Made by a program: the position numbers and the translations under genes. A model generated the notes under the pieces. It worked only from the letters and a program-made list of their open reading frames with translations. It was not told the origin of the DNA and searched no databases. A DNA stretch of 64,000 bases from Selaginella moellendorffii (taxonomy: Eukaryota > Plantae > Lycopodiophyta): NCBI RefSeq assembly GCF_000143415.4, contig NW_003314389.1, forward strand, positions 75,135 through 139,134, given 5' to 3'. Below, one piece after another: positions 1 to 64,000 of the stretch; the stretch's first letter is position 1; the number at the start of each line of letters is the position of its first letter.

Positions 1-1519
1 GAAACCAAACCTATCGGTAATGTTTAGATAAACTACTATAAATAGGCAGTTAGAGTTGTTTACACGGTCATGCCCTTTTAACGGAATAAGGAACATCGAC
101 AGAAAGGCAAGTGATGTGACCAGTCGACAGTAGCTACCCCATGACTAAAGATTTCACTATGCACACGAAGTGCCGAAGCCAGTCTGCATATACTAGCCCA
201 AACTCAAAGATCAATAAATGGACAATATCAAAGTCATAAACAATGATATCTTAGAGACTTAATTATCAGTGAATAAATCTTAGATTAGAACACAAAAGTA
301 TTCTAAATAAGTTATCATCCGATAAACTAGTATTATAGTATAGGAACCACCAAGATCGCTATCATTGGAAAACATAGGATTCACCATCCAACAAAATTCA
401 ATAGCAAGTATAGCATCAAGTAAATTCAATGATGAAACTTAATTACCAAAAATGGCAGATAGCATGCCAACAACTCACAAAACACAACTCAAAGAACACA
501 AAGTATTATTGACTAACAAGCACAATGCTCGCGAATGTATCACCCGAATCTTAATCTATAAGAACTAACTCGAGCAATAATCAACAAAACAAAATAAATG
601 TTGCAAAGAAAAAAAACACTTAGTCATGCCAACCATTGACCAGCCAACGGAATAGATCCCGATCAACAATACCAAGGAACTCAAGTTGCCTAAGCAAGTG
701 TTAACAATGTCCTACTGATGTCTCAAACCCAAGAGACTAATCCAAAGAAAACCACAAAGAACATGTGGTATTGCCAAAAACCATAAGTTATCAAAGAGAA
801 CAACTAACCATTATGAAAGATCATCAATCATCCCATCAATAGAGAGATGCATAATCGTTATTGAAGAAAGAATCCACCATCCCAAAGAATGGCAAATCAT
901 TCTAGATTAACAATAATTAAGTAAAACCTTCGACAAGGATAATCAACTATCCTAGATGATAGTCAATCATCACCAATGATTACTAGATGCAAAAGCCAAC
1001 TTCAACATCGAAGCTAATGGGCCAAAATGCCTTCCCCAACAACTTTGAACAAATGGAAATGTAAGCATGAAAACTCAAGGAACCAAAAGCTCAAAAAAGC
1101 CTATAGCCAAGTCATGCCTAGCAATGATCATGAGTCTCGCATGAACTAACTTCAATGCTAAAGAAGAAAATCATAGTACAATCCACAATATCCTCCTCAA
1201 CACATCCATAAGCCAAACTTCATAATGCTAAAGCTAATGAAGAGCATATTTGCATCAATGCAAAAGCTAAATATAACAAAGTGATGCTCAACAAGTGATC
1301 TCTAAAAGATCCTCCATGAATCCATTTATAGTAAGACATAACTCACTTCATAACAAGCCCAAGAGAAATCATTAATGATTGATATATCCCAACTAAAATC
1401 CAACAAGGACTCAAATATTCCAATATCAATCACCAACTCTTCCTCTTGTAAAGTTAGTATAGTGCAAGACTGAATCACTTTTCAAGGAAAAGCTCAAAGC
1501 TCAGCCCCTACTAAACAAA

Positions 1520-2083
1520 TCAGCCATTGAAAAAGCTTAAGAAAATTTGTGGAAAATTTTCCATCCTAGAGAAAGAATGACTCTTAGTCTAGGAATGCAA
1601 ACGTTCAAGACTCAACCAACTTCCTCCTATCTACAACTTCACATAAGTTCACTTTAACACTAATTCTCATGACCCATAGTATGCTTAAGCTTCGAACATC
1701 TTTACCCATACTTCCGACATCCAACACTGACATCCGTAAAAATGCAAAATGAACATCCAAGGCTTGATCACGAAGACCACATCTTTGGATATCCACATTT
1801 GCACTAACACTCTTCTTTAACCACCTTCAAGATCCAATGTGAAGCCAAAACACTAACAAAAAAAATGACATGGAAAATCAAGCTTTGAGAAAAAATTCCT
1901 CATCACTCGAAATAATAATGCCACTTCCACTAACACAAGTGTTAGTAATGTCAATGTCTCAACTACACACCTTCTCCATCCAACAATTTACCCCAAGTGC
2001 TAACAGATCAACCGATGAGCTATAGTAAATGAATGCTACAACCCTTTTCCAACACGTCATAGACAAACTCTCAAGGAAACAAG
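1520..2083 (-). repeat. Degenerate repeat, inverted homolog of about 25391-25950 (probably decayed LTR-element internal region)
   Basis: 1541-1640 gaaaatttgtggaaaattttccatcctagagaaagaatg... is the reverse complement of 25830-25930; 2041-2083 matches 25391-25435. No recognisable protein motif. Confidence 0.75.
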
Positions 2084-2088
2084 GTGAG

Positions 2089-2801
2089 TGTAGCGCATGT
2101 GATCATGGGATGAAGTTGGTGGATCACCTCACATCACATGCGCTACACTAACCGCAGTCACCATACATCCTTAGAACCTTAGGGGATAAATGAGGATAAA
2201 ATAGCCACTAAGGGCTCTCTTATCAAGCAATTGCCCCTTTTCCAGTTGGGTTAAGGGGAGAGAGATAAGGTGCGTTATAGTTTGTATCGGAGCGAAATGG
2301 CATGGGTTTGATTCCCATTAATTAGTGGCTACTTAAAAATATAATATACCCTTGAGCAAGGTATATTCCTACCTCTAAATTTGAAATCGTACGTATTGGG
2401 CATCCATGCGTATGTCCTTCCTCTTATGTGGAGTATCTACAGACGAAGATATCCACCGTGGGACTGCGGTATGAGTGGATGACTAGTTGCTTCACATGAA
2501 ATAGCTAATCTACACAATGGAAGGATTGGTATATTTAATGTAGAAATGGAGGTGCTGGTTCCCTTTGGCTCAATAGGGGTTGTTAGTTAATAGTCAATGA
2601 GGACATTGACATCCCTCAAGGGGGGGGCGGGGGGGTGAGTATAGCACATGTGATCATGGGATGAAATTTGGATATACTATCACCATAGATCCTTGGAACC
2701 TTGGGGGATAAATGGGGATAAAATAGCTACTAAGGGTTCTTTTATCAAACAATTGCCCCTTTTCCAGTTGGATTAAGGGGAGAGAGATAAGGTGCGCTAC
2801 A
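2089..2801 (+). mobile_element. TRIM (non-coding miniature LTR retrotransposon) without a 5S segment
   Basis: Diverged direct repeats 2089-2279 (tgtagcgca...gcgttata) and 2640-2801 (tatagcaca...gcgctaca); PBS-like tttgtatcggagc at 2281-2293; G-rich PPT at about 2618-2639; about 360 bp non-coding interior; no TSD seen. Confidence 0.8.
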
Positions 2802-5800
2802 CAATCTGAGACATTAGTTTGGCTCCCATTAGGCTGTGTCGCTCCTTGTTTTGCGTCTGGCTTGGGTTTAAGCCCAAACTCCATGCTGCTTTAGTCGCTG
2901 AGGTACCCTCCTCCTCGTGTTAGGCCACCAGTATGCTAAAATTGTGCCAAACACTGTCTGACACCATTTTGCATGTAGGTGCTGGATACGGGGAGCTGGT
3001 GCTCATGGGATTATGCTAGACCCTCATTTCGTAGTGCAGCGGGCTTGGAGTTTGGCTTCAAAATCAGGTGCGCTATATTTGGTATCAGAGGAATTGTCTC
3101 AGCGATTCCTATCCAACTTTTGTCAGATTTTTTGACTCAAGTTACATATATAGACTTTTCTAGTAGATCCAAAGTGACTTGTGTAGGATTAGCGGGATTG
3201 CACCATTTGGTAAGAATGTTGTATGCATGTTTAGTTACTGATAGAGGCATGCATGCAGCTAGCGGGATGGTGAAAAGGAACCACGCTGTGACGCTAAAAC
3301 CTCTAGATGGGTAAATCGAGAGGAGGAAACTCCTACTAGAGATGCTATGGAAGAGGTTGAGGCTGAGTTAGAAAAGGAAGAGCTGGATGTTGCGGCACTA
3401 CAGCATACAGCTCAGAAAGTCAAGATTGAGAATTTGCAAAGGGAAATTTGCAAATTGAAGAAGGAGAACAAGAAGAGGAAGAAAGAAACTAAAGCAGGTA
3501 AACTAGCTAAACCTAAGCAACCAGACTCCTTCTCAAGTTCTAAGGATGATGAAGTTCTGTAACCACCCCTGATTGCACGAGTTTCAAAGTTTAAGCCTGC
3601 AAAACCACCCAATATTAAAGGCATGTGGGACTATCACGTTTTGGAAGACTAGGTCTATAATATGGAAAATTATTTCATAGCAGCAGATGTAGATGATTGT
3701 ACAAAAGTTGCGTGTGTGCAATCTTTTCTCACCAATCATGCCAAAACTTGGTGGCGCGAGGTATGTGTTGAGAAAGGGCGGACTAGAAGTTGGACCAAGA
3801 TGCGGTCTCGTATTCGTAAGGAATACTTGCCAAATGATCTTGGTCTGAGACTTCACGCAGAGCTGCGACGGTTAAAGCAGCGAGGGGACCTTATGCATTA
3901 CATTAATGTGTTTGCTTAGAAGCACATTATGATTCTAAATATGAGTGACGAAGATGCTCGGAGTTATTTCCTAGAAGGTTTAAGTTCACTTTCTCCTAAT
4001 GAGATTTTGAAGTTGAAGTCAAAGATGTACTTGGAGTGTAAGGAGGTAGCACAGGAAGTTGCCTTTAGCCATTCACTCATGGAATAATATCAACAGCCAT
4101 ATGTTGGTACCTCAGAGAAGAATAAGAATTTTGGGAATAAATAAGGTGATCGGAAATAGAGGGTGGAAGGTAGGTTTCACCCTAGAAGCTCATAAGCAAT
4201 GGTTAACAAAGGTGGTGGTGGTGGTTGGAGACCACTAGCAGCTTCTTCTTGTCCTAGGCCCTCTGTTCCTCCTCCTGGTGGGTACAAGCAGCAGCAACTT
4301 GTGAAACCTGCTCCTAGTGGAACAGGTAGTGTGGGTCATTGTTTCCATTGTGGAGAGTCAGGACATAGGTCCTCGGAATGTCCCAACAAGCATAAGACAA
4401 GGTCTTGTATTAATATCATGAGGGAAGATAGTGGTGGTGAAGTTGAAGGGGTTGACGAGTTGGTCAATGCAGTCTATAAGGAAGAGGAGGTGAGTTACTT
4501 TCGTTGCTCTCCTCAAGCTTTTCTCGCAGTCAATACAAACACTAATCCATTGATATATCTAGTAGGCTTTGTCTGCGGACATTGAATCTGAGTGATGATT
4601 GACATGGGAGCTATGCATAGCGTGATATCTGAAGATTTAGGATTGAATGTTGAGCAAATGTCACCCATACACTTCTAGTTTGCGGAAGGTGGGCAAGTAG
4701 CTAGAAAATTTATGAGTGATGTTCCAATAAAAATATCCAAGTGGAAAGAAAGAGTGGACTTGGTAGTGTTGAAGATACTAGATTTTTAGATGGTGTTTGG
4801 TATGGACTTCTTCAACAAATATATTAAAGGGATTTATGGTGCTGGACAAAGTCGTATCACTTTGAAGTCAGAAGGACATCCCGATATGTCCTTCCAGTTG
4901 CAAAAGCACTACTCATAGGATTGGGATGCTAAGTTCTTGACTATGAGAGCCACTCAAAAAGTAGCTAAGAAGGGATGTCAGACCTTTTGGGTTCAAGTGA
5001 TGGAAGCTGAGGGTGTTGGAGACTCGGTTCGAATTAGTGATGGGGTTGATCTCATACCAAAGAAGATATTGGAGTTGTTGATATATAATCAGGATACCTT
5101 TCCAAAGGATTTTCCACTAGGGCTACCTCCTAGCTGTGAGGTTGATCATCGGATTGAGGTCATTTCGGGTTCTACACCACCTACAAAGGCTCCATATCAC
5201 TTGAACATCAAGGAGATGGCTGAACTCAAGAAGCAACTCACAGAGCTTCTTGATAAAGGTCATATTCGACCAAACAAGTCACTTTATGGAGTGCTGGTCC
5301 TTTGTGTTATGAAAAAGGATGGAACCATGAGGATGTGTATCGACTATTAACCACTCAACAAGATCATGGTTAAAATTAGTTATCCTTTACCTCGCATTGA
5401 TGATTTGTTTGACTAACTCTTAACGGCTAAGTATTTTACGCGACTTGATTTGCGGTTTGGGTATCACTAAATACGTGTGGCAGATTAGGATGTGGAGAAG
5501 ATAGCCTTTAAAACTCGGTACGGATCTTATGAGTTCCTTGTCATGCTGTTTGGGTTATGCAATGCTTTGGCAACATTCAACACTATGATGGATAGAATAT
5601 TCAGAGATTATTTGGACACATTTGTTGTCCTATAAATTGATGATGTTCTAGTCTTCAGTGAAACATTGGAGGATTATTTGAAACACTTGGAGCTGGTGTT
5701 TCAGAAGTTGTGCGAACAGATGTGCGAACACAAATTGTATGCTAAGGAAAGTAAATGCGCTTTTGGACAATTGTGGGTAAACTTTCTCAAACATATAGTT

Positions 5801-5883
5801 GGTGGTGGCATAATTGAGGTGGATCCAAAGAAAGTCGAAGCAATGAAGTCCTGGGAAGTCCCGACCACTATATCAAATGTTCG

Positions 5884-7346
5884 TGTAAGCAACCAAAGGG
5901 AACGACTTGAGAAACGATCCATGGGGTTTAAATATAGAGGGAAAGAGCCCATGAAAAAGAGTGCACCCCCTCTTTTCCAATCGGTTAAGGGTCTTGGGAT
6001 ATTTGGGGTTAAGTGTCCTTGGGTTTGAATAGTACTGAGCTGGGTGACCTCCCGGGAAGTCCAAACTCAGGAGCTTACATTTGGTATCAGAGCGGTCTCA
6101 GGTCCGACTCTGTTGGTTGGCTAGGGGAATCACACCACATGTTGATTGACATCTGGCTGGTCCAGTTTGCTCCTCCTGGGCTCGACCCGAGGGGTAGGGT
6201 GTCAAGAGAGCGGGGCTCTCGAGAGAGCTGCGGCTCTCAGCTTCCATTCACGAGGGCGTGAACTTGCAGGGAAGCGTGGTGGATTGTAAGCAACCAAAGG
6301 GAACGACTTGAGAGACGATCCATGGGGTTCAAATATAGAGGGAAAGGGCCCATGAACAAGAGTGCACCCTCTTTTCCAATCGGTTAAGGGTCTTGGGATA
6401 TTTGGGGTTAAGTGTCCTTGGGTTTGAATAGTACTGGGCTGGGTGACCTCCCAGGAAGTCCAAACTCAGGAGCTTACATTTGGTATCGGAGCGGTCTCAG
6501 GTCCGACTCTGTTGGTTAGCTAGGGGAATCACACCACATGTTGATTGACATCTGGCTGGTCTAGTTTGCTCCTCCTGGGCTCGACCCGAGGGGTAGGGTG
6601 TCAAGAGAGCGGGGCTCTCGGGAGAGCTGTGGCTCTCAGCTTCCATTCACGAGGGCGTGAACTTGCAGGGAAGCGTGGTGGATTGTAAGCAACCAAAGGG
6701 AACGACTTGAGAGACGATCCATGGGGTTCAAATATAGAGGGAAAAGGCCCATGAACAAGAGTGCACCCTCTTTTCCAATCGGTTAAGGGTCTTGGGATAT
6801 TTGGGGTTAAGTGTCCTTGGGTTTGAATAGTACTGGGCTGGGTGACCTCTCGGGAAGTCCAAACTCAGGAGCTTACATTTGGTATCAGAGCGGTCTCAGG
6901 TCCGACTTTGTTGGTTGGCTAAGGGAATCACACCACATGTTAATTGACATCTAGCTGGTCCAGTTTGCTCCCGCTGGGCTCGACTTGAGGGGTAGGGTGT
7001 CAAGAGAGCGGGGCTCTTGGGAGAGCTGCAGCTCTCAGCTTCCGTTCACGAGGCCCGAGGGGTAGGGTGTCAAGAGAGTGGGGCTCTCGGGAGAGCTGCA
7101 ACTCTCAGCTTCCATTCACGAGGGCGTGAACTTGCAGGGAAGCGTGGTGGATTGTAAGCAACCAAAGGGAACGACTTGAGAGACGATCCATGGGGTTCAA
7201 CTATAGAGGGAAAGGGCCCATGAAAAAGAGTGCACCCCTTTTTCCAATCGGTTAAGGGTTTTGGGATATTTGGGGTTAAGCGTCCTTGGGTTTGAATAGT
7301 ACCGGGCTGGGTGACCTCCCGGGAAGTCCAAACTCAGGAGCTTACA
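5884..7346 (+). mobile_element. Cassandra-type TRIM tandem array (four LTRs, three internal domains)
   Basis: LTRs 5884-6079, 6285-6478, 6684-6877 and 7153-7346 (TGTAAGC...GCTTACA). Each internal unit starts with the PBS TGGTATCRGAGC and ends with gggaagcgtggtggat. A single 5-bp TSD GTTCG lies at 5879-5883 and 7347-7351. Confidence 0.96.
6008..6062 (+). promoter_or_regulatory. 5S rRNA-derived Pol III internal control region (A-box, IE, C-box) in the Cassandra LTR, repeated in every LTR copy
   Basis: gttaagtgtccttgggtttgaatagtactgagctgggtgacctcccgggaagtcc aligns without gaps, at roughly 80% by eye, to the recalled plant 5S segment GTTAAGCGTGCTTGGGCGAGAGTAGTACTAGGATGGGTGACCTCCTGGGAAGTCC. Confidence 0.9.
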
Positions 7347-7527
7347 GTTCGTTCCTTTCTTGGTTTGGCAGGATACTATCGCAAGTTTGTCCACAATTTT
7401 GCAAGAATTGCTCTTCCATTGACAGAGTTAACAAAGAGTAATATTTCGTTTCATTAGACAGCAGCTTGTCAAAGTGCTTTTGTATAGTTGAAGGAGATCT
7501 TGACTACAGTTCCTATTCTCAGGATCC

Positions 7528-7722
7528 TGTAAGCAACCAAAAGAAATGACTCGAGAAACAATCCGTTGGGGTTCAAATATAGAAGGAAAGGGCCCATGAA
7601 CAAGAGTGCACCCCCTTTTCCAATCGGTTAAGGGTCTTGGGATACTTGGAGTTAAGAGTCCTTGGGTTTGAATAGTACTGGGCTGGGTGACCTCCCGGGA
7701 AGTCCAAATTTAGGAGCTTACA
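7528..7722 (+). mobile_element. Cassandra solo LTR
   Basis: Single LTR tgtaagc...gcttaca with near-TSD gatcc (7523-7527) and aatcc (7723-7727). Removing it restores pol PILRI-xDFDKSFEVHCDASG. Confidence 0.93.
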
Positions 7723-10700
7723 AATCCTAGATTTTGATAAATCCTTTGAAGTGCATTGTGATGCATCTGGTTATGCTATTGATGCCGTGTTGCAAAAAGA
7801 ATGTGACAAAGCAGTTGGTGTTACGCTAAGGTGACATGGTTGTCTTGTTGCGTTCTATTCCAAGAAATTGGATGAAACCCAACAAAGGTGGCCAACGCAT
7901 GAGAATGAGATGTTTGCTATAGTATCGGCACTGGAACCCTAGAGACACTATCTGGGTAGACACACCAAGGTTTTACAAATAGTAACACACTGAGCTACTT
8001 TGCTACGCAGCTTAAGCTTATGCCAAAGCAGACTCGTTAGCAAGAGAAGCTTGTTAGATATGATATTGAAATCATATATAAACATGGTAAAGACAATATT
8101 GTTTCGGATGTATTGAGTCATCAGGCTTAGTTCTGGGCAATATTGGCAATCAATTCAGAATGGTTAGAGGACATTCAAGCTTTGTATAGAAGTGATCCAT
8201 CGGCGAAGGCAATCTTGCACCATGTAGAGTTGTCGAAGCAAAACCCTAGTAGTGAAGCAGCAAAAGTTGCTAGTAGAACCAGTGTGAGGCTTCACTACTT
8301 AGTTCGGGATGGGCCTATATTTTATAAACAAGAAAGATTGTATCTTCCCTTTAAGGATCTGCAGTAGTTGTTTCTGCGGGAACATCATGATGTTCCAGCA
8401 GCAAGACATGGTGGAAAGCAAAAGACTCTAGCTTCTTTGAAAAAGGGATTTTTCTGGTCTGTTCTTGTCCTATATGCCAGCAATGTAAATGCAAAGTTGA
8501 GAAGCAGGTTGGAAAGTTGTAGTGCATCCCAGCACCAACATGGCCATTTCAGAGTGTGACACTTGATTTCGTTACATGCTTGCCGAAGTTTAAGGGTTAT
8601 GATACTTTGATGGTGGTTATGGATTGGTTGTTGAAGATTGCACACTTCATTCTAACTATGGAAACAATGAATGTGAAGCAAGCAGCAAAACTCCTTATCC
8701 ATGAAGTAGTGCGGGTTCGTGGTCTTCCTGAAGAGATAATCTCGGATAGAGATTTGAGGATTACGGGGAAGTTTTAGGGCATACTATTCCAGCTGTTTGG
8801 TAGTAAGTTGAAGTTTAGTATGGCTTATCATCCTCAAACTAATGGGCAAACCGAATGTGTGAATGCTCAATTTAAGGATTATTTGTGGTACTATGTCGCG
8901 ATGGACTAACGTGACTAGGTTGAGCATTTGGATACAGCCAAAATTTGTTATAACAGCATATTTCACAACACTATTGGCTGTTCTCCATGGGAGATATTGC
9001 AAAGAAATGCTTGCGGAGTGCCTCAACAGATTGTTGTACCGAAACCAATGTCTGAAGTGTTGGTCCCGGCCACTGAGACTTATGTGGAGTAGCTATGCCA
9101 AGGTTGGTCTAGAGATATTGAGGCATGGGCAAAACTCAGGATAGGTATCGATGTGATAAGGATCAGCATCGTCGGGATGTAGTGAGGTAATCAGGTATGG
9201 CTATCTTCCCGAAACTTGAACATTAAGGGATGTTTATCTCGGAAGCTGTTACTGAGGTATGTTAGACCCTTTCAGGTGTTGAAAAGAATTGGTGATATAT
9301 CCTATCAATTGGATCTGCCTGCGGAGATGTCTAATGTTCATAATGTATTTCATGCCAATCTATTGGCTTCTTACACAATGGATGTTGCATACCAAGGGGA
9401 GATTCGTCCATCGCTAGAAGTTGTGGATGGTGAACCTGAATACGAAGTTGAAAGCATTCTATCATGTCGCTGGAAACGTGGTGGTCGTTCCAAGGAATAC
9501 CTAGTCAAGTAGAAAGGTTACCAATTTTCTGAATTAACTTGAGAACCTCTTAGTAATCTTACCCATGCTCGTGAGCTTATCACGGAGTATGAGAATAGTA
9601 TTAAAGACTAGCTTTTGTAAACTTTGTAATAAATCTTGCAAATCAATAAAGTAATATATTTCTATAAATCAAAGTTTTGTTTCTCTCATTCATTAGTACT
9701 TGGGTCAATTTTGGTAGGCTGACTTCGGCACTTCAGTGCATGGGTCCAATCCATAACTATAGCGATAACTATTATAGACTAATCACAAGTCCTTATCTCT
9801 CTCTTGATGACTCATTTTTTGAAAGGGGGTGTGGTTGTGTAAACAATTTAATCAGCCAGTTTATAATAGTTGTCTAAATCTTCCCAATGGGGTTGATTTC
9901 TTGCTCAAGGGGAGTTGGGCCTTTGGCTTTCTCCTTATGTCCTAGGTAGGGATGTATCATTCCTTTGTAAGCCGAGTGGTACTTAGAGCAGCAAGGATGG
10001 CTAACTCCATTAGTCATTTCCTTGTCGGTGATGGCCAGAGGGTGTCTGAGTCTTAACGTCTTTGGACATAGAGGAGAGGTCATTCCATAACTCATTTAAG
10101 TCGGTGTGTTTCCCACATAGTGTGCTTTCTGTTAACTTTCAGAGTTGTTTCCTTGATGGTTTGCTAGACTCGGGTATGCATTGACAAGGACGTTGATCTT
10201 CCCCAAGGGGGGGAGAGTGTCACAAATGTGATTTTAGGTATTAAAAGATACTTGTTGGCCAATCCTTACAGACACTCTTTCCTTACTGCCACAATGGCAG
10301 GAGGTCGGTACTGCTAGTCCCTTTTGTGGTCTCCACCCAAGTTAGTTGAGAAATTAGTCATTGCGTGTGCACTTAACCAAATGAGCATTAGGATGGAATT
10401 CCTACTTGCTATTTGTCAAGCATACTTGACCTGGTTAAAGAAACTTATTTGTTGACTTACACTTGCTAGTGTTGCGAATCCCCTCAATATTAAGTCTAGT
10501 CCCTTAATATCATTATATGATAGCTTACCGTGTCTGCCAAACACCCTCGCTATCATACCCTTTGTGTTAGTCTCATTTTGGTCCCCAATGCTATTTATGG
10601 AATGTGTCTAGATTCACTCATTTGGCATATCTACGAAATGTAGAGATTGACCTGAACACAATGGTATTTTTTATGTGTCCAAATTTGCAATCTAGAGACA

Positions 10701-10769
10701 TTCCATATTTAGTAAGTTTTGAGCTTGTCCCAAAGACTAACTCCTAGTACTAAAGGAGGCTTGGGGTGA

Positions 10770-10973
10770 AAGCCTTATCTGATGCCCTCATGATGCCAAA
10801 TACCACTTCCTGGTGTTTTAGAGTGTTTGGGTGTCCCAATGATGGCCTTCTTTGATAATGAGCATTTCCTTTATAACATTAACTTACTATATTACAATAA
10901 TAGTAATTTATCCCCTTATAAAGGTATCTTTAACTTCTTTATCTTAATAAGAAGTCTTGGGTAGTTACCTTCT
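10770..10973 (-). repeat. Antisense fragment of the large non-coding element's internal region
   Basis: Reverse complement of about 32611-32810 (agaaggtagctacccaagacttc...ccatcattgggacacccgaacactctagaacacc). Confidence 0.85.
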
Positions 10974-11206
10974 TGTGAGACACAAAATCCCTAGGCCCCA
11001 AAGTGGAGCCGGAAGGGCGCCACGTGGTAGTGGCCGAAGTGAAAGCCAAACGAGTGTAACACGTTTGGACTAAAAGCTCCGACTTGAAAGGTCGAGAGCG
11101 GGAGTGGAACTCCCAACAAAGTGTTCGAGGAACAAGCACAACGCGAGCAATAAGCAAAGCTCCAAAAAGGGACCTAAAAAGACCAACACATGACATGTGG
11201 AAGTGT

Positions 11207-11739
11207 CCGAGATGGAGTCTGAGATGGACCCGAGTTGAAGTCCGAGGTGGAGTCCGAGTTGAAGTCCGAGATGGACCGAGACAGAGTCCGAGATGGAGTC
11301 CGAGATGGACCAAGACGGAGTCCGAGATGGTCCGAGACAGAATCCGAGATGGACCGAGACGGAGTCCGAGATGGAGTTTGAGATGGACCGAGACAGAGTC
11401 CGAGATGGAGTCTGAGATGGTCCGAGACGAACTCAGAGATGGACCGAGACGGAGTCTAAGATGGAGTCTGAGCGGAGTCCGAGATGGAGTCCAAGATGGA
11501 CTGAGATGGAGTCTGAGATGGAGTCCGACATGGACCCGAGATGGAGTCCGAGATGGACCCAAGATGGAGTCCGAGGTGGAGTCTGAGATGGACTGAGACG
11601 GAGTCCAAGATGGAATCCGAGATGGAGTCTGAGAAGGACTTGAGATGGAGTTTGAGGTCAAGATCGAGACTGGGACCGAGATCAGGACCGAGACCGAGAC
11701 CGAGGCCGAGTCCGAGTCTGAGTCCGAGTCCGAGTCTGA
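11207..11739 (+). repeat. LTR-internal minisatellite: CCGAGATGGAGT and CCGAGATGGAC units grading into (GACCGA)n then (GTCCGA)n
   Basis: Directly visible; the same array recurs at about 21812-22125, 22515-22777, 27362-27502, 27735-28447 and 29420-30060. Confidence 0.95.
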
Positions 11740-14121
11740 GAGGGTGAAAGCCCAAAGCGTTCGTCTCCCAGACCTTGAGGGGTTTTGTGAGCTCCAAAAG
11801 TATAGTAAGGGGGAGGACTGCAGTGGAGCCAGTTTGGCCCAGGAACGCTATACCCAGTGTTGGGTGATGAGCTACCCACTGGGAAGTCCAAGACTAGAGT
11901 GAACACGGACCGACAAGTGGGGTAACTTAGTGAAGTGTTCAAGAGCCAGCTCTAGTTCCCCCGGGAGATCGACTGGCCAGTGCTCCCAATCCAAGTGTGG
12001 GTGGCACTACCTACTTGGATACCTGGCATGGCTCAATGGAACCTCGCTCTAAGCCCATGGCTAGAGCACCCAAAGGCGGAAGGGAGGGAGAGTACCCACA
12101 GGGCTCGCGTAAGGCCGCAGTGTTCTGAAATGTTACCCCAAAGTCCCAGACTGTGAAAAGGAAGTGGAGCCGTCCTATAGTGTAGAGACCAAGGATACGG
12201 TCATGTGAGGAGGAAGTCCCAGAGGACCGAGGGACTTAGTGGTTGGGCCTGTGGGCCTCGACCCAGTGGTAGTATTGTCGAATACGGCCATGAGTAGAAA
12301 GGGACTTGGTGGGGACTGGAAAAGGAATATTGGGGAAGGCTATTCCCCATGTTTGTAGGCATCCTAAGGATGCTAAGGAGTGGACCTGGGATGATCGCTA
12401 ATGAACGGATGGCCAGTCTTTGAGAGACAGGACTATGATGGAGGTGGTGTTAGACCACCGATGTGACCAAGGTGAATGGGCATAGCCTTAACATAACGGG
12501 CTGATATGTTGGTGGTACCTTGGGGTGTCGGTCATGGGATCGGACACATGGAGCACTTGGATTAAGTACAAAGGTTGAGTGGCGGGGATGCCATTCTCAG
12601 GGCTAGCAAGCCCAAGTCTGAAATAGGACTTATGGAGGTTGTGAGTGAGACTCCTCCAAATGGTCAGAGGTGTGGTTAAGTGACTAAAGTAGAATGGAAA
12701 AATTAGTCGCTTACAATTTGGTATCAAAACTGTTCCTTAGTCCAACTTTTATTGGTGTTGAAGTATATCATCACTAGTGTTGGCATCGGAAAGTCCTAGG
12801 AGTGGGCTTGTCCATGAGGAGTAGCAAGTCAGGAAGACATGGCTCTCCACTACAGTTCACGTGTGAACTTGCAGGCAAGGTGGTGGATAGAAAAGGGCCA
12901 ATAATGGAACGACTTTGGGATCTTGGGAACAGTGTAAGGCTTTCCTTAGAAAGTTGAGGATGTGATCCAGATGAGTGTTTAACGTAGGCAACTGGCTAAT
13001 GTAGTTGTGGTAAACAACTATAGTTGGGATCACGTGAAAGATAGAGACTCCAAAGCAATAAAGGAGTCACAAGATTATCCTCATATAGTTGAGGTTGGTT
13101 CTCATGAATGTGAGACCAGAAGTAATGACCGCGAGAGGTCAAATATGGAAAAGGACACAAGTCCTTGAAATGGTAGCTAGAACTACCTTTAATAAATGCT
13201 GGAACAACCCAAAGAGTTGGGGGTGTACTTAGAGATGAGTTGGTATTCTCATCACATGGACAAGTAGTCCTAAGGGGCAAAGGTTGGCCCCAAAAAACAA
13301 AATGAAGTGTCAAAGTAACACTTGCAAAATGGTCTTTATGAATAGGACATGAATACAAGAAGTTGTATTCCAATGAGCTGGCACCTCAAAAGTAAGACCT
13401 TATAGGTCGGGGGATTAGGAAAAGTCCAAAATGCTGAATGACTAAGTGGAGTCAAGGAATGGTCCTAAAGGACAAATGGAAGCATTTGGACTGAGGTGTG
13501 TTGTGCCCCACGGAGGATGAGGAGGATTATAAGGATCCAAGTATGAAAATAGAGGGTATCTCATTGATAGCAGAATGTGCCATACTAAAGTCATGGGAAA
13601 GGTGTTCTCCAAAAGAAAGCAACTTTGGCATAGAGTTGTGTGTGAACACTATGGTGCAGTGCTAACAGATAGTTGGCATGAGAAACGATTGCTTTGGTCT
13701 TTGGAGAAGGGAGAAAAAGACAAGCTCGAGGATTCAAGCTTAGGAAAGTAAACTTGAGAGGTTCAAGGTTAGGACTATATTCCTAACCTTGACGTGAGCA
13801 ATAGCGACTATAAAAGTAGGACTTAGAATGTTTTTAGACTTATCCCTAATACAAAATACATTGCAATACATCGTCTTTTTGCCTATCTCTTCGGCTCTTC
13901 ACAGCAATGTCTTACTTACCCACCGCCTTCAAGGGATCAAAGGCGTGGGACTAGCACCTTCAAGCACTTGTTCACAGTCTCAACTTGGCTTGGCACAAGC
14001 AGGTAAGTGCATTCTTCTTGTAGTGTAGTTTTAGATTTAGGGACTAGATTAGATTTGAATCTCCTAGGAAGATCTCGTGTGGACGTTTTCCTCCCAGTCC
14101 AGAGAGTCCAGGAGTTTTCAC

Positions 14122-14138
14122 TGGCGACCACGGTGGGA
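14122..14138 (+). promoter_or_regulatory. Primer binding site, probably for tRNA-Arg(UCG)
   Basis: TGGCGACCACGGTGGGA, 1 nt after the LTR, is complementary with one difference to the recalled plant tRNA-Arg(UCG) 3' end TCCCACTGTGGTCGCCA. Confidence 0.75.
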
Positions 14139-14205
14139 TAGAGCAGATCAAGACGATCATTTTCCCCAAAACTTCAAGGAAAACGGACCAAAGACGCTCA
14201 AGAAA

Positions 14206-15661
14206 ATGGCATAGGAAGAAAAAGCCCCAAAAATCAAGAAAAACAAGACCGTAAAACAAAACAAAAAAAAAGGTGGAAGAGCATGAAGGAATGAAGAAAA
14301 AAAATGGAGCGTAAGACCAAAAGATGAAGAACACTTGAAGATTGAAGCCACCCAAGTCGTGGAAAACTTGGAGCGTACGCGTAACTGTTTTTGGCGAGAG
14401 GTTGAAGAAAGCAAATATTCCAAGAATCTGCGAGAAGGAAACGACCAAGGGAAAATTCTAGCAGCTGGAGATGGAGGAAGAATGAAAAAGCACGACTGCC
14501 CATTTGGAGACACAAGCTGTACAAGATACGAGGACTGCCTTTTGTGTGGTTTCAGAAATTGTGCAAAACCGTACAAGCAATGCTATCCAAAATGGCGATG
14601 TAACACTTGCAAGCAAGCAAAAGCTAGACTCCGAATCAAGGATGAAAATGCCATAGTGGAGGAGAGAAGAAAACGAGAAGAAATAGCCCAAGAAAACGAC
14701 ACTAAAAAGAGAGACGATAGTTTAGAACAAGCAGCGAAACAAAGCTTTAGTTGCTTACAAAAACTTCAAGAAACGATTCTGCGACTCTTCTACAAATTGT
14801 CTAGCAGATAGGAAGGATGCAAAAATGAGGAAATGTTGAAAGAAAAATATGTTTACTTCGATTTCTTTGCAACTCGAAGAATCCTGACTTGGGTGTATCG
14901 CGAACACCTTTCAACAAACAATTGTCGAATTCCTAGGCATACACAAACATGAAACGTTTCAACCATTAACGCTTGCTTTCAACACTGATTTGACGAGAGT
15001 CATAGCAGCAACAGAGTGTGGTACCTTTGAACCACAAGTTCGTTGGTTTGTGGACACTCTTAGATTTAGAGATTTTGAAGAGAACGCGGAATTACTTTAC
15101 CGACTTCTTCAAAGTCCTCTTCGTGTAACGCTACCAACAAGCACTCTTATCGAACTATATACTATAGCATATTGGCACCGTTTAGGACGGATGAGAATAG
15201 CTGGGGAATTAAGAAATCAAGGACAAGGCCATCAACAAAATCGAATCCGGAATTCGAGATTAAGAAACCGACGGGACCCTGAACTTGAGACAAGTTCAAG
15301 CGAACGACTTGGAAACTCGAGGATAACAAGTCGAAGGAGAAGAAATTTAAGACAGGATCACAATAGGCCAAGATTAAATACAGTACCGAACTTCAACTTT
15401 GACACTGAGGTCCAACGCCGAAACCCCAGCCTAGAGCAACATATCACTCACAACCAACAAGGAAGAGTGCGTCCAAGCAGTCTCTACATATTGAGGAGTA
15501 TTTTAGGAGATCCTGCATCAAGGATTCATACTTATTATGCAAGAGTATTAATTGAGACTATCCCTCCGGAAGTTCGTGAAGCAATCGACTCTGATCGTTC
15601 AAGAGAACGTGCTATACAACTGAGGGAAGTAGGACACCACCGGCAAGCACATCATCTTTGA
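14206..15661 (+). pseudogene. Disrupted extra ORF upstream of gag (basic N-terminus, Cys cluster, coiled coil, Arg-rich region)
   Basis: ATG at 14206 is in frame with ORF 14335-14811 and that frame runs to 14952 through three stops (TAG, TGA, TAG). A second frame is open from 14888 to 15661. Cys cluster CPFGDTSCTRYEDCLLCGFRNCAKPYKQCYPKWRCNTC. Confidence 0.55.
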
Positions 15662-16202
15662 GATGCACCATCACGAAATTGATCATAGAGAAAATTGCGC
15701 TGGATAAACCCGCGCACACATAGGCTTAAAGCAGCAAAAATCTGTTGGAAACTATATTGTGACGTGTGAACGTCATTAGAGACTAGAAACATACAAGAAT
15801 TAGGACATTAAAATACAACTACTGCTGTATTCAGCATTTTCAAATACTACCAACGACTGGGAAACACAAACACTCATAGTGAGAGCTCGCATTCCAGTAC
15901 GACCAAGATATTGTAAGAGACCAAAACAATTGTTCAAGAATTTAGATAAGATTGGACTCCTAAAGAGAGTTGCAATCGTTTGCATAGCTGCTCGATCCCA
16001 AACTTGGAGAGCAGCACCAAATATCACTAGCAAACAGCTATATCGATCAATTTATGACACAACCGACCTCCTTCCACAAACAAAATCGTACTTACATACA
16101 CCACCAGATTTTTCAAATACAAGACCTTTTCTGAGCTAGATACAGGAAAGTGATCTCGAAAAGAAACTCGGGAAGAATCGAGAAAGAAAAAAAAACTCGA
16201 TT

Positions 16203-16345
16203 GAAGACTCAAGACACAAGAGCTTGACTTCGTATTTATACAACAAAATCACACTTGCAGAAGACTCAAGACACAAGAGCTTGACTTCGTATTTATACAA
16301 CAAAACCAAACTTGCAACAGACTCAAGACGTAAGAGCTTGATTTT
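16203..16345 (+). repeat. About 57-60 bp tandem repeat (about 2.5 copies) upstream of gag
   Basis: agactcaagacacaagagcttgacttcgtatttatacaacaaaa..cttgca is repeated. Confidence 0.85.
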
Positions 16346-16446
16346 GCAATCTATGAAGAACAACATTTGACTCAAGACAATTTAGGCAACACATAAATTC
16401 AGGAAACTTACCTCAACATTCACGTTGAGAAGACTCAGCAAATTGA

Positions 16447-18582
16447 ATGTACAAACACAAACCAGACCCAATCAAGATCCGGGAAAGAGATCTTCGACAA
16501 AAGAATCGAGAAGTGAAAAAGGAAGGGATAGAAAAAGAGAAATTAGAACAACAACAGCAACAAATTTTAGAAATGATATTAGAAAAATACGACAAGGAGG
16601 ATAAAGAGATTCAAGTTGCCGAGTCGAGCAACCCAGTTAAAGATAACAAAGAACTAAATATCGAAGACGCCCCAGAGTTTGAGGCATTTGAAGAAGCAGA
16701 ATACATAGCACCAAAGTTTTACTTAAATCCAGACTCACCAGAACAACAATTTCACCAACAAAGTCTACAACTTCAAATGGCAATCATCAACCCAGCGACA
16801 GCCATAGGGAACATGATTTCCTATCCCATTTTTACTGGTGGAAAAACCGAAGATGCAAACCAGCATCTTAAACAATTTGATCAAATTGTAAAGATGAACA
16901 AACAGGAAGTGCATCGAGAAATACTTTTCCCATACACACTTAAAGGAAAAGCACTCGATTGGCATAATACACTCGATGATGCTTTGACCCATGATGAAAA
17001 GGTCACACAATTCAAGGAGCAATTCCAGACCGGTGGAACTCCAAAAGAACACTATGAGATCATCAAAAACTTCAAGCAAAAATCACGTGAAGGAATTCAA
17101 GATTACACTCGACGATTTAAGTTTCATGCAAAGCGCTGCAAAGATTTGATAACAGATAAAGGAAAGAGCTTATCCTATATCCAAGGACTAAAAGAAATCT
17201 ATAGAAACATGGTAGCAATTGCTGCTGCAACAGAGAATCCAGATGATGAAAGTGTTGATACACTCTCCAAAGAAATCCTCACATTGGAAAAGAGATTCAA
17301 GCAATTCACAAAAGCTATACCTTCACAAACCGATGACGGTTCAGATGATGAAGAAGAGGAAGAAATACGCATTAAGACAAAGAAGAAAACACCCAAAGAC
17401 CAAGACTTGAAGGATATAATCAGGAAAATCTCGCAAACCGAACTCAAAGCAGGAGTGTGGTGTACAAAAGGTAAAAACGAGGGACATACATATTCGGAAT
17501 GCAAGTTACAGCTTCCAAAGTGTCAAATTTGTGAAAGAGAAGGCCATACAGCCAAGAAATGCCGATACAGGAATACAATGNNNNNNNNNNNNNNNNNNNN
17601 NNNNNNNNNNNNNNNNNNNNNNNNNNNNNNNNNNNNNNNNNNNNNNNNNNNNNNNNNNNNNNNNNNNNNNNNNNNNNNNNNNNNNNACAATTATTATCAA
17701 CGTGATGATAATTTGTATAATCAAAGACAAAACTATTACCAGCAAGACAATAGCAACTACAATAGAATACCCCCTCAAGATCAAAGACCAAACAACTATA
17801 CTGGAAATTATGGAAGAAACTACAATACATATCAGCAACGTGATGGACCTCAGGACAACTATCAACGTCCTCCCCCACGAAATTACAATTATGATCAAGA
17901 ACCATATCGGAATTATAATCAAAGACCACCCCAGGCTCAAGGTTACAATTACAACCAGCAACCTGCACCGCAGCAAGATAATCGTCCCCAACAACCTTAC
18001 CAAAATGCAAATCGCGAAAATAACCAAGGAGTAAACAATCAGGCTCCGAGGCCAAGACCACCAGCAGCACGAAATGTTGAGGTGGAAATTGACGACCCAC
18101 AAACTTTTGAAGAACCAGCAATACGAACTATCACGAGACAACAATCCAAGTATCAGCAACCAGATAATCTGGAAGAACAAGATTACAATGATGAAGTTGA
18201 AATTATCCCAGAAACCGAATGGAAGAAAAGCAAGAAAATACTTAAAGCAATTCAAGCTGAATTGCAAGCACAAGATCCAGAAACAATCAAAGAACACGAC
18301 AAACAATCAAACAATCAAGAAACAAGAAGTTTTACCCAAGAGGAGTTGGCACCTGTTCAGCAGAAAGAAAAGTTTCATGTGGAAGAGCAAGCTGAAGCAA
18401 GGTTGAAGCAAAACCTGGTGGAAGATGAACAGCCTGATCAGATTGAGCAACCAGCAGAAGAAGACAAAGACCTGCAGTGGATAAAGGAGTTTCAGACGCA
18501 GGAACTTGAGGTGGTGCTTCCGAAGTTTTGTGAGCAGACGGAGCAGAAGAAAAATTCAATGCCAGAGTTTGACGTGGAATAG
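16447..18582 (+). CDS. Retrotransposon Gag-like protein (spans the N gap 17581-17686)
   Basis: Capsid-like YPIFTGGKTEDANQHLKQF, LFPYTLKGKALDWH and FKQKSREGIQDYTRRF; knuckles CTKGKNEGHTYSEC (degenerate) and CQICEREGHTAKKC; then a Q/N/Y/P/R-rich tract and an acidic tail. No protease, RT or integrase motif. Frame continuity across the gap is unverified. Confidence 0.85.
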   Translation: MYKHKPDPIKIRERDLRQKNREVKKEGIEKEKLEQQQQQILEMILEKYDKEDKEIQVAESSNPVKDNKELNIEDAPEFEAFEEAEYIAPKFYLNPDSPEQQFHQQSLQLQMAIINPATAIGNMISYPIFTGGKTEDANQHLKQFDQIVKMNKQEVHREILFPYTLKGKALDWHNTLDDALTHDEKVTQFKEQFQTGGTPKEHYEIIKNFKQKSREGIQDYTRRFKFHAKRCKDLITDKGKSLSYIQGLKEIYRNMVAIAAATENPDDESVDTLSKEILTLEKRFKQFTKAIPSQTDDGSDDEEEEEIRIKTKKKTPKDQDLKDIIRKISQTELKAGVWCTKGKNEGHTYSECKLQLPKCQICEREGHTAKKCRYRNTMXXXXXXXXXXXXXXXXXXXXXXXXXXXXXXXXXXXXNYYQRDDNLYNQRQNYYQQDNSNYNRIPPQDQRPNNYTGNYGRNYNTYQQRDGPQDNYQRPPPRNYNYDQEPYRNYNQRPPQAQGYNYNQQPAPQQDNRPQQPYQNANRENNQGVNNQAPRPRPPAARNVEVEIDDPQTFEEPAIRTITRQQSKYQQPDNLEEQDYNDEVEIIPETEWKKSKKILKAIQAELQAQDPETIKEHDKQSNNQETRSFTQEELAPVQQKEKFHVEEQAEARLKQNLVEDEQPDQIEQPAEEDKDLQWIKEFQTQELEVVLPKFCEQTEQKKNSMPEFDVE

Positions 18583-20911
18583 GCAGCAGCTGGTCAAGCT
18601 GGCTTGGAGCAGAAAGCTGTTGTGAAGAAGAAAGAAGAAGATGTTGGACAACAAAGAGGTGTAGAAGTTCAGAACCTTGTGGAGCAGCCATCAAGAGGAG
18701 CCGTATACCCAGGCCAAAGTTTGCACTTGAAGGTGGCTGGTGTGAAGTTGGTGAAGAGACGAGGAAGTGTGTTTCTCAAGTTCTGGTGGGACAGAGGCAA
18801 GCTGGTTTCATCCTTTGTAGCTCTGTAGGAGTAGAGGAAGTAAGTAGTAAAGCAGCAAAACTGAAAGCCATCCAAGAGAAGTCGTGGCTGTTTCAAGTCG
18901 GATGTTTAAAGTTTCGAGAAGAGGCGTTTGTGCAACTGATCTCGGGAAGAAGCTGGTCAAATTCAGATCACAAGACTTTGAGGAAGCAGCTCAGACTTAT
19001 GAAGAGGAGGAAGAGGAGGAGAAGCCACATGAGGGAGCAGCTACCCACGATGCAGCAATGGAGCAGTGACTGCGGGACGCAGCACAAGGCAGTCGTGGGA
19101 GAGTGGAGAAGGGAGAAAAAGACAAGCTCGAGGATTCAAGCTTAGGAAAGTAAACTTGAGAGGTTCAAGGTTAGGACTATATTCCTAACCTTGACGTGAG
19201 CAATAGCAACTATAAAAGTAGGACTTAGAATGTTTTTAGACTTATCCCTAATACAAAATACATTGCAATACATCGTCTTTTTGCCTATCTCTTCGGCTCT
19301 TCACAGCAATGTCTTACTTACCCACCGCCTTCAAGGGATCAAAGGCGTGGGACTAGCACCTTCAAGCATTTGTTCACAGTCTCAACTTGGCTTGGCACAA
19401 GCAGGTAAGTGCATTCTTCTTGTAGTGTAGTTTTAGATTTAGGGACTAGATTAGATTTGAATCTCCTAGGAAGATCTCGTGTGGACGTTTTCCTCCCAGT
19501 CCAGAGAGTCCAGGAGTTTTCAGTCTTGGCACAAGTGGGGAGTGTCGTAAAAGTAGGCTTATAGAGCCGAGGGTGTGGAGACACCGAATGTGCCAAGGTG
19601 TGTTGCCTTGAGGTCAAGTTAGTGGGTTTATGAGAACCCCTTCCCAGAGGAATCCTAATGGAAATGGGAATAGCATGGCCTAAGCTGGAAGGCATGCAAT
19701 TGGAGTGTGGTGACCCAGATAATGATGGAGGTGTGGAAGCACCAAGCAATGAGTTGTAGGACTTGACAACTATGGGGCAACTAAGCAAGAGGTGCAAGGT
19801 AATTGGTTAAACGGGTAGAAGGTAGCTACCTAAGACTTCTTAATGGCATAAAGAAGTTAGATATACCCTTATCGGGGATAAGTTGCTTATGTTGCGATAT
19901 AGTGAGTCAATGTCATAAAAGGAAATGCTCGTTGTTAAGGAGGCCATCATTGGAACACCCAAACACTCTAGAACACCAAGAGGTGGTGTTTAGTGTCGCA
20001 ACGGCATTAGATAAGGCCCAAGGGACTAAGTCCCTAGCGAATGATGGATAGAAGGCACTATCCAAACGTCTAAGGTTGCAAAGACGGGAAAAATCTCTCT
20101 ACTCGACTTAAACAAAGCTAAAAAAGGAATTTGGCGAGGCTAATGATGGGCATATAAAGGCCCATGAGTAGCAACATTAATCCCAGTATGTGGAATTACA
20201 AAGTGAGCATACCCGGATTGAGGAACCACTCCCAAAGCTATCGGGTAGGTTCATCCCTATGAATACTTGCTAAGGCATAGTAGAAAGTGCAAAGCTACCC
20301 TCCTATTCTAGAGGAGAATAACTGAAGGAAATATATAAGGCCAAAAAGAAAAGTAGTAAAGGGATGGGACTGAGCCATAGGAATTGAAGGGCATAACCAA
20401 GGGTGGTTATGTAAATTGGGAGTGGAGAATCAAGTGGGTGCTCGAGTGTGTTGCCGCTAGCAATTGTGATGCCATGAAGAGTCTAAGTATGGAATTGTCC
20501 ATGTTAGACCATATGGCAATTTAAAAGCTTGCGAAAAGAGAGGCTCTAGCTAGCTAAGGGATGGAGTTCCTTTAAAGGTTCCCAAAGGCAATTCTAGGTA
20601 GAGTAGTACCTAGACAGACAAGTGTAAATGGCTCATAAAACGCGTGAAATCAGAGTGGCAGAGCAGAAACGTGGTCTTGAAGCTGGTTATGAGGCAAGGC
20701 TATCAAGGTTAGGGAAGTAGTTCCCAAGTGTTCAAAGTGAAGGCTTTGAACAAAAGTCGATGGTTAAAGACTTTCATGCTTATGCATGAACCATGTTACG
20801 ATGGCCGGATGACTTGCTACGCGAGATTGGCGAGTCAGGGGAACAAATCCCCTAGTTGAAGGTGCTAACTTCAAAAGGGGTGGCCCATGGGGCTGAGCAT
20901 GAAGGAGTCCT

Positions 20912-21026
20912 TTCAAGTCGGAGCTTTTAGTCCAAACGTGTTACATTCGTTTGGCTTTTGCTTTAGCCACTACCACGTGGCAGCCTTTTGGCTCCACTTC
21001 GGGGCCTAGAGATTTTTTGTCTCACA
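20912..21026 (-). repeat. Inverted fragment of the LARD LTR 5' end
   Basis: Reverse complement of tgtgagacacaaaatccctaggcccc...agctccgacttgaaa (10974-11089). Confidence 0.9.
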
Positions 21027-22400
21027 ACTAGATTCATTGGAAAGAATCCAAATGGGAAAGTTAGTTGAGGAACACTAATGTGTTAGATGCTAATAAATTG
21101 TAGGAAAAGAAGTGTGCTTCCAAGAATAAATTCCCAAATGCTCTAATTTAGCAGCTCCAAGGGAGGGAGCAGCGAGGTAGCCAAATGATAGGGCTATGGA
21201 CAGCTCTAATACAAATTATGTAAAAATGAAATTTAGTGCTTAGAGTGGCATGAAATAGAAAAGAGGATGAACTTCCTAAGATAGGGAAGTGGAATTTGCA
21301 CAATATGTGCAATGAAAGGTATCGAAGACATCTAGAAATTGACTTCATGAAGTCAAAATTAAAAGTTCCAAAGATGAATGGTTATATCGATAGAGGTTGA
21401 GACGACTCGAGAATGTTAGTGGGATTGAGATAGAGAAGGTGTCTCTAACAAGTTTAGCAAGAACTAAACCAATAAGAAGGGGAGAACCACCCTAGGTGGT
21501 CGAATGAATCTCTATACTGGAGAGACTATACTCCTTAGAGGATGGACAAGGCATGGTGACCCTTTAGTGTCAAACATTGATGAATATTAGGTGGGTGCCA
21601 AGGATCTCAGTGCCAAGGATGGAAAGGGTAATACATGTTAGTATTACTTTATAAAATGGTTTACCATTCGATGAGGACATCAAACTTTGTCTATAGGTGG
21701 TGGAGTTGTGAGACATAAAATCCCTAGGCTCAAGGAACGAGCACAAAATAAGCAATAAATGAACCTCTAAAAAAGGGGGATAAAAGGACCAACACATGAC
21801 ACGTGGAAGTGTCCGAGATGGAGTCCAAGATGAACACGAGATGGAGTCTGAGATGGACCCGAGAGGGAGTCCAAGATGGACCTGAGACAGAGTCCAAGAT
21901 GGACCCAAGATGGACTCCGAGATGAATTGAGATGGAGTTTGAGATGGACCCAAGATAGAGTCCAAGATGAACCTGAGACGGAGTTCGAGATGGACCCGAG
22001 ACAAAGTTCGAGATGGACCCGAGATGGAGTCCGAGATGGACCCGAGATGGAGTCTGAGATGGAGTTCAAGATGGAGTCCGAGATAGAACCGGAATCGAGA
22101 CCGAGATCGAGTCCAAGTCAAAGTTCGAATACCAATACAGGCTGTTGGGTGAAAGCCCAAAGTGATCGCCAATGGACCCCAATGGAGCCAGTTGGCTAGG
22201 AAAGGCCAGTTTGGCCCAAGAAGGCTGTAACCAGGTGTTGGGTGATGGGATAACCACTAGGAAGTCCAAGGCTAGAGTGAATATGCACCAACAAGTGGGG
22301 TAGCTTGCTGAAGTGTTCAAGATCTAGCTCTAGTTCCCCCAGGAGATCAAATGGTCAATGCTCCTAGTCCAAGCGTGGGCAGCACTACCTACTTAAATAC

Positions 22401-23618
22401 TGTGAGACACAAATCCTTAAGCCCCAAAGTGGAGCCGAAAGGGTGCCAAGTGGTAGTGGCCGAAGCGAAAGCCAAATGAGCATAACACATTTGGAATAAA
22501 AGCTCTCATTTGAGGAGTCCAAGATGAACCGAGATGGAGTCTAAGATGGACCTAAGATGGAATCCGAGATGGAGTCCGAGAAGGATCCAAGATGGAGTCC
22601 GAAGTCGAGACTGAGAACGAGACCGGGACCAAGACTGAAACCGAGACCAGGACCGAGACTGAGACTGGGACCGAGACCGAGACCGAGGCTGAGGCCGAGA
22701 CCGAGCCCAAGCTCAAGGTCGAGTTCAAGTCCGAGTCCGAGTCCGAGTCCAAGTCCGAATCCGAGTTTAAGTCTAAGAGGGTGAAAGCCTAAACGTTCAT
22801 CTCCCAGACCCTAGGGGGTTTGGTGAGCTCCAAAAGTATAGTAGGGGGAGGACTCCAGTGGAGCCAGTTTGGCCAAGAAAGGCTAGTTTGGCCCAAGAAG
22901 ACTGTACCCAGGTGTTGGGTGATAGGATAACCACTGGGAAGTCCAAGGCTAGAGTAAATACAAACTAACAAGCGGGGTAGCTTGGTGAAGTCTTCAAGAG
23001 CCAGCTCTAGTTCCCCCAGGAAATCAAACAGCCGATGCTCCCAGTCCAAGTGTGGGTGGCACTACCTACTTGGTTACCTAGCGTGGCTCAATAGAACCTC
23101 GCTCTGAGCCCATGGCTAAAGCACCCAAAGGTGGAAGGTGGGGAGAGTACCTATGGGGCTTGCGTAGGGCCACGGTATTCCGAAATGTTGTCCCAAAGTC
23201 CCAGACTATGGAAAGGAAGAGGAATGATCCTCTGGTGTAGTGACCAATGATATGGTCATGTGGTGAGGAAGTCCCAAAGGATAGTGGGACTTAGTGGTCG
23301 GGCCTGTGGACCTTGTCCTAGTGGCAGTGTTGGCAAACACAGCCATGGACAGAAAAGGGACTTGATGGAGACTATAAAAGGGATATTGGAGAAGGTTATT
23401 CCCCATGTCGGCGGGCATCTTAAGGATGCTAAGGAGTGGACCTAGGATGGTCACTCATTGATGGATGGCCTAGTCTTTGAGAGTTGGGACTATGATGTAG
23501 GTGGTGTTGGACCATTGGTGTGACCATGGGGAATGAGCATGGCCTTAGCGTAATGGGCTAGTATGTCGGTGGTACCTTGGGGTGTCGGTCATGGGATTGA
23601 ACATGTGGAGCACTAGGA
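22401..23618 (+). mobile_element. LARD-family LTR inserted in the 3' LTR of copy A, truncated at its 3' end
   Basis: A new tgtgagacac start lies mid-LTR; the sequence is collinear with 29188 to about 30910 and stops at gagcactagga. Confidence 0.85.
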
Positions 23619-26600
23619 TGTATAGTAGGGATAGTGGGTAGGTCGAGTATAGCTGACCAACCTGAGGCATAGTCTAGCTCTTGCTTATGTGCCTGTCCTT
23701 GTTTTGCATCCGGCTTGGGTCTAAGCTCAAGTTCCATTCCATGCGAGCTAGTGGAGTACCCATGTCCTCACATTAGGCCACTAATATGCTAAAATAGCAC
23801 TAGACTTCGTTTGGCTCTATTTTGCGTGCTTTTACTCTAGGACTGTTCCAAGTCACTCCGTGCCCCTATCCCTTCACTCCTTGGGCTATATGTTTGGGAG
23901 TTGCTCCATGGCTCGGTTCTATCACTCCCTGGCTCCATGCTTGGGAGTTTGGCACTGTTCCTTCGTTTAGTGGCCCAAGGCCCTAAAACTTAGGTTCCAC
24001 ACCATTGTTCTTTAGACATGTGGTATGTGACATCTAGCATCTGTCATGTGGCACAAAGAGGGTTTAGGTTCCACTTCGTGGTGTTATCCTATATTAAATC
24101 ACCATAGGATAAAAGGTCAAAACCACGTGTGCTACATTTGGTATTAGAGGATGAGTCTCGGCAAGTACTATCCAATGAGATTGGGCAACTAGTCTTGTTG
24201 CATATGCAAATATGAAAATGATGATCCAAGTGGGTACACGTTTGGGTGCAAAGGCTTCACTTTGGTTCCTTGGTATGGATTTTGGTTACCTTTTTATACC
24301 TTATTATGTGAGCTTGCTCTTGGGCTCATAGGATGGAATAAGCTGTTCCGTTTGCACGAGTTTGTGCTTGGGCTCGTGAGTGAGGCACATTAGCAACTCA
24401 AGATTACACTTTGAGTTGGCAGGATTAATGTTAGCCTATCCGTGATTCCATGAGTTGTTTCTTGTACCATGGGAGAATGTAAACTTTCCCTGGGTTTGCT
24501 ATGAGTGGTAAATAGGCTGGTCCGTAGCTATTTAGCACAGCACTAGTGGATCCTTCCTAGGCATGATTACAAGTGGATCAATCAAGACTATAGGGATGAG
24601 TCTATTGATTCAAGTAATCCTTGCCGTGCTCTCTCATAAACTTTTCTTGGATTGGACTAAAGGCAGTGCAAAAGCAAGCTTGAGGTTTAGTCAAATATGA
24701 GACCGAAAAGAAAGTCCTCAGGGATGAAGGATCAAACATATAAATCATCTTCTTTTCTTGGAGAGATGATTTGCAATGAGGTGTTAACTCATTAATCATG
24801 TTCACATCGTGCAATCAAGAGTCTCTATCTTGATGTATGTTGAGTATGATGGTCTTACAAATGGTGAGTTGTGGGATGGATAGCGGTGAAGTGCTAAACC
24901 ATTTTTGTCTGGGCTTGCTATTGGAAGACTTAGGTTACAATACTCAATTCTTTTTCGGGGAACCTTGTTATTACTCCTTGAGTAACTTGGTGTTAGTTTA
25001 GTTTTGAGTTTGGTCAGAAAGAGAGTGACATGAGCTTGTCCGTGTTGTGAACAAAAGTTAATGGTCTTCGGTGTTGTAAATCTATATCGGTGGGGTGTGG
25101 CATTTATGTTGCATTTTGTCGAATCGAGTTGGCACATGATAGTCACATGAACATTTGTAGTAGTGACATGTGCATTGCTCATAGTGTTGCTCAATTGATG
25201 ATCAAGTCATTGTGATACTTATATCATATCCATGTGATAGTGAGCAATGTGTTTACAAAGTTAATTGGTTAAACGATAATCAACCCCAAAGTGGTTGATA
25301 GTGAAGCTAGTCTACTTGCAAGTAGTAACATTGAAGTAGCTTCAACTAAGTTCTCCATAGTGTTCCATTATGCTAAGTTTAAGTTGGTAGCTTGTTTCCG
25401 TGAGAGTTTGCCTATAAAGTGTTGGAAAAAGGTTGTAGCATTCATTTGCTATAGCTTGTCAATTGATCTGTTAGCACTTGGAGTAGATTGTTGGATGGAG
25501 AAGGTGTGTAGTTGGGATATTGATATCACTAGCGCTTGTGTTAGTGGAAGTACCATTGTTATTTCGAGTGATGAGGAATTTTTCTTAGACCTTGATTTTT
25601 CATGTCATTTTTCTTGTTAGTGTTTTGACTTTACATTGAATCTTGAAAGCGATTGAAGAAGAATGTTAGTGCAGATGTCCGAAGATGTGGTTTGCGTGAT
25701 CAAACCTTGGATGTTCATTTTGCATTTTACGGATGTCGATGGTGGAAATTGGAAATATGGGCAAAGATGTTTGATGCTTAAGCATATTGTTGGATCATGA
25801 GAATTTGTGTTGAGGTGAACCTATGTGAAGTTGTTTATAGGAGGAAGTTGGTTGAGTTTTGAAAGTTTGCAATCCTAGACCGAGAGACATTCTTTCTCTA
25901 GGATGGAAAATTTTTCCACAAATTTTCTTAGACTTTTCCAATGGTTGATCTATTGATTACTTTGCTCGAAAACCATTCCGTTTTCGTAAGCTAGTACAAA
26001 CTAGTGAAGGGCTTGGAGTTGACTTTGGTTAGCTTAGACCCTAGTAGGTAGTTTGTATGATGCGGCCCAAAGGGGATGCTGACTTTTAAGGCTAAGGCGA
26101 TTGAGTTGGATAGAGTCTAGAGTTGGTATAGAAAAATGGCCGTTGCGCTTTTCTAAGAAGGGTGACCCTTGTGCCTTTCTTTTATAGTGTTCTGCTTGGT
26201 TTCAGGTTGCACCTTGCATTTCATTAGACTCTATGAGAGTAGTAAGTTCTCACTGATCCTGATTTGGTCTTGGTGGTCTTTCACCTTGGATGAGGATAGT
26301 GATGTCCAACTTAGTTATTTGAAGTTGAGATGTTAGTACTCGTACTACAACTTTGTCTATGAGGAGGTTGTGTACCAATATGAGTCCATCTTACGGTCTT
26401 CACTTTTGTTTCAACTGAGTGTTGATCATGCATAGCTAGCCTTTTCAAGGCATGCTCAGAACTATTGGCTAAATGCATTAGTGAGCTTATTTCAGTTGAG
26501 TTAGATTCTAGTGTCATTTAGTTATATTTATCCATGAACCTTTATCTCATACTTGAGGTATTACGTTCATGTTGGATGAGTATATGACTAGATGACATGA

Positions 26601-27128
26601 GCTTAGGTCTTGTGAAGGCAAGTTGAAGAGTGGTTGTTGGTTGCTTTGCACTAAGTGATTACTTATAGACTTTGTCAAAAGACTATTGATACTTGCTTTG
26701 CTCATTGATGATTTAGCAATGATGGGCTTGCTTTACTGGATGGTGTTGCAGAGGATTGTGTCGTTAGACTTATATAGGTTTTCCATATTAGCATATCGAT
26801 TCTACCTCTGTCGATATCATTTAGTGATATTTAGTCTATGGTGTTAGATTTCATTGAATCTTGGATGTGGTGATTCATTCCTTGATGATGTGTTATCTGT
26901 AACTGAGTTTTGCTAAAGGATTAGTCTCGGATACTAACTAAAGTATTTTTTACTTTGGTTAGCTTAGTTGCCAGAGAGTTTTTGGTGGTGAATCACTCTT
27001 GCTTCCTTCTAGCTTTACTATGGTGTTGATGGTATTGAAGTGATGCCTTGTCATTGACCATATTGATGTTGAGATTCAAGTGAAATGAGATGTCTCTCTC
27101 CAAATATTGATATTGAGTTTTATTAGTC
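23619..27128 (+). mobile_element. Old LTR element remnant: LTR (about 23619-24136), PBS and decayed internal region
   Basis: Ends gtgtgctaca at 24136, followed by tggtattagag (24139-24149); about 23680-23830 resembles the chromovirus LTR segment about 2830-2975; the downstream G/T-rich sequence has no recognisable ORF. Boundaries are approximate. Confidence 0.6.
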
Positions 27129-27502
27129 TGTGAGACACAAAATTCCTAGGCCCCAAAATGGAGCCGGAAGGGCACCACGTGGTAGTGGCCGAAGTGAAAG
27201 CCAAATGAGCATAACACGTTTGGACTAAAAGCTCCGACTTGAAAGGTCGAGAGTGGGAGTGGAACTCCCAACAAAGTGCTCGAGGAATGAGCATGAAGAG
27301 AGCAATAAGCAAGACTCTAAAAAGGGACCCAAAAGGACAAACACATGACACATGGAAATGTCCGAGATGGACCCGAGATGGAGTCCGAGATGGAGTCCAA
27401 GATGGACCCAAGATGGAGTCTGAGATAGATCGAGACGGAGTCTGAGATGGAGTCCGAGATGGACCCGAGATGGAGTCCGAAATAGACCGAGACGAAGCCC
27501 GA
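27129..27502 (+). mobile_element. LARD LTR 5' fragment interrupted within its minisatellite by copy B
   Basis: tgtgagacacaaaattcctagg start; the array is cut by a new LTR start at 27503. Confidence 0.85.
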
Positions 27503-28323
27503 TGTGAGACACAAAATCCCTAGGCCCCAAAGTGGAGCCAAAAAGGGTGCCATGTGGTAGTGGCTGAAGCGAGAGCCAAACGAGCGTAACACGTTTGGAC
27601 CAAAAGCTCCGACTTGAAAAGTCAAGAGCGGGAGTGGAACTCCCAACGAAGTGCTCGAGGAACGAGCACGAAGCGAGCAAAAAGCGAGGCTCCAAAAAGG
27701 GACCCAAAAGGACCAACACATGACACGTGGAAGAGTCTGAGATGGAGTCCGAGGTGGACCCGAGATGGACCCGAAATGGAGTCCGAGATGGAGTCCGAGA
27801 TGGAGTCCGAGGTGGACCCGAGATGGACCCGAAATGGAGTCCGAGATGGAGTCTGAGATGGACCCGAGATGGAGTCCGAGATGTAGTCTGAGATGGAGTC
27901 CGAGATGGAGTCCGAGATGGAGTCCGAGGTGGACCCGAGATGGACCCGAGATGGAGTCCGAGATGGAGTCCGAGGTGGACCCGAGATGGACCCGAGATGG
28001 AGTCCGAGATGGAGTCCGAGGTGGACCCGAGATGGACCCGAGATGGAGTCCGAGATGGACCCGAAATGGAGTCCGAGATGGAGTCCGAGATGGAGTCTGA
28101 GGTGGACCCGAGATGGACCCGAAATGGAGTCCGAGATGGAGTCCGAGATGGATTCTGAGGTGGACCCGAGATGGACCCGAAATGGAGTCCGAGATGGAGT
28201 CCGAGATGGACCCGAGATGGAGTCCGAGATGGACCCAAAATGGAGTCTGAGATGGACCCGAGATGGAGTCTGAGATGGACCCGAGATGGAGTCCGAGATG
28301 GAGTTCGAGATGGAGTCCGAAGT

Positions 28324-28358
<35 letters not shown>

Positions 28359-29187
28359 TCGGGACCGAGAACGAGACCGAGGCCGAGGCCGAGACCGAGC
28401 CCAAGCCCGAGTCCGAGTCCGAGTCCGAGTCCGAGTCCGAGTCTGAGAGGGTGAAAGCCCAAAGCGTTCGTCTCCCAGACCCTGGGGGGTTTGGTGAGCT
28501 CCAAAAGTATAGTAGGGGGAGGACTGCAGTGGAGCCAGTTTGGCCAGGAAAGGCCAGTTTGGCCCAGGAAGGCCAGACCCAGTGTTGGGTGATGAGCTGC
28601 CCATTGGGAAGTCCAAGACTAGAGTGAACACAGACCGACAAGCGGGGTAGCTTGGTGAAGTGTTCAAGAGCCGGCTCTAGTTCCCCCGGGAGATCGACTA
28701 GCCGATACTCCCAGTCCAAGTGTGGGTGGCACTACCTACTTGGATACCTGGTGTGGCTCAACGGAACCCGCTCTAAGCCCATGGCTAGAGCACCCAAGGG
28801 CAGAAGGCGAGGAGAGTACCCAGGTGGCTCGCGTAAGGCCACGGTGTTCCGAAATGTTGTCCCAAAGGCCCAGACTGTGGAAAGGAAGAGGAGCAGTCCT
28901 CTGGGGTAGTGATCAAGGACACAGTTGTGTGGTGAAGAAGTCCCAGAGGACCGTGGGACTTAGTGGTCGGGCCTGTGGGTCTCGATCCAGTGACAGTGTT
29001 GGCAAACACGGCTAGGGGCAGAAAGAGACTTAGTGGGGACTGACAGAGGGATATTGGGGAAGGCTATTTCCCTTGTCGGTGGGCATCCTAAGGATGCTAA
29101 GGAGTGGATCTCAGATGACCACTCACGGATGGTTTGCCTAGTCTTGGAGAGCCAAGACGGTGATGCAAGTGGTATTGGACTACTAGT

Positions 29188-31063
29188 TGTGAGACACAAA
29201 ATCCCTAGGCCCCAAAGTGGAGCCGGAAGGGCGCCACATGGTAGTGGCCGAAGCGAGAGCCAAACGAGCGTAACACGTTTGGACCAAGAGCTCCGACTTG
29301 AAAAGTCAAGAGCGGGAGTGGAACTCCCAACGAAGTGCTCGAGGAACGAGCACGAAGCGAGCAAAAGGCGAGGCTCCAAAAAGGGACCCAAAAGGACCAA
29401 CACATGACACGTGGGAGTGCCCGAGATGGACCCGAAATGGAGTCCGAGATGGACTCGAGTTGGAGTCCGAAGTGGAGTCCGAGATGGACTCGAGTTGGAG
29501 TCCGAGGTGGACCCGAGATGGACCCGAAATGGAGTCCGAGATGGACCCGAGATGGACCCGAAATGGAGTCCGAGATGGACCCGAGATGGAGTCCGAGATG
29601 GAGTCCGAGGTGGACCCGAGATGGACCCGAAATGGAGTCCGAGATGGAGTCCGAGATGGATCCGAGATGGAGTCCGAGGTGGACCCGAGATGGACCCGAA
29701 ATGGAGTCCGAGATGGAGTCCGAGATGGACCCGAGATGGAGTCCGAGATGGAGTCCGAGATGGACCCGAGATGGAGTCCGAGATGGAGTCCGAGATGGAG
29801 TCCGAGATGGACCCGAGATGGAGTCCGAGATGGACCCAAGATGGACCCGAGATGGAGTCCGAGATGGAGTCCGAGATGGAGTCCGAGATGGAGTCCGAAG
29901 TCGAGACCGAGACCGGGACCGAGACCGGGACCGAGACCAAGACCGAGACCGAGATCGGGACCGAGACCGAGACCGAGGCCGAGGCCGAGACCGAGCCCGA
30001 GCCCGAGTCCGAGTCCGAATCCGAGTCCGAGTCCGAGTCCGAGTCCGAGTCCGAGTCCGGAGCCTGAGAGGGTGAAAGCCCAAAGCGTTCGTCTCCCAGA
30101 CCCTGGGGGGTTTGGTGAGCCCCAAAAGTATAGTAAGGGGGAGGACTGCAGTGGAGCCAGTTTGGCCAGGAAAGGCCAGTTTGGCCCAGGAAGGCCAGAC
30201 CCAGTGTTGGGTGATGAGCTGCCCACTGGGAAGTCCAAGACTAGAGTGAACACAGACCGACAAGCGGGGTAGCTTGGTGAAGTGTTCAAGAGCCGGCTCT
30301 AGTTCCCCCGGGAGATCGACTGGCCGATGCTCCCAGTCCAAGTGTGGGTGGCACTACCTACTTGGATACCAGGCGTGGCTCAACGGAACCCGCTCTAAGC
30401 CCATGGCTAGAGCACCTAAAGGCGATAGGTGGGGAGAGTACCCAGGTGGCTCGCGTAAGGCCATGGTGTTCCGAAATGTTGTCCCAAAGGCCCAGACTGT
30501 GGAAAGGAAGAGGAGCAGTCCTCTGGGGTAGTGACCAAGGACACAGTCATGTGGTGAGGAAGTCCCAGAGGACCGTGGGACTTAGTGGTCGGGCCTGTGG
30601 GCCTCGATCCAGTGGCAGTGTTGGCAAACACGGCCAGGGGCAGAAAGGGACTTGGTAGGAACTGACAAAGGGACTTTAGGGAAGGCAATTCCCCAGGTCT
30701 GTGGGCATCCTAAGGATGCTAAGGAGTGGATCTAGGATGACCACTCGTGGACACATGGCCCAGTCTTGGAGAGACGAGGTGGTGATGCAAGTGGTGTTGA
30801 ACCACTAGTGCAGCAAAGGTGAATGGGCATGGCCTTAGCGTAACGGGCCGAGATGTCAGTGGTACCTTTGGGTGTCGGTCTCAGGACTGGACACGTGGAG
30901 CACTTGGACCAGGTGCAAGTGTGGAGTGGCATGGATGCCATTCATGGGGCTAGCAAGTCCCAAGTCCTGAATTGGACTGATGGAGGTTGTGAATGAGACT
31001 CCTCCAAGTGGTCGGAGGTGTGGTTAAGTGACTAAAGTAGAATGGAAAATTTAGTCGCTTACA
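29188..31063 (+). mobile_element. Complete LARD solo LTR (1876 bp) inserted in an LTR of the same family
   Basis: TGTGAG...CTTACA with perfect TSD CTAGT at 29183-29187 and 31064-31068; the host LTR resumes in register. Confidence 0.95.
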
Positions 31064-33865
31064 CTAGTGTGGCAAAGGTGATTGGGCATGGCCTTAGCAT
31101 AACGGGCTGCTATGTCGGTGGTACCTTTGAGTGTCGGTCATGGGATTGGACACGTGGAGCACTTGGACCAAGTGCAAATGTTGAGTGGCATGGATGCCAT
31201 TCTCGGGGCTAGCAAGTCCCAAGTCCTGGATTGGACTTATGGAGGTTGTGAATGAGACTCCTCCAAGTGGTCAGAGGTGTGGTTAAGTGACTAAAGTAGA
31301 ATGGAAAATTTAGTCGCTTACAATTTGGTATCGGAGCTGTTCCTTAGTCCGACTTTTATTGGTGCTCAAGTATATCACCACTAGTGTTGGCATCGGAAGG
31401 TCCAAGGAGTGGGCCTATCCTTGAGGAGTAGCAAGTCGGGAAGACATGGCTTTCCATTACAGTTCATGTGTGAACTTGTAGACGAGGTGGTGGATAGAAA
31501 AGGGCCAATAATGGAACGACTTTGGGATCTTGGGAACAGTGCAAGGTTTTCCTCATTGAGTTGAGGATGTGATCCGGATGAGCATTTGTCTCAGCAAATT
31601 GGCTAAGGTTGTTGTGGTAAACAACTAAAGTTGGGATCACGGGAAAGATAGAGACTCCAAAACAATAAAGGAGTCACAAGATTATCCTCATATAGTTGAG
31701 GTTGGTGCTCATGAATGTGAGACCAGAGGTAATGACCGTGGGAGGTCAAATACGGAAGAGGACTCAAGTCCTTGAAATGGTAGTCGGGGCTACCTTTAAT
31801 AAATGCTAGAACAACCCAAGGAGTTGGGGGGTGTACTTAGAGATGAGTGGTATTCTCATCGCATGGACAAGTAGTCCTAAGGGGCAAAAGTTGCCCCCAG
31901 AGAACAAAATCAAGTGTCGGAGTAACACTTGTGAAAATAGTCCTTTTGAGTAGGACAGGAATGCAAGAAGTGTATTCCAGTGAGCTAGTGCCTCACAAGT
32001 AAGACCTTACGGGTCTGTGGATTAGCCAAGTCCAAAACTGTTGGATGACTCAAGTAGAGTCAAGGGATGGTCCTAAATGGACTGATGGAAGCATTTGGAC
32101 TGAGGTGTGTTGTACCCCACAAAGGATGGGGGGGGATCATAGGATCCAAGGATGAGAACAGAGGGTATCTCATCGATGGCAAAATGTGCCATGCTAAAGT
32201 TATGGGAAAGGTGTTCCCAAAAGAAAACAACTTTGACACAAAGTTGTGTGTGACCTCTATGGTGCAGTGCTAACGGATGGTTGGCATGAGAAAGGGCGGT
32301 GTTGGTCTTGGCAAAGACTTAGACACGAAGGGAAAGTGTCATAGAGGTAGGCTCGTGGAGCCGATGGTGTGGAGACACCAAATGTGCCAAGGTGTGATAC
32401 CTTGAGGCTATGTTGGTGGGTTCATGAGAACCCCTTGCCAAAGGAATCCCAATGGAAATGGGAATGGCATAGCCTAAGCTGCAGAGCATGCAGTTGGAGT
32501 GTGGTGACCCAGATAATGATGGAGGTGTGAAAGCACCAAGCAATGAGTTGTAGGACTTGACAACTATGAGGCAACTAAGCAAGAGGTGCAAAATAACTAG
32601 TTAAACGGGTAGAAGGTAGCTACCCAAGACTTCTTAATAGCATAGGGAAGTCGGATATACCCTTACGGGGGATAAGTTGCTTGTGTTGCGATATAGTAAG
32701 TCAATGTCATAAAAGGAAATACTCATTATCAAGAAAGCCATCATTGGGACACCCGAACACTCTAGAACACCAGAAGGTGGTGTTTGATATCGCAAGGGCA
32801 ATGGATAAAGCCCAAGGGACTAAATCCCTAGCGAATGATGGATAGAAGGTGCTATCCAAATGTCCAAGGTTGCGGGGACAGGAAAGGACTGTCTACCCGA
32901 GTTGAACAAAGCCAAAAATGGAATTTTGGCAAGGCTAGTGATGGGCATGTAAAGGCCCATAAGCAACAATGTAATCCCAGTGTGTGGGATTATAAGGTGA
33001 GCATACCCGGATTGAGGAACCACTCCCTGGGCTATTGGGTAGGTTCATCCCTAAGAATACTTGCTAAAGCATGATAGAAAGTGCAACGCTATCCTCCTGG
33101 TTTGGAGGAGAATGACCAAAGGAAAGGTGTGAAGCCAAAAAGCAAGAAGTAAGGGGATAGAACCGAACCATAGGAATCAAAGGGCATAACCAAGGTTGGT
33201 TATGCCAGCTGGGAGTGGAGAATCAAGTGGGGGCTCGAGGGTGTTGCCGCTAGCAACCATGATACCATGGAGAGTCTAAAATATGGAATTGTTCATGTTA
33301 AACTAGGTGGCATTTGGAAGGCTTGCAAAAAGGGAGGCCTTAGCAAGCTGAGGGATAGAGTTCCTTCAAGGTTCCCAAAGACGATTCTAGGTAGCTTAGT
33401 ACCTAGAAAGGCCAAGTGTAAATGGTTCATGGAATGCGCGAAATCAGAGTGGCGCAGCAGAAGCGTGGTCTTGAAGCTTGCCATGAGGCAAGGCTATCAA
33501 GGTTAGGGAAGTAGTTCCCGAGTGTTCAAAGAGAGGGCTTTGAACGAAAGTCGATAGTCAAGGACTTTCACGCTTATGCAGGAACCATGTTACAGTGGTC
33601 GGAGGACTTGCCAAGCGAGATTGGCACGTCGGGGGAACAAATACCCTAGTTGAAGGTGATAACTTCAAAAAGGGTGGGCCATGGGGCCAAGCGTGGAGGA
33701 GTCCATGCATGATCACAGACATGTCAAGTGAGAGGACTTGGCAATGTGGAGGAACTAGGTTCCTAAGCTGTGATCTGTAGCGCGCTTTAAAAATATGTTG
33801 GTGCACTGGCGTGGGGAGTCACGCTAGGCATCTTGTGTGATGCCATCTGTAGATGCATATACGGA

Positions 33866-33920
33866 GGTTGGGTTCGAGTCCCGACCCTCTAGTGCTTGGG
33901 TTCGAGTCCCAAATCACTAG
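33866..33920 (+). promoter_or_regulatory. Two tandem tRNA T-arm-like hairpins with B-box consensus
   Basis: ggttggg-TTCGAGT-cccgacc (33866-33886) and ttggg-TTCGAGT-cccaa (33896-33912, extended by ctagtg/cactag). Both contain GGTTCGAGTCC. Function is not shown. Confidence 0.55.
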
Positions 33921-36900
33921 GGCGTGGTGATGGTTTGGAATATGAGGACACTCATATTTCGGTGGTCATGGACTCTCAGTGGGGAGACTGGTTTGGGCAC
34001 ACCACCAAGCGAGGGATGCCTCGAAGTCGTGATGCACGGTTATATTGCTTATTGTGAAAGCTCGGCATATCTAACTTGAACGCTTTGGTGCAAGTGGCAC
34101 CAAGGACGTGGTGAGTGAGATGGGGACACCTAATCTCAGTTGCTATGGACCCTTGGCCGGAAGGGCTGGCTTGGGCGCACCGCCAAGTGTGGGGGATGCC
34201 CCCGGGGTCGTAGTTAACAAGTTAAAGGTCTGGAAGACCTAGTACCTATTGGCAAACCTGTTAAGGTGCCGAGGTGAGATCACTAGGTGATCTTGTGGCT
34301 AAATAAGGACAAAGTCCTTGTTTGGGTTAAGGAATAAGGTTCCTAGTTCAAAGTGTTGATTTGAACTATTGATTATGGTGTGGGTTGGTCAAGGTGACCA
34401 AGTGGGAAAAGCACCTTAGGGAAATGAGCTATGTCATTGCGATGGCATAGTGTGTCCAAGGAAAGTAGTCTCTAAAGAGACCCATGAGAGGGTCACAAAG
34501 GTGGGCCGAGGATAGAGCCCACAGCAGAAGATGCTAAAAGAGACTTACTAGGGGTGAACACCCTAGTCTTGGCAAAGCAGAGCCTTTGCTATGGAATCAA
34601 AAGAATATCTCAAGGAGGGAGGTAGAGATTCGATGTTGCTTGGTGCAACAATCAACGGATAGGAGCAGAAGATGAGTGGCCAAGATAGGGCCGTGGAATC
34701 CCTTGGAAGGAATCCAAGTGACAAAGTTAAGCGAGGAACACTAATGTGTTGGACGCTAATAAATTGCGGAAAAGGAAGTGTGTTTCCAAGGATGGATTCC
34801 GAATTGCTCCGATTTGGCGAAAGTGGAAGCTCCAAGAGAGGGAGCGGTAAGGTAGCCAAATGATGGGCGATGGACAACCCTAGCACAAGGTGTGATAAAT
34901 GGAACTTAGTGCCCAAGGTGGCACGAAATAGAAGAGAGGATGATGGTGCCCTCAAGTAATGAACTTCCTAGGATAGGGAAGTGGAGTTGCACAATCTGTG
35001 CAATGCAAGGTGTTGGAGACACCTAGGAAATTGACTTCCAAAAGTCAAAAGAGTAAAAGTTCCAAGGTGCAAACATTCAATAGATGGAAATTGAGACTAC
35101 TCGAGAAGGAGTAGTGGGATTGACTTAGAGAAGGGTCTCTAAGAGGTTTAGCAAGAACTAAACCAATAAAAGGAGAGAACCACTACATGTGGTCCAATAA
35201 GTCTCTAAGTTGGAGAGACTACCCTCCTTAGAGGATAGGCAAGGCATGGTGAGCCTTTGGTGTTAAACCATTGAGCATATACAACTAAATGACTCAAATC
35301 TATCATAGAAAACTACTAGCTAGGATTCTAGCTCCATTGGAAAAAAATAGATTAAAATAAATATAAAATAATTCCTAAAGAATTTTTTTTTTAGCAAACT
35401 TTTTTGTGATTCCTTTAGATATTACAATAATTTTTGAAATGAATAGTTTTAAATATTTTATGATATAGTTGTAAACCTTTATACGAATGATGGAGAGAGT
35501 AGTTTTTGGAATAATGTTTAGTGCTAATAAGTTAAAAGCATATTAAGAGCATAAACTAATACTAATACTATTTTAAAAGATTTTATAAGAAAAAAATAGA
35601 ATAAACCAATTTTCATAATTATTAATCAAAAGTAACTCTTTTATATTTCTAATTTGCAAAAATTGTATTGAGTCTATGCATGACATGGAAGCCCACTTTA
35701 CCCACTTTACCCAATTGGAAATTATTATTTAGAGGATTCTCCACTACACTATATGAGAAAAAAGATTGTCCACTCACATTCAAGCATAAAGCAATTGTTA
35801 AGTATAGTGTAATGTTTGTGTGTATTTAGAGAAAGAAGTGCTCCACCAAGGAGAAGAACAATGACTTGATTTACAAGAAAAGAGTATATTTGTTTGGAAA
35901 GTGTATGATTATTTTGGTTTACCCTTTATCAGAGAGATTAAAGTAGGTTCTGATTTACTGGGAATGTAGTTTAGCTTTCAAAGTTTCTACAGATAGGTGC
36001 TTATCCATTACATTACATAAAAGTGCACCCAGTCTGGGAAACATTGAGTGAACGTGAAGTCATTGCTCTTGGCATGGTAATGGTTTGAAGTTTCTTTCTG
36101 TAGCCTCTTACAAAGAACTTTCAACTTGTCCAAGTTTGATACTTATGTCAGCACTTGGGCTCTTAATGTTCCTAGAAGATTCTCATGCAACTAAATTCAA
36201 CAGGTGGTAAAGATCATTTGGAGAAAAAACTGTATACCTCTAAGTCAGTGATAGACCTTGCTATGAGTGCCACAGTCTATGCTCTGATCCCTTACATAGC
36301 ATTTCTTACACGGTCTTGATTGTGTCTGTAGAAAAATCTGGGATTCTAGATCAATTTGTCTCTACAGAAAAACAACCTTGCTGCTAGGACAAAAAAAAAA
36401 AAAAAAACCAACCACCAGATGGTTCTTCCAGGGCTTTTTGAGGGAAATAATAGTTCTTAGCTTCATTAATGCATTGTGTAGAGATGGGATATAAAAACAA
36501 TAATTGATGTTATTATTTGTCTGTTTTGTAGCAAATGAATGTCAGACTTTGAGCGCAAGAAACTTGCCTGGTTGGCTCTGTTGTGCTCATTTGTGTGAGT
36601 CTCAAAGAGAGAGAGAAGTGAGTTTATAGGTCGCTGCAATTTTCTTCTGTCATGCCACATCCATAGAGAGATGAAATTTATGTGGAGATGCAGCAGCTGG
36701 ACATGCAAATGAAAGGTACCTCTAAGACATCAAAGTGGACGGCATTTTTTGGATAAACAAGAAACAGATGTGCCACCTCCAATGCCAGAGCTGCGAACCG
36801 AATCGTCTTGGTCCATCAACCTTGAGGCACGACTGAATTGCCTGTGCAATGTAGGAAAGACATTGGAAAGGAGACAAGGGCTTGTTAGCCAGGAGCCTTT

Positions 36901-38424
36901 ATCGTGTATACAATGATGGCCAGCTGATAATCCGGTTGGCAATAGGTTCAATGTACTTAGTTTAGCCTCCAAAACATTCTTGCAAGTTAAGCAAGAACCC
37001 AAGTTTGCCATACGAAGATCCCGCCAAGAACTGAGTAGCAAAGATGTGGTCCACATTTGCTCAGATTCTCAATGAATTCCACAAGACAATGTGGGAATCA
37101 TCAAGCTTGTATAAGCCCATGCTCACCATTTGCATTTAATCTACTTTCTACATTGAAGATCCACCGAAAGCCATGTTTGCTTGAGGTTCTTTCTCTTGTT
37201 GTCTCACATCTTGTACAAAAGCTTGGAGATGGTGACGATCATGTGATATGGTGCTCAGCCAATGACACACACTTAGCAAAGATGCAAGCTCCACTTTGTT
37301 GCCAGGGGAGAAGATTCGACAATGCTGGAGAAGGATCATATCAGTGCTTTATTCATTCTATGCATTTTTCTGCCCAGCTTTTCCTGCATTTTGAATCAAT
37401 TTGAGTGATTGATGAACTTGAAAAGCAAATGAAGAATCTCAGATACAAACAAATCAAGTTTATTATTCATACTTTGAATATATTTTGTCATAATTTAAAA
37501 CAAAGTTATAACATAATTCGATCATATATAATTTTATTGTTATTTTAATATTTACATAATATAATATAAATATTATAGAGGTAAACATAATTTATAGATT
37601 ATAAATATTCTAAATTAAATTATATATTTTGTGAATATACTTTAATCATAATAATTGGGAAACTTATTGTGACAGTGAATTAGTATGTAGTGAAGGAAAG
37701 TGACTTTGAGCTTGAACTGAGTAGTGGGCTTGTACTTGGCCTTCTTGACAGAAATGTTACTGTTATGTGTGTAGGTCAGAGTGCTCACTTAGAGCGAAGA
37801 GGAAAAGACATTAGCTATTTTTTTGTAGCCAGTCAAGGGCAGGAGACACCTTATAAATAATGTAGTATTACAACACAAATACAATTAAATCTGGCGCCAC
37901 TTCACTTAATTTGTCCTCAGACATGTAAATATGGCCATGGCCACTATTCTTTGCTTGTCTTTCTTAGTTCTCTCTTTCTCTGCAAGTTGGTGAAGTTGGA
38001 TTGGATCCTACCTAGTGTGTCACAATAATTGATACACGTCCATGGGTGTGACAATGCTCCTCATCTCCAGACTAATTGGATTTGTACAGCACCGTGCCCC
38101 TGTAGAGAAATGCATGGTCATCACCACCACTTCTAGAGCTGCTGCTCTGGATCACCGCCACCACGTTGAAGCTCACCTTGCCACTGGGTTGAGCAGAAAT
38201 GGCTCCAAAGTGATAGAGCAAACCAGTGACCTCATCAATCTCTGCTGCTTGTGGGTGATGGCTGACCCTGCAAGATCTTCGTCCCTGTCCCTTGCACTGC
38301 CCTTCTCACCTGGCCGCTACATACATGTGACTGATCCCAAACTCCTAGTGGAGAATTCTCATGGCCTTGAGATCTTCTTGCTGGTGGTGGTGGTGGTGCT
38401 GCTGCTGCTGTGATTCTGACTCCA

Positions 38425-38429
<5 letters not shown>

Positions 38430-38461
<32 letters not shown>
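38430..38461. repeat. (CT)n microsatellite
   Basis: Directly visible. Confidence 0.95.
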
Positions 38462-38463
<2 letters not shown>

Positions 38464-40013
38464 GCCACTGTTGTCGTTTATCAGATAGCGATATATAGTG
38501 GTGCTCAAATTTTGTATCCTGGATCCACATGAGAATGAAAGAGCAAGACTTACCTGTAGCATTAAGTCATCTCTACCATTGGGACTTGTAGATAGCCTTT
38601 CTGTCACCATACTACTGTAAAAAACTGTGACAAAATCATACCCCAACCGAAGAATTTCCTCTAGCTTTGATAGCAAAACTTACAAAGCACTATAATTACC
38701 TGTATCCCAAGATATTCACTGACTTTCTCCAAAAAGAATAGATATCAAAGGTTCCACTCTGTAATCAGGATGAAAGGATAAATGTAAATGCTGCTCACAC
38801 AAAAGTATATTGATACCTGTAGGTGACAGGATCATATGGGTGAAATATGTTTATCATTTGCCTGGATGCTAGCTTCTTTTCTTCAATGCCTTCATCTTGC
38901 CAGTCATGACCTGTTGTTATGCATTCCAAGTACACATTCCAAGTATACATTCCAGAGACTCAGAAACAGTGGTGATACAACTGTGAAAAAAGTGAGAAAG
39001 AAACTTATCAACAGTGAAGAATCAAGGAGCTTGCTCTCCTTGTTTCATTCCCAATGCTGTGCAGTGACACGAGAGAGAGTCAAACATGAAACCCACAGAT
39101 ATGAACAGCCATCATCATCATACTCCCTTATTTAAACGTGCTATTGGCATATGGCATCCGGCGTCTTTTATTCCATTTTTAGAATATTATTTCTGAATAT
39201 ACTTATAATCTAACGGTTCAAATTCAAAAACTTGAAATAAATGGCATAGATCAAGTGCCAAAGGGGTAGCAACGCTTCAATGTGATTTTAATGACGCTCC
39301 AAATCAAGTGAAATTTTTTAGGGCGATCGGGCAGATTGGGGCAAACATGGGGCGAGAGGAGCATCGCTGCAAAAAGAGCATGGATGCTGCCATCCTCGAG
39401 GACCGGGCCTTCATCCAGAACGAGGCCAAGGAGAAAATGGGAGGAGTAAACAGGTGGCGTTCCTGTGTCACAGACATCGAGTCCCACGAGTGACTCTGGT
39501 TTCGGCTGGATGTGTTTGTGTCGAATCAAGAGCAGGTGATGGAGCGGCCACTGCTCAATCTCATGATGAAGTACGCCTACACCACGACTTGGCTGTGGGA
39601 CGCTCCTGCCATGCTATAAGTTGGTACATGGAAGGTAAACTTCACTGGATTCCACTTCAGCCTCCATTGTTTGTTCTTGTAGATGGGGAAGATCTCCAAG
39701 AATTGGCTGCAATGTCTTCAAATTCCAGTGCCCTGGATTGAGTTGGCCATTGCGTACTATTCTGCTGTCAAAAGGATCATCCTATAGAGGCGAGAACTGG
39801 CTGGTTCACAAATTTTGTGATTTACAACTGTTTTACAGTTTTGGAGCCAATTGAAATATCCAGTGTTTTTAATGAGAGCTGATGCATCCCCAAACGGAGA
39901 TTGTAAGGTGTTGCTGTTTTCCTGGATGGAAACTCTTCCGTCGTAGCATCCAGTTGGGACTTGGTAATACTTTTCTCTCCATCTTAGAACTTGATAAAAG
40001 ATGCTAAACTTAC

Positions 40014-40446
40014 CATGACGGTTGAATCTCTGGCAGCTATGGCAAGAGTGTCAGCGCAGGAGACAACACCAGGACAAAAATGAAGCTCTTGGCAGACATG
40101 AGGCTTGGAAGGGACAACTTTTACACTTTACTTCCATCAGTCGAGAAGAACCGATCCATCACAGTCCTGAAGAACAGCAAAGTTAGAAGACAAGAATTTA
40201 AATCTTGCAAAGCTACTCCTGTCGATGAAACAGTCGTGGAAGTGCAAGCGAAGAACTCCTGCTGGTATCGTCCTGTCCCAATCGGTGTGCTTGCTCAGAG
40301 TGTCCCTGATGATTCTCTTGGCTTGAGGACAGGATCTCGAGTAACTGTGGTAGCCATTCTTGTATCCTCCACTCTCATCATGATCCAAAACACTAGCTCA
40401 GAGACAGCAGAAGCAAAACCAAAATGTTCCCTCTCCAACTTCCCAT
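40014..40446 (-). pseudogene. Class III secretory peroxidase 5' fragment
   Basis: Signal-like MGSWRGNILVLLLLSL; YSRSCPQA, VLRLHFHDCF, CDGSVLLD and CPGVVSCADTLAIAARDS; stops and deletions present. Confidence 0.92.
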
Positions 40447-41387
40447 CCTCAGGTATTGCAGGTTGGCATGTCTTCTTCCTCCTCGAATTTTCTTGGCAGT
40501 AATCGATGATCTGAAGATGAGAGTCGTTCCGTGATGAAGTGGGTCACTGATACAAGGCTCTTATAGTCCAGGTTAAGCCGTCACAAACCGTGTCTGCTGC
40601 CTCTAATGAGTGTTTCCATGCTTAAGAAATCCTTTGACATCATCCAAATCCAGGGAAGCTAGCGCTCATAGTTTGACAAAGTTGAACCTCTGCACAAGAA
40701 ATAGGAAAATTCAGCCAACTAAAGAAAGGTTCTGAAAGGACATATGTCTGTAGGCCGCATTTTCTATTCCATTTCCAAGCTTTCACTTTGTTCTGTTTCT
40801 TAAGATTTTTGCTTTTTCTTCTTCTTCACGATGTTCTGCCCTTCTTTTTCTTCTTGTTTTCCTTCTTTTGGTATATGACGCTCAATGGTCAATGCTAAAA
40901 GTATAATGGGTAACGAGATATGGGTCCGACGAGCTTGCCAAGCTTCAAATCTTCATTGTCGTCCATTACTTCTTTGCTGGCTATAGGTGAATATTTATTA
41001 TTAGTGCTATTATTACTTTATCTGGTGTTTGTAGGAGGACTGCCTTGGATCCCAACAGCACAGTTTCTTGCCACAACAGAGGCCATGAGTTTTCAAATCT
41101 GTAAGAGTTTAAAAAGTTTTGTAATTATAAAAGAAAAAAGTACTATACTGAACTGTACCTTGATCTTAGTGAATCAAAATAGCTTTTTCTCCTGGCTATG
41201 GAATGGGCACTTATTTTTGTTCTCTACCTACCCGCTTTATTCCTATCTTGCAGTACTATTATAGCAGAGACTCCAGCTCTGCTGGAATATAAATTGATAC
41301 CAGAGCATTGATGAGCATCCTGCAGCTCAGCCAGAACTTTTTTTTTTGTCAAGGATATTTCACCTTATGATATGTTTGACTTTGCAG

Positions 41388-41552
41388 GTTGAGCTTGATT
41401 CCGAAGGAGCACATATGTACAATGCTGCTGTTGCTCTTCGCGACACTATGATCGAGCTTGAGGTCGCAATAGAAGGTGGAAAGGACAGCTTGTCAATGGC
41501 TGCTCAAGCAGGTGGTGAAACTGTCAAGGCACCTGGGAATCTCGTCATTAGT
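41388..41552 (+). pseudogene. FGAM synthase (phosphoribosylformylglycinamidine synthase, PurL/PUR4-type) internal fragment
   Basis: LDSEGAHMYNAAVALRDTMIELEVAIEGGKDSLSMAAQAGGETVKAPGNLVIS contains the GGKDSLSM signature. Confidence 0.9.
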
Positions 41553-41609
41553 ACACCAAACAGTTCTCTTTTCTCGTGAGCTTACATTCTTCCTTTTTTC
41601 TTCCAAAAG

Positions 41610-42187
41610 GTACTCCGACACTAGAGCATACCGTCAATCCAAGCTCGCAAACATCTTCCACGCCAAAGAACTGGCAATGAGATTCAAGGTATTCGTCTAA
41701 TGCTTTGAAATCTCTCCCGCCTTTCTCTTTCGTCAATGCTTTCTCTTTCACTGATTAAGCCGAAGGAGTTGACATCACAGCCAACGCTGTTCATCCAGGG
41801 TTTATAATGACACCTTTGATGCGGTACACATTCTACATAATGAGTTTGTCTCTTTGCCTTGTCATTGTTTTTGGTTACTTATGGAACTTTGATCTTCATG
41901 CAGGGGTTCTCAAGTTCTTCTCCAGCTTCCTTTGGAAAAATGTGCCATAGGTAAGAAGAATTCTCCCAATAATCTGGAAGTTTTTTGTGACTAATATGTG
42001 ATCGATCTCTCAGGGCGCTGCTACAACGTGATACGTGGCTTTACATCCAAGCCTCAAGGACGTCACTGGGCAATACTTCGTGGATTCCAACAAATCCAAC
42101 TGTAGCGCTTATGGCAGAGATCCCGAGCTCGCTCACAAGCTATGGACCTTCTCCCAGGAGTTTATAGACAAGCATTCTCCATCCTAA
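41610..42187 (+). pseudogene. Short-chain dehydrogenase (TIC32/retinol dehydrogenase-like), last four exons
   Basis: AYRQSKLANIFHAKELA (YxxxK), ITANAVHPGFIMT, GAATT*YVALHP..VTGQYFVDSN, LAHKLWTFS; short introns; two premature stops. Confidence 0.92.
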
Positions 42188-42297
42188 AGGTAAAAGGTTG
42201 ATGGTGCTAGAGAGTGAGCGAGCAAACGAGGACAACTCGGCAATGATTTGTGGATAGACTGTATTTACTCTTCTCGAAAGCTCGAGCTCGAGCTTGA

Positions 42298-43228
42298 TCA
42301 AAAGTAAGACGCGTTGCCTACATTGCACATGACTAAAACTTTGGTTTCGAGCATGTTGTCCATCGCGTACTTGACACCCTCTCGTTGGATTCCAGAGTCT
42401 TTGATCCCACCATATGGCTGGCTATCAACGCACATGCTTGGCGAATCGTTGAGGCAAACTCCTCCAGCCTGTGAGGATCAAATAATTATCAAACAGTTGA
42501 TCAATACTTTCTATATCTCAAATGCAAAGCTACCTCTATATGCTGAAATGCATAGAAGGCCTTGTTTAGATCACACGTAAAGACGCCGGCTTGGAGACTG
42601 TGATGCGTGTTGTTAGCTTCCATCACGGCTTCCTTGAAATCACTGCGTCACCACCGTTTAAGTTTAGAGAAAAACAAAGGAAGTAAAGAAGAACTTCAGT
42701 GGCTAAGAAACTTTGAGAGCTGACTTGTATGAGTAGAGAAGGATCACAGGACCGAAAATCTCTTCCTTCCTTCTGTCCGTGTCAAAGGGAGCATCTTCCA
42801 GGATCATTGGCTCCATGAAAGCTCCCTTTGCTTACCACCAACTAGAAGTTTGGTGCCTGCCTTCACTGCCTCGTTCACGCTCTTCTCCACTATAGCTGCT
42901 GATGACTCGGATATCATGGGCCCAATTGACGTGTCATCTTGGTGATCTCCACCTTTGAGTTTCTTAACAGCAGCGATCAATGCATCGTTCACCTACACAA
43001 CCAGCACCAAATACGTTAGATCAAAGCTCGATTTGTGAACAAAGAATATAATAGAATTTAAAGACAAGTGTCGAATACCTCACCTTTCACCTAAAGACGC
43101 TGCATGTGAATGCACAACTGGCCACTCTGATAGAATCCCTCATGGACCAACCTAGCGATTGTACCTTCCAAGTCTGGAATGAGAACTTCCACTAAGCATG
43201 GAGCATTGCCTCCCAGCTCCATAACCAC
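42298..43228 (-). pseudogene. Aldehyde dehydrogenase 3' half (probably ALDH21-like)
   Basis: MELGGNAP, YQSGQLCI (catalytic Cys), IGPMISE, EKIFGPV, QAGVFT and QPYGGIKDSGIQREGVKYAM; introns and frameshifts present. The family number is inferred. Confidence 0.9.
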
Positions 43229-46049
43229 CTCTAAGAGGAATCAAAGAAGTTGAAGAAAGTGAAGCTCCAATCGAAGGAAGATATAATTAAATATCATTAT
43301 ATTTTAGTATGAATAATTTTCTAAACCAATTTTAGTCTTAAAGATTAGCATTTTCTACAACATCGATCTTACAACTGATATAAATCCCAGCTGAAAATAT
43401 GTTTCTTTTTTAATAATTTTATTTAAAAAAAGTTTTTATATTTTATGTAGATAATGGTATTATATAGTATTTAATAAATACAAAAATTTCTTACAGTTAG
43501 ACAGAAGCAGTGGTTCTTGCAATATAAAATATATTTTAATTATTCATGTATATAGTATTATTTTAGATCTAATTATATAATTTTTAGTTTTATGTACAAT
43601 AAAATCTAGGTTTGAAAAATCTAATTTAAAATACAAGAGAATGATGAAGTAGAGTGGATAAAATAAATTTTTTAAACAATATTTAAAAAATTAAATCTTA
43701 TTATGAATATAATAATGTTATTTTTTATGTTAATTGCTAACATTTCCTACTAGATTGATTTACTGGTAGTATTGTGTAACTAATTGTAATCAATAGTGGT
43801 ATACTTTCATTAACAACAATTCAATCCTAGAAAAAATCAAATACAGCTTCTTTACAAAACATAAACAAACTAAACCCACTATGAAGGAAATCCTTCAAAC
43901 TTTTTCATCATAATAATTTTATTTTTATTTCCAAACTATTATAATCTAATTATTTATTTTAATCTTATATTTTACTTCAATATCTATAAAAACAATTACA
44001 TGCTTTTGTTATATATGCTAAGTCCACTTATAATATAAATATATTCCCACCTTCTTCAAATATATATATAAAAATATTTTTCTCAAACGAAATTATATGA
44101 TACTCCTAAAAGTTTGTATTTAGGACTTTTGAACAAGGTGTGTTATTTAGAATTTTTATTTTTTAACTCCAAGAGATGTAAATAGTGGCAAAAAAAATTA
44201 AGTGTTATAGATGGGTTTTACAAGATGACAAATATATTAAAAAAAAACTGAAAGGTGGATTTGAATGTTAATAAAAAAAATATTTAGACTATATATATTT
44301 TAGTTTAAAACCAGATAGTGGAGTATTTGAAGCAAGTAATAAAATAAAAGAGTGTTATTGTTATGAAATATAAATTAGTAATTATATTAGAAACTAATTT
44401 ATCTTTTCTATACAGAGAATGAACTTAACATGAATATACTTAAAGAAAATGAAAAAAATGTCATTAGTTATGGAGGATTTTTATAATTGTAAATAATTTT
44501 AAAAATCATATTTAGTCAACAAGAGTAGAGTTTTCTACAACATTCATTTTAAAATTAATATAAATTATAAGAGTAAATATTATTTTTATAAATGTTTTGA
44601 TAAGTAGATGCTACATTTGTGTTATAAAACAATAATACATTTTATATTATTTCAATCATAGAATAAATGTTATTAAAGTTTTATTATATATTAGTATGAT
44701 ATCTAATTATATAATTTTTTTAAGTTGTTTAAAATTCAAGGATAAAAAATTTATGTTTTAATAAAATAAAGTAAAGAATAAAAAGCAATGGTAGCACTTT
44801 ACTCACAAATGGCAAACTTAATACTACAATATTTTTCTCTAAATTAGAAATATAAATTGAAATAGTGAATTCCTAAATTTTTCTTATATAATACATAATA
44901 CATATGAATATTAATATTTTCATAGTAATGTGTTAGATCCATGTTTATGTTTAAAACAATAATAATTTTATAAGCTATATTAATATGTGATCATGTTCAC
45001 CTTTATATAATTGCTTATTAGTGAGTAGTGTTGAATAAGTTAATAGTAATTTATTTTTTATTGGAGTCCATAGCTTTATCATAAAGCATTATTACAGTTT
45101 TTTGTTAAGATGAACATTATATCTACTTTAAGTATATTTTTAAATGTAAAAACAAATATATAATAGAAATTTTATTATTCTTTAGTAAACTATGCAATTT
45201 AGAGGCAATATTACAGTTAAGTAAAAATTAATGTTAAAGGTATTATTACAGTTCAGATAAAAACACTTTAGCTCAATATGCAATCAAAATTATAATTTCC
45301 CAAAATTAACCTATTATGTTTTGTTAGTATACATTTTTTTTTAATGAGCATTTAATTTATTTTAAATCATGGCAGCAATCTTGTAAATGTGTTAAGGTTT
45401 TTGTACTTTTTTATAAAGGCAATAGAAGAATTCAATTTCGAATTTAGTGATGATTAAAATATGATCTTATCTTCCCAAACATTTGCATCATTATCTAATT
45501 GCATTATTTTCCATTTCTCTGCAGATGAATAGTTGCAAAATTAAGATAAATTTAACCTTGCATACAATCAAAATTTATAACATTGAACAATTAAAAATGA
45601 AGATCTATTTATCTTGGGTATGATATATCTCCCTGAAAATATTTCAGCATACTCATTGTTCTATAGAACAAAACCTTTACAGAACAAAGAGTATTTTATT
45701 GATTCAATACTATATTATTAAAATTAAACATAATTTTGTTGTGCAAAGATGGTATATAGTAGATACAATAGAAAATACAGTACAAGACTAGAATAGAAGA
45801 CTTCACTCAACAAAGAGAATTTTAAATATAAACTACTCATTGCTATCTCTTATGGCTTGACATCCAGATGATAAATATTCCAAACCATCTTCAGTTCCAC
45901 CAACTAATAAATCATAATGATATAACAAATGCACGATACAATGAATATAGATGGTAGTAAATTCTTGACAAATTAACCTTGTATGCATTTAAAATAGTAA
46001 GTTTGCCAACCAAGATACATTCCCAGCAGAGCTGGGATCCTTGCTATGG

Positions 46050-46320
46050 CAAGAGAGCACGGGTCTTAGGAGAGTGATGGTTATAAGCTTTCATTCATGA
46101 GGGTGTAAACTTACAAAAGAAGTATGGTGGATTATATGCAACAAAAAAGAATAATTTGAAAGATGATATATATAAAATTAAATATAAAGGGAAAGGATTT
46201 TTAAATAAAAGTGCACATTTTATTCCAATTGGTTAAGGGTATTAGGATACTCGGGGGTTTAATATCTTAGGGTTAGAGTAGGATGACCTCCCAAAATGTT
46301 GAAATTCCAGAGTTTTCTCA
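46050..46320 (+). repeat. Highly decayed Cassandra fragment (3' internal region, PPT and LTR)
   Basis: agctttcattcatgagggtgtaaacttacaaaagaagtatggtggat and ttccaattggttaagggtattaggatac...gatgacctccc are collinear with about 6205-6478. Confidence 0.8.
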
Positions 46321-48127
46321 AATAAAACAAAACGTGGTAGCAAGCTAGATAGATTTATTTATGTATGTTTTAAAATGTTAAACCAGACATATAATAGAAA
46401 TTCTATTTTTATTTAGTAAAGTGTGAATGTTAGAGGCATCATTATAGTTCACATAAAAGGAATTTAACTCAGTATGCAATTAAAATTATAATTTCTCTAA
46501 ACTAATCTATTATTTTTTGGTAGTCTATGATTCTTTGGTTTTGTGAAAATTTATTGCTTTTAAAGCATGACAGCAATCCTGTAGATGTATTTAGGGTTGT
46601 GCATTTTTAAATAAAGACAATAAAAACATCAAATTCAAATTTAATGACAATAAAAAATGATTTTACTTCCCCAACATGCATTATTATTTATTTACATTAT
46701 TGTACATTTCTTTGGAGATGAATACTAGGAAATTTTAGATAAATTTAACTTTATATATAATAAAATTTTCTAATATTGTAAAATTAGAAAAGAAGAATTA
46801 ATTATCTTGGGTATGTTATATCTCCTAGTGGAGCTGGGGTCTCTGCTAAGATTATGGATTCTGTTATAACTACTGAACTCTGTAATACACTATTATATGA
46901 TATTTACATAATGTAAGATGGATGTTGTAGAAAATGCTAATCTTGAAGACTGAAATACTTAGTCTGAGAGTTCTAAGACCACATATATAGATTAATATAT
47001 ATAATCTAGCAGTGATAATGTTATTATACTCTATTAATTATAGTACCATAAAAAAATATAACAATATTATTATTTAAGTGCTAGATCTATGTTTATAAAA
47101 TATATTAATATGTCTTATAATCTATGTTTGTTGATAATCATGTTCTCCTTTAGATAGTTGCTGTGTTTAATAATTTAATTTTAATTTTATGATTGAACTG
47201 AAATTTTCTAGATCTTAATAATCTTATAATTTTCTATAATATGTGGTCTGAGAGTTCTAAGCAATTTTCTGGCTCTTCCTCATTTTTTTTCTCTCTTTTG
47301 TGTTTGGTAGTATGCTCATCAAACGCATGTGTAGCACTGGTGCAACAAAAAAGAGGACACCATCTGCAAGATTTGTCAGCAGGTACATCATCTGTTGTCA
47401 TGTTTGCTGATTTGCTGATTAAGAATCTTTTCTTTACTTATTATATGTTATCTCTCAATTCCATTCTCACTTGGAGGACTTGGGCAGTTACTATTTGATC
47501 ACTTTCAAATGACTGCCTAGATTAAAACACATGGTAAAAGGGTTGAAATGCTTTTATTCATTTTTTGTGACGGTTTTGCCCCATAAAGAGGCACTTGTAC
47601 AGGAGGAGCTCATTGTTTGTGGATGCAAGGCCACCTGTGTCTTGCTGAATCCAGGAGCAAAGTTGACTGAAGAGCTCGAGTGATGTCTTCCTTCAAAGGC
47701 ATCCCAATGGTATGGAGTTGTATGGCATTGAGTCATGTAGAGCTGTGCATGGCCAGAATGCCAGTCTTTTGCATTTAAACAATTGATATCAAGAGAAAGA
47801 AATTATATCTTATAACAATTGATATAATATCATTTGAACTTGTATATAATCAAAATTTTTAACATTGTAAAATTAGAAAAGAAGATCTTGGGTATGCTAT
47901 ATCTCCCAGCGGAGCTGGGGTCTCTGCTAGTCATACTCATATATTTAAACGGAATAGCCGGTATAATAATAGCATATGCTGGCGTCACTTATTCGGGTCA
48001 TATGCCAAAATCTAAGGCTTGAGATTAAACAATGGGGAGTCGTGACTTTTGGGATCATAAAAACTTTTAATTGTCTTTTAGGGCGCGTGAGCACGAGGAG
48101 AGAGCGTCGATCATCGCTTGTGGGAAG

Positions 48128-48130
<3 letters not shown>

Positions 48131-48164
<34 letters not shown>

Positions 48165-48180
48165 GTGTGTGTGTGTGTGT
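48131..48180. repeat. Compound (CT)n(GT)n microsatellite
   Basis: Directly visible. Confidence 0.95.
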
Positions 48181-48263
48181 TTGATGCGGTCTGCTTTGCA
48201 GATTGGATTACAAGGGGATTCACGTTGTCATCGGTTCTTCACTCTTCTGGTGGGATTGCGCAG

Positions 48264-48782
48264 GGACGTACACCTGGAGCAAGCCTGTGATGAAAGGAAC
48301 GCACCCTTCTCCTCGAGACAGCCACAGCTCAACGGCTGTCGGGTCTAAGCTCTATGTGTTTGGTGGTACCGATGGAACCAGCCCGCTCAACGATCTCTTT
48401 GTTTTGGATACTGGTAAGCTCTGAGTTCTATCGAATTTTTTTTCTTGTTCTTATCACCTGATGCAGCTACCAACACCTGGGGGAAACCTGACGTTTTTGG
48501 TGATGTTCCTGCTCCGAGAGAAGGACATAGCGCGTCTCTCATCGGTGACAACCTGTTTGTGTTTGGGGGATGTGGGAAATCCAGCGATCCCTCAGAGGAG
48601 TAGTACTACAATGACCTCCATGTTTTGAACACGAGTAATATCCTGTTATCTTTCCTTGTTTTCTTCTAAACTTTTTTTTTTCCTGTAGATACTTTTGTCT
48701 GGAAGAAGATTTCTACCACTGGAGTCTCGCCTATTCCTCAGGATAGCCATACCTGCTCTTTTTATAAGAACTGTTTCGTTGT
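48264..48782 (+). pseudogene. Kelch-repeat protein fragment (three exons, runs into an N gap)
   Basis: WSKP..GTHPSPRDSHSSTAVGSKLYVFGG and PAPREGHSASLIGDNLFVFGG..*YYNDL; premature TAG at 48601. Confidence 0.92.
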
Positions 48783-49252
48783 NNNNNNNNNNNNNNNNNN
48801 NNNNNNNNNNNNNNNNNNNNNNNNNNNNNNNNNNNNNNNNNNNNNNNNNNNNNNNNNNNNNNNNNNNNNNNNNNNNNNNNNNNNNNNNNNNNNNNNNNNN
48901 NNNNNNNNNNNNNNNNNNNNNNNNNNNNNNNNNNNNNNNNNNNNNNNNNNNNNNNNNNNNNNNNNNNNNNNNNNNNNNNNNNNNNNNNNNNNNNNNNNNN
49001 NNNNNNNNNNNNNNNNNNNNNNNNNNNNNNNNNNNNNNNNNNNNNNNNNNNNNNNNNNNNNNNNNNNNNNNNNNNNNNNNNNNNNNNNNNNNNNNNNNNN
49101 NNNNNNNNNNNNNNNNNNNNNNNNNNNNNNNNNNNNNNNNNNNNNNNNNNNNNNNNNNNNNNNNNNNNNNNNNNNNNNNNNNNNNNNNNNNNNNNNNNNN
49201 NNNNNNNNNNNNNNNNNNNNNNNNNNNNNNNNNNNNNNNNNNNNNNNNNNNN

Positions 49253-50765
49253 GCTTCATGAATTTACGGGACAGCAATGCTGCTTCTCGATCTTCCTCGC
49301 ATTCGTTATTATTCTTCCAGAACTTGGTAGCCACAATTTTTCACTAAATTCTAAAACAAGTACTGACTAAAGTCACACAGATACCCAAGTTCATTCAAAA
49401 ATCTGGACCGCATAAGGTGCTGGTATAGTAACATAAACAAAATCCTACGATGCTAATCAAAATCTCTCTCTTTTGCACTTCTTTTTAGGTGAAAGTTATT
49501 CTTTTTTCTGACACAGGAGAGCATGCACTTCCATTTGTAAGAGAAGCGGCCAAGAAGTACTCCGAGTTGACGTCTTTCGGATGTGTTTTGTGGAGGCAAG
49601 AGGGAGGCTCGATTTGGAAAAGCCGGTAGTTTTAGTGATAATCACGTGAATTGATTCATGCTTTTGCGTGTGAAGCAGGCTTGGATTAGAGTTGGCACCG
49701 GCAGTAGTTTTCATCAAAGACCCAGGTGTCCAGCCCATAATTGTTTATGGTAAGAATCTTCTTTTCGGCAGCTTTGAGATGATTTCTTTCCCTTTGCAGG
49801 TAAATTGACCCGTGACTCCTTCATGGAAACTGTGGAAGAATATATGGTAAGTACTACGTAGGCTCTTCCTCCTTTTGCTATCTTTTGAATTGCAATTTGA
49901 TGTGCCTGCTTTTATTTCTTCCTCAGCTGCAAAGCATCACGGTTCCAAACTTGGATGTGATCCCGCAGACTTCTCCGCAGCTGGAAAAGATGTAGAAACA
50001 TGGTACTGCAATGTGGTTGCTGGAAGGCCTGGTTTTCAGCTTGATCAACTCCGCAGTGTAAGATTTTTCTTTCCTATTGTTTCTAGCTGACGAGTTTCTC
50101 ATATTAGACGATGAGGATCGTGCAAGATGAGCTCGTAAGTGAAGACATTGATAGCCACAATTTTGCTGCTGCCACTGCATACAAAGACAAGCGTTTGAGC
50201 CTATCATGGCTTGACAACGAAATGCAAAAGGTGGATACTTATATAGCTCTCTGGTTAATTAATCCTCGTTTTTGTGCAGAAATTTTGCTATTACTGCCTC
50301 GGTTCTGAACCCGTCCATGAGACTTGTGGGTGGAGGCAGTACCAAGAGCAAGACGTGGCAAGGATTTTGATGATACATTTTAGAAGAGATCCAAACTGTC
50401 AAAAGCCGGTGGTGAAGAGAATCAATACCTGGTGGCATTTGGATGATGAGGAGCAAGATTTAGCCTTGATGCTTATTGCTCCATACAGTGGTGCAAATGA
50501 AATCTCGGAGGTTGGTTGGTTTCACTTAGACTTCTTTCTCTTTTCTTCTCTCTTTTTTGCTATAAGAAAGAGTATTTTTGCAGGTTTTATCGTGGATTTC
50601 TAATAGTGTTCACACAAATGAAATTCCATTCTTTGTAAGTGTTGTGGTGTTTCGAAAGTTTGGAGAACTCTTGACTGTGGGATTTTGTTAGAATACTAAG
50701 TCGGTGACTGCGTTAATACCCAATGAGCAAGAAGTCTCGATGCTCTCTTCAACACAGAATGCTGT
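49253..50765 (+). pseudogene. Internal exons of a DnaJ/thioredoxin-like protein (DNAJC16/At1g18700-like), copy A
   Basis: VKVILFSDTGE, APAVVFIKDPGVQP, PQLQSIT.SKLGCDP, TWYC..VAGR, KRLSLSWLD.EMQK, FCYYC..ETCG; the family assignment is from recall; no J-domain is visible. Confidence 0.75.
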
Positions 50766-51159
50766 GAGTGGAATGAGGAAATTTATAAATAAAAGTTTGT
50801 CTAGAAATCACAGATTGCATGTTATTAGCTTCTATGCACTGTTTAGCAGAACAAAAAGGTAACACTACATTTAATAAAGTATGCATGACTGTAATCTTGT
50901 AAGTTTGTTGATGTTTCTTGTAAGAAAATTATAAATTGAGCTAAAGGACAAAAGAAAATGTAATTCAAAATAAATATATTACATAAACAATAAAAAATAA
51001 AAAACATATATTCTAGAAGGAACTAAATTTTCTTTTCAAGATAAGAGCTTCAAGTAGACTTGTTACATAGTTAGAGAATTTTTTCTGAGAGTTCATATCA
51101 ACTTTCTTTCTAAGCATTATTGGTTGTACAAACTTTTGGTTCCATACTAGAGTGAATGG

Positions 51160-51510
51160 CTGGTTGGATACCTCATGGGTTGAGAGGGAACAAGGCCCCA
51201 TAGTAGCCATCCATTATGCTCGGGAGGTTGCAAGTGGACGACACTCCTGGAATCTAACAAAAAAGAACAAGACATTACTAGCAATCACAACTTGAACAGA
51301 TGTGTAGGAAGCTGGTATATCTGTCGCATGTAGCCATAAAGATTCGAAAACTCCAACAACTTTCACTTGGAGCACTTGAAAAGAATGTGGTAGACAGCAT
51401 CAAACCTGTACAATGTCATGAACAGCCAGATGTCTGCGAGAGTGAGCAAGTCGCCACACAAAGATCTTGAGCACTGAAGGTGTTTCTCAACAGTTTTGAG
51501 TTGTTCCCTG
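51160..51510 (-). pseudogene. Glutathionyl-hydroquinone reductase (GHR, omega-like GST) C-terminal fragment
   Basis: EKHLQCSRSLCGDLLTLADIWLFMTL, RFDAVYHILFKCSK*KLLEFSNLYGYMRQIYQ and IPGVSSTCNLPSIMDGYYGALFPLNP*GIQP. Confidence 0.88.
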
Positions 51511-52799
51511 TATTATAGAATTAAAAATGAACAATTTTAGAATGGATTAGCAATGGATTTAAAGAAGATAGCAGAAAAAGAGATGCTAAGAGATAGCAAG
51601 CTTGTGATAAAGAAGAGATTGAGCTTGCAATCTTGATAAGCAGGCTTGAACCACTTACACAGATATCCCAAGAAAACAAAAGTCGTGATGTAGCACACTA
51701 AAGACACAGCAAGGCATTATACCTGTGAAGTGTGCATCTTGTTCTATGTATAAAAGGTAAAGAAACGAAGAAGAACATTACCAGAACTGACTATCTTTGG
51801 CAATCCATGAAGCATTCCAGTTGTATGTCGAGAGTCTTCCTGCCAGAAGACGAAAGAAACTATGGTTATAAATCCAAGAGAAAAGCATTAGATTTACCAT
51901 CAGCATCCACAGTGTCATTGGGAAGAAGGATGAGGCAAAGCACAGTGAGACCAGACCAGACGATAAGAGCTTGATCATTCAGTTGCCATGATGCCAAGAG
52001 TCCTTGTGATTGCTTTGGTACTTCCCAAAGCTCATGCATAGAACAGCTTGTGTGCCAAAAAAAAAATCCTTGCCAGGTGAGAAGTGATTGATCCCCGCCA
52101 CAAGCGAAAAAAAGTAGGTGTTGTCGCAAATCACAAGAACNNNNNNNNNNNNNNNNNNNNNNNNNNNNNNNNNNNNNNNNNNNNNNNNNNNNNNNNNNNN
52201 NNNNNNNNNNNNNNNNNNNNNNNNNNNNNNNNNNNNNNNNNNNNNNNNNNNNNNNNNNNNNNNNNNNNNNNNNNNNNNNNNNNNNNNNNNNNNNNNNNNN
52301 NNNNNNNNNNNNNNNNNNNNNNNNNNNNNNNNNNNNNNNNNNNNNNNNNNNNNNNNNNNNNNNNNNNNNNNNNNNNNNNNNNNNNNNNNNNNNNNNNNNN
52401 NNNNNNNNNNNNNNNNNNNNNNNNNNNNNNNNNNNNNNNNNNNNNNNNNNNNNNNNNNNNNNNNNNNNNNNNNNNNNNNNNNNNNNNNNNNNNNNNNNNN
52501 NNNNNNNNNNNNNNNNNNNNNGCTGTTTTACAATTTTGGAGCCGATTGAAATATCCAGTGTTTGCTCGAAATTTCCCAGCAAAGAGCGCCCTGGCAATGC
52601 AGCAGCTTTGTGCACAAGTTATCATCACTGTAGCCACTAATATACGTGACCAGCCGCTCAATCGATCAGATGCCATAGCTGAGTGCCAATGCCATACCAT
52701 TTAGGGGTTCTTCCTCCTCCAAGTTGTCCAGATAGCCAGCTAAGTAAATCCCAGGCTGTTCACTGGGAATCCACAGCAGCGTGGCAGTCACTGCCTTGC

Positions 52800-53712
52800 T
52801 GACATTCTCGAGTTTTCTCAACAAGTGGTACCATGAGACGGTGCTCAAACCAGGACAGCCTCCACTTCTACTGGGATCTTTGGCAACGTGTCTGCTTTTC
52901 TCAGAGGCTTCAAGTCTGGAAAACCGACTACATTGCAAAGTTGAGTGATCTTGTACTTTCTTTCGCTTGTTTAGCTGTTGCTTTTTCTTGGTTTCAGGTA
53001 CAATCGAGTGGGTTTTACAAGGCGTTTCTGTTATGGCAGCATGCAAATTTGTAAAGACAGTTTTGAAACAGGATGGCCGGAGAGCACTGCTGTGAAAGAG
53101 CCACTTGAAGCTCCAAGCCTGCTGTGAACAATCCCAAAGCTCTCAAGCAGTATGTGCCCCTCATCGTCAACAACATAAAAGCGTGCCTTGCAAGGTGGTC
53201 TATGCAGGATAAGATCGTTCTTCTTACCGGTAAGCAATTGTCTTAGTTTTCTTGTTGACACTGGTTTTTTCTGGTATGACAGTTCACGTTTCTAACTGTC
53301 CTCTACATTTTATATGGGAAAGACTCCAGTCTCGACATGGAAGAGACTTTCTCCTTGTACTACATTGTCAACCAAGGCATTCAGGCTCTCCCCATCAACT
53401 TCCTCAGCATACAACAAAGCCATATGCGTTGTACATAGCTTTGTGACGTTTTCCCATTTTCAGGCCGAGGCAAAAGCTCATCAAGCTTATCCAGGACGTG
53501 ATCAACCAGCACTTCTGGAAAGCCACAGGAAACAAGCATTCTTTCGTTGCTCATGGATCAGCTGGATGACATAAAAAGAGGCACTGGAAGACGCTCATAT
53601 CATAGACATGCTCAACATGTACATGAACGCTGGTCACAATTCAGCGGCTCATGTCATCATGTGGCTGATGATTTCCTAAAGAAAAATCCATGATGTGCTT
53701 GAGAAAGTGAAG
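52800..53712 (+). pseudogene. Cytochrome P450 CYP88/KAO-like 5' fragment, copy A
   Basis: WYHETVL.PGQPPL, IFGNV..FLRGFKSG, GFYKAFL, FETGWPEST, ALKQYVPLIVNNI, NQGIQALP and IIDMLNMYMNAGHNS (I-helix); frameshifted; heme-binding region absent. Confidence 0.85.
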
Positions 53713-56700
53713 ATGAACATTTCCAATGTCATACAAACTCTCCTTCATACACTCTTTCTTCTTTAGGCCACATCCAGACTATTCTATAAGAGTTTCAAAA
53801 CTTCTGTAATTAAAAAGAAAAAAGTATTCTACTGAACTATACCTCATACAAGATGATACACTATGTATTCTCATCCCTCCACTATTCTAATTCATCCNNN
53901 NNNNNNNNNNNNNNNNNNNNNNNNNNNNNNNNNNNNNNNNNNNNNNNNNNNNNNNNNNNNNNNNNNNNNNNNNNNNNNNNNNNNNNNNNNNNNNNNNACT
54001 TCTGTATTTGGAAGGAAACACTACTTATGAAAACTCGGCATTTATGTTTACCCTTTTCTCCAATGGACCTAATGATGACATGTTCAAGACAGAGTCAAAC
54101 TGGCAGATATTCTTAAAGAACCATAGAACTGAACATCATCTCTTTAATGACAATTTATGAGGTGCTTGTGAGGCTCTGAAGTGTTAACCTCCTCTGGATA
54201 TCTTTCAATAGCAAGAAAAAAACCTTTAAAATATGAATGGTACTTTTTCGCTGCTTCTTTCATGTTTTATGGTAGTCAAGTTACAGCTTCTGGAATTCTA
54301 TAAGCAGTGTCTGAGGAATGTCTAGGGAATGAGAAACTGTAAGATGTAATATGATATTTTCTTGTTCTAATAAATAGTTAAATAGTAGTACATTGTACTG
54401 CCAGTTGTAGCATTTGTGGCTTTGCTTGACTACAAAACAATGCTTACAAGGTCGGAATGACACAAGCAGAGATTTCATAAAAAAAATGTCAGTCTCTTGC
54501 CACTTCACTCTCAAACAATGAAATGAATCAGATAAATGAATCACCCAAAACAAAATGTGGAAGAAGAATAGAATTGGATCATCATCTTTGCGAATACCCA
54601 GACAGACACATATCCTTGCAAGAGGAAGAGATCTAACATCAGTTGCATTTCCTGACACTAGATTCAGGAGCTTCCTTAGAATGGCTTGTGGTGGCAGGGA
54701 GCATAGAAACATGAGTTCGGGCCACAAAGGTCACCATTTCAATCTTACTATCAAATGGTCCTTAACAAATGTGTTACAATCCACTGCTGCACAAACTAAC
54801 ATTGTAAATTCAAATAATGGTATCCTATCTCCTATTTCAATAGTCCAAGCTAACACATTATAGTCCAAGCTAAGACCTTGTAGTAAGCCATTACAGAATA
54901 GTGAATTTTGAATATTGAAAAATAAGACGTTGAGAGTTGGCCTAAAGAAGGATTTTAGAGAAAAAAACATATAATGGATGTGGCATTTGAAGCAAGAAAG
55001 AATAAAGAATGTTGCTAATCTTATGAAAAATATATTAGTATTTATATTGATGTAATTTATTTTTTGCTATTTAGACAAATCTTTGGTGATGTATATATTC
55101 CAAACATGCAGTTCTAAAAAATATCATTATTTTTTTTAGAAAACACTACTCTTGAAGACTTAAGAAACTACAAGCAAAAGCTTTGTTAGCTTCTTCTTGG
55201 AGATGAAAGAAAAACTTGAGCTACCTCTGCAGTTCCATAAGCTAAGGAGTCCTTGCTGGTACATCCAAGCACATGAAGTTCCTTGAGTAAAACTTTGATA
55301 GCATAGATTGATTTGTTTTTGAGTTGTATTTGTTATTATCACAGATTCAACAGCTGAAAGGGTGTTAATTCTTATCAAGCAGTGGCTATTCAATGAGCAT
55401 GATATAATGTTGATATCAATAAGTCAATAATAAGAAATATTTTATAATACCATGATAATAGTAAAAAAGTGATATAATATTATCAACTTATTATTGATTT
55501 GTAATAATAAGGTTTTCTATATGCATTTCTAAGATGAAGAAATAAAGGAAAAAGAAATCATTTAAAATTAAAAGTAATTACATCTAATCAACATGAGTAT
55601 ACAATTGTGTATCAAAATAATTAGAAATTTCTTTATATTATTAAGTGTCACTAATGTATTAGTCAGATTCACTATCTAATTGTAATAACACTTCAAGAAT
55701 TAACAAACTCCAGCTTGAAAAACTTTTATGAGTAATTTTATGTTCTCCATAAAGGTATTTATAAGCATGAAAAGTTAGTGAATTTTACTTCACTTATCTG
55801 TATATTTAAATTAAATGAGAAAATTAAAGTATGATATATTGTACTCTTAGTGTAATGTGATGGTTAATACAACCATGAAGAATTCACAAATCCTAATTTT
55901 TTTTCATAAAAAACCTTAATCCAAACAAAGATTCATGGATTTGTATTGCAAATTTCTTTTCTTCTATGCGCATTCATTTAAAAATTAAAACAATATACCT
56001 TTTGTAATTACACTCTTGAAGAGTTATTTATAGTAATAAGGTTTTCTATAAAACTTTTGGCATTTCTTAGTGTACTTTAGCTTCACTACTTTTTTGTAAG
56101 TTACTGTTATAATTTTTGGACATTCATTTTTGATGGATTAGAAATGGGTTAAAATCTCTTATCCTAAATAAAATGCTGTGCTAACATGTTTAGATATTCT
56201 TATGAATATAATAATGTTATTTTCTATGTTTATTGCTAACATTTCTTACTGGATTGCTTTACTGGTAGTGTTGTGTAACTAATTGTAATCAACAGTGATA
56301 TTCTTTATTTAACAAGAATTCCATTCTAGAATAAATCAATTATGGCTTCTCTCCAAATCAGAATTAAACTAAGCCTACTATGAAGGAAATCCCTAAGAGT
56401 TTTTATCATGATTCTTTCTAAATTTAATTCCATAGTATTATAATCTAATTATGTATTTTAGTCTTATATTTTAAGTCAAAGTCTAGAAAATCAATTACAT
56501 GCTTTTGATATATATGCTAAGTCCACTTATAATATCAACATATTCCCACATTCAGAACTCCAATGGATGTAGATAGTGGCAATAGAATGAAAGTGTTATA
56601 GATTGGTTTTACAAGATGACAAATATATAAGAATTACTGATAGCAAATTTTAATATTATAAAAACAGTTAATATTTAGAGGATAGATTTTTTAGTTAAAA

Positions 56701-58369
56701 AACAAGATAGTGGAATATTTAATGCAAGAAATAAAAGAAAAGTGTGCTATTTTTTTGAAATATAAATGAGTTATTATATTTTAAACTATATTATTTTTGC
56801 TATTTAGAGAAATTATTGATCATATAAATATAAAAAACATGCACATACTTGAGAAAATTTAGAAAATGTTTTTATTTTTATTTATAAGTATATTTATATG
56901 TATAATTACTTTTCTACATCATATTTAGTCTTCAAGAGTAGAGTTTTCAACAACATTTATCTTAAAATTAATATAAATCATAGTGATAAGTATTATCTTT
57001 ATATATTTTTGAAAGCTTAGTATGTAATCAAAAATATAATTTCCCCAAACTAACCTATTTTTTTTGGCAGTATATAATCCTTTGGTTTTGTGAAAACTCA
57101 ATTGCTTTTAAAGCATGGCATCAATCTTGTAGGTGTGTTTAGCATTGTGTACCTTTTTATAAAGGCAATAAAAGAATTCAAATTCAAATTTAATGATGAT
57201 TAAAAAATGATTATACCTTCTCCAAAACTTGCATTATTATCTAATTGCATTATTTTGCATTTCTTTTAAGATGAATAGTAGCAAAATTAAGATAAATTGA
57301 ACCTTGTATACAATCAAAATTTCTAACATTGTAAAATTAGAAAGGAAGATGTATTTATCTTGGGTGTGCTATATCTCTCAGTGGAACAGATCTAACATAC
57401 TTTAAATTTACTACAGATGTAACATACTACTATAAAAATGAATAATTAAAATATCTTTTATACTTTATAATTAGAATCAACACTGTAAAATTAGAAAAGA
57501 AGATGTATTTATCTTGGGTATGCTATATCTCCCAGCGGAGCTGGGGTCCCTGCTAGTCAAACTCTTTATTTAAAGTTGCTATTTTGGCATCGGCGTCACA
57601 TATTCCATTTTTAGAATATCCATATGCTCTCAATTCAATGATCCAGATTTGTGACGCTCCAAAGCAATGGTGAGGATTGTTACATGGTGGCAAAGAGCTT
57701 GGTTTTAGGTTTAAGAAACGGTTAATATGGCTGTCCGTATCTGGAGCATATTGGATGCTAAAATTTTATTGTGGGAGAAGAAGCGCACCGGATGATAAGT
57801 AGAACTTTCCTGTCCAATATACTGTACATCCAAGACCTCAAGAAGAAGGTGACATCAGAGGTGATTTTTGTTTGCTCTCTATTCCTCATTACCGGAGCTC
57901 ACTGCCACAGATTCTGGAGAGTGCAAGAGACTGTTGGACTTCTAGGGAGTAGTTAGTGGAAAAGGTAGCTGACCTATTTCATCACTTTGTTTCATTTCTG
58001 TGTTGCTGCAGAGTGACAACTTGCACACCAAGATAGAGGAGGATGAGAAAGAGAAGCTGTAGAAAAAGTAAGCCCACATCCCATCTCTGTGGCCATGTGT
58101 CTGAATCCATCTGTGTTGCAGGGAAGAGGAACGTCAGCTCCAGAAGAAGAAAAAGAGATGAGCAAAATCCTTTCTTGAAGTTCTCGAAGGCCAAGTTAAT
58201 CTTTTGAGAGTCGAGCTAGGAGAAGTTCAACTCACAAAGCTCTTGGGAGGAAAGAGGTGGATCAGATGCCATGGTAAACACCTAAACCTCCTATTTTCTT
58301 TCATTTTTTTCTTCCGCAATTCCATCTCTTGTTGCGAAGCCACTGGGGTGTAGGGAATTAAAATGCCTG

Positions 58370-59955
58370 ATTCGGTAAATTCATGAAGCCTTGTTCCGCT
58401 TTTCCTGACGAACACTGTAGGTACTCCAAAGGCCTCAGCTACGATTCTATACTGGACTGGGACAGCAACGCTGCTTCTTGATCTTCCTTGCATTTGTTAT
58501 TATTCTTCTCAGAACTACGTAGCCACAATTTTCACTAAAATCTAAAACAAGCACTGACTAAAGTCACGCAGATACCCGAGTTCATTAAAAAATCTGGACC
58601 GCATAAGGTGCTGGTATAGTAGCATAAATTTTGTTTTATGATGCTAATCAAAATCTCTCTCTTTTGCACTTCTTTTTAGGTGAAAGTTATTCTTTTTTCT
58701 GACACAGAAGAGCGTGCATTTCCATTCAGAAGAGAAGCGGCCAAGAAGGACTCCGAGTTGATGTCTTTCAGATGTGTTTTGTGGAGGAAGCTTCGATTTT
58801 GAAAAGCCGTGCCAACTCTAATCCAAACCTGCTCCACACGCAAAAGCATGAATCAATTCACGTGATTATCACTAAAACTACCGTGGCAGTAGTTTTCATC
58901 AAAGATCCAGGTGTCCTGCCCATAACTGTTTATGGTAAAAATCTTCTTTTCGGCAGCTTTGAGATGATTTCTTTCACTTTGCGGGTAAATTGCAGATAAA
59001 TTGCGTGACTCCTTCATGGAAACTGTGGAAGAACATAAAGTTCATGGTAAGTACTATGTAGGCTCTTCCTCCTTTTTCTATCTTTTGAATTGCAATTTGA
59101 TGTGCGTCTTCCTCAGCTGCGAAGCATCACGGCTTCCAAACTTGGATGTGATCCCACGGACTTCTCTGCAGCTGGAAAAGATGTAGAAACATGGTACGGC
59201 GTTGTGGTTGCTGGAAGGCCTGGTTTTCAGCTTGATCAACTCTGCAGTGTAAGATTTTTCTTTCTTGTTGTTTCTAGCTGACGAGTTTCTCATATTAGAC
59301 GATGAGAATTGTGCAAGATGAGCTCGTAAGTGAGGACATTGATAGCCAAAATCTGCATATAAAGACAAGCATTTGAGCCTATCATGGCTTGACGGCGAAA
59401 TGCAAAAGGTGGATACTTATATAGTTCGCTGGTTAATTAATCCTCGTTTTTGTGCAAAATTTTTGCTATTACTGCCTCCCTTCTGAACCTGTCTATGAGA
59501 CTTGCAGGGCGAGGCAGTACCAAGTGCAAGACGTGGCAAGGATTTTGATGATAAGTTTTAGAAGAGATCCAAACCATCAAAAGCCAGTGGTGAAGAGAAT
59601 CAATACCTGCTGGTGTTTGAATGATGAGGAGCAAGATTTAGCATCGATGCTTATTGCTCCATACAGTGATGCAAATGAAATCTCGGAGGTTGGTTGGTTT
59701 CATTTAGACTTCTTTCTCTTTTCTTCTCTCTTTTCTTTGCTATACCAAAGAGTTTTTCTGCAGGTTTTATCGTGAATTTCTAATAGTGTTCATGATGGTG
59801 ACACAAATGAAATTCCATTCTTTGTAAGTGTTGTGGTGTTTTGAAAGTTTGGAGAACTCTTGACTGTGGGATTTTCTTAGAATACTAAGTCGATGGCTGC
59901 GTTAATACCCGAGGAGCAAGCAGTCTTGATGCTCTCTTCAACACGGAATGCTGTG
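58370..59955 (+). pseudogene. DnaJ/thioredoxin-like protein fragment, copy B (with a micro-inversion)
   Basis: Collinear with copy A; LPQLRSITASKLGCDP and ETWYGVVVAGRPG. Confidence 0.75.
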
Positions 59956-62004
59956 AGTGGAATGAGGAGATTTATAAATAAAAGTTTGTTTAGAAATTAC
60001 AGATTGTGCATGTTATTAGCTTCTATGCACTATTTGGCAGAAAAAAAAGGTAACACTACATTTAATAGAGTATGCATGACTGTAAGCTTTTAATTTTGTT
60101 GATGTTTCTTGTAAAAAACTTTATAAATTGAGCTAAAGGACAAAAGAAAATGTAATTAAAAATAAAGATATTACATAAACAATCAAAAATAAAAAAAAAT
60201 ATTTTAGAAGAAACTAAATTTTCTTTTNNNNNNNNNNNNNNNNNNNNNNNNNNNNNNNNNNNNNNNNNNNNNNNNNNNNNNNNNNNNNNNNNNNNNNNNN
60301 NNNNNNNNNNNNNNNNNNNNNNNNNNNNNNNNNNNNNNNNNNNNNNNNNNNNNNNNNNNNNNNNNNNNNNNNNNNNNNNNNNNNNNNNNNNNNNNNNNNN
60401 NNNNNNNNNNNNNNNNNNNNNNNNNNNNNNNNNNNNNNNNNNNNNNNNNNNNNNNNNNNNNNNNNNNNNNNNNNNNNNNNNNNNNNNNNNNNNNNNNNNN
60501 NNNNNNNNNNNNNNNNNNNNNNNNNNNNNNNNNNNNNNNNNNNNNNNNNNNNNNNNNNNNNNNNNNNNNNNNNNNNNNNNNNNNNNNNNNNNNNNNNNNN
60601 NNNNNNNNNNNNNNTCGAGTTGTTCCCTGTATTATAGAATTAAAAATGAACAATTTTAGAATGGATTAGCAATGGGTTTAAAGAAGATAGCAGAAAAAGA
60701 GATGCTGAGCTCTTGATAAAGAAGAGATTGAGCTTGCAATCTTGATAAGCAGGATTGAACCACTTACACAGATATCCCAAGAAAACAAAAGTCATGATGT
60801 AGCACACTATGGACACAGCAAGCAAGGCATTATACCTGTGAAGTGTGCATCTTGTTCTATGTATAAAAGGTAAAGAAACGAGGAAGAACATTACCAGAAC
60901 TGACTCTCTTTGGCAATCCATGCAGCATTCCAGTTGTATGTCGAGAGTCTTCCTGCCAGAAGAACAAAGAAACTATGGTTATAAATCCAAGAGAAAAGCA
61001 CTAGATTTACTGTCAGCATCCACAATGTCATTGGGAAGAAGGATGTGGCAAAGCACAGTGAGACCAGACCAGACGATAAGAGCTTGATCATTCAGTTGCC
61101 ACGATGCCAAGAGTCCCTGTGATTGCTTTGGTACTTCCCAAAGCTCATGTATAGAACAGCTTGTGTGCCAAACAAATCCTTGCCAGGCGAGTAAGGGAAG
61201 TGATTAATCCCTGGTCCAAGCAAAAAAAAAGCGAGCAATACTGAGACGCGTTCCAGCATGACTTTAAAGCAAAAGGAAGAGTCTGGGCTAGATCGACACA
61301 CTGACCATGATCATCGTGGCTGCTGCTGCACAAGAACTTACACGGGATTTTCTCACGTGAGGTCATGCAGCATCCATGTGAGCAGCAAAGAGAGTGCGAA
61401 GAGGCTGCAATACCCGATTCTTTCCAATCAGCAAGAGATGCTGCTCGCTAATCCCTCACAAGCCTGGCAAGCGTAAGCCGTGCAGCCGGACGCTAGACAA
61501 AATGTCGCCCACATCATCGGATGCTCGCTGGATCAAGAAGCAAAACCTTAGAATTTGATTACATTGTCCCTCGCTTTAGATATTTTTTTTGAACACTAAT
61601 GCCATGTTGTTCTGTTGTAGATTTTCTATCGTTACAGAACTGAAAGGCAGAGAGTTTATGGTTGCAGTATTCTTGCAGTGATCTGGGTGGGATAAAATCC
61701 TAAATTTTGTGTTGTATAGCTGTTTTACAGTTTTGGAGCCGATTGAAATATCCAGTGTTTGCTCGAAATTTCCCAGCAAGGAGCGCACTGGCAATGCAGC
61801 AGCTTTGTGCACTGGCGCTCTCAAGTTATCGTCACTGACTAATATGAACGTGACTGGCCGCTCAATCGATCAGATGCCATATCTGAGCGCCAATGCCATA
61901 CCATTTTAAGGTTTCTTTTTCCTCCAAGTTGTCCAGATAGCCAGCTGAGTAAATCCCAGGCTGTTCACTGGGAATCCACAGCAGCGTGGCAGTCACTGTC
62001 CTGA

Positions 62005-62952
62005 CATTCTCGAGTTTTCTCAAAAAGTGGTACCATGAGACGGTGCTCAAGCCGGGACAGCCTCCACTTCCACCGGGATCTTTGGCAACGTGGCTTCTTT
62101 TCTCAGAGGCTTCAAGTCTGGAAGACCGACTACATTGCAGTTGAGTGATCTTGTACTTTCTTTCGCTTGTTTAACTGTCACTTTTTCTTGGTTTCAGGTA
62201 TAATCGAGTGGGTTTTACAAGGCGTTTCTGTTCTGGCAGCATGCAAATTTGTAAAGACAGCTTTGAGACAGGATGGCCGGAGAGCACTGTTGTGCTCATT
62301 GGACGAAATTTGTTTGCAGGGTTAACTGGAAAGAGCCACTTGAAGCTCCAAGCCCGCTGTGAACAATCCCAAAGCTCTCAAGCAGTATGTGCCCCTCATC
62401 GTCAACAACATAAAAGCGTCCCTTGTGAGGTGGTCTACGCAGGATAAGATCGTTCTTCTAACCGGTAAGCAATTGTCTTAGTTTTCTTATTGACACGGGT
62501 TTTTTCTGATATGACAGTTCACGTTTCTAACTGTCCTCTACATTTTATATGGGAAAGACTCCAGTCTCGACATGGAAGAGACTTTCTCCTTCTACTACAT
62601 TGTCAACCAAGGCATTCAGGCCCTCCCCATCAACTTCCTCGGCACTGCCTACAACAAAGCCATATGCATTGTACATAGCTTTGTGATGTTTTTTCATTTT
62701 CAGGCCGAAGCAAAAGCTCATCAAGCTTATCCAGGACGTGATCAACCAGCGCTTCTGGAAAGCCGCAGGAAACAAGCATTCTTTCGTTGCTCATGGATCA
62801 GCTGGATGACAAAAAAGAGGTGCTGGAAGACGCTCATATCATAGACATGCTCAACATGTACATGAACGCTGGTCAAGACTCAACGGTGCATGTCATCATG
62901 TGGCTGATGATTTCCTAAAGAAAAATCCATGATGTGCTTGAGAAAGTGAAGA
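62005..62952 (+). pseudogene. CYP88/KAO-like P450 fragment, copy B
   Basis: KKWYHETVLKPGQPPLPPG, FETGWPESTVVLIGRN, VNQGIQALPINFLGTAYNKA and IIDMLNMYMNAGQDS. Confidence 0.87.
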
Positions 62953-64000
62953 TAAACATTTCCAATTTCACACAAACTTTCCTTCATACAAAATTTCTTC
63001 TTTAGGCCACATCCAGACTATTCTGTAAGAGTTTCAAAACTTCTGTAATTCCCAAAGAACAAAGTATTCTACTGAATTGTACCTCATACAAGATGATATG
63101 CTATGTATTCTCATGCCTCCACTGTTCTTATCCATCTCTGTCGCTTCTGTATTTTGAAGGAAACACTATTTATAAAAACTCTGCATTTATGGTTACCCTT
63201 TTCTCCAATGGACCTAATGACGACATGTTCGAGTCAAACTGGTAGGTATTCTTAAAGAACCATAGAACTGAACACCATCTCTTTAAGGGCAGTTTATGAG
63301 GTGCTTGTGAGGCTCTAAAGTGTTAACCTCCTCTGGATATCTTTCAATAACAAGAAAAAACCTTTAAACTATGAAAGGTACATTTTCACTGCTTCTTTCA
63401 TGTTTTATGGAGTCAAGTTACAGCTTCTGGAATTCTATGAGCAGCATCTAAGGAATGTCTAGGGAATGAGAAATAGTAAGGTGTAGTATGATATTTTCTT
63501 GTTCTAATAAATAGTTAAATAGGAGTACATTTGTAGCCTTTGTGGCTTTTCTTGACTACAAAACAATGCTTACAAAGTCAGAATGACACAAGCAGAGATT
63601 TCATAAAAAAAAAGTCAGTCTCTTGCCATTTCACTCTCAAACAATGAAAGCAAATAATGAATCACCCAAGACAAAATGTGGAAGAAGAATAGAATTGGAT
63701 TCATCACCTTTGCAAATACCCAGACAGACACATATCCTTGCAAGAGGAAGAGATCTAACATCAGTTGCATTGCCTGACACTAGATTCAGGAGCTTCCTTA
63801 GAGTGGCTTGTGGTGGCAGGGAGCATAGAAACATGAGTTCGAGCCACAAAGGTCACCATTTCAATCTTATTATCAATTCTTAACAAATGTGTTACAATCC
63901 ACCGCTACAAAAACTAACATCGTAAATTCGTGCAAATAATGGTATCCTAGGATCACAATCTCCATATTTCAATAGTCCAAGCTAACACATTATTGCAAAT

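Follow-up and report, generated by a model that had tools for sequence, protein, structure and literature searches.

Cassandra TRIMs, as Kalendar et al. reportedly described them in 2008, have short LTRs with a 5S-like segment, an iMet PBS and a tiny non-coding interior. They occur throughout the vascular plants, but an autonomous partner of theirs is not known; Kojima states that nothing points to one (PMC10886601). A 64-kb window of lycophyte DNA, the whole stretch analyzed here, carries a Cassandra unit together with two copies (A and B) of a large non-coding LTR element. This raises the question of how the two families are related, and whether they are served by the same helper. The features of the Cassandra unit and its surroundings are as follows.

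3080: iMet PBS of a degraded chromovirus-like gypsy element, which hosts the Cassandra unit in its RT gene
5884-7346, forward strand: Cassandra tandem unit of four LTRs and three interiors, from the sequence and self-BLAST (94-96%)
5884-6079, 6285-6478, 6684-6877 and 7153-7346, forward strand: the four Cassandra LTRs, with corrected bounds
6080-6284, 6479-6683 and 6878-7152, forward strand: the three Cassandra interiors
6082, 6481 and 6880: iMet PBS of the Cassandra interiors
6080-6309, forward strand: Cassandra interior 1 with the LTR start, taken as the reference copy of the common block
6082-6093: PBS of interior 1
6247-6264: hairpin TTCACG..CGTGAA of interior 1
6276-6284: PPT of interior 1, GTGGTGGAT; the LTR begins at 6285
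6300-6309: GGAACGACTT in the Cassandra LTR start
7528-7722: solo Cassandra LTR, downstream of the tandem unit

The RT gene of the gypsy element is interrupted at 5884 by the Cassandra unit, which is flanked by a 5-bp target duplication, GTTCG, at 5879-5883 and 7347-7351. The unit has the architecture of a TRIM, that is, short LTRs, a PBS, a PPT and a tiny non-coding interior with less than 1 kb per unit: its LTRs measure 194-196 bp, its interior 205 bp, it is iMet-primed, and its PPT is GTGGTGGAT, the PPT/LTR junction reading GCGTGGTGGAT followed by TGTAAGCAA. The segment derived from 5S rRNA that defines a Cassandra is present in each LTR. The 5S_rRNA model (RF00001) matched five of five Cassandra LTRs at 30.4-37 bits (E 1.7e-5 to 9e-4), all just below its gathering score of 38, and at the gathering score Rfam gave no match in the whole 64-kb window. 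Tandem arrays of the LTR-interior-LTR type are a described feature of Cassandra (Kalendar et al. 2020; PMC7215508), and the unit at 5884-7346 matches Cassandra in its 5S-like LTR segment, iMet PBS, tiny interior and tandem layout.

The two copies of the large element were delimited as follows.

10974-12715, forward strand: copy A 5' LTR, 1.74 kb (1742 bp), running from TGTGAGACA to GCTTACA
12716-12915, forward strand: copy A leader
12719-12730: PBS of the copy A leader, with two mismatches
12880-12888: pseudo-PPT of the copy A leader
12906-12915: GGAACGACTT of the copy A leader
12716-13701 plus 19523-21706: copy A interior, split by a nested element
13702-19522: young gag-only element nested inside copy A
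21694-21715, forward strand: true 3' PPT/LTR junction of copy A, AGGTGGTGGAGT followed by TGTGAGACA, with the LTR starting at 21707
21697-21706: true PPT of copy A
21707-23627, forward strand: copy A 3' LTR, truncated at 23627 by another iMet-primed element
27129-31322, forward strand: copy B LTR zone, 4.2 kb, ending in GCTTACA at 31322
31323-31522, forward strand: copy B leader, corresponding in diverged form to the entire Cassandra interior
31326-31337: PBS of the copy B leader
31463-31476: hairpin GTTCA..TGAAC of the copy B leader
31487-31495: pseudo-PPT of the copy B leader, GTGGTGGAT
31496-31512: decayed equivalent of the LTR tip in the copy B leader
31513-31522: GGAACGACTT of the copy B leader
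31523 to about 35290, forward strand: non-coding interior of copy B past the leader
12916-13701 plus 19523-21706: counterpart in copy A of 31523-35290 in copy B

The length of the LTR zone of copy B results from partial LTR duplications and 12-nt tandem repeats, and no 3' LTR was found downstream of its interior. The element had been estimated at 7.5-8 kb; in the window it comes to ~7 kb once the nested insertion is removed, with an LTR of 1742 bp and an interior of ~3.2 kb. It has no gag or pol coding capacity, the longest stop-free piece on the sense strand being 110 aa, and ten pieces of it compared with Pfam at E values up to 1 matched no family. Because no gene remnant was found, the element fits the description of a LARD: it is longer than 4 kb and has long LTRs, a PBS and a PPT, with neither gag nor pol. 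Judged by its sequence, it is not a Cassandra, because it is without 5S and its LTR bodies have no similarity to those of Cassandra.

The large element belongs to a very abundant family. When reads and contigs were matched at 80% likeness, one DNA run yielded 40,087 contig pieces, and the family is present under a second organism label too. The depth of the leader is similar to that of the rest of the interior, at about one half to one third of the LTR depth; the block is therefore part of the family, as opposed to an insertion private to one copy. Many contigs stop exactly at 31322, where 91 loose ends have no common continuation, as expected for the end of an LTR. Loose ends were also seen at 31487; they come from a subfamily with a different upstream sequence, in which the arms of the TTCA..TGAA hairpin are kept. 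In the ~12% of a raw RNA run that was read, the large element was represented by four reads, a negligible amount. A 176-nt contig derives from a run only guessed to be RNA, and may be DNA. The family was presumably copied in trans.

According to the original prediction, the Cassandra interior, its PPT and the start of its LTR are collinear with the leader of the large element. All of the motifs listed there were found, in the same order and in the expected places, in Cassandra and in both leaders. In Cassandra the order is gtccgact, ttggt, caccac, ttgacatc, ggtcca, tgggc, gaggggtag, gtgaacttgcagg, gtggtggat and ccaa..ggaacgactt; the leader of copy B (31k) has the variants ttggcatc, gaggagtag and gtgaacttgtaga, and that of copy A (12k) three single-base variants (gtccaact, catcac and agtcct). 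The claim that the LTRs of both families end in GCTTACA, followed by an iMet PBS, was likewise borne out by the sequence. MAFFT misaligns the middle third; in the curated alignment anchored on the motifs, whose pair counts are biased towards those motifs, Cassandra and the leaders are 65-66% identical over 198 columns.

Such a similarity might be due to chance or to composition. With the PBS left out (Cassandra 6094-6340 against 31338-31560 and 12731-12950), local alignments scored 22 and 32, compared with a mean of 9.6 (sd 1.3) for dinucleotide shuffles (z 10-17), and the observed scores were reached by none of the shuffles (0/500 to 0/1000). Global alignments of the same PBS-less stretches gave z values of 10.2 and 11.9 (overall range 10-12). 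Collinearity beyond the PBS, as predicted, was thus found in shuffle-tested alignments at z of at least 10, with 0 of 500 shuffles as good. When the strong 3' block was removed, the remaining 130-160 nt gave z 4.6-4.7 (2/1000 and 0/1000 shuffles); the PPT block alone gave z 6.9, and the 13-nt match at the LTR start alone had a p of about 0.013. A PBS-less nhmmer profile of the two leaders matched Cassandra at 6102-6309 (E 4.5e-7) and 6501-6708 (E 1.9e-7), the matches spanning profile positions 10-185 and the E values applying to the 64-kb window. The one point that speaks for chance or composition is the low identity of the middle third, which taken alone gives z 1.1-2.4. Against this stand the lack of any equally good alignment among the 500-1000 dinucleotide shuffles, the nhmmer E value of about 1e-7, and the presence of the match in both copies, in register with the PBS and the PPT. 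An origin of the similarity by chance or composition is refuted, with next to no probability left to it.

Control leaders, namely those behind the iMet PBS at 3080 and 24139 and those of two further elements, gave z values from -1.1 to 1.8, which is at chance against both families. The two other iMet-primed leaders in the window being at chance, the motifs are, in line with the original prediction, not general to iMet-primed families. As far as sequence comparison can tell, the leader of the large element is a diverged homologue of the complete Cassandra interior, and not iMet-family background.

The homology begins in the final bases of U5, takes in the PBS, the interior in full and the PPT, and continues through ~25 nt of the Cassandra LTR start, where it includes the perfect 10-mer GGAACGACTT; it fades ~25-40 nt into the Cassandra LTR. 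In Smith-Waterman comparisons, the Cassandra LTR and the LTR of the large element were at chance apart from their tips, and the Cassandra LTR was also at chance against the 400 nt past the block in the large element. A profile of the five Cassandra LTRs had no match in the large element, and RF00001 had none in its LTR ends and leader at E values up to 10. The 3' interiors of the two families match only at the PPT/LTR junction (15/16, with one gap), with nothing upstream.

The two families also have further replication signals in common. The 8-mer GTGGTGGA, an unusual T-containing PPT core, occurs six times in the 64 kb: in three Cassandra PPTs, in the two leader copies and in the true PPT of the large element. 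At the U3 tips, 10 of the 14 first LTR bases agree between Cassandra and the large element, and at the U5 tips 13 of the 17 last ones, compared with 5-9 of 17 for controls in the same register. It is the established view of trans-mobilized LTR elements that helper enzymes must recognize the PBS, the PPT and the integrase-facing tips (PMC7215508, PMC10886601). From the common leader, tips, iMet PBS and PPT core it therefore follows that both gene-less families were most likely copied by the same autonomous element. Cassandra and the large element probably use one helper by way of a shared replication module, and the shared features would serve as cis signals for the reverse transcriptase, RNase H and integrase of this helper, and probably for its Gag. 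The common PBS, PPT and tips could also reflect one broad lineage with several related helpers.

It might also be argued that there is no special link, the motifs being a common pattern of a broad iMet-primed gypsy lineage that Cassandra and the large element inherited from different autonomous parents. Two other iMet-primed elements in the window do share TCCRAC ~10-25 nt after the PBS and have a similar U5 end (CAAAATCAGGTGCGCTATA vs. CAAACTCAGGAGCTTACA), and in one of them an LTR motif weakly matches Cassandra (21/24; 37/1000 shuffles). However, beyond these few bases the other leaders match neither family better than chance (z -1.1 to 1.8) and the PPTs of the other iMet-primed elements differ, whereas the match between Cassandra and the large element covers the full 200 nt at an E value of about 1e-7. 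Separate inheritance from different parents appears very unlikely.

Within the 64-kb window, no autonomous element has the leader block or the PPT. The only coding iMet-primed element in the window is the gypsy element with its PBS at 3080, which carries gag, a CCHC knuckle, RT, an integrase zinc domain, a Tf2-type SH3 domain and the weak start of a chromodomain. It was rejected as the helper; its U5 end is similar, but its leader and PPT are different. A search of metagenomes for the combination of hairpin and PPT (GTGAACTTGYAG, 5-7 nt, GTGGTGGAT) returned 13 contigs, none of which has an adjoining PBS, LTR end or leader. These contigs were judged to be chance matches and appear to be unrelated microbial DNA.

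Tentatively, the 200-nt block may be the recognition module of one autonomous element, used for priming, packaging and plus-strand start, with weak hints pointing to a chromovirus; we regard this as possible, at well below even chances. In either family the conserved motifs pair into four short helices (CCRA:UUGG, CAYCAC:GUGGUG, RGUCCW:UGGGCY and UUGRC:GUCRR), and the GUGGUG arm of the CAYCAC helix is part of the PPT. A TTCA..TGAA hairpin, the loop of which differs by lineage, is situated just 5' of the PPT. One closing pair is G-U, G-C and A-U across three lineages, with one two-sided change. It is reasonable to suppose that the block may contain a structured packaging or dimerization signal. 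The consensus fold obtained with alifold was not significant, with a z of -1.3 to -1.5, 22-29 of 300 column shuffles as good and effectively two lineages compared, and the single-sequence folds were unremarkable (z -0.9 to -2.0). Between copies A and B the leader is 90-92% alike and its flanks 84-92%, so that the leader is no more conserved than its surroundings. The block had been proposed as a candidate packaging or dimerization signal that links a TRIM and a LARD to one helper. Of this proposal, the link between the two elements is upheld by the homology, the tips, the PBS and the PPT, whereas neither the fold z nor the leader-flank comparison lends support to a packaging signal.

Two origins had been put forward for the shared block: either the large element grew out of a Cassandra-like unit, or Cassandra was carved from the leader of a larger element. 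The equivalent of the LTR tip bears on this choice. It reads TGTAAGCAA in Cassandra and AGAAAAGGG in the leader, with ~5 of 12 bases in agreement and the TG lost; no other part of the 3' block is conserved so poorly, and the blocks on either side of it are perfectly preserved. A decayed tip fits a once-functional PPT/LTR junction, and on this ground the incorporation of a Cassandra-like unit into a larger element is favored as the most likely origin. Neither the rest of a Cassandra LTR nor any trace of 5S follows the leader block, which counts against embedding.

In the reverse direction, the leader would be the older form, and the TRIM would have been born from plus-strand synthesis that took the PPT-like GTGGTGGAT of the leader as its starting point in place of the 3' PPT. 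The product would have had an interior reaching from the PBS to the leader PPT, and LTRs beginning with the sequence just downstream; these LTRs would later have shrunk and captured a 5S gene. A single step of this kind would explain both the correspondence of interior and leader and that of the LTR start with the sequence after the pseudo-PPT, and the true PPT of the large element shows that the helper accepts GTGGTGGA. Maiwald et al. suggest, moreover, that relatives lacking 5S may be forerunners of Cassandra or intermediates on the way to it (PMC10853983). However, the homology to the Cassandra LTR ends after ~25-40 nt, and the leader is without the TG tip required by integrase (AGAAAAGGG vs. 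TGTAAGCAA), a tip that would have had to arise later and mirror the U5 end as a perfect inverted repeat. Birth of the TRIM from the leader therefore seems unlikely.

For embedding of a Cassandra-like unit in the larger element, a route by template switching can be proposed. The RNA of a Cassandra-like unit and that of a larger element would have been packaged together, and the reverse transcriptase would have changed templates some tens of bases into the Cassandra U3. The whole TRIM-like unit would in this way have become the leader of the larger element, and its LTR tip, now useless, would have decayed while the flanking blocks were kept. We infer here one helper, the template-switch route and a packaging or dimerization role. 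Taken as a whole, the combination of a shared module, one helper and embedding by template switch is the best explanation, with somewhat better than even chances of being right.

The closest published precedent is provided by the Cassandra-like TRIMs without 5S in some Asteraceae of the subfamily Carduoideae (Maiwald et al. 2024, Mol Biol Evol; PMC10853983), the very elements suggested as Cassandra progenitors or intermediates, which co-exist with Cassandra in some species. Like them, the large element is non-autonomous and has an interior in common with Cassandra and different, 5S-less LTRs. On the other hand, the Asteraceae elements are TRIM-sized and have a partial interior, whereas the large element, at ~7 kb and with 1.7-kb LTRs, is beyond TRIM size; its leader holds the whole Cassandra interior plus the PPT and LTR start, and its host is a lycophyte, not a member of the Asteraceae. 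Unlike the Cassandra TRIMs themselves, it has no 5S and possesses long LTRs and a 3-kb interior. LARDs (Kalendar et al. 2004, as cited in PMC7215508 and PMC13570524) are abundant elements of more than 4 kb with long LTRs and a non-coding interior, and an autonomous element is assumed to copy them in trans. The large element resembles them in being longer than 4 kb, non-coding and abundant, with long LTRs. For the barley LARDs, in contrast to the large element, no report was found of a link to a TRIM through a common leader. Pairs of a TRIM and a large element, such as OsajRetroS10 and OsajLTRA10, share their LTRs and the PBS-proximal interior, which was taken as a sign of descent and of common machinery (Gao et al. 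2016; PMC4717578). LTR identity in those pairs is 79-98%, the TRIM being simply a deleted version of its partner. In the pair formed by Cassandra and the large element, on the contrary, the LTR bodies are unrelated, the identity is ~65%, and the PPT and LTR start of the TRIM lie inside the leader of the larger element.

What is new is therefore the size class of the partner, the presence of the entire interior with the PPT and LTR start in a leader, the unrelated LTR bodies and the lycophyte host. One window provides a link between two parasites and not the helper itself. A second abundant gene-less family that has the Cassandra interior, PPT core and tips nevertheless supplies a short searchable signature of this helper, and two lineages under the same constraint offer a natural comparison for mapping packaging and priming signals. 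The pair also presents non-autonomous LTR elements as built from swapped modules, not by simple deletion. If the block is indeed a recognition module, gag-pol copies carrying it would identify the helper of Cassandra, and a TRIM and a LARD would be able to swap whole replication modules by co-packaging.

Cassandra, the terminal-repeat retrotransposon in miniature that carries 5S sequence, occurs in the window as a tandem unit and again as a decayed remnant, and copy B of the large non-coding element whose leader is homologous to its interior is itself rearranged.

6878-7152: third Cassandra interior of the tandem unit, with an internal duplication of ~69 nt
46028-46319: remnant of an old Cassandra copy, truncated to the 3' part of the interior and LTR sequence (nhmmer E 7.6e-10 and 1.2e-15)
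27129-31322: LTR zone of copy B, 4.2 kb
33806-33893: 88-nt tRNA-like fold inside the copy B interior (ARAGORN), 4-base anticodon without assignment
49268-54861 and 58459-63993: a further large repeat, two copies, ~90-93% identical

The duplication within the third interior accounts for the array unit lengths of 399, 399 and 469 bp. The truncated fragment lies in an AT-rich repeat region and is itself strongly enriched in AT, resembling C-to-T decay. LTR starts recur in the copy B zone at 27129, 27503 and 29188, its final 260 bp occur in two copies (30803-31061 and 31062-31320), and a 12-nt unit (GAGATGGAGTCC-like) forms long arrays that differ among the LTR copies. The tRNA-like call is probably spurious. 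The copies of the large repeat, each at least 5.5 kb long, are 9.2 kb apart.

Copy A of the large element has been interrupted by two further LTR elements.

13702-19522: young nested LTR element inside copy A
23628-24150: a further iMet-primed LTR element (LTR ~23628-24136, PBS at 24139)

The nested element has 419-bp LTRs that are 99.5% identical to each other, a PBS of non-iMet type and a 711-aa ORF whose sole match is Retrotrans_gag; pol is absent. Its final 30 LTR bases resemble the U5 end of Cassandra (right-anchored test, 1/5000 shuffles), but over their full length the LTRs of the nested element and of Cassandra have no similarity. The iMet-primed element truncates the 3' LTR of copy A. 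Its own LTR has 76% likeness to gypsy LTR sequence at 2843-2942, and the DNA downstream yielded no ORFs.

In the leader of the large element, the PPT-like site at 31487 is joined to an alternative upstream sequence (..TTCATACGTGAACTTGTGCGCAAT) in ~32 contigs of one DNA run and in 3 contigs under a second organism label. These contigs represent a subfamily in which the hairpin arms are kept and the loop and spacer are different.

The element into which Cassandra is inserted may bear on the autonomous helper proposed to copy both families.

3049-3091, 2234-2268 and 2755-2779: iMet PBS, U5 end and LTR motif of the chromovirus-like gypsy host

Besides its iMet PBS, this host has a U5 end like that of Cassandra at ~14/18 bases with one gap, and its LTR motif CCCCTTTTCCAGTTGG.TTAAGGG matches Cassandra CCTCTTTTCCAATCGGTTAAGGG at 21/24 positions (37/1000 shuffles; nhmmer E 0.5). 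The likeness offers a weak lead that the helper lineage may be related to the gypsy-host family, but the host differs in leader and PPT.
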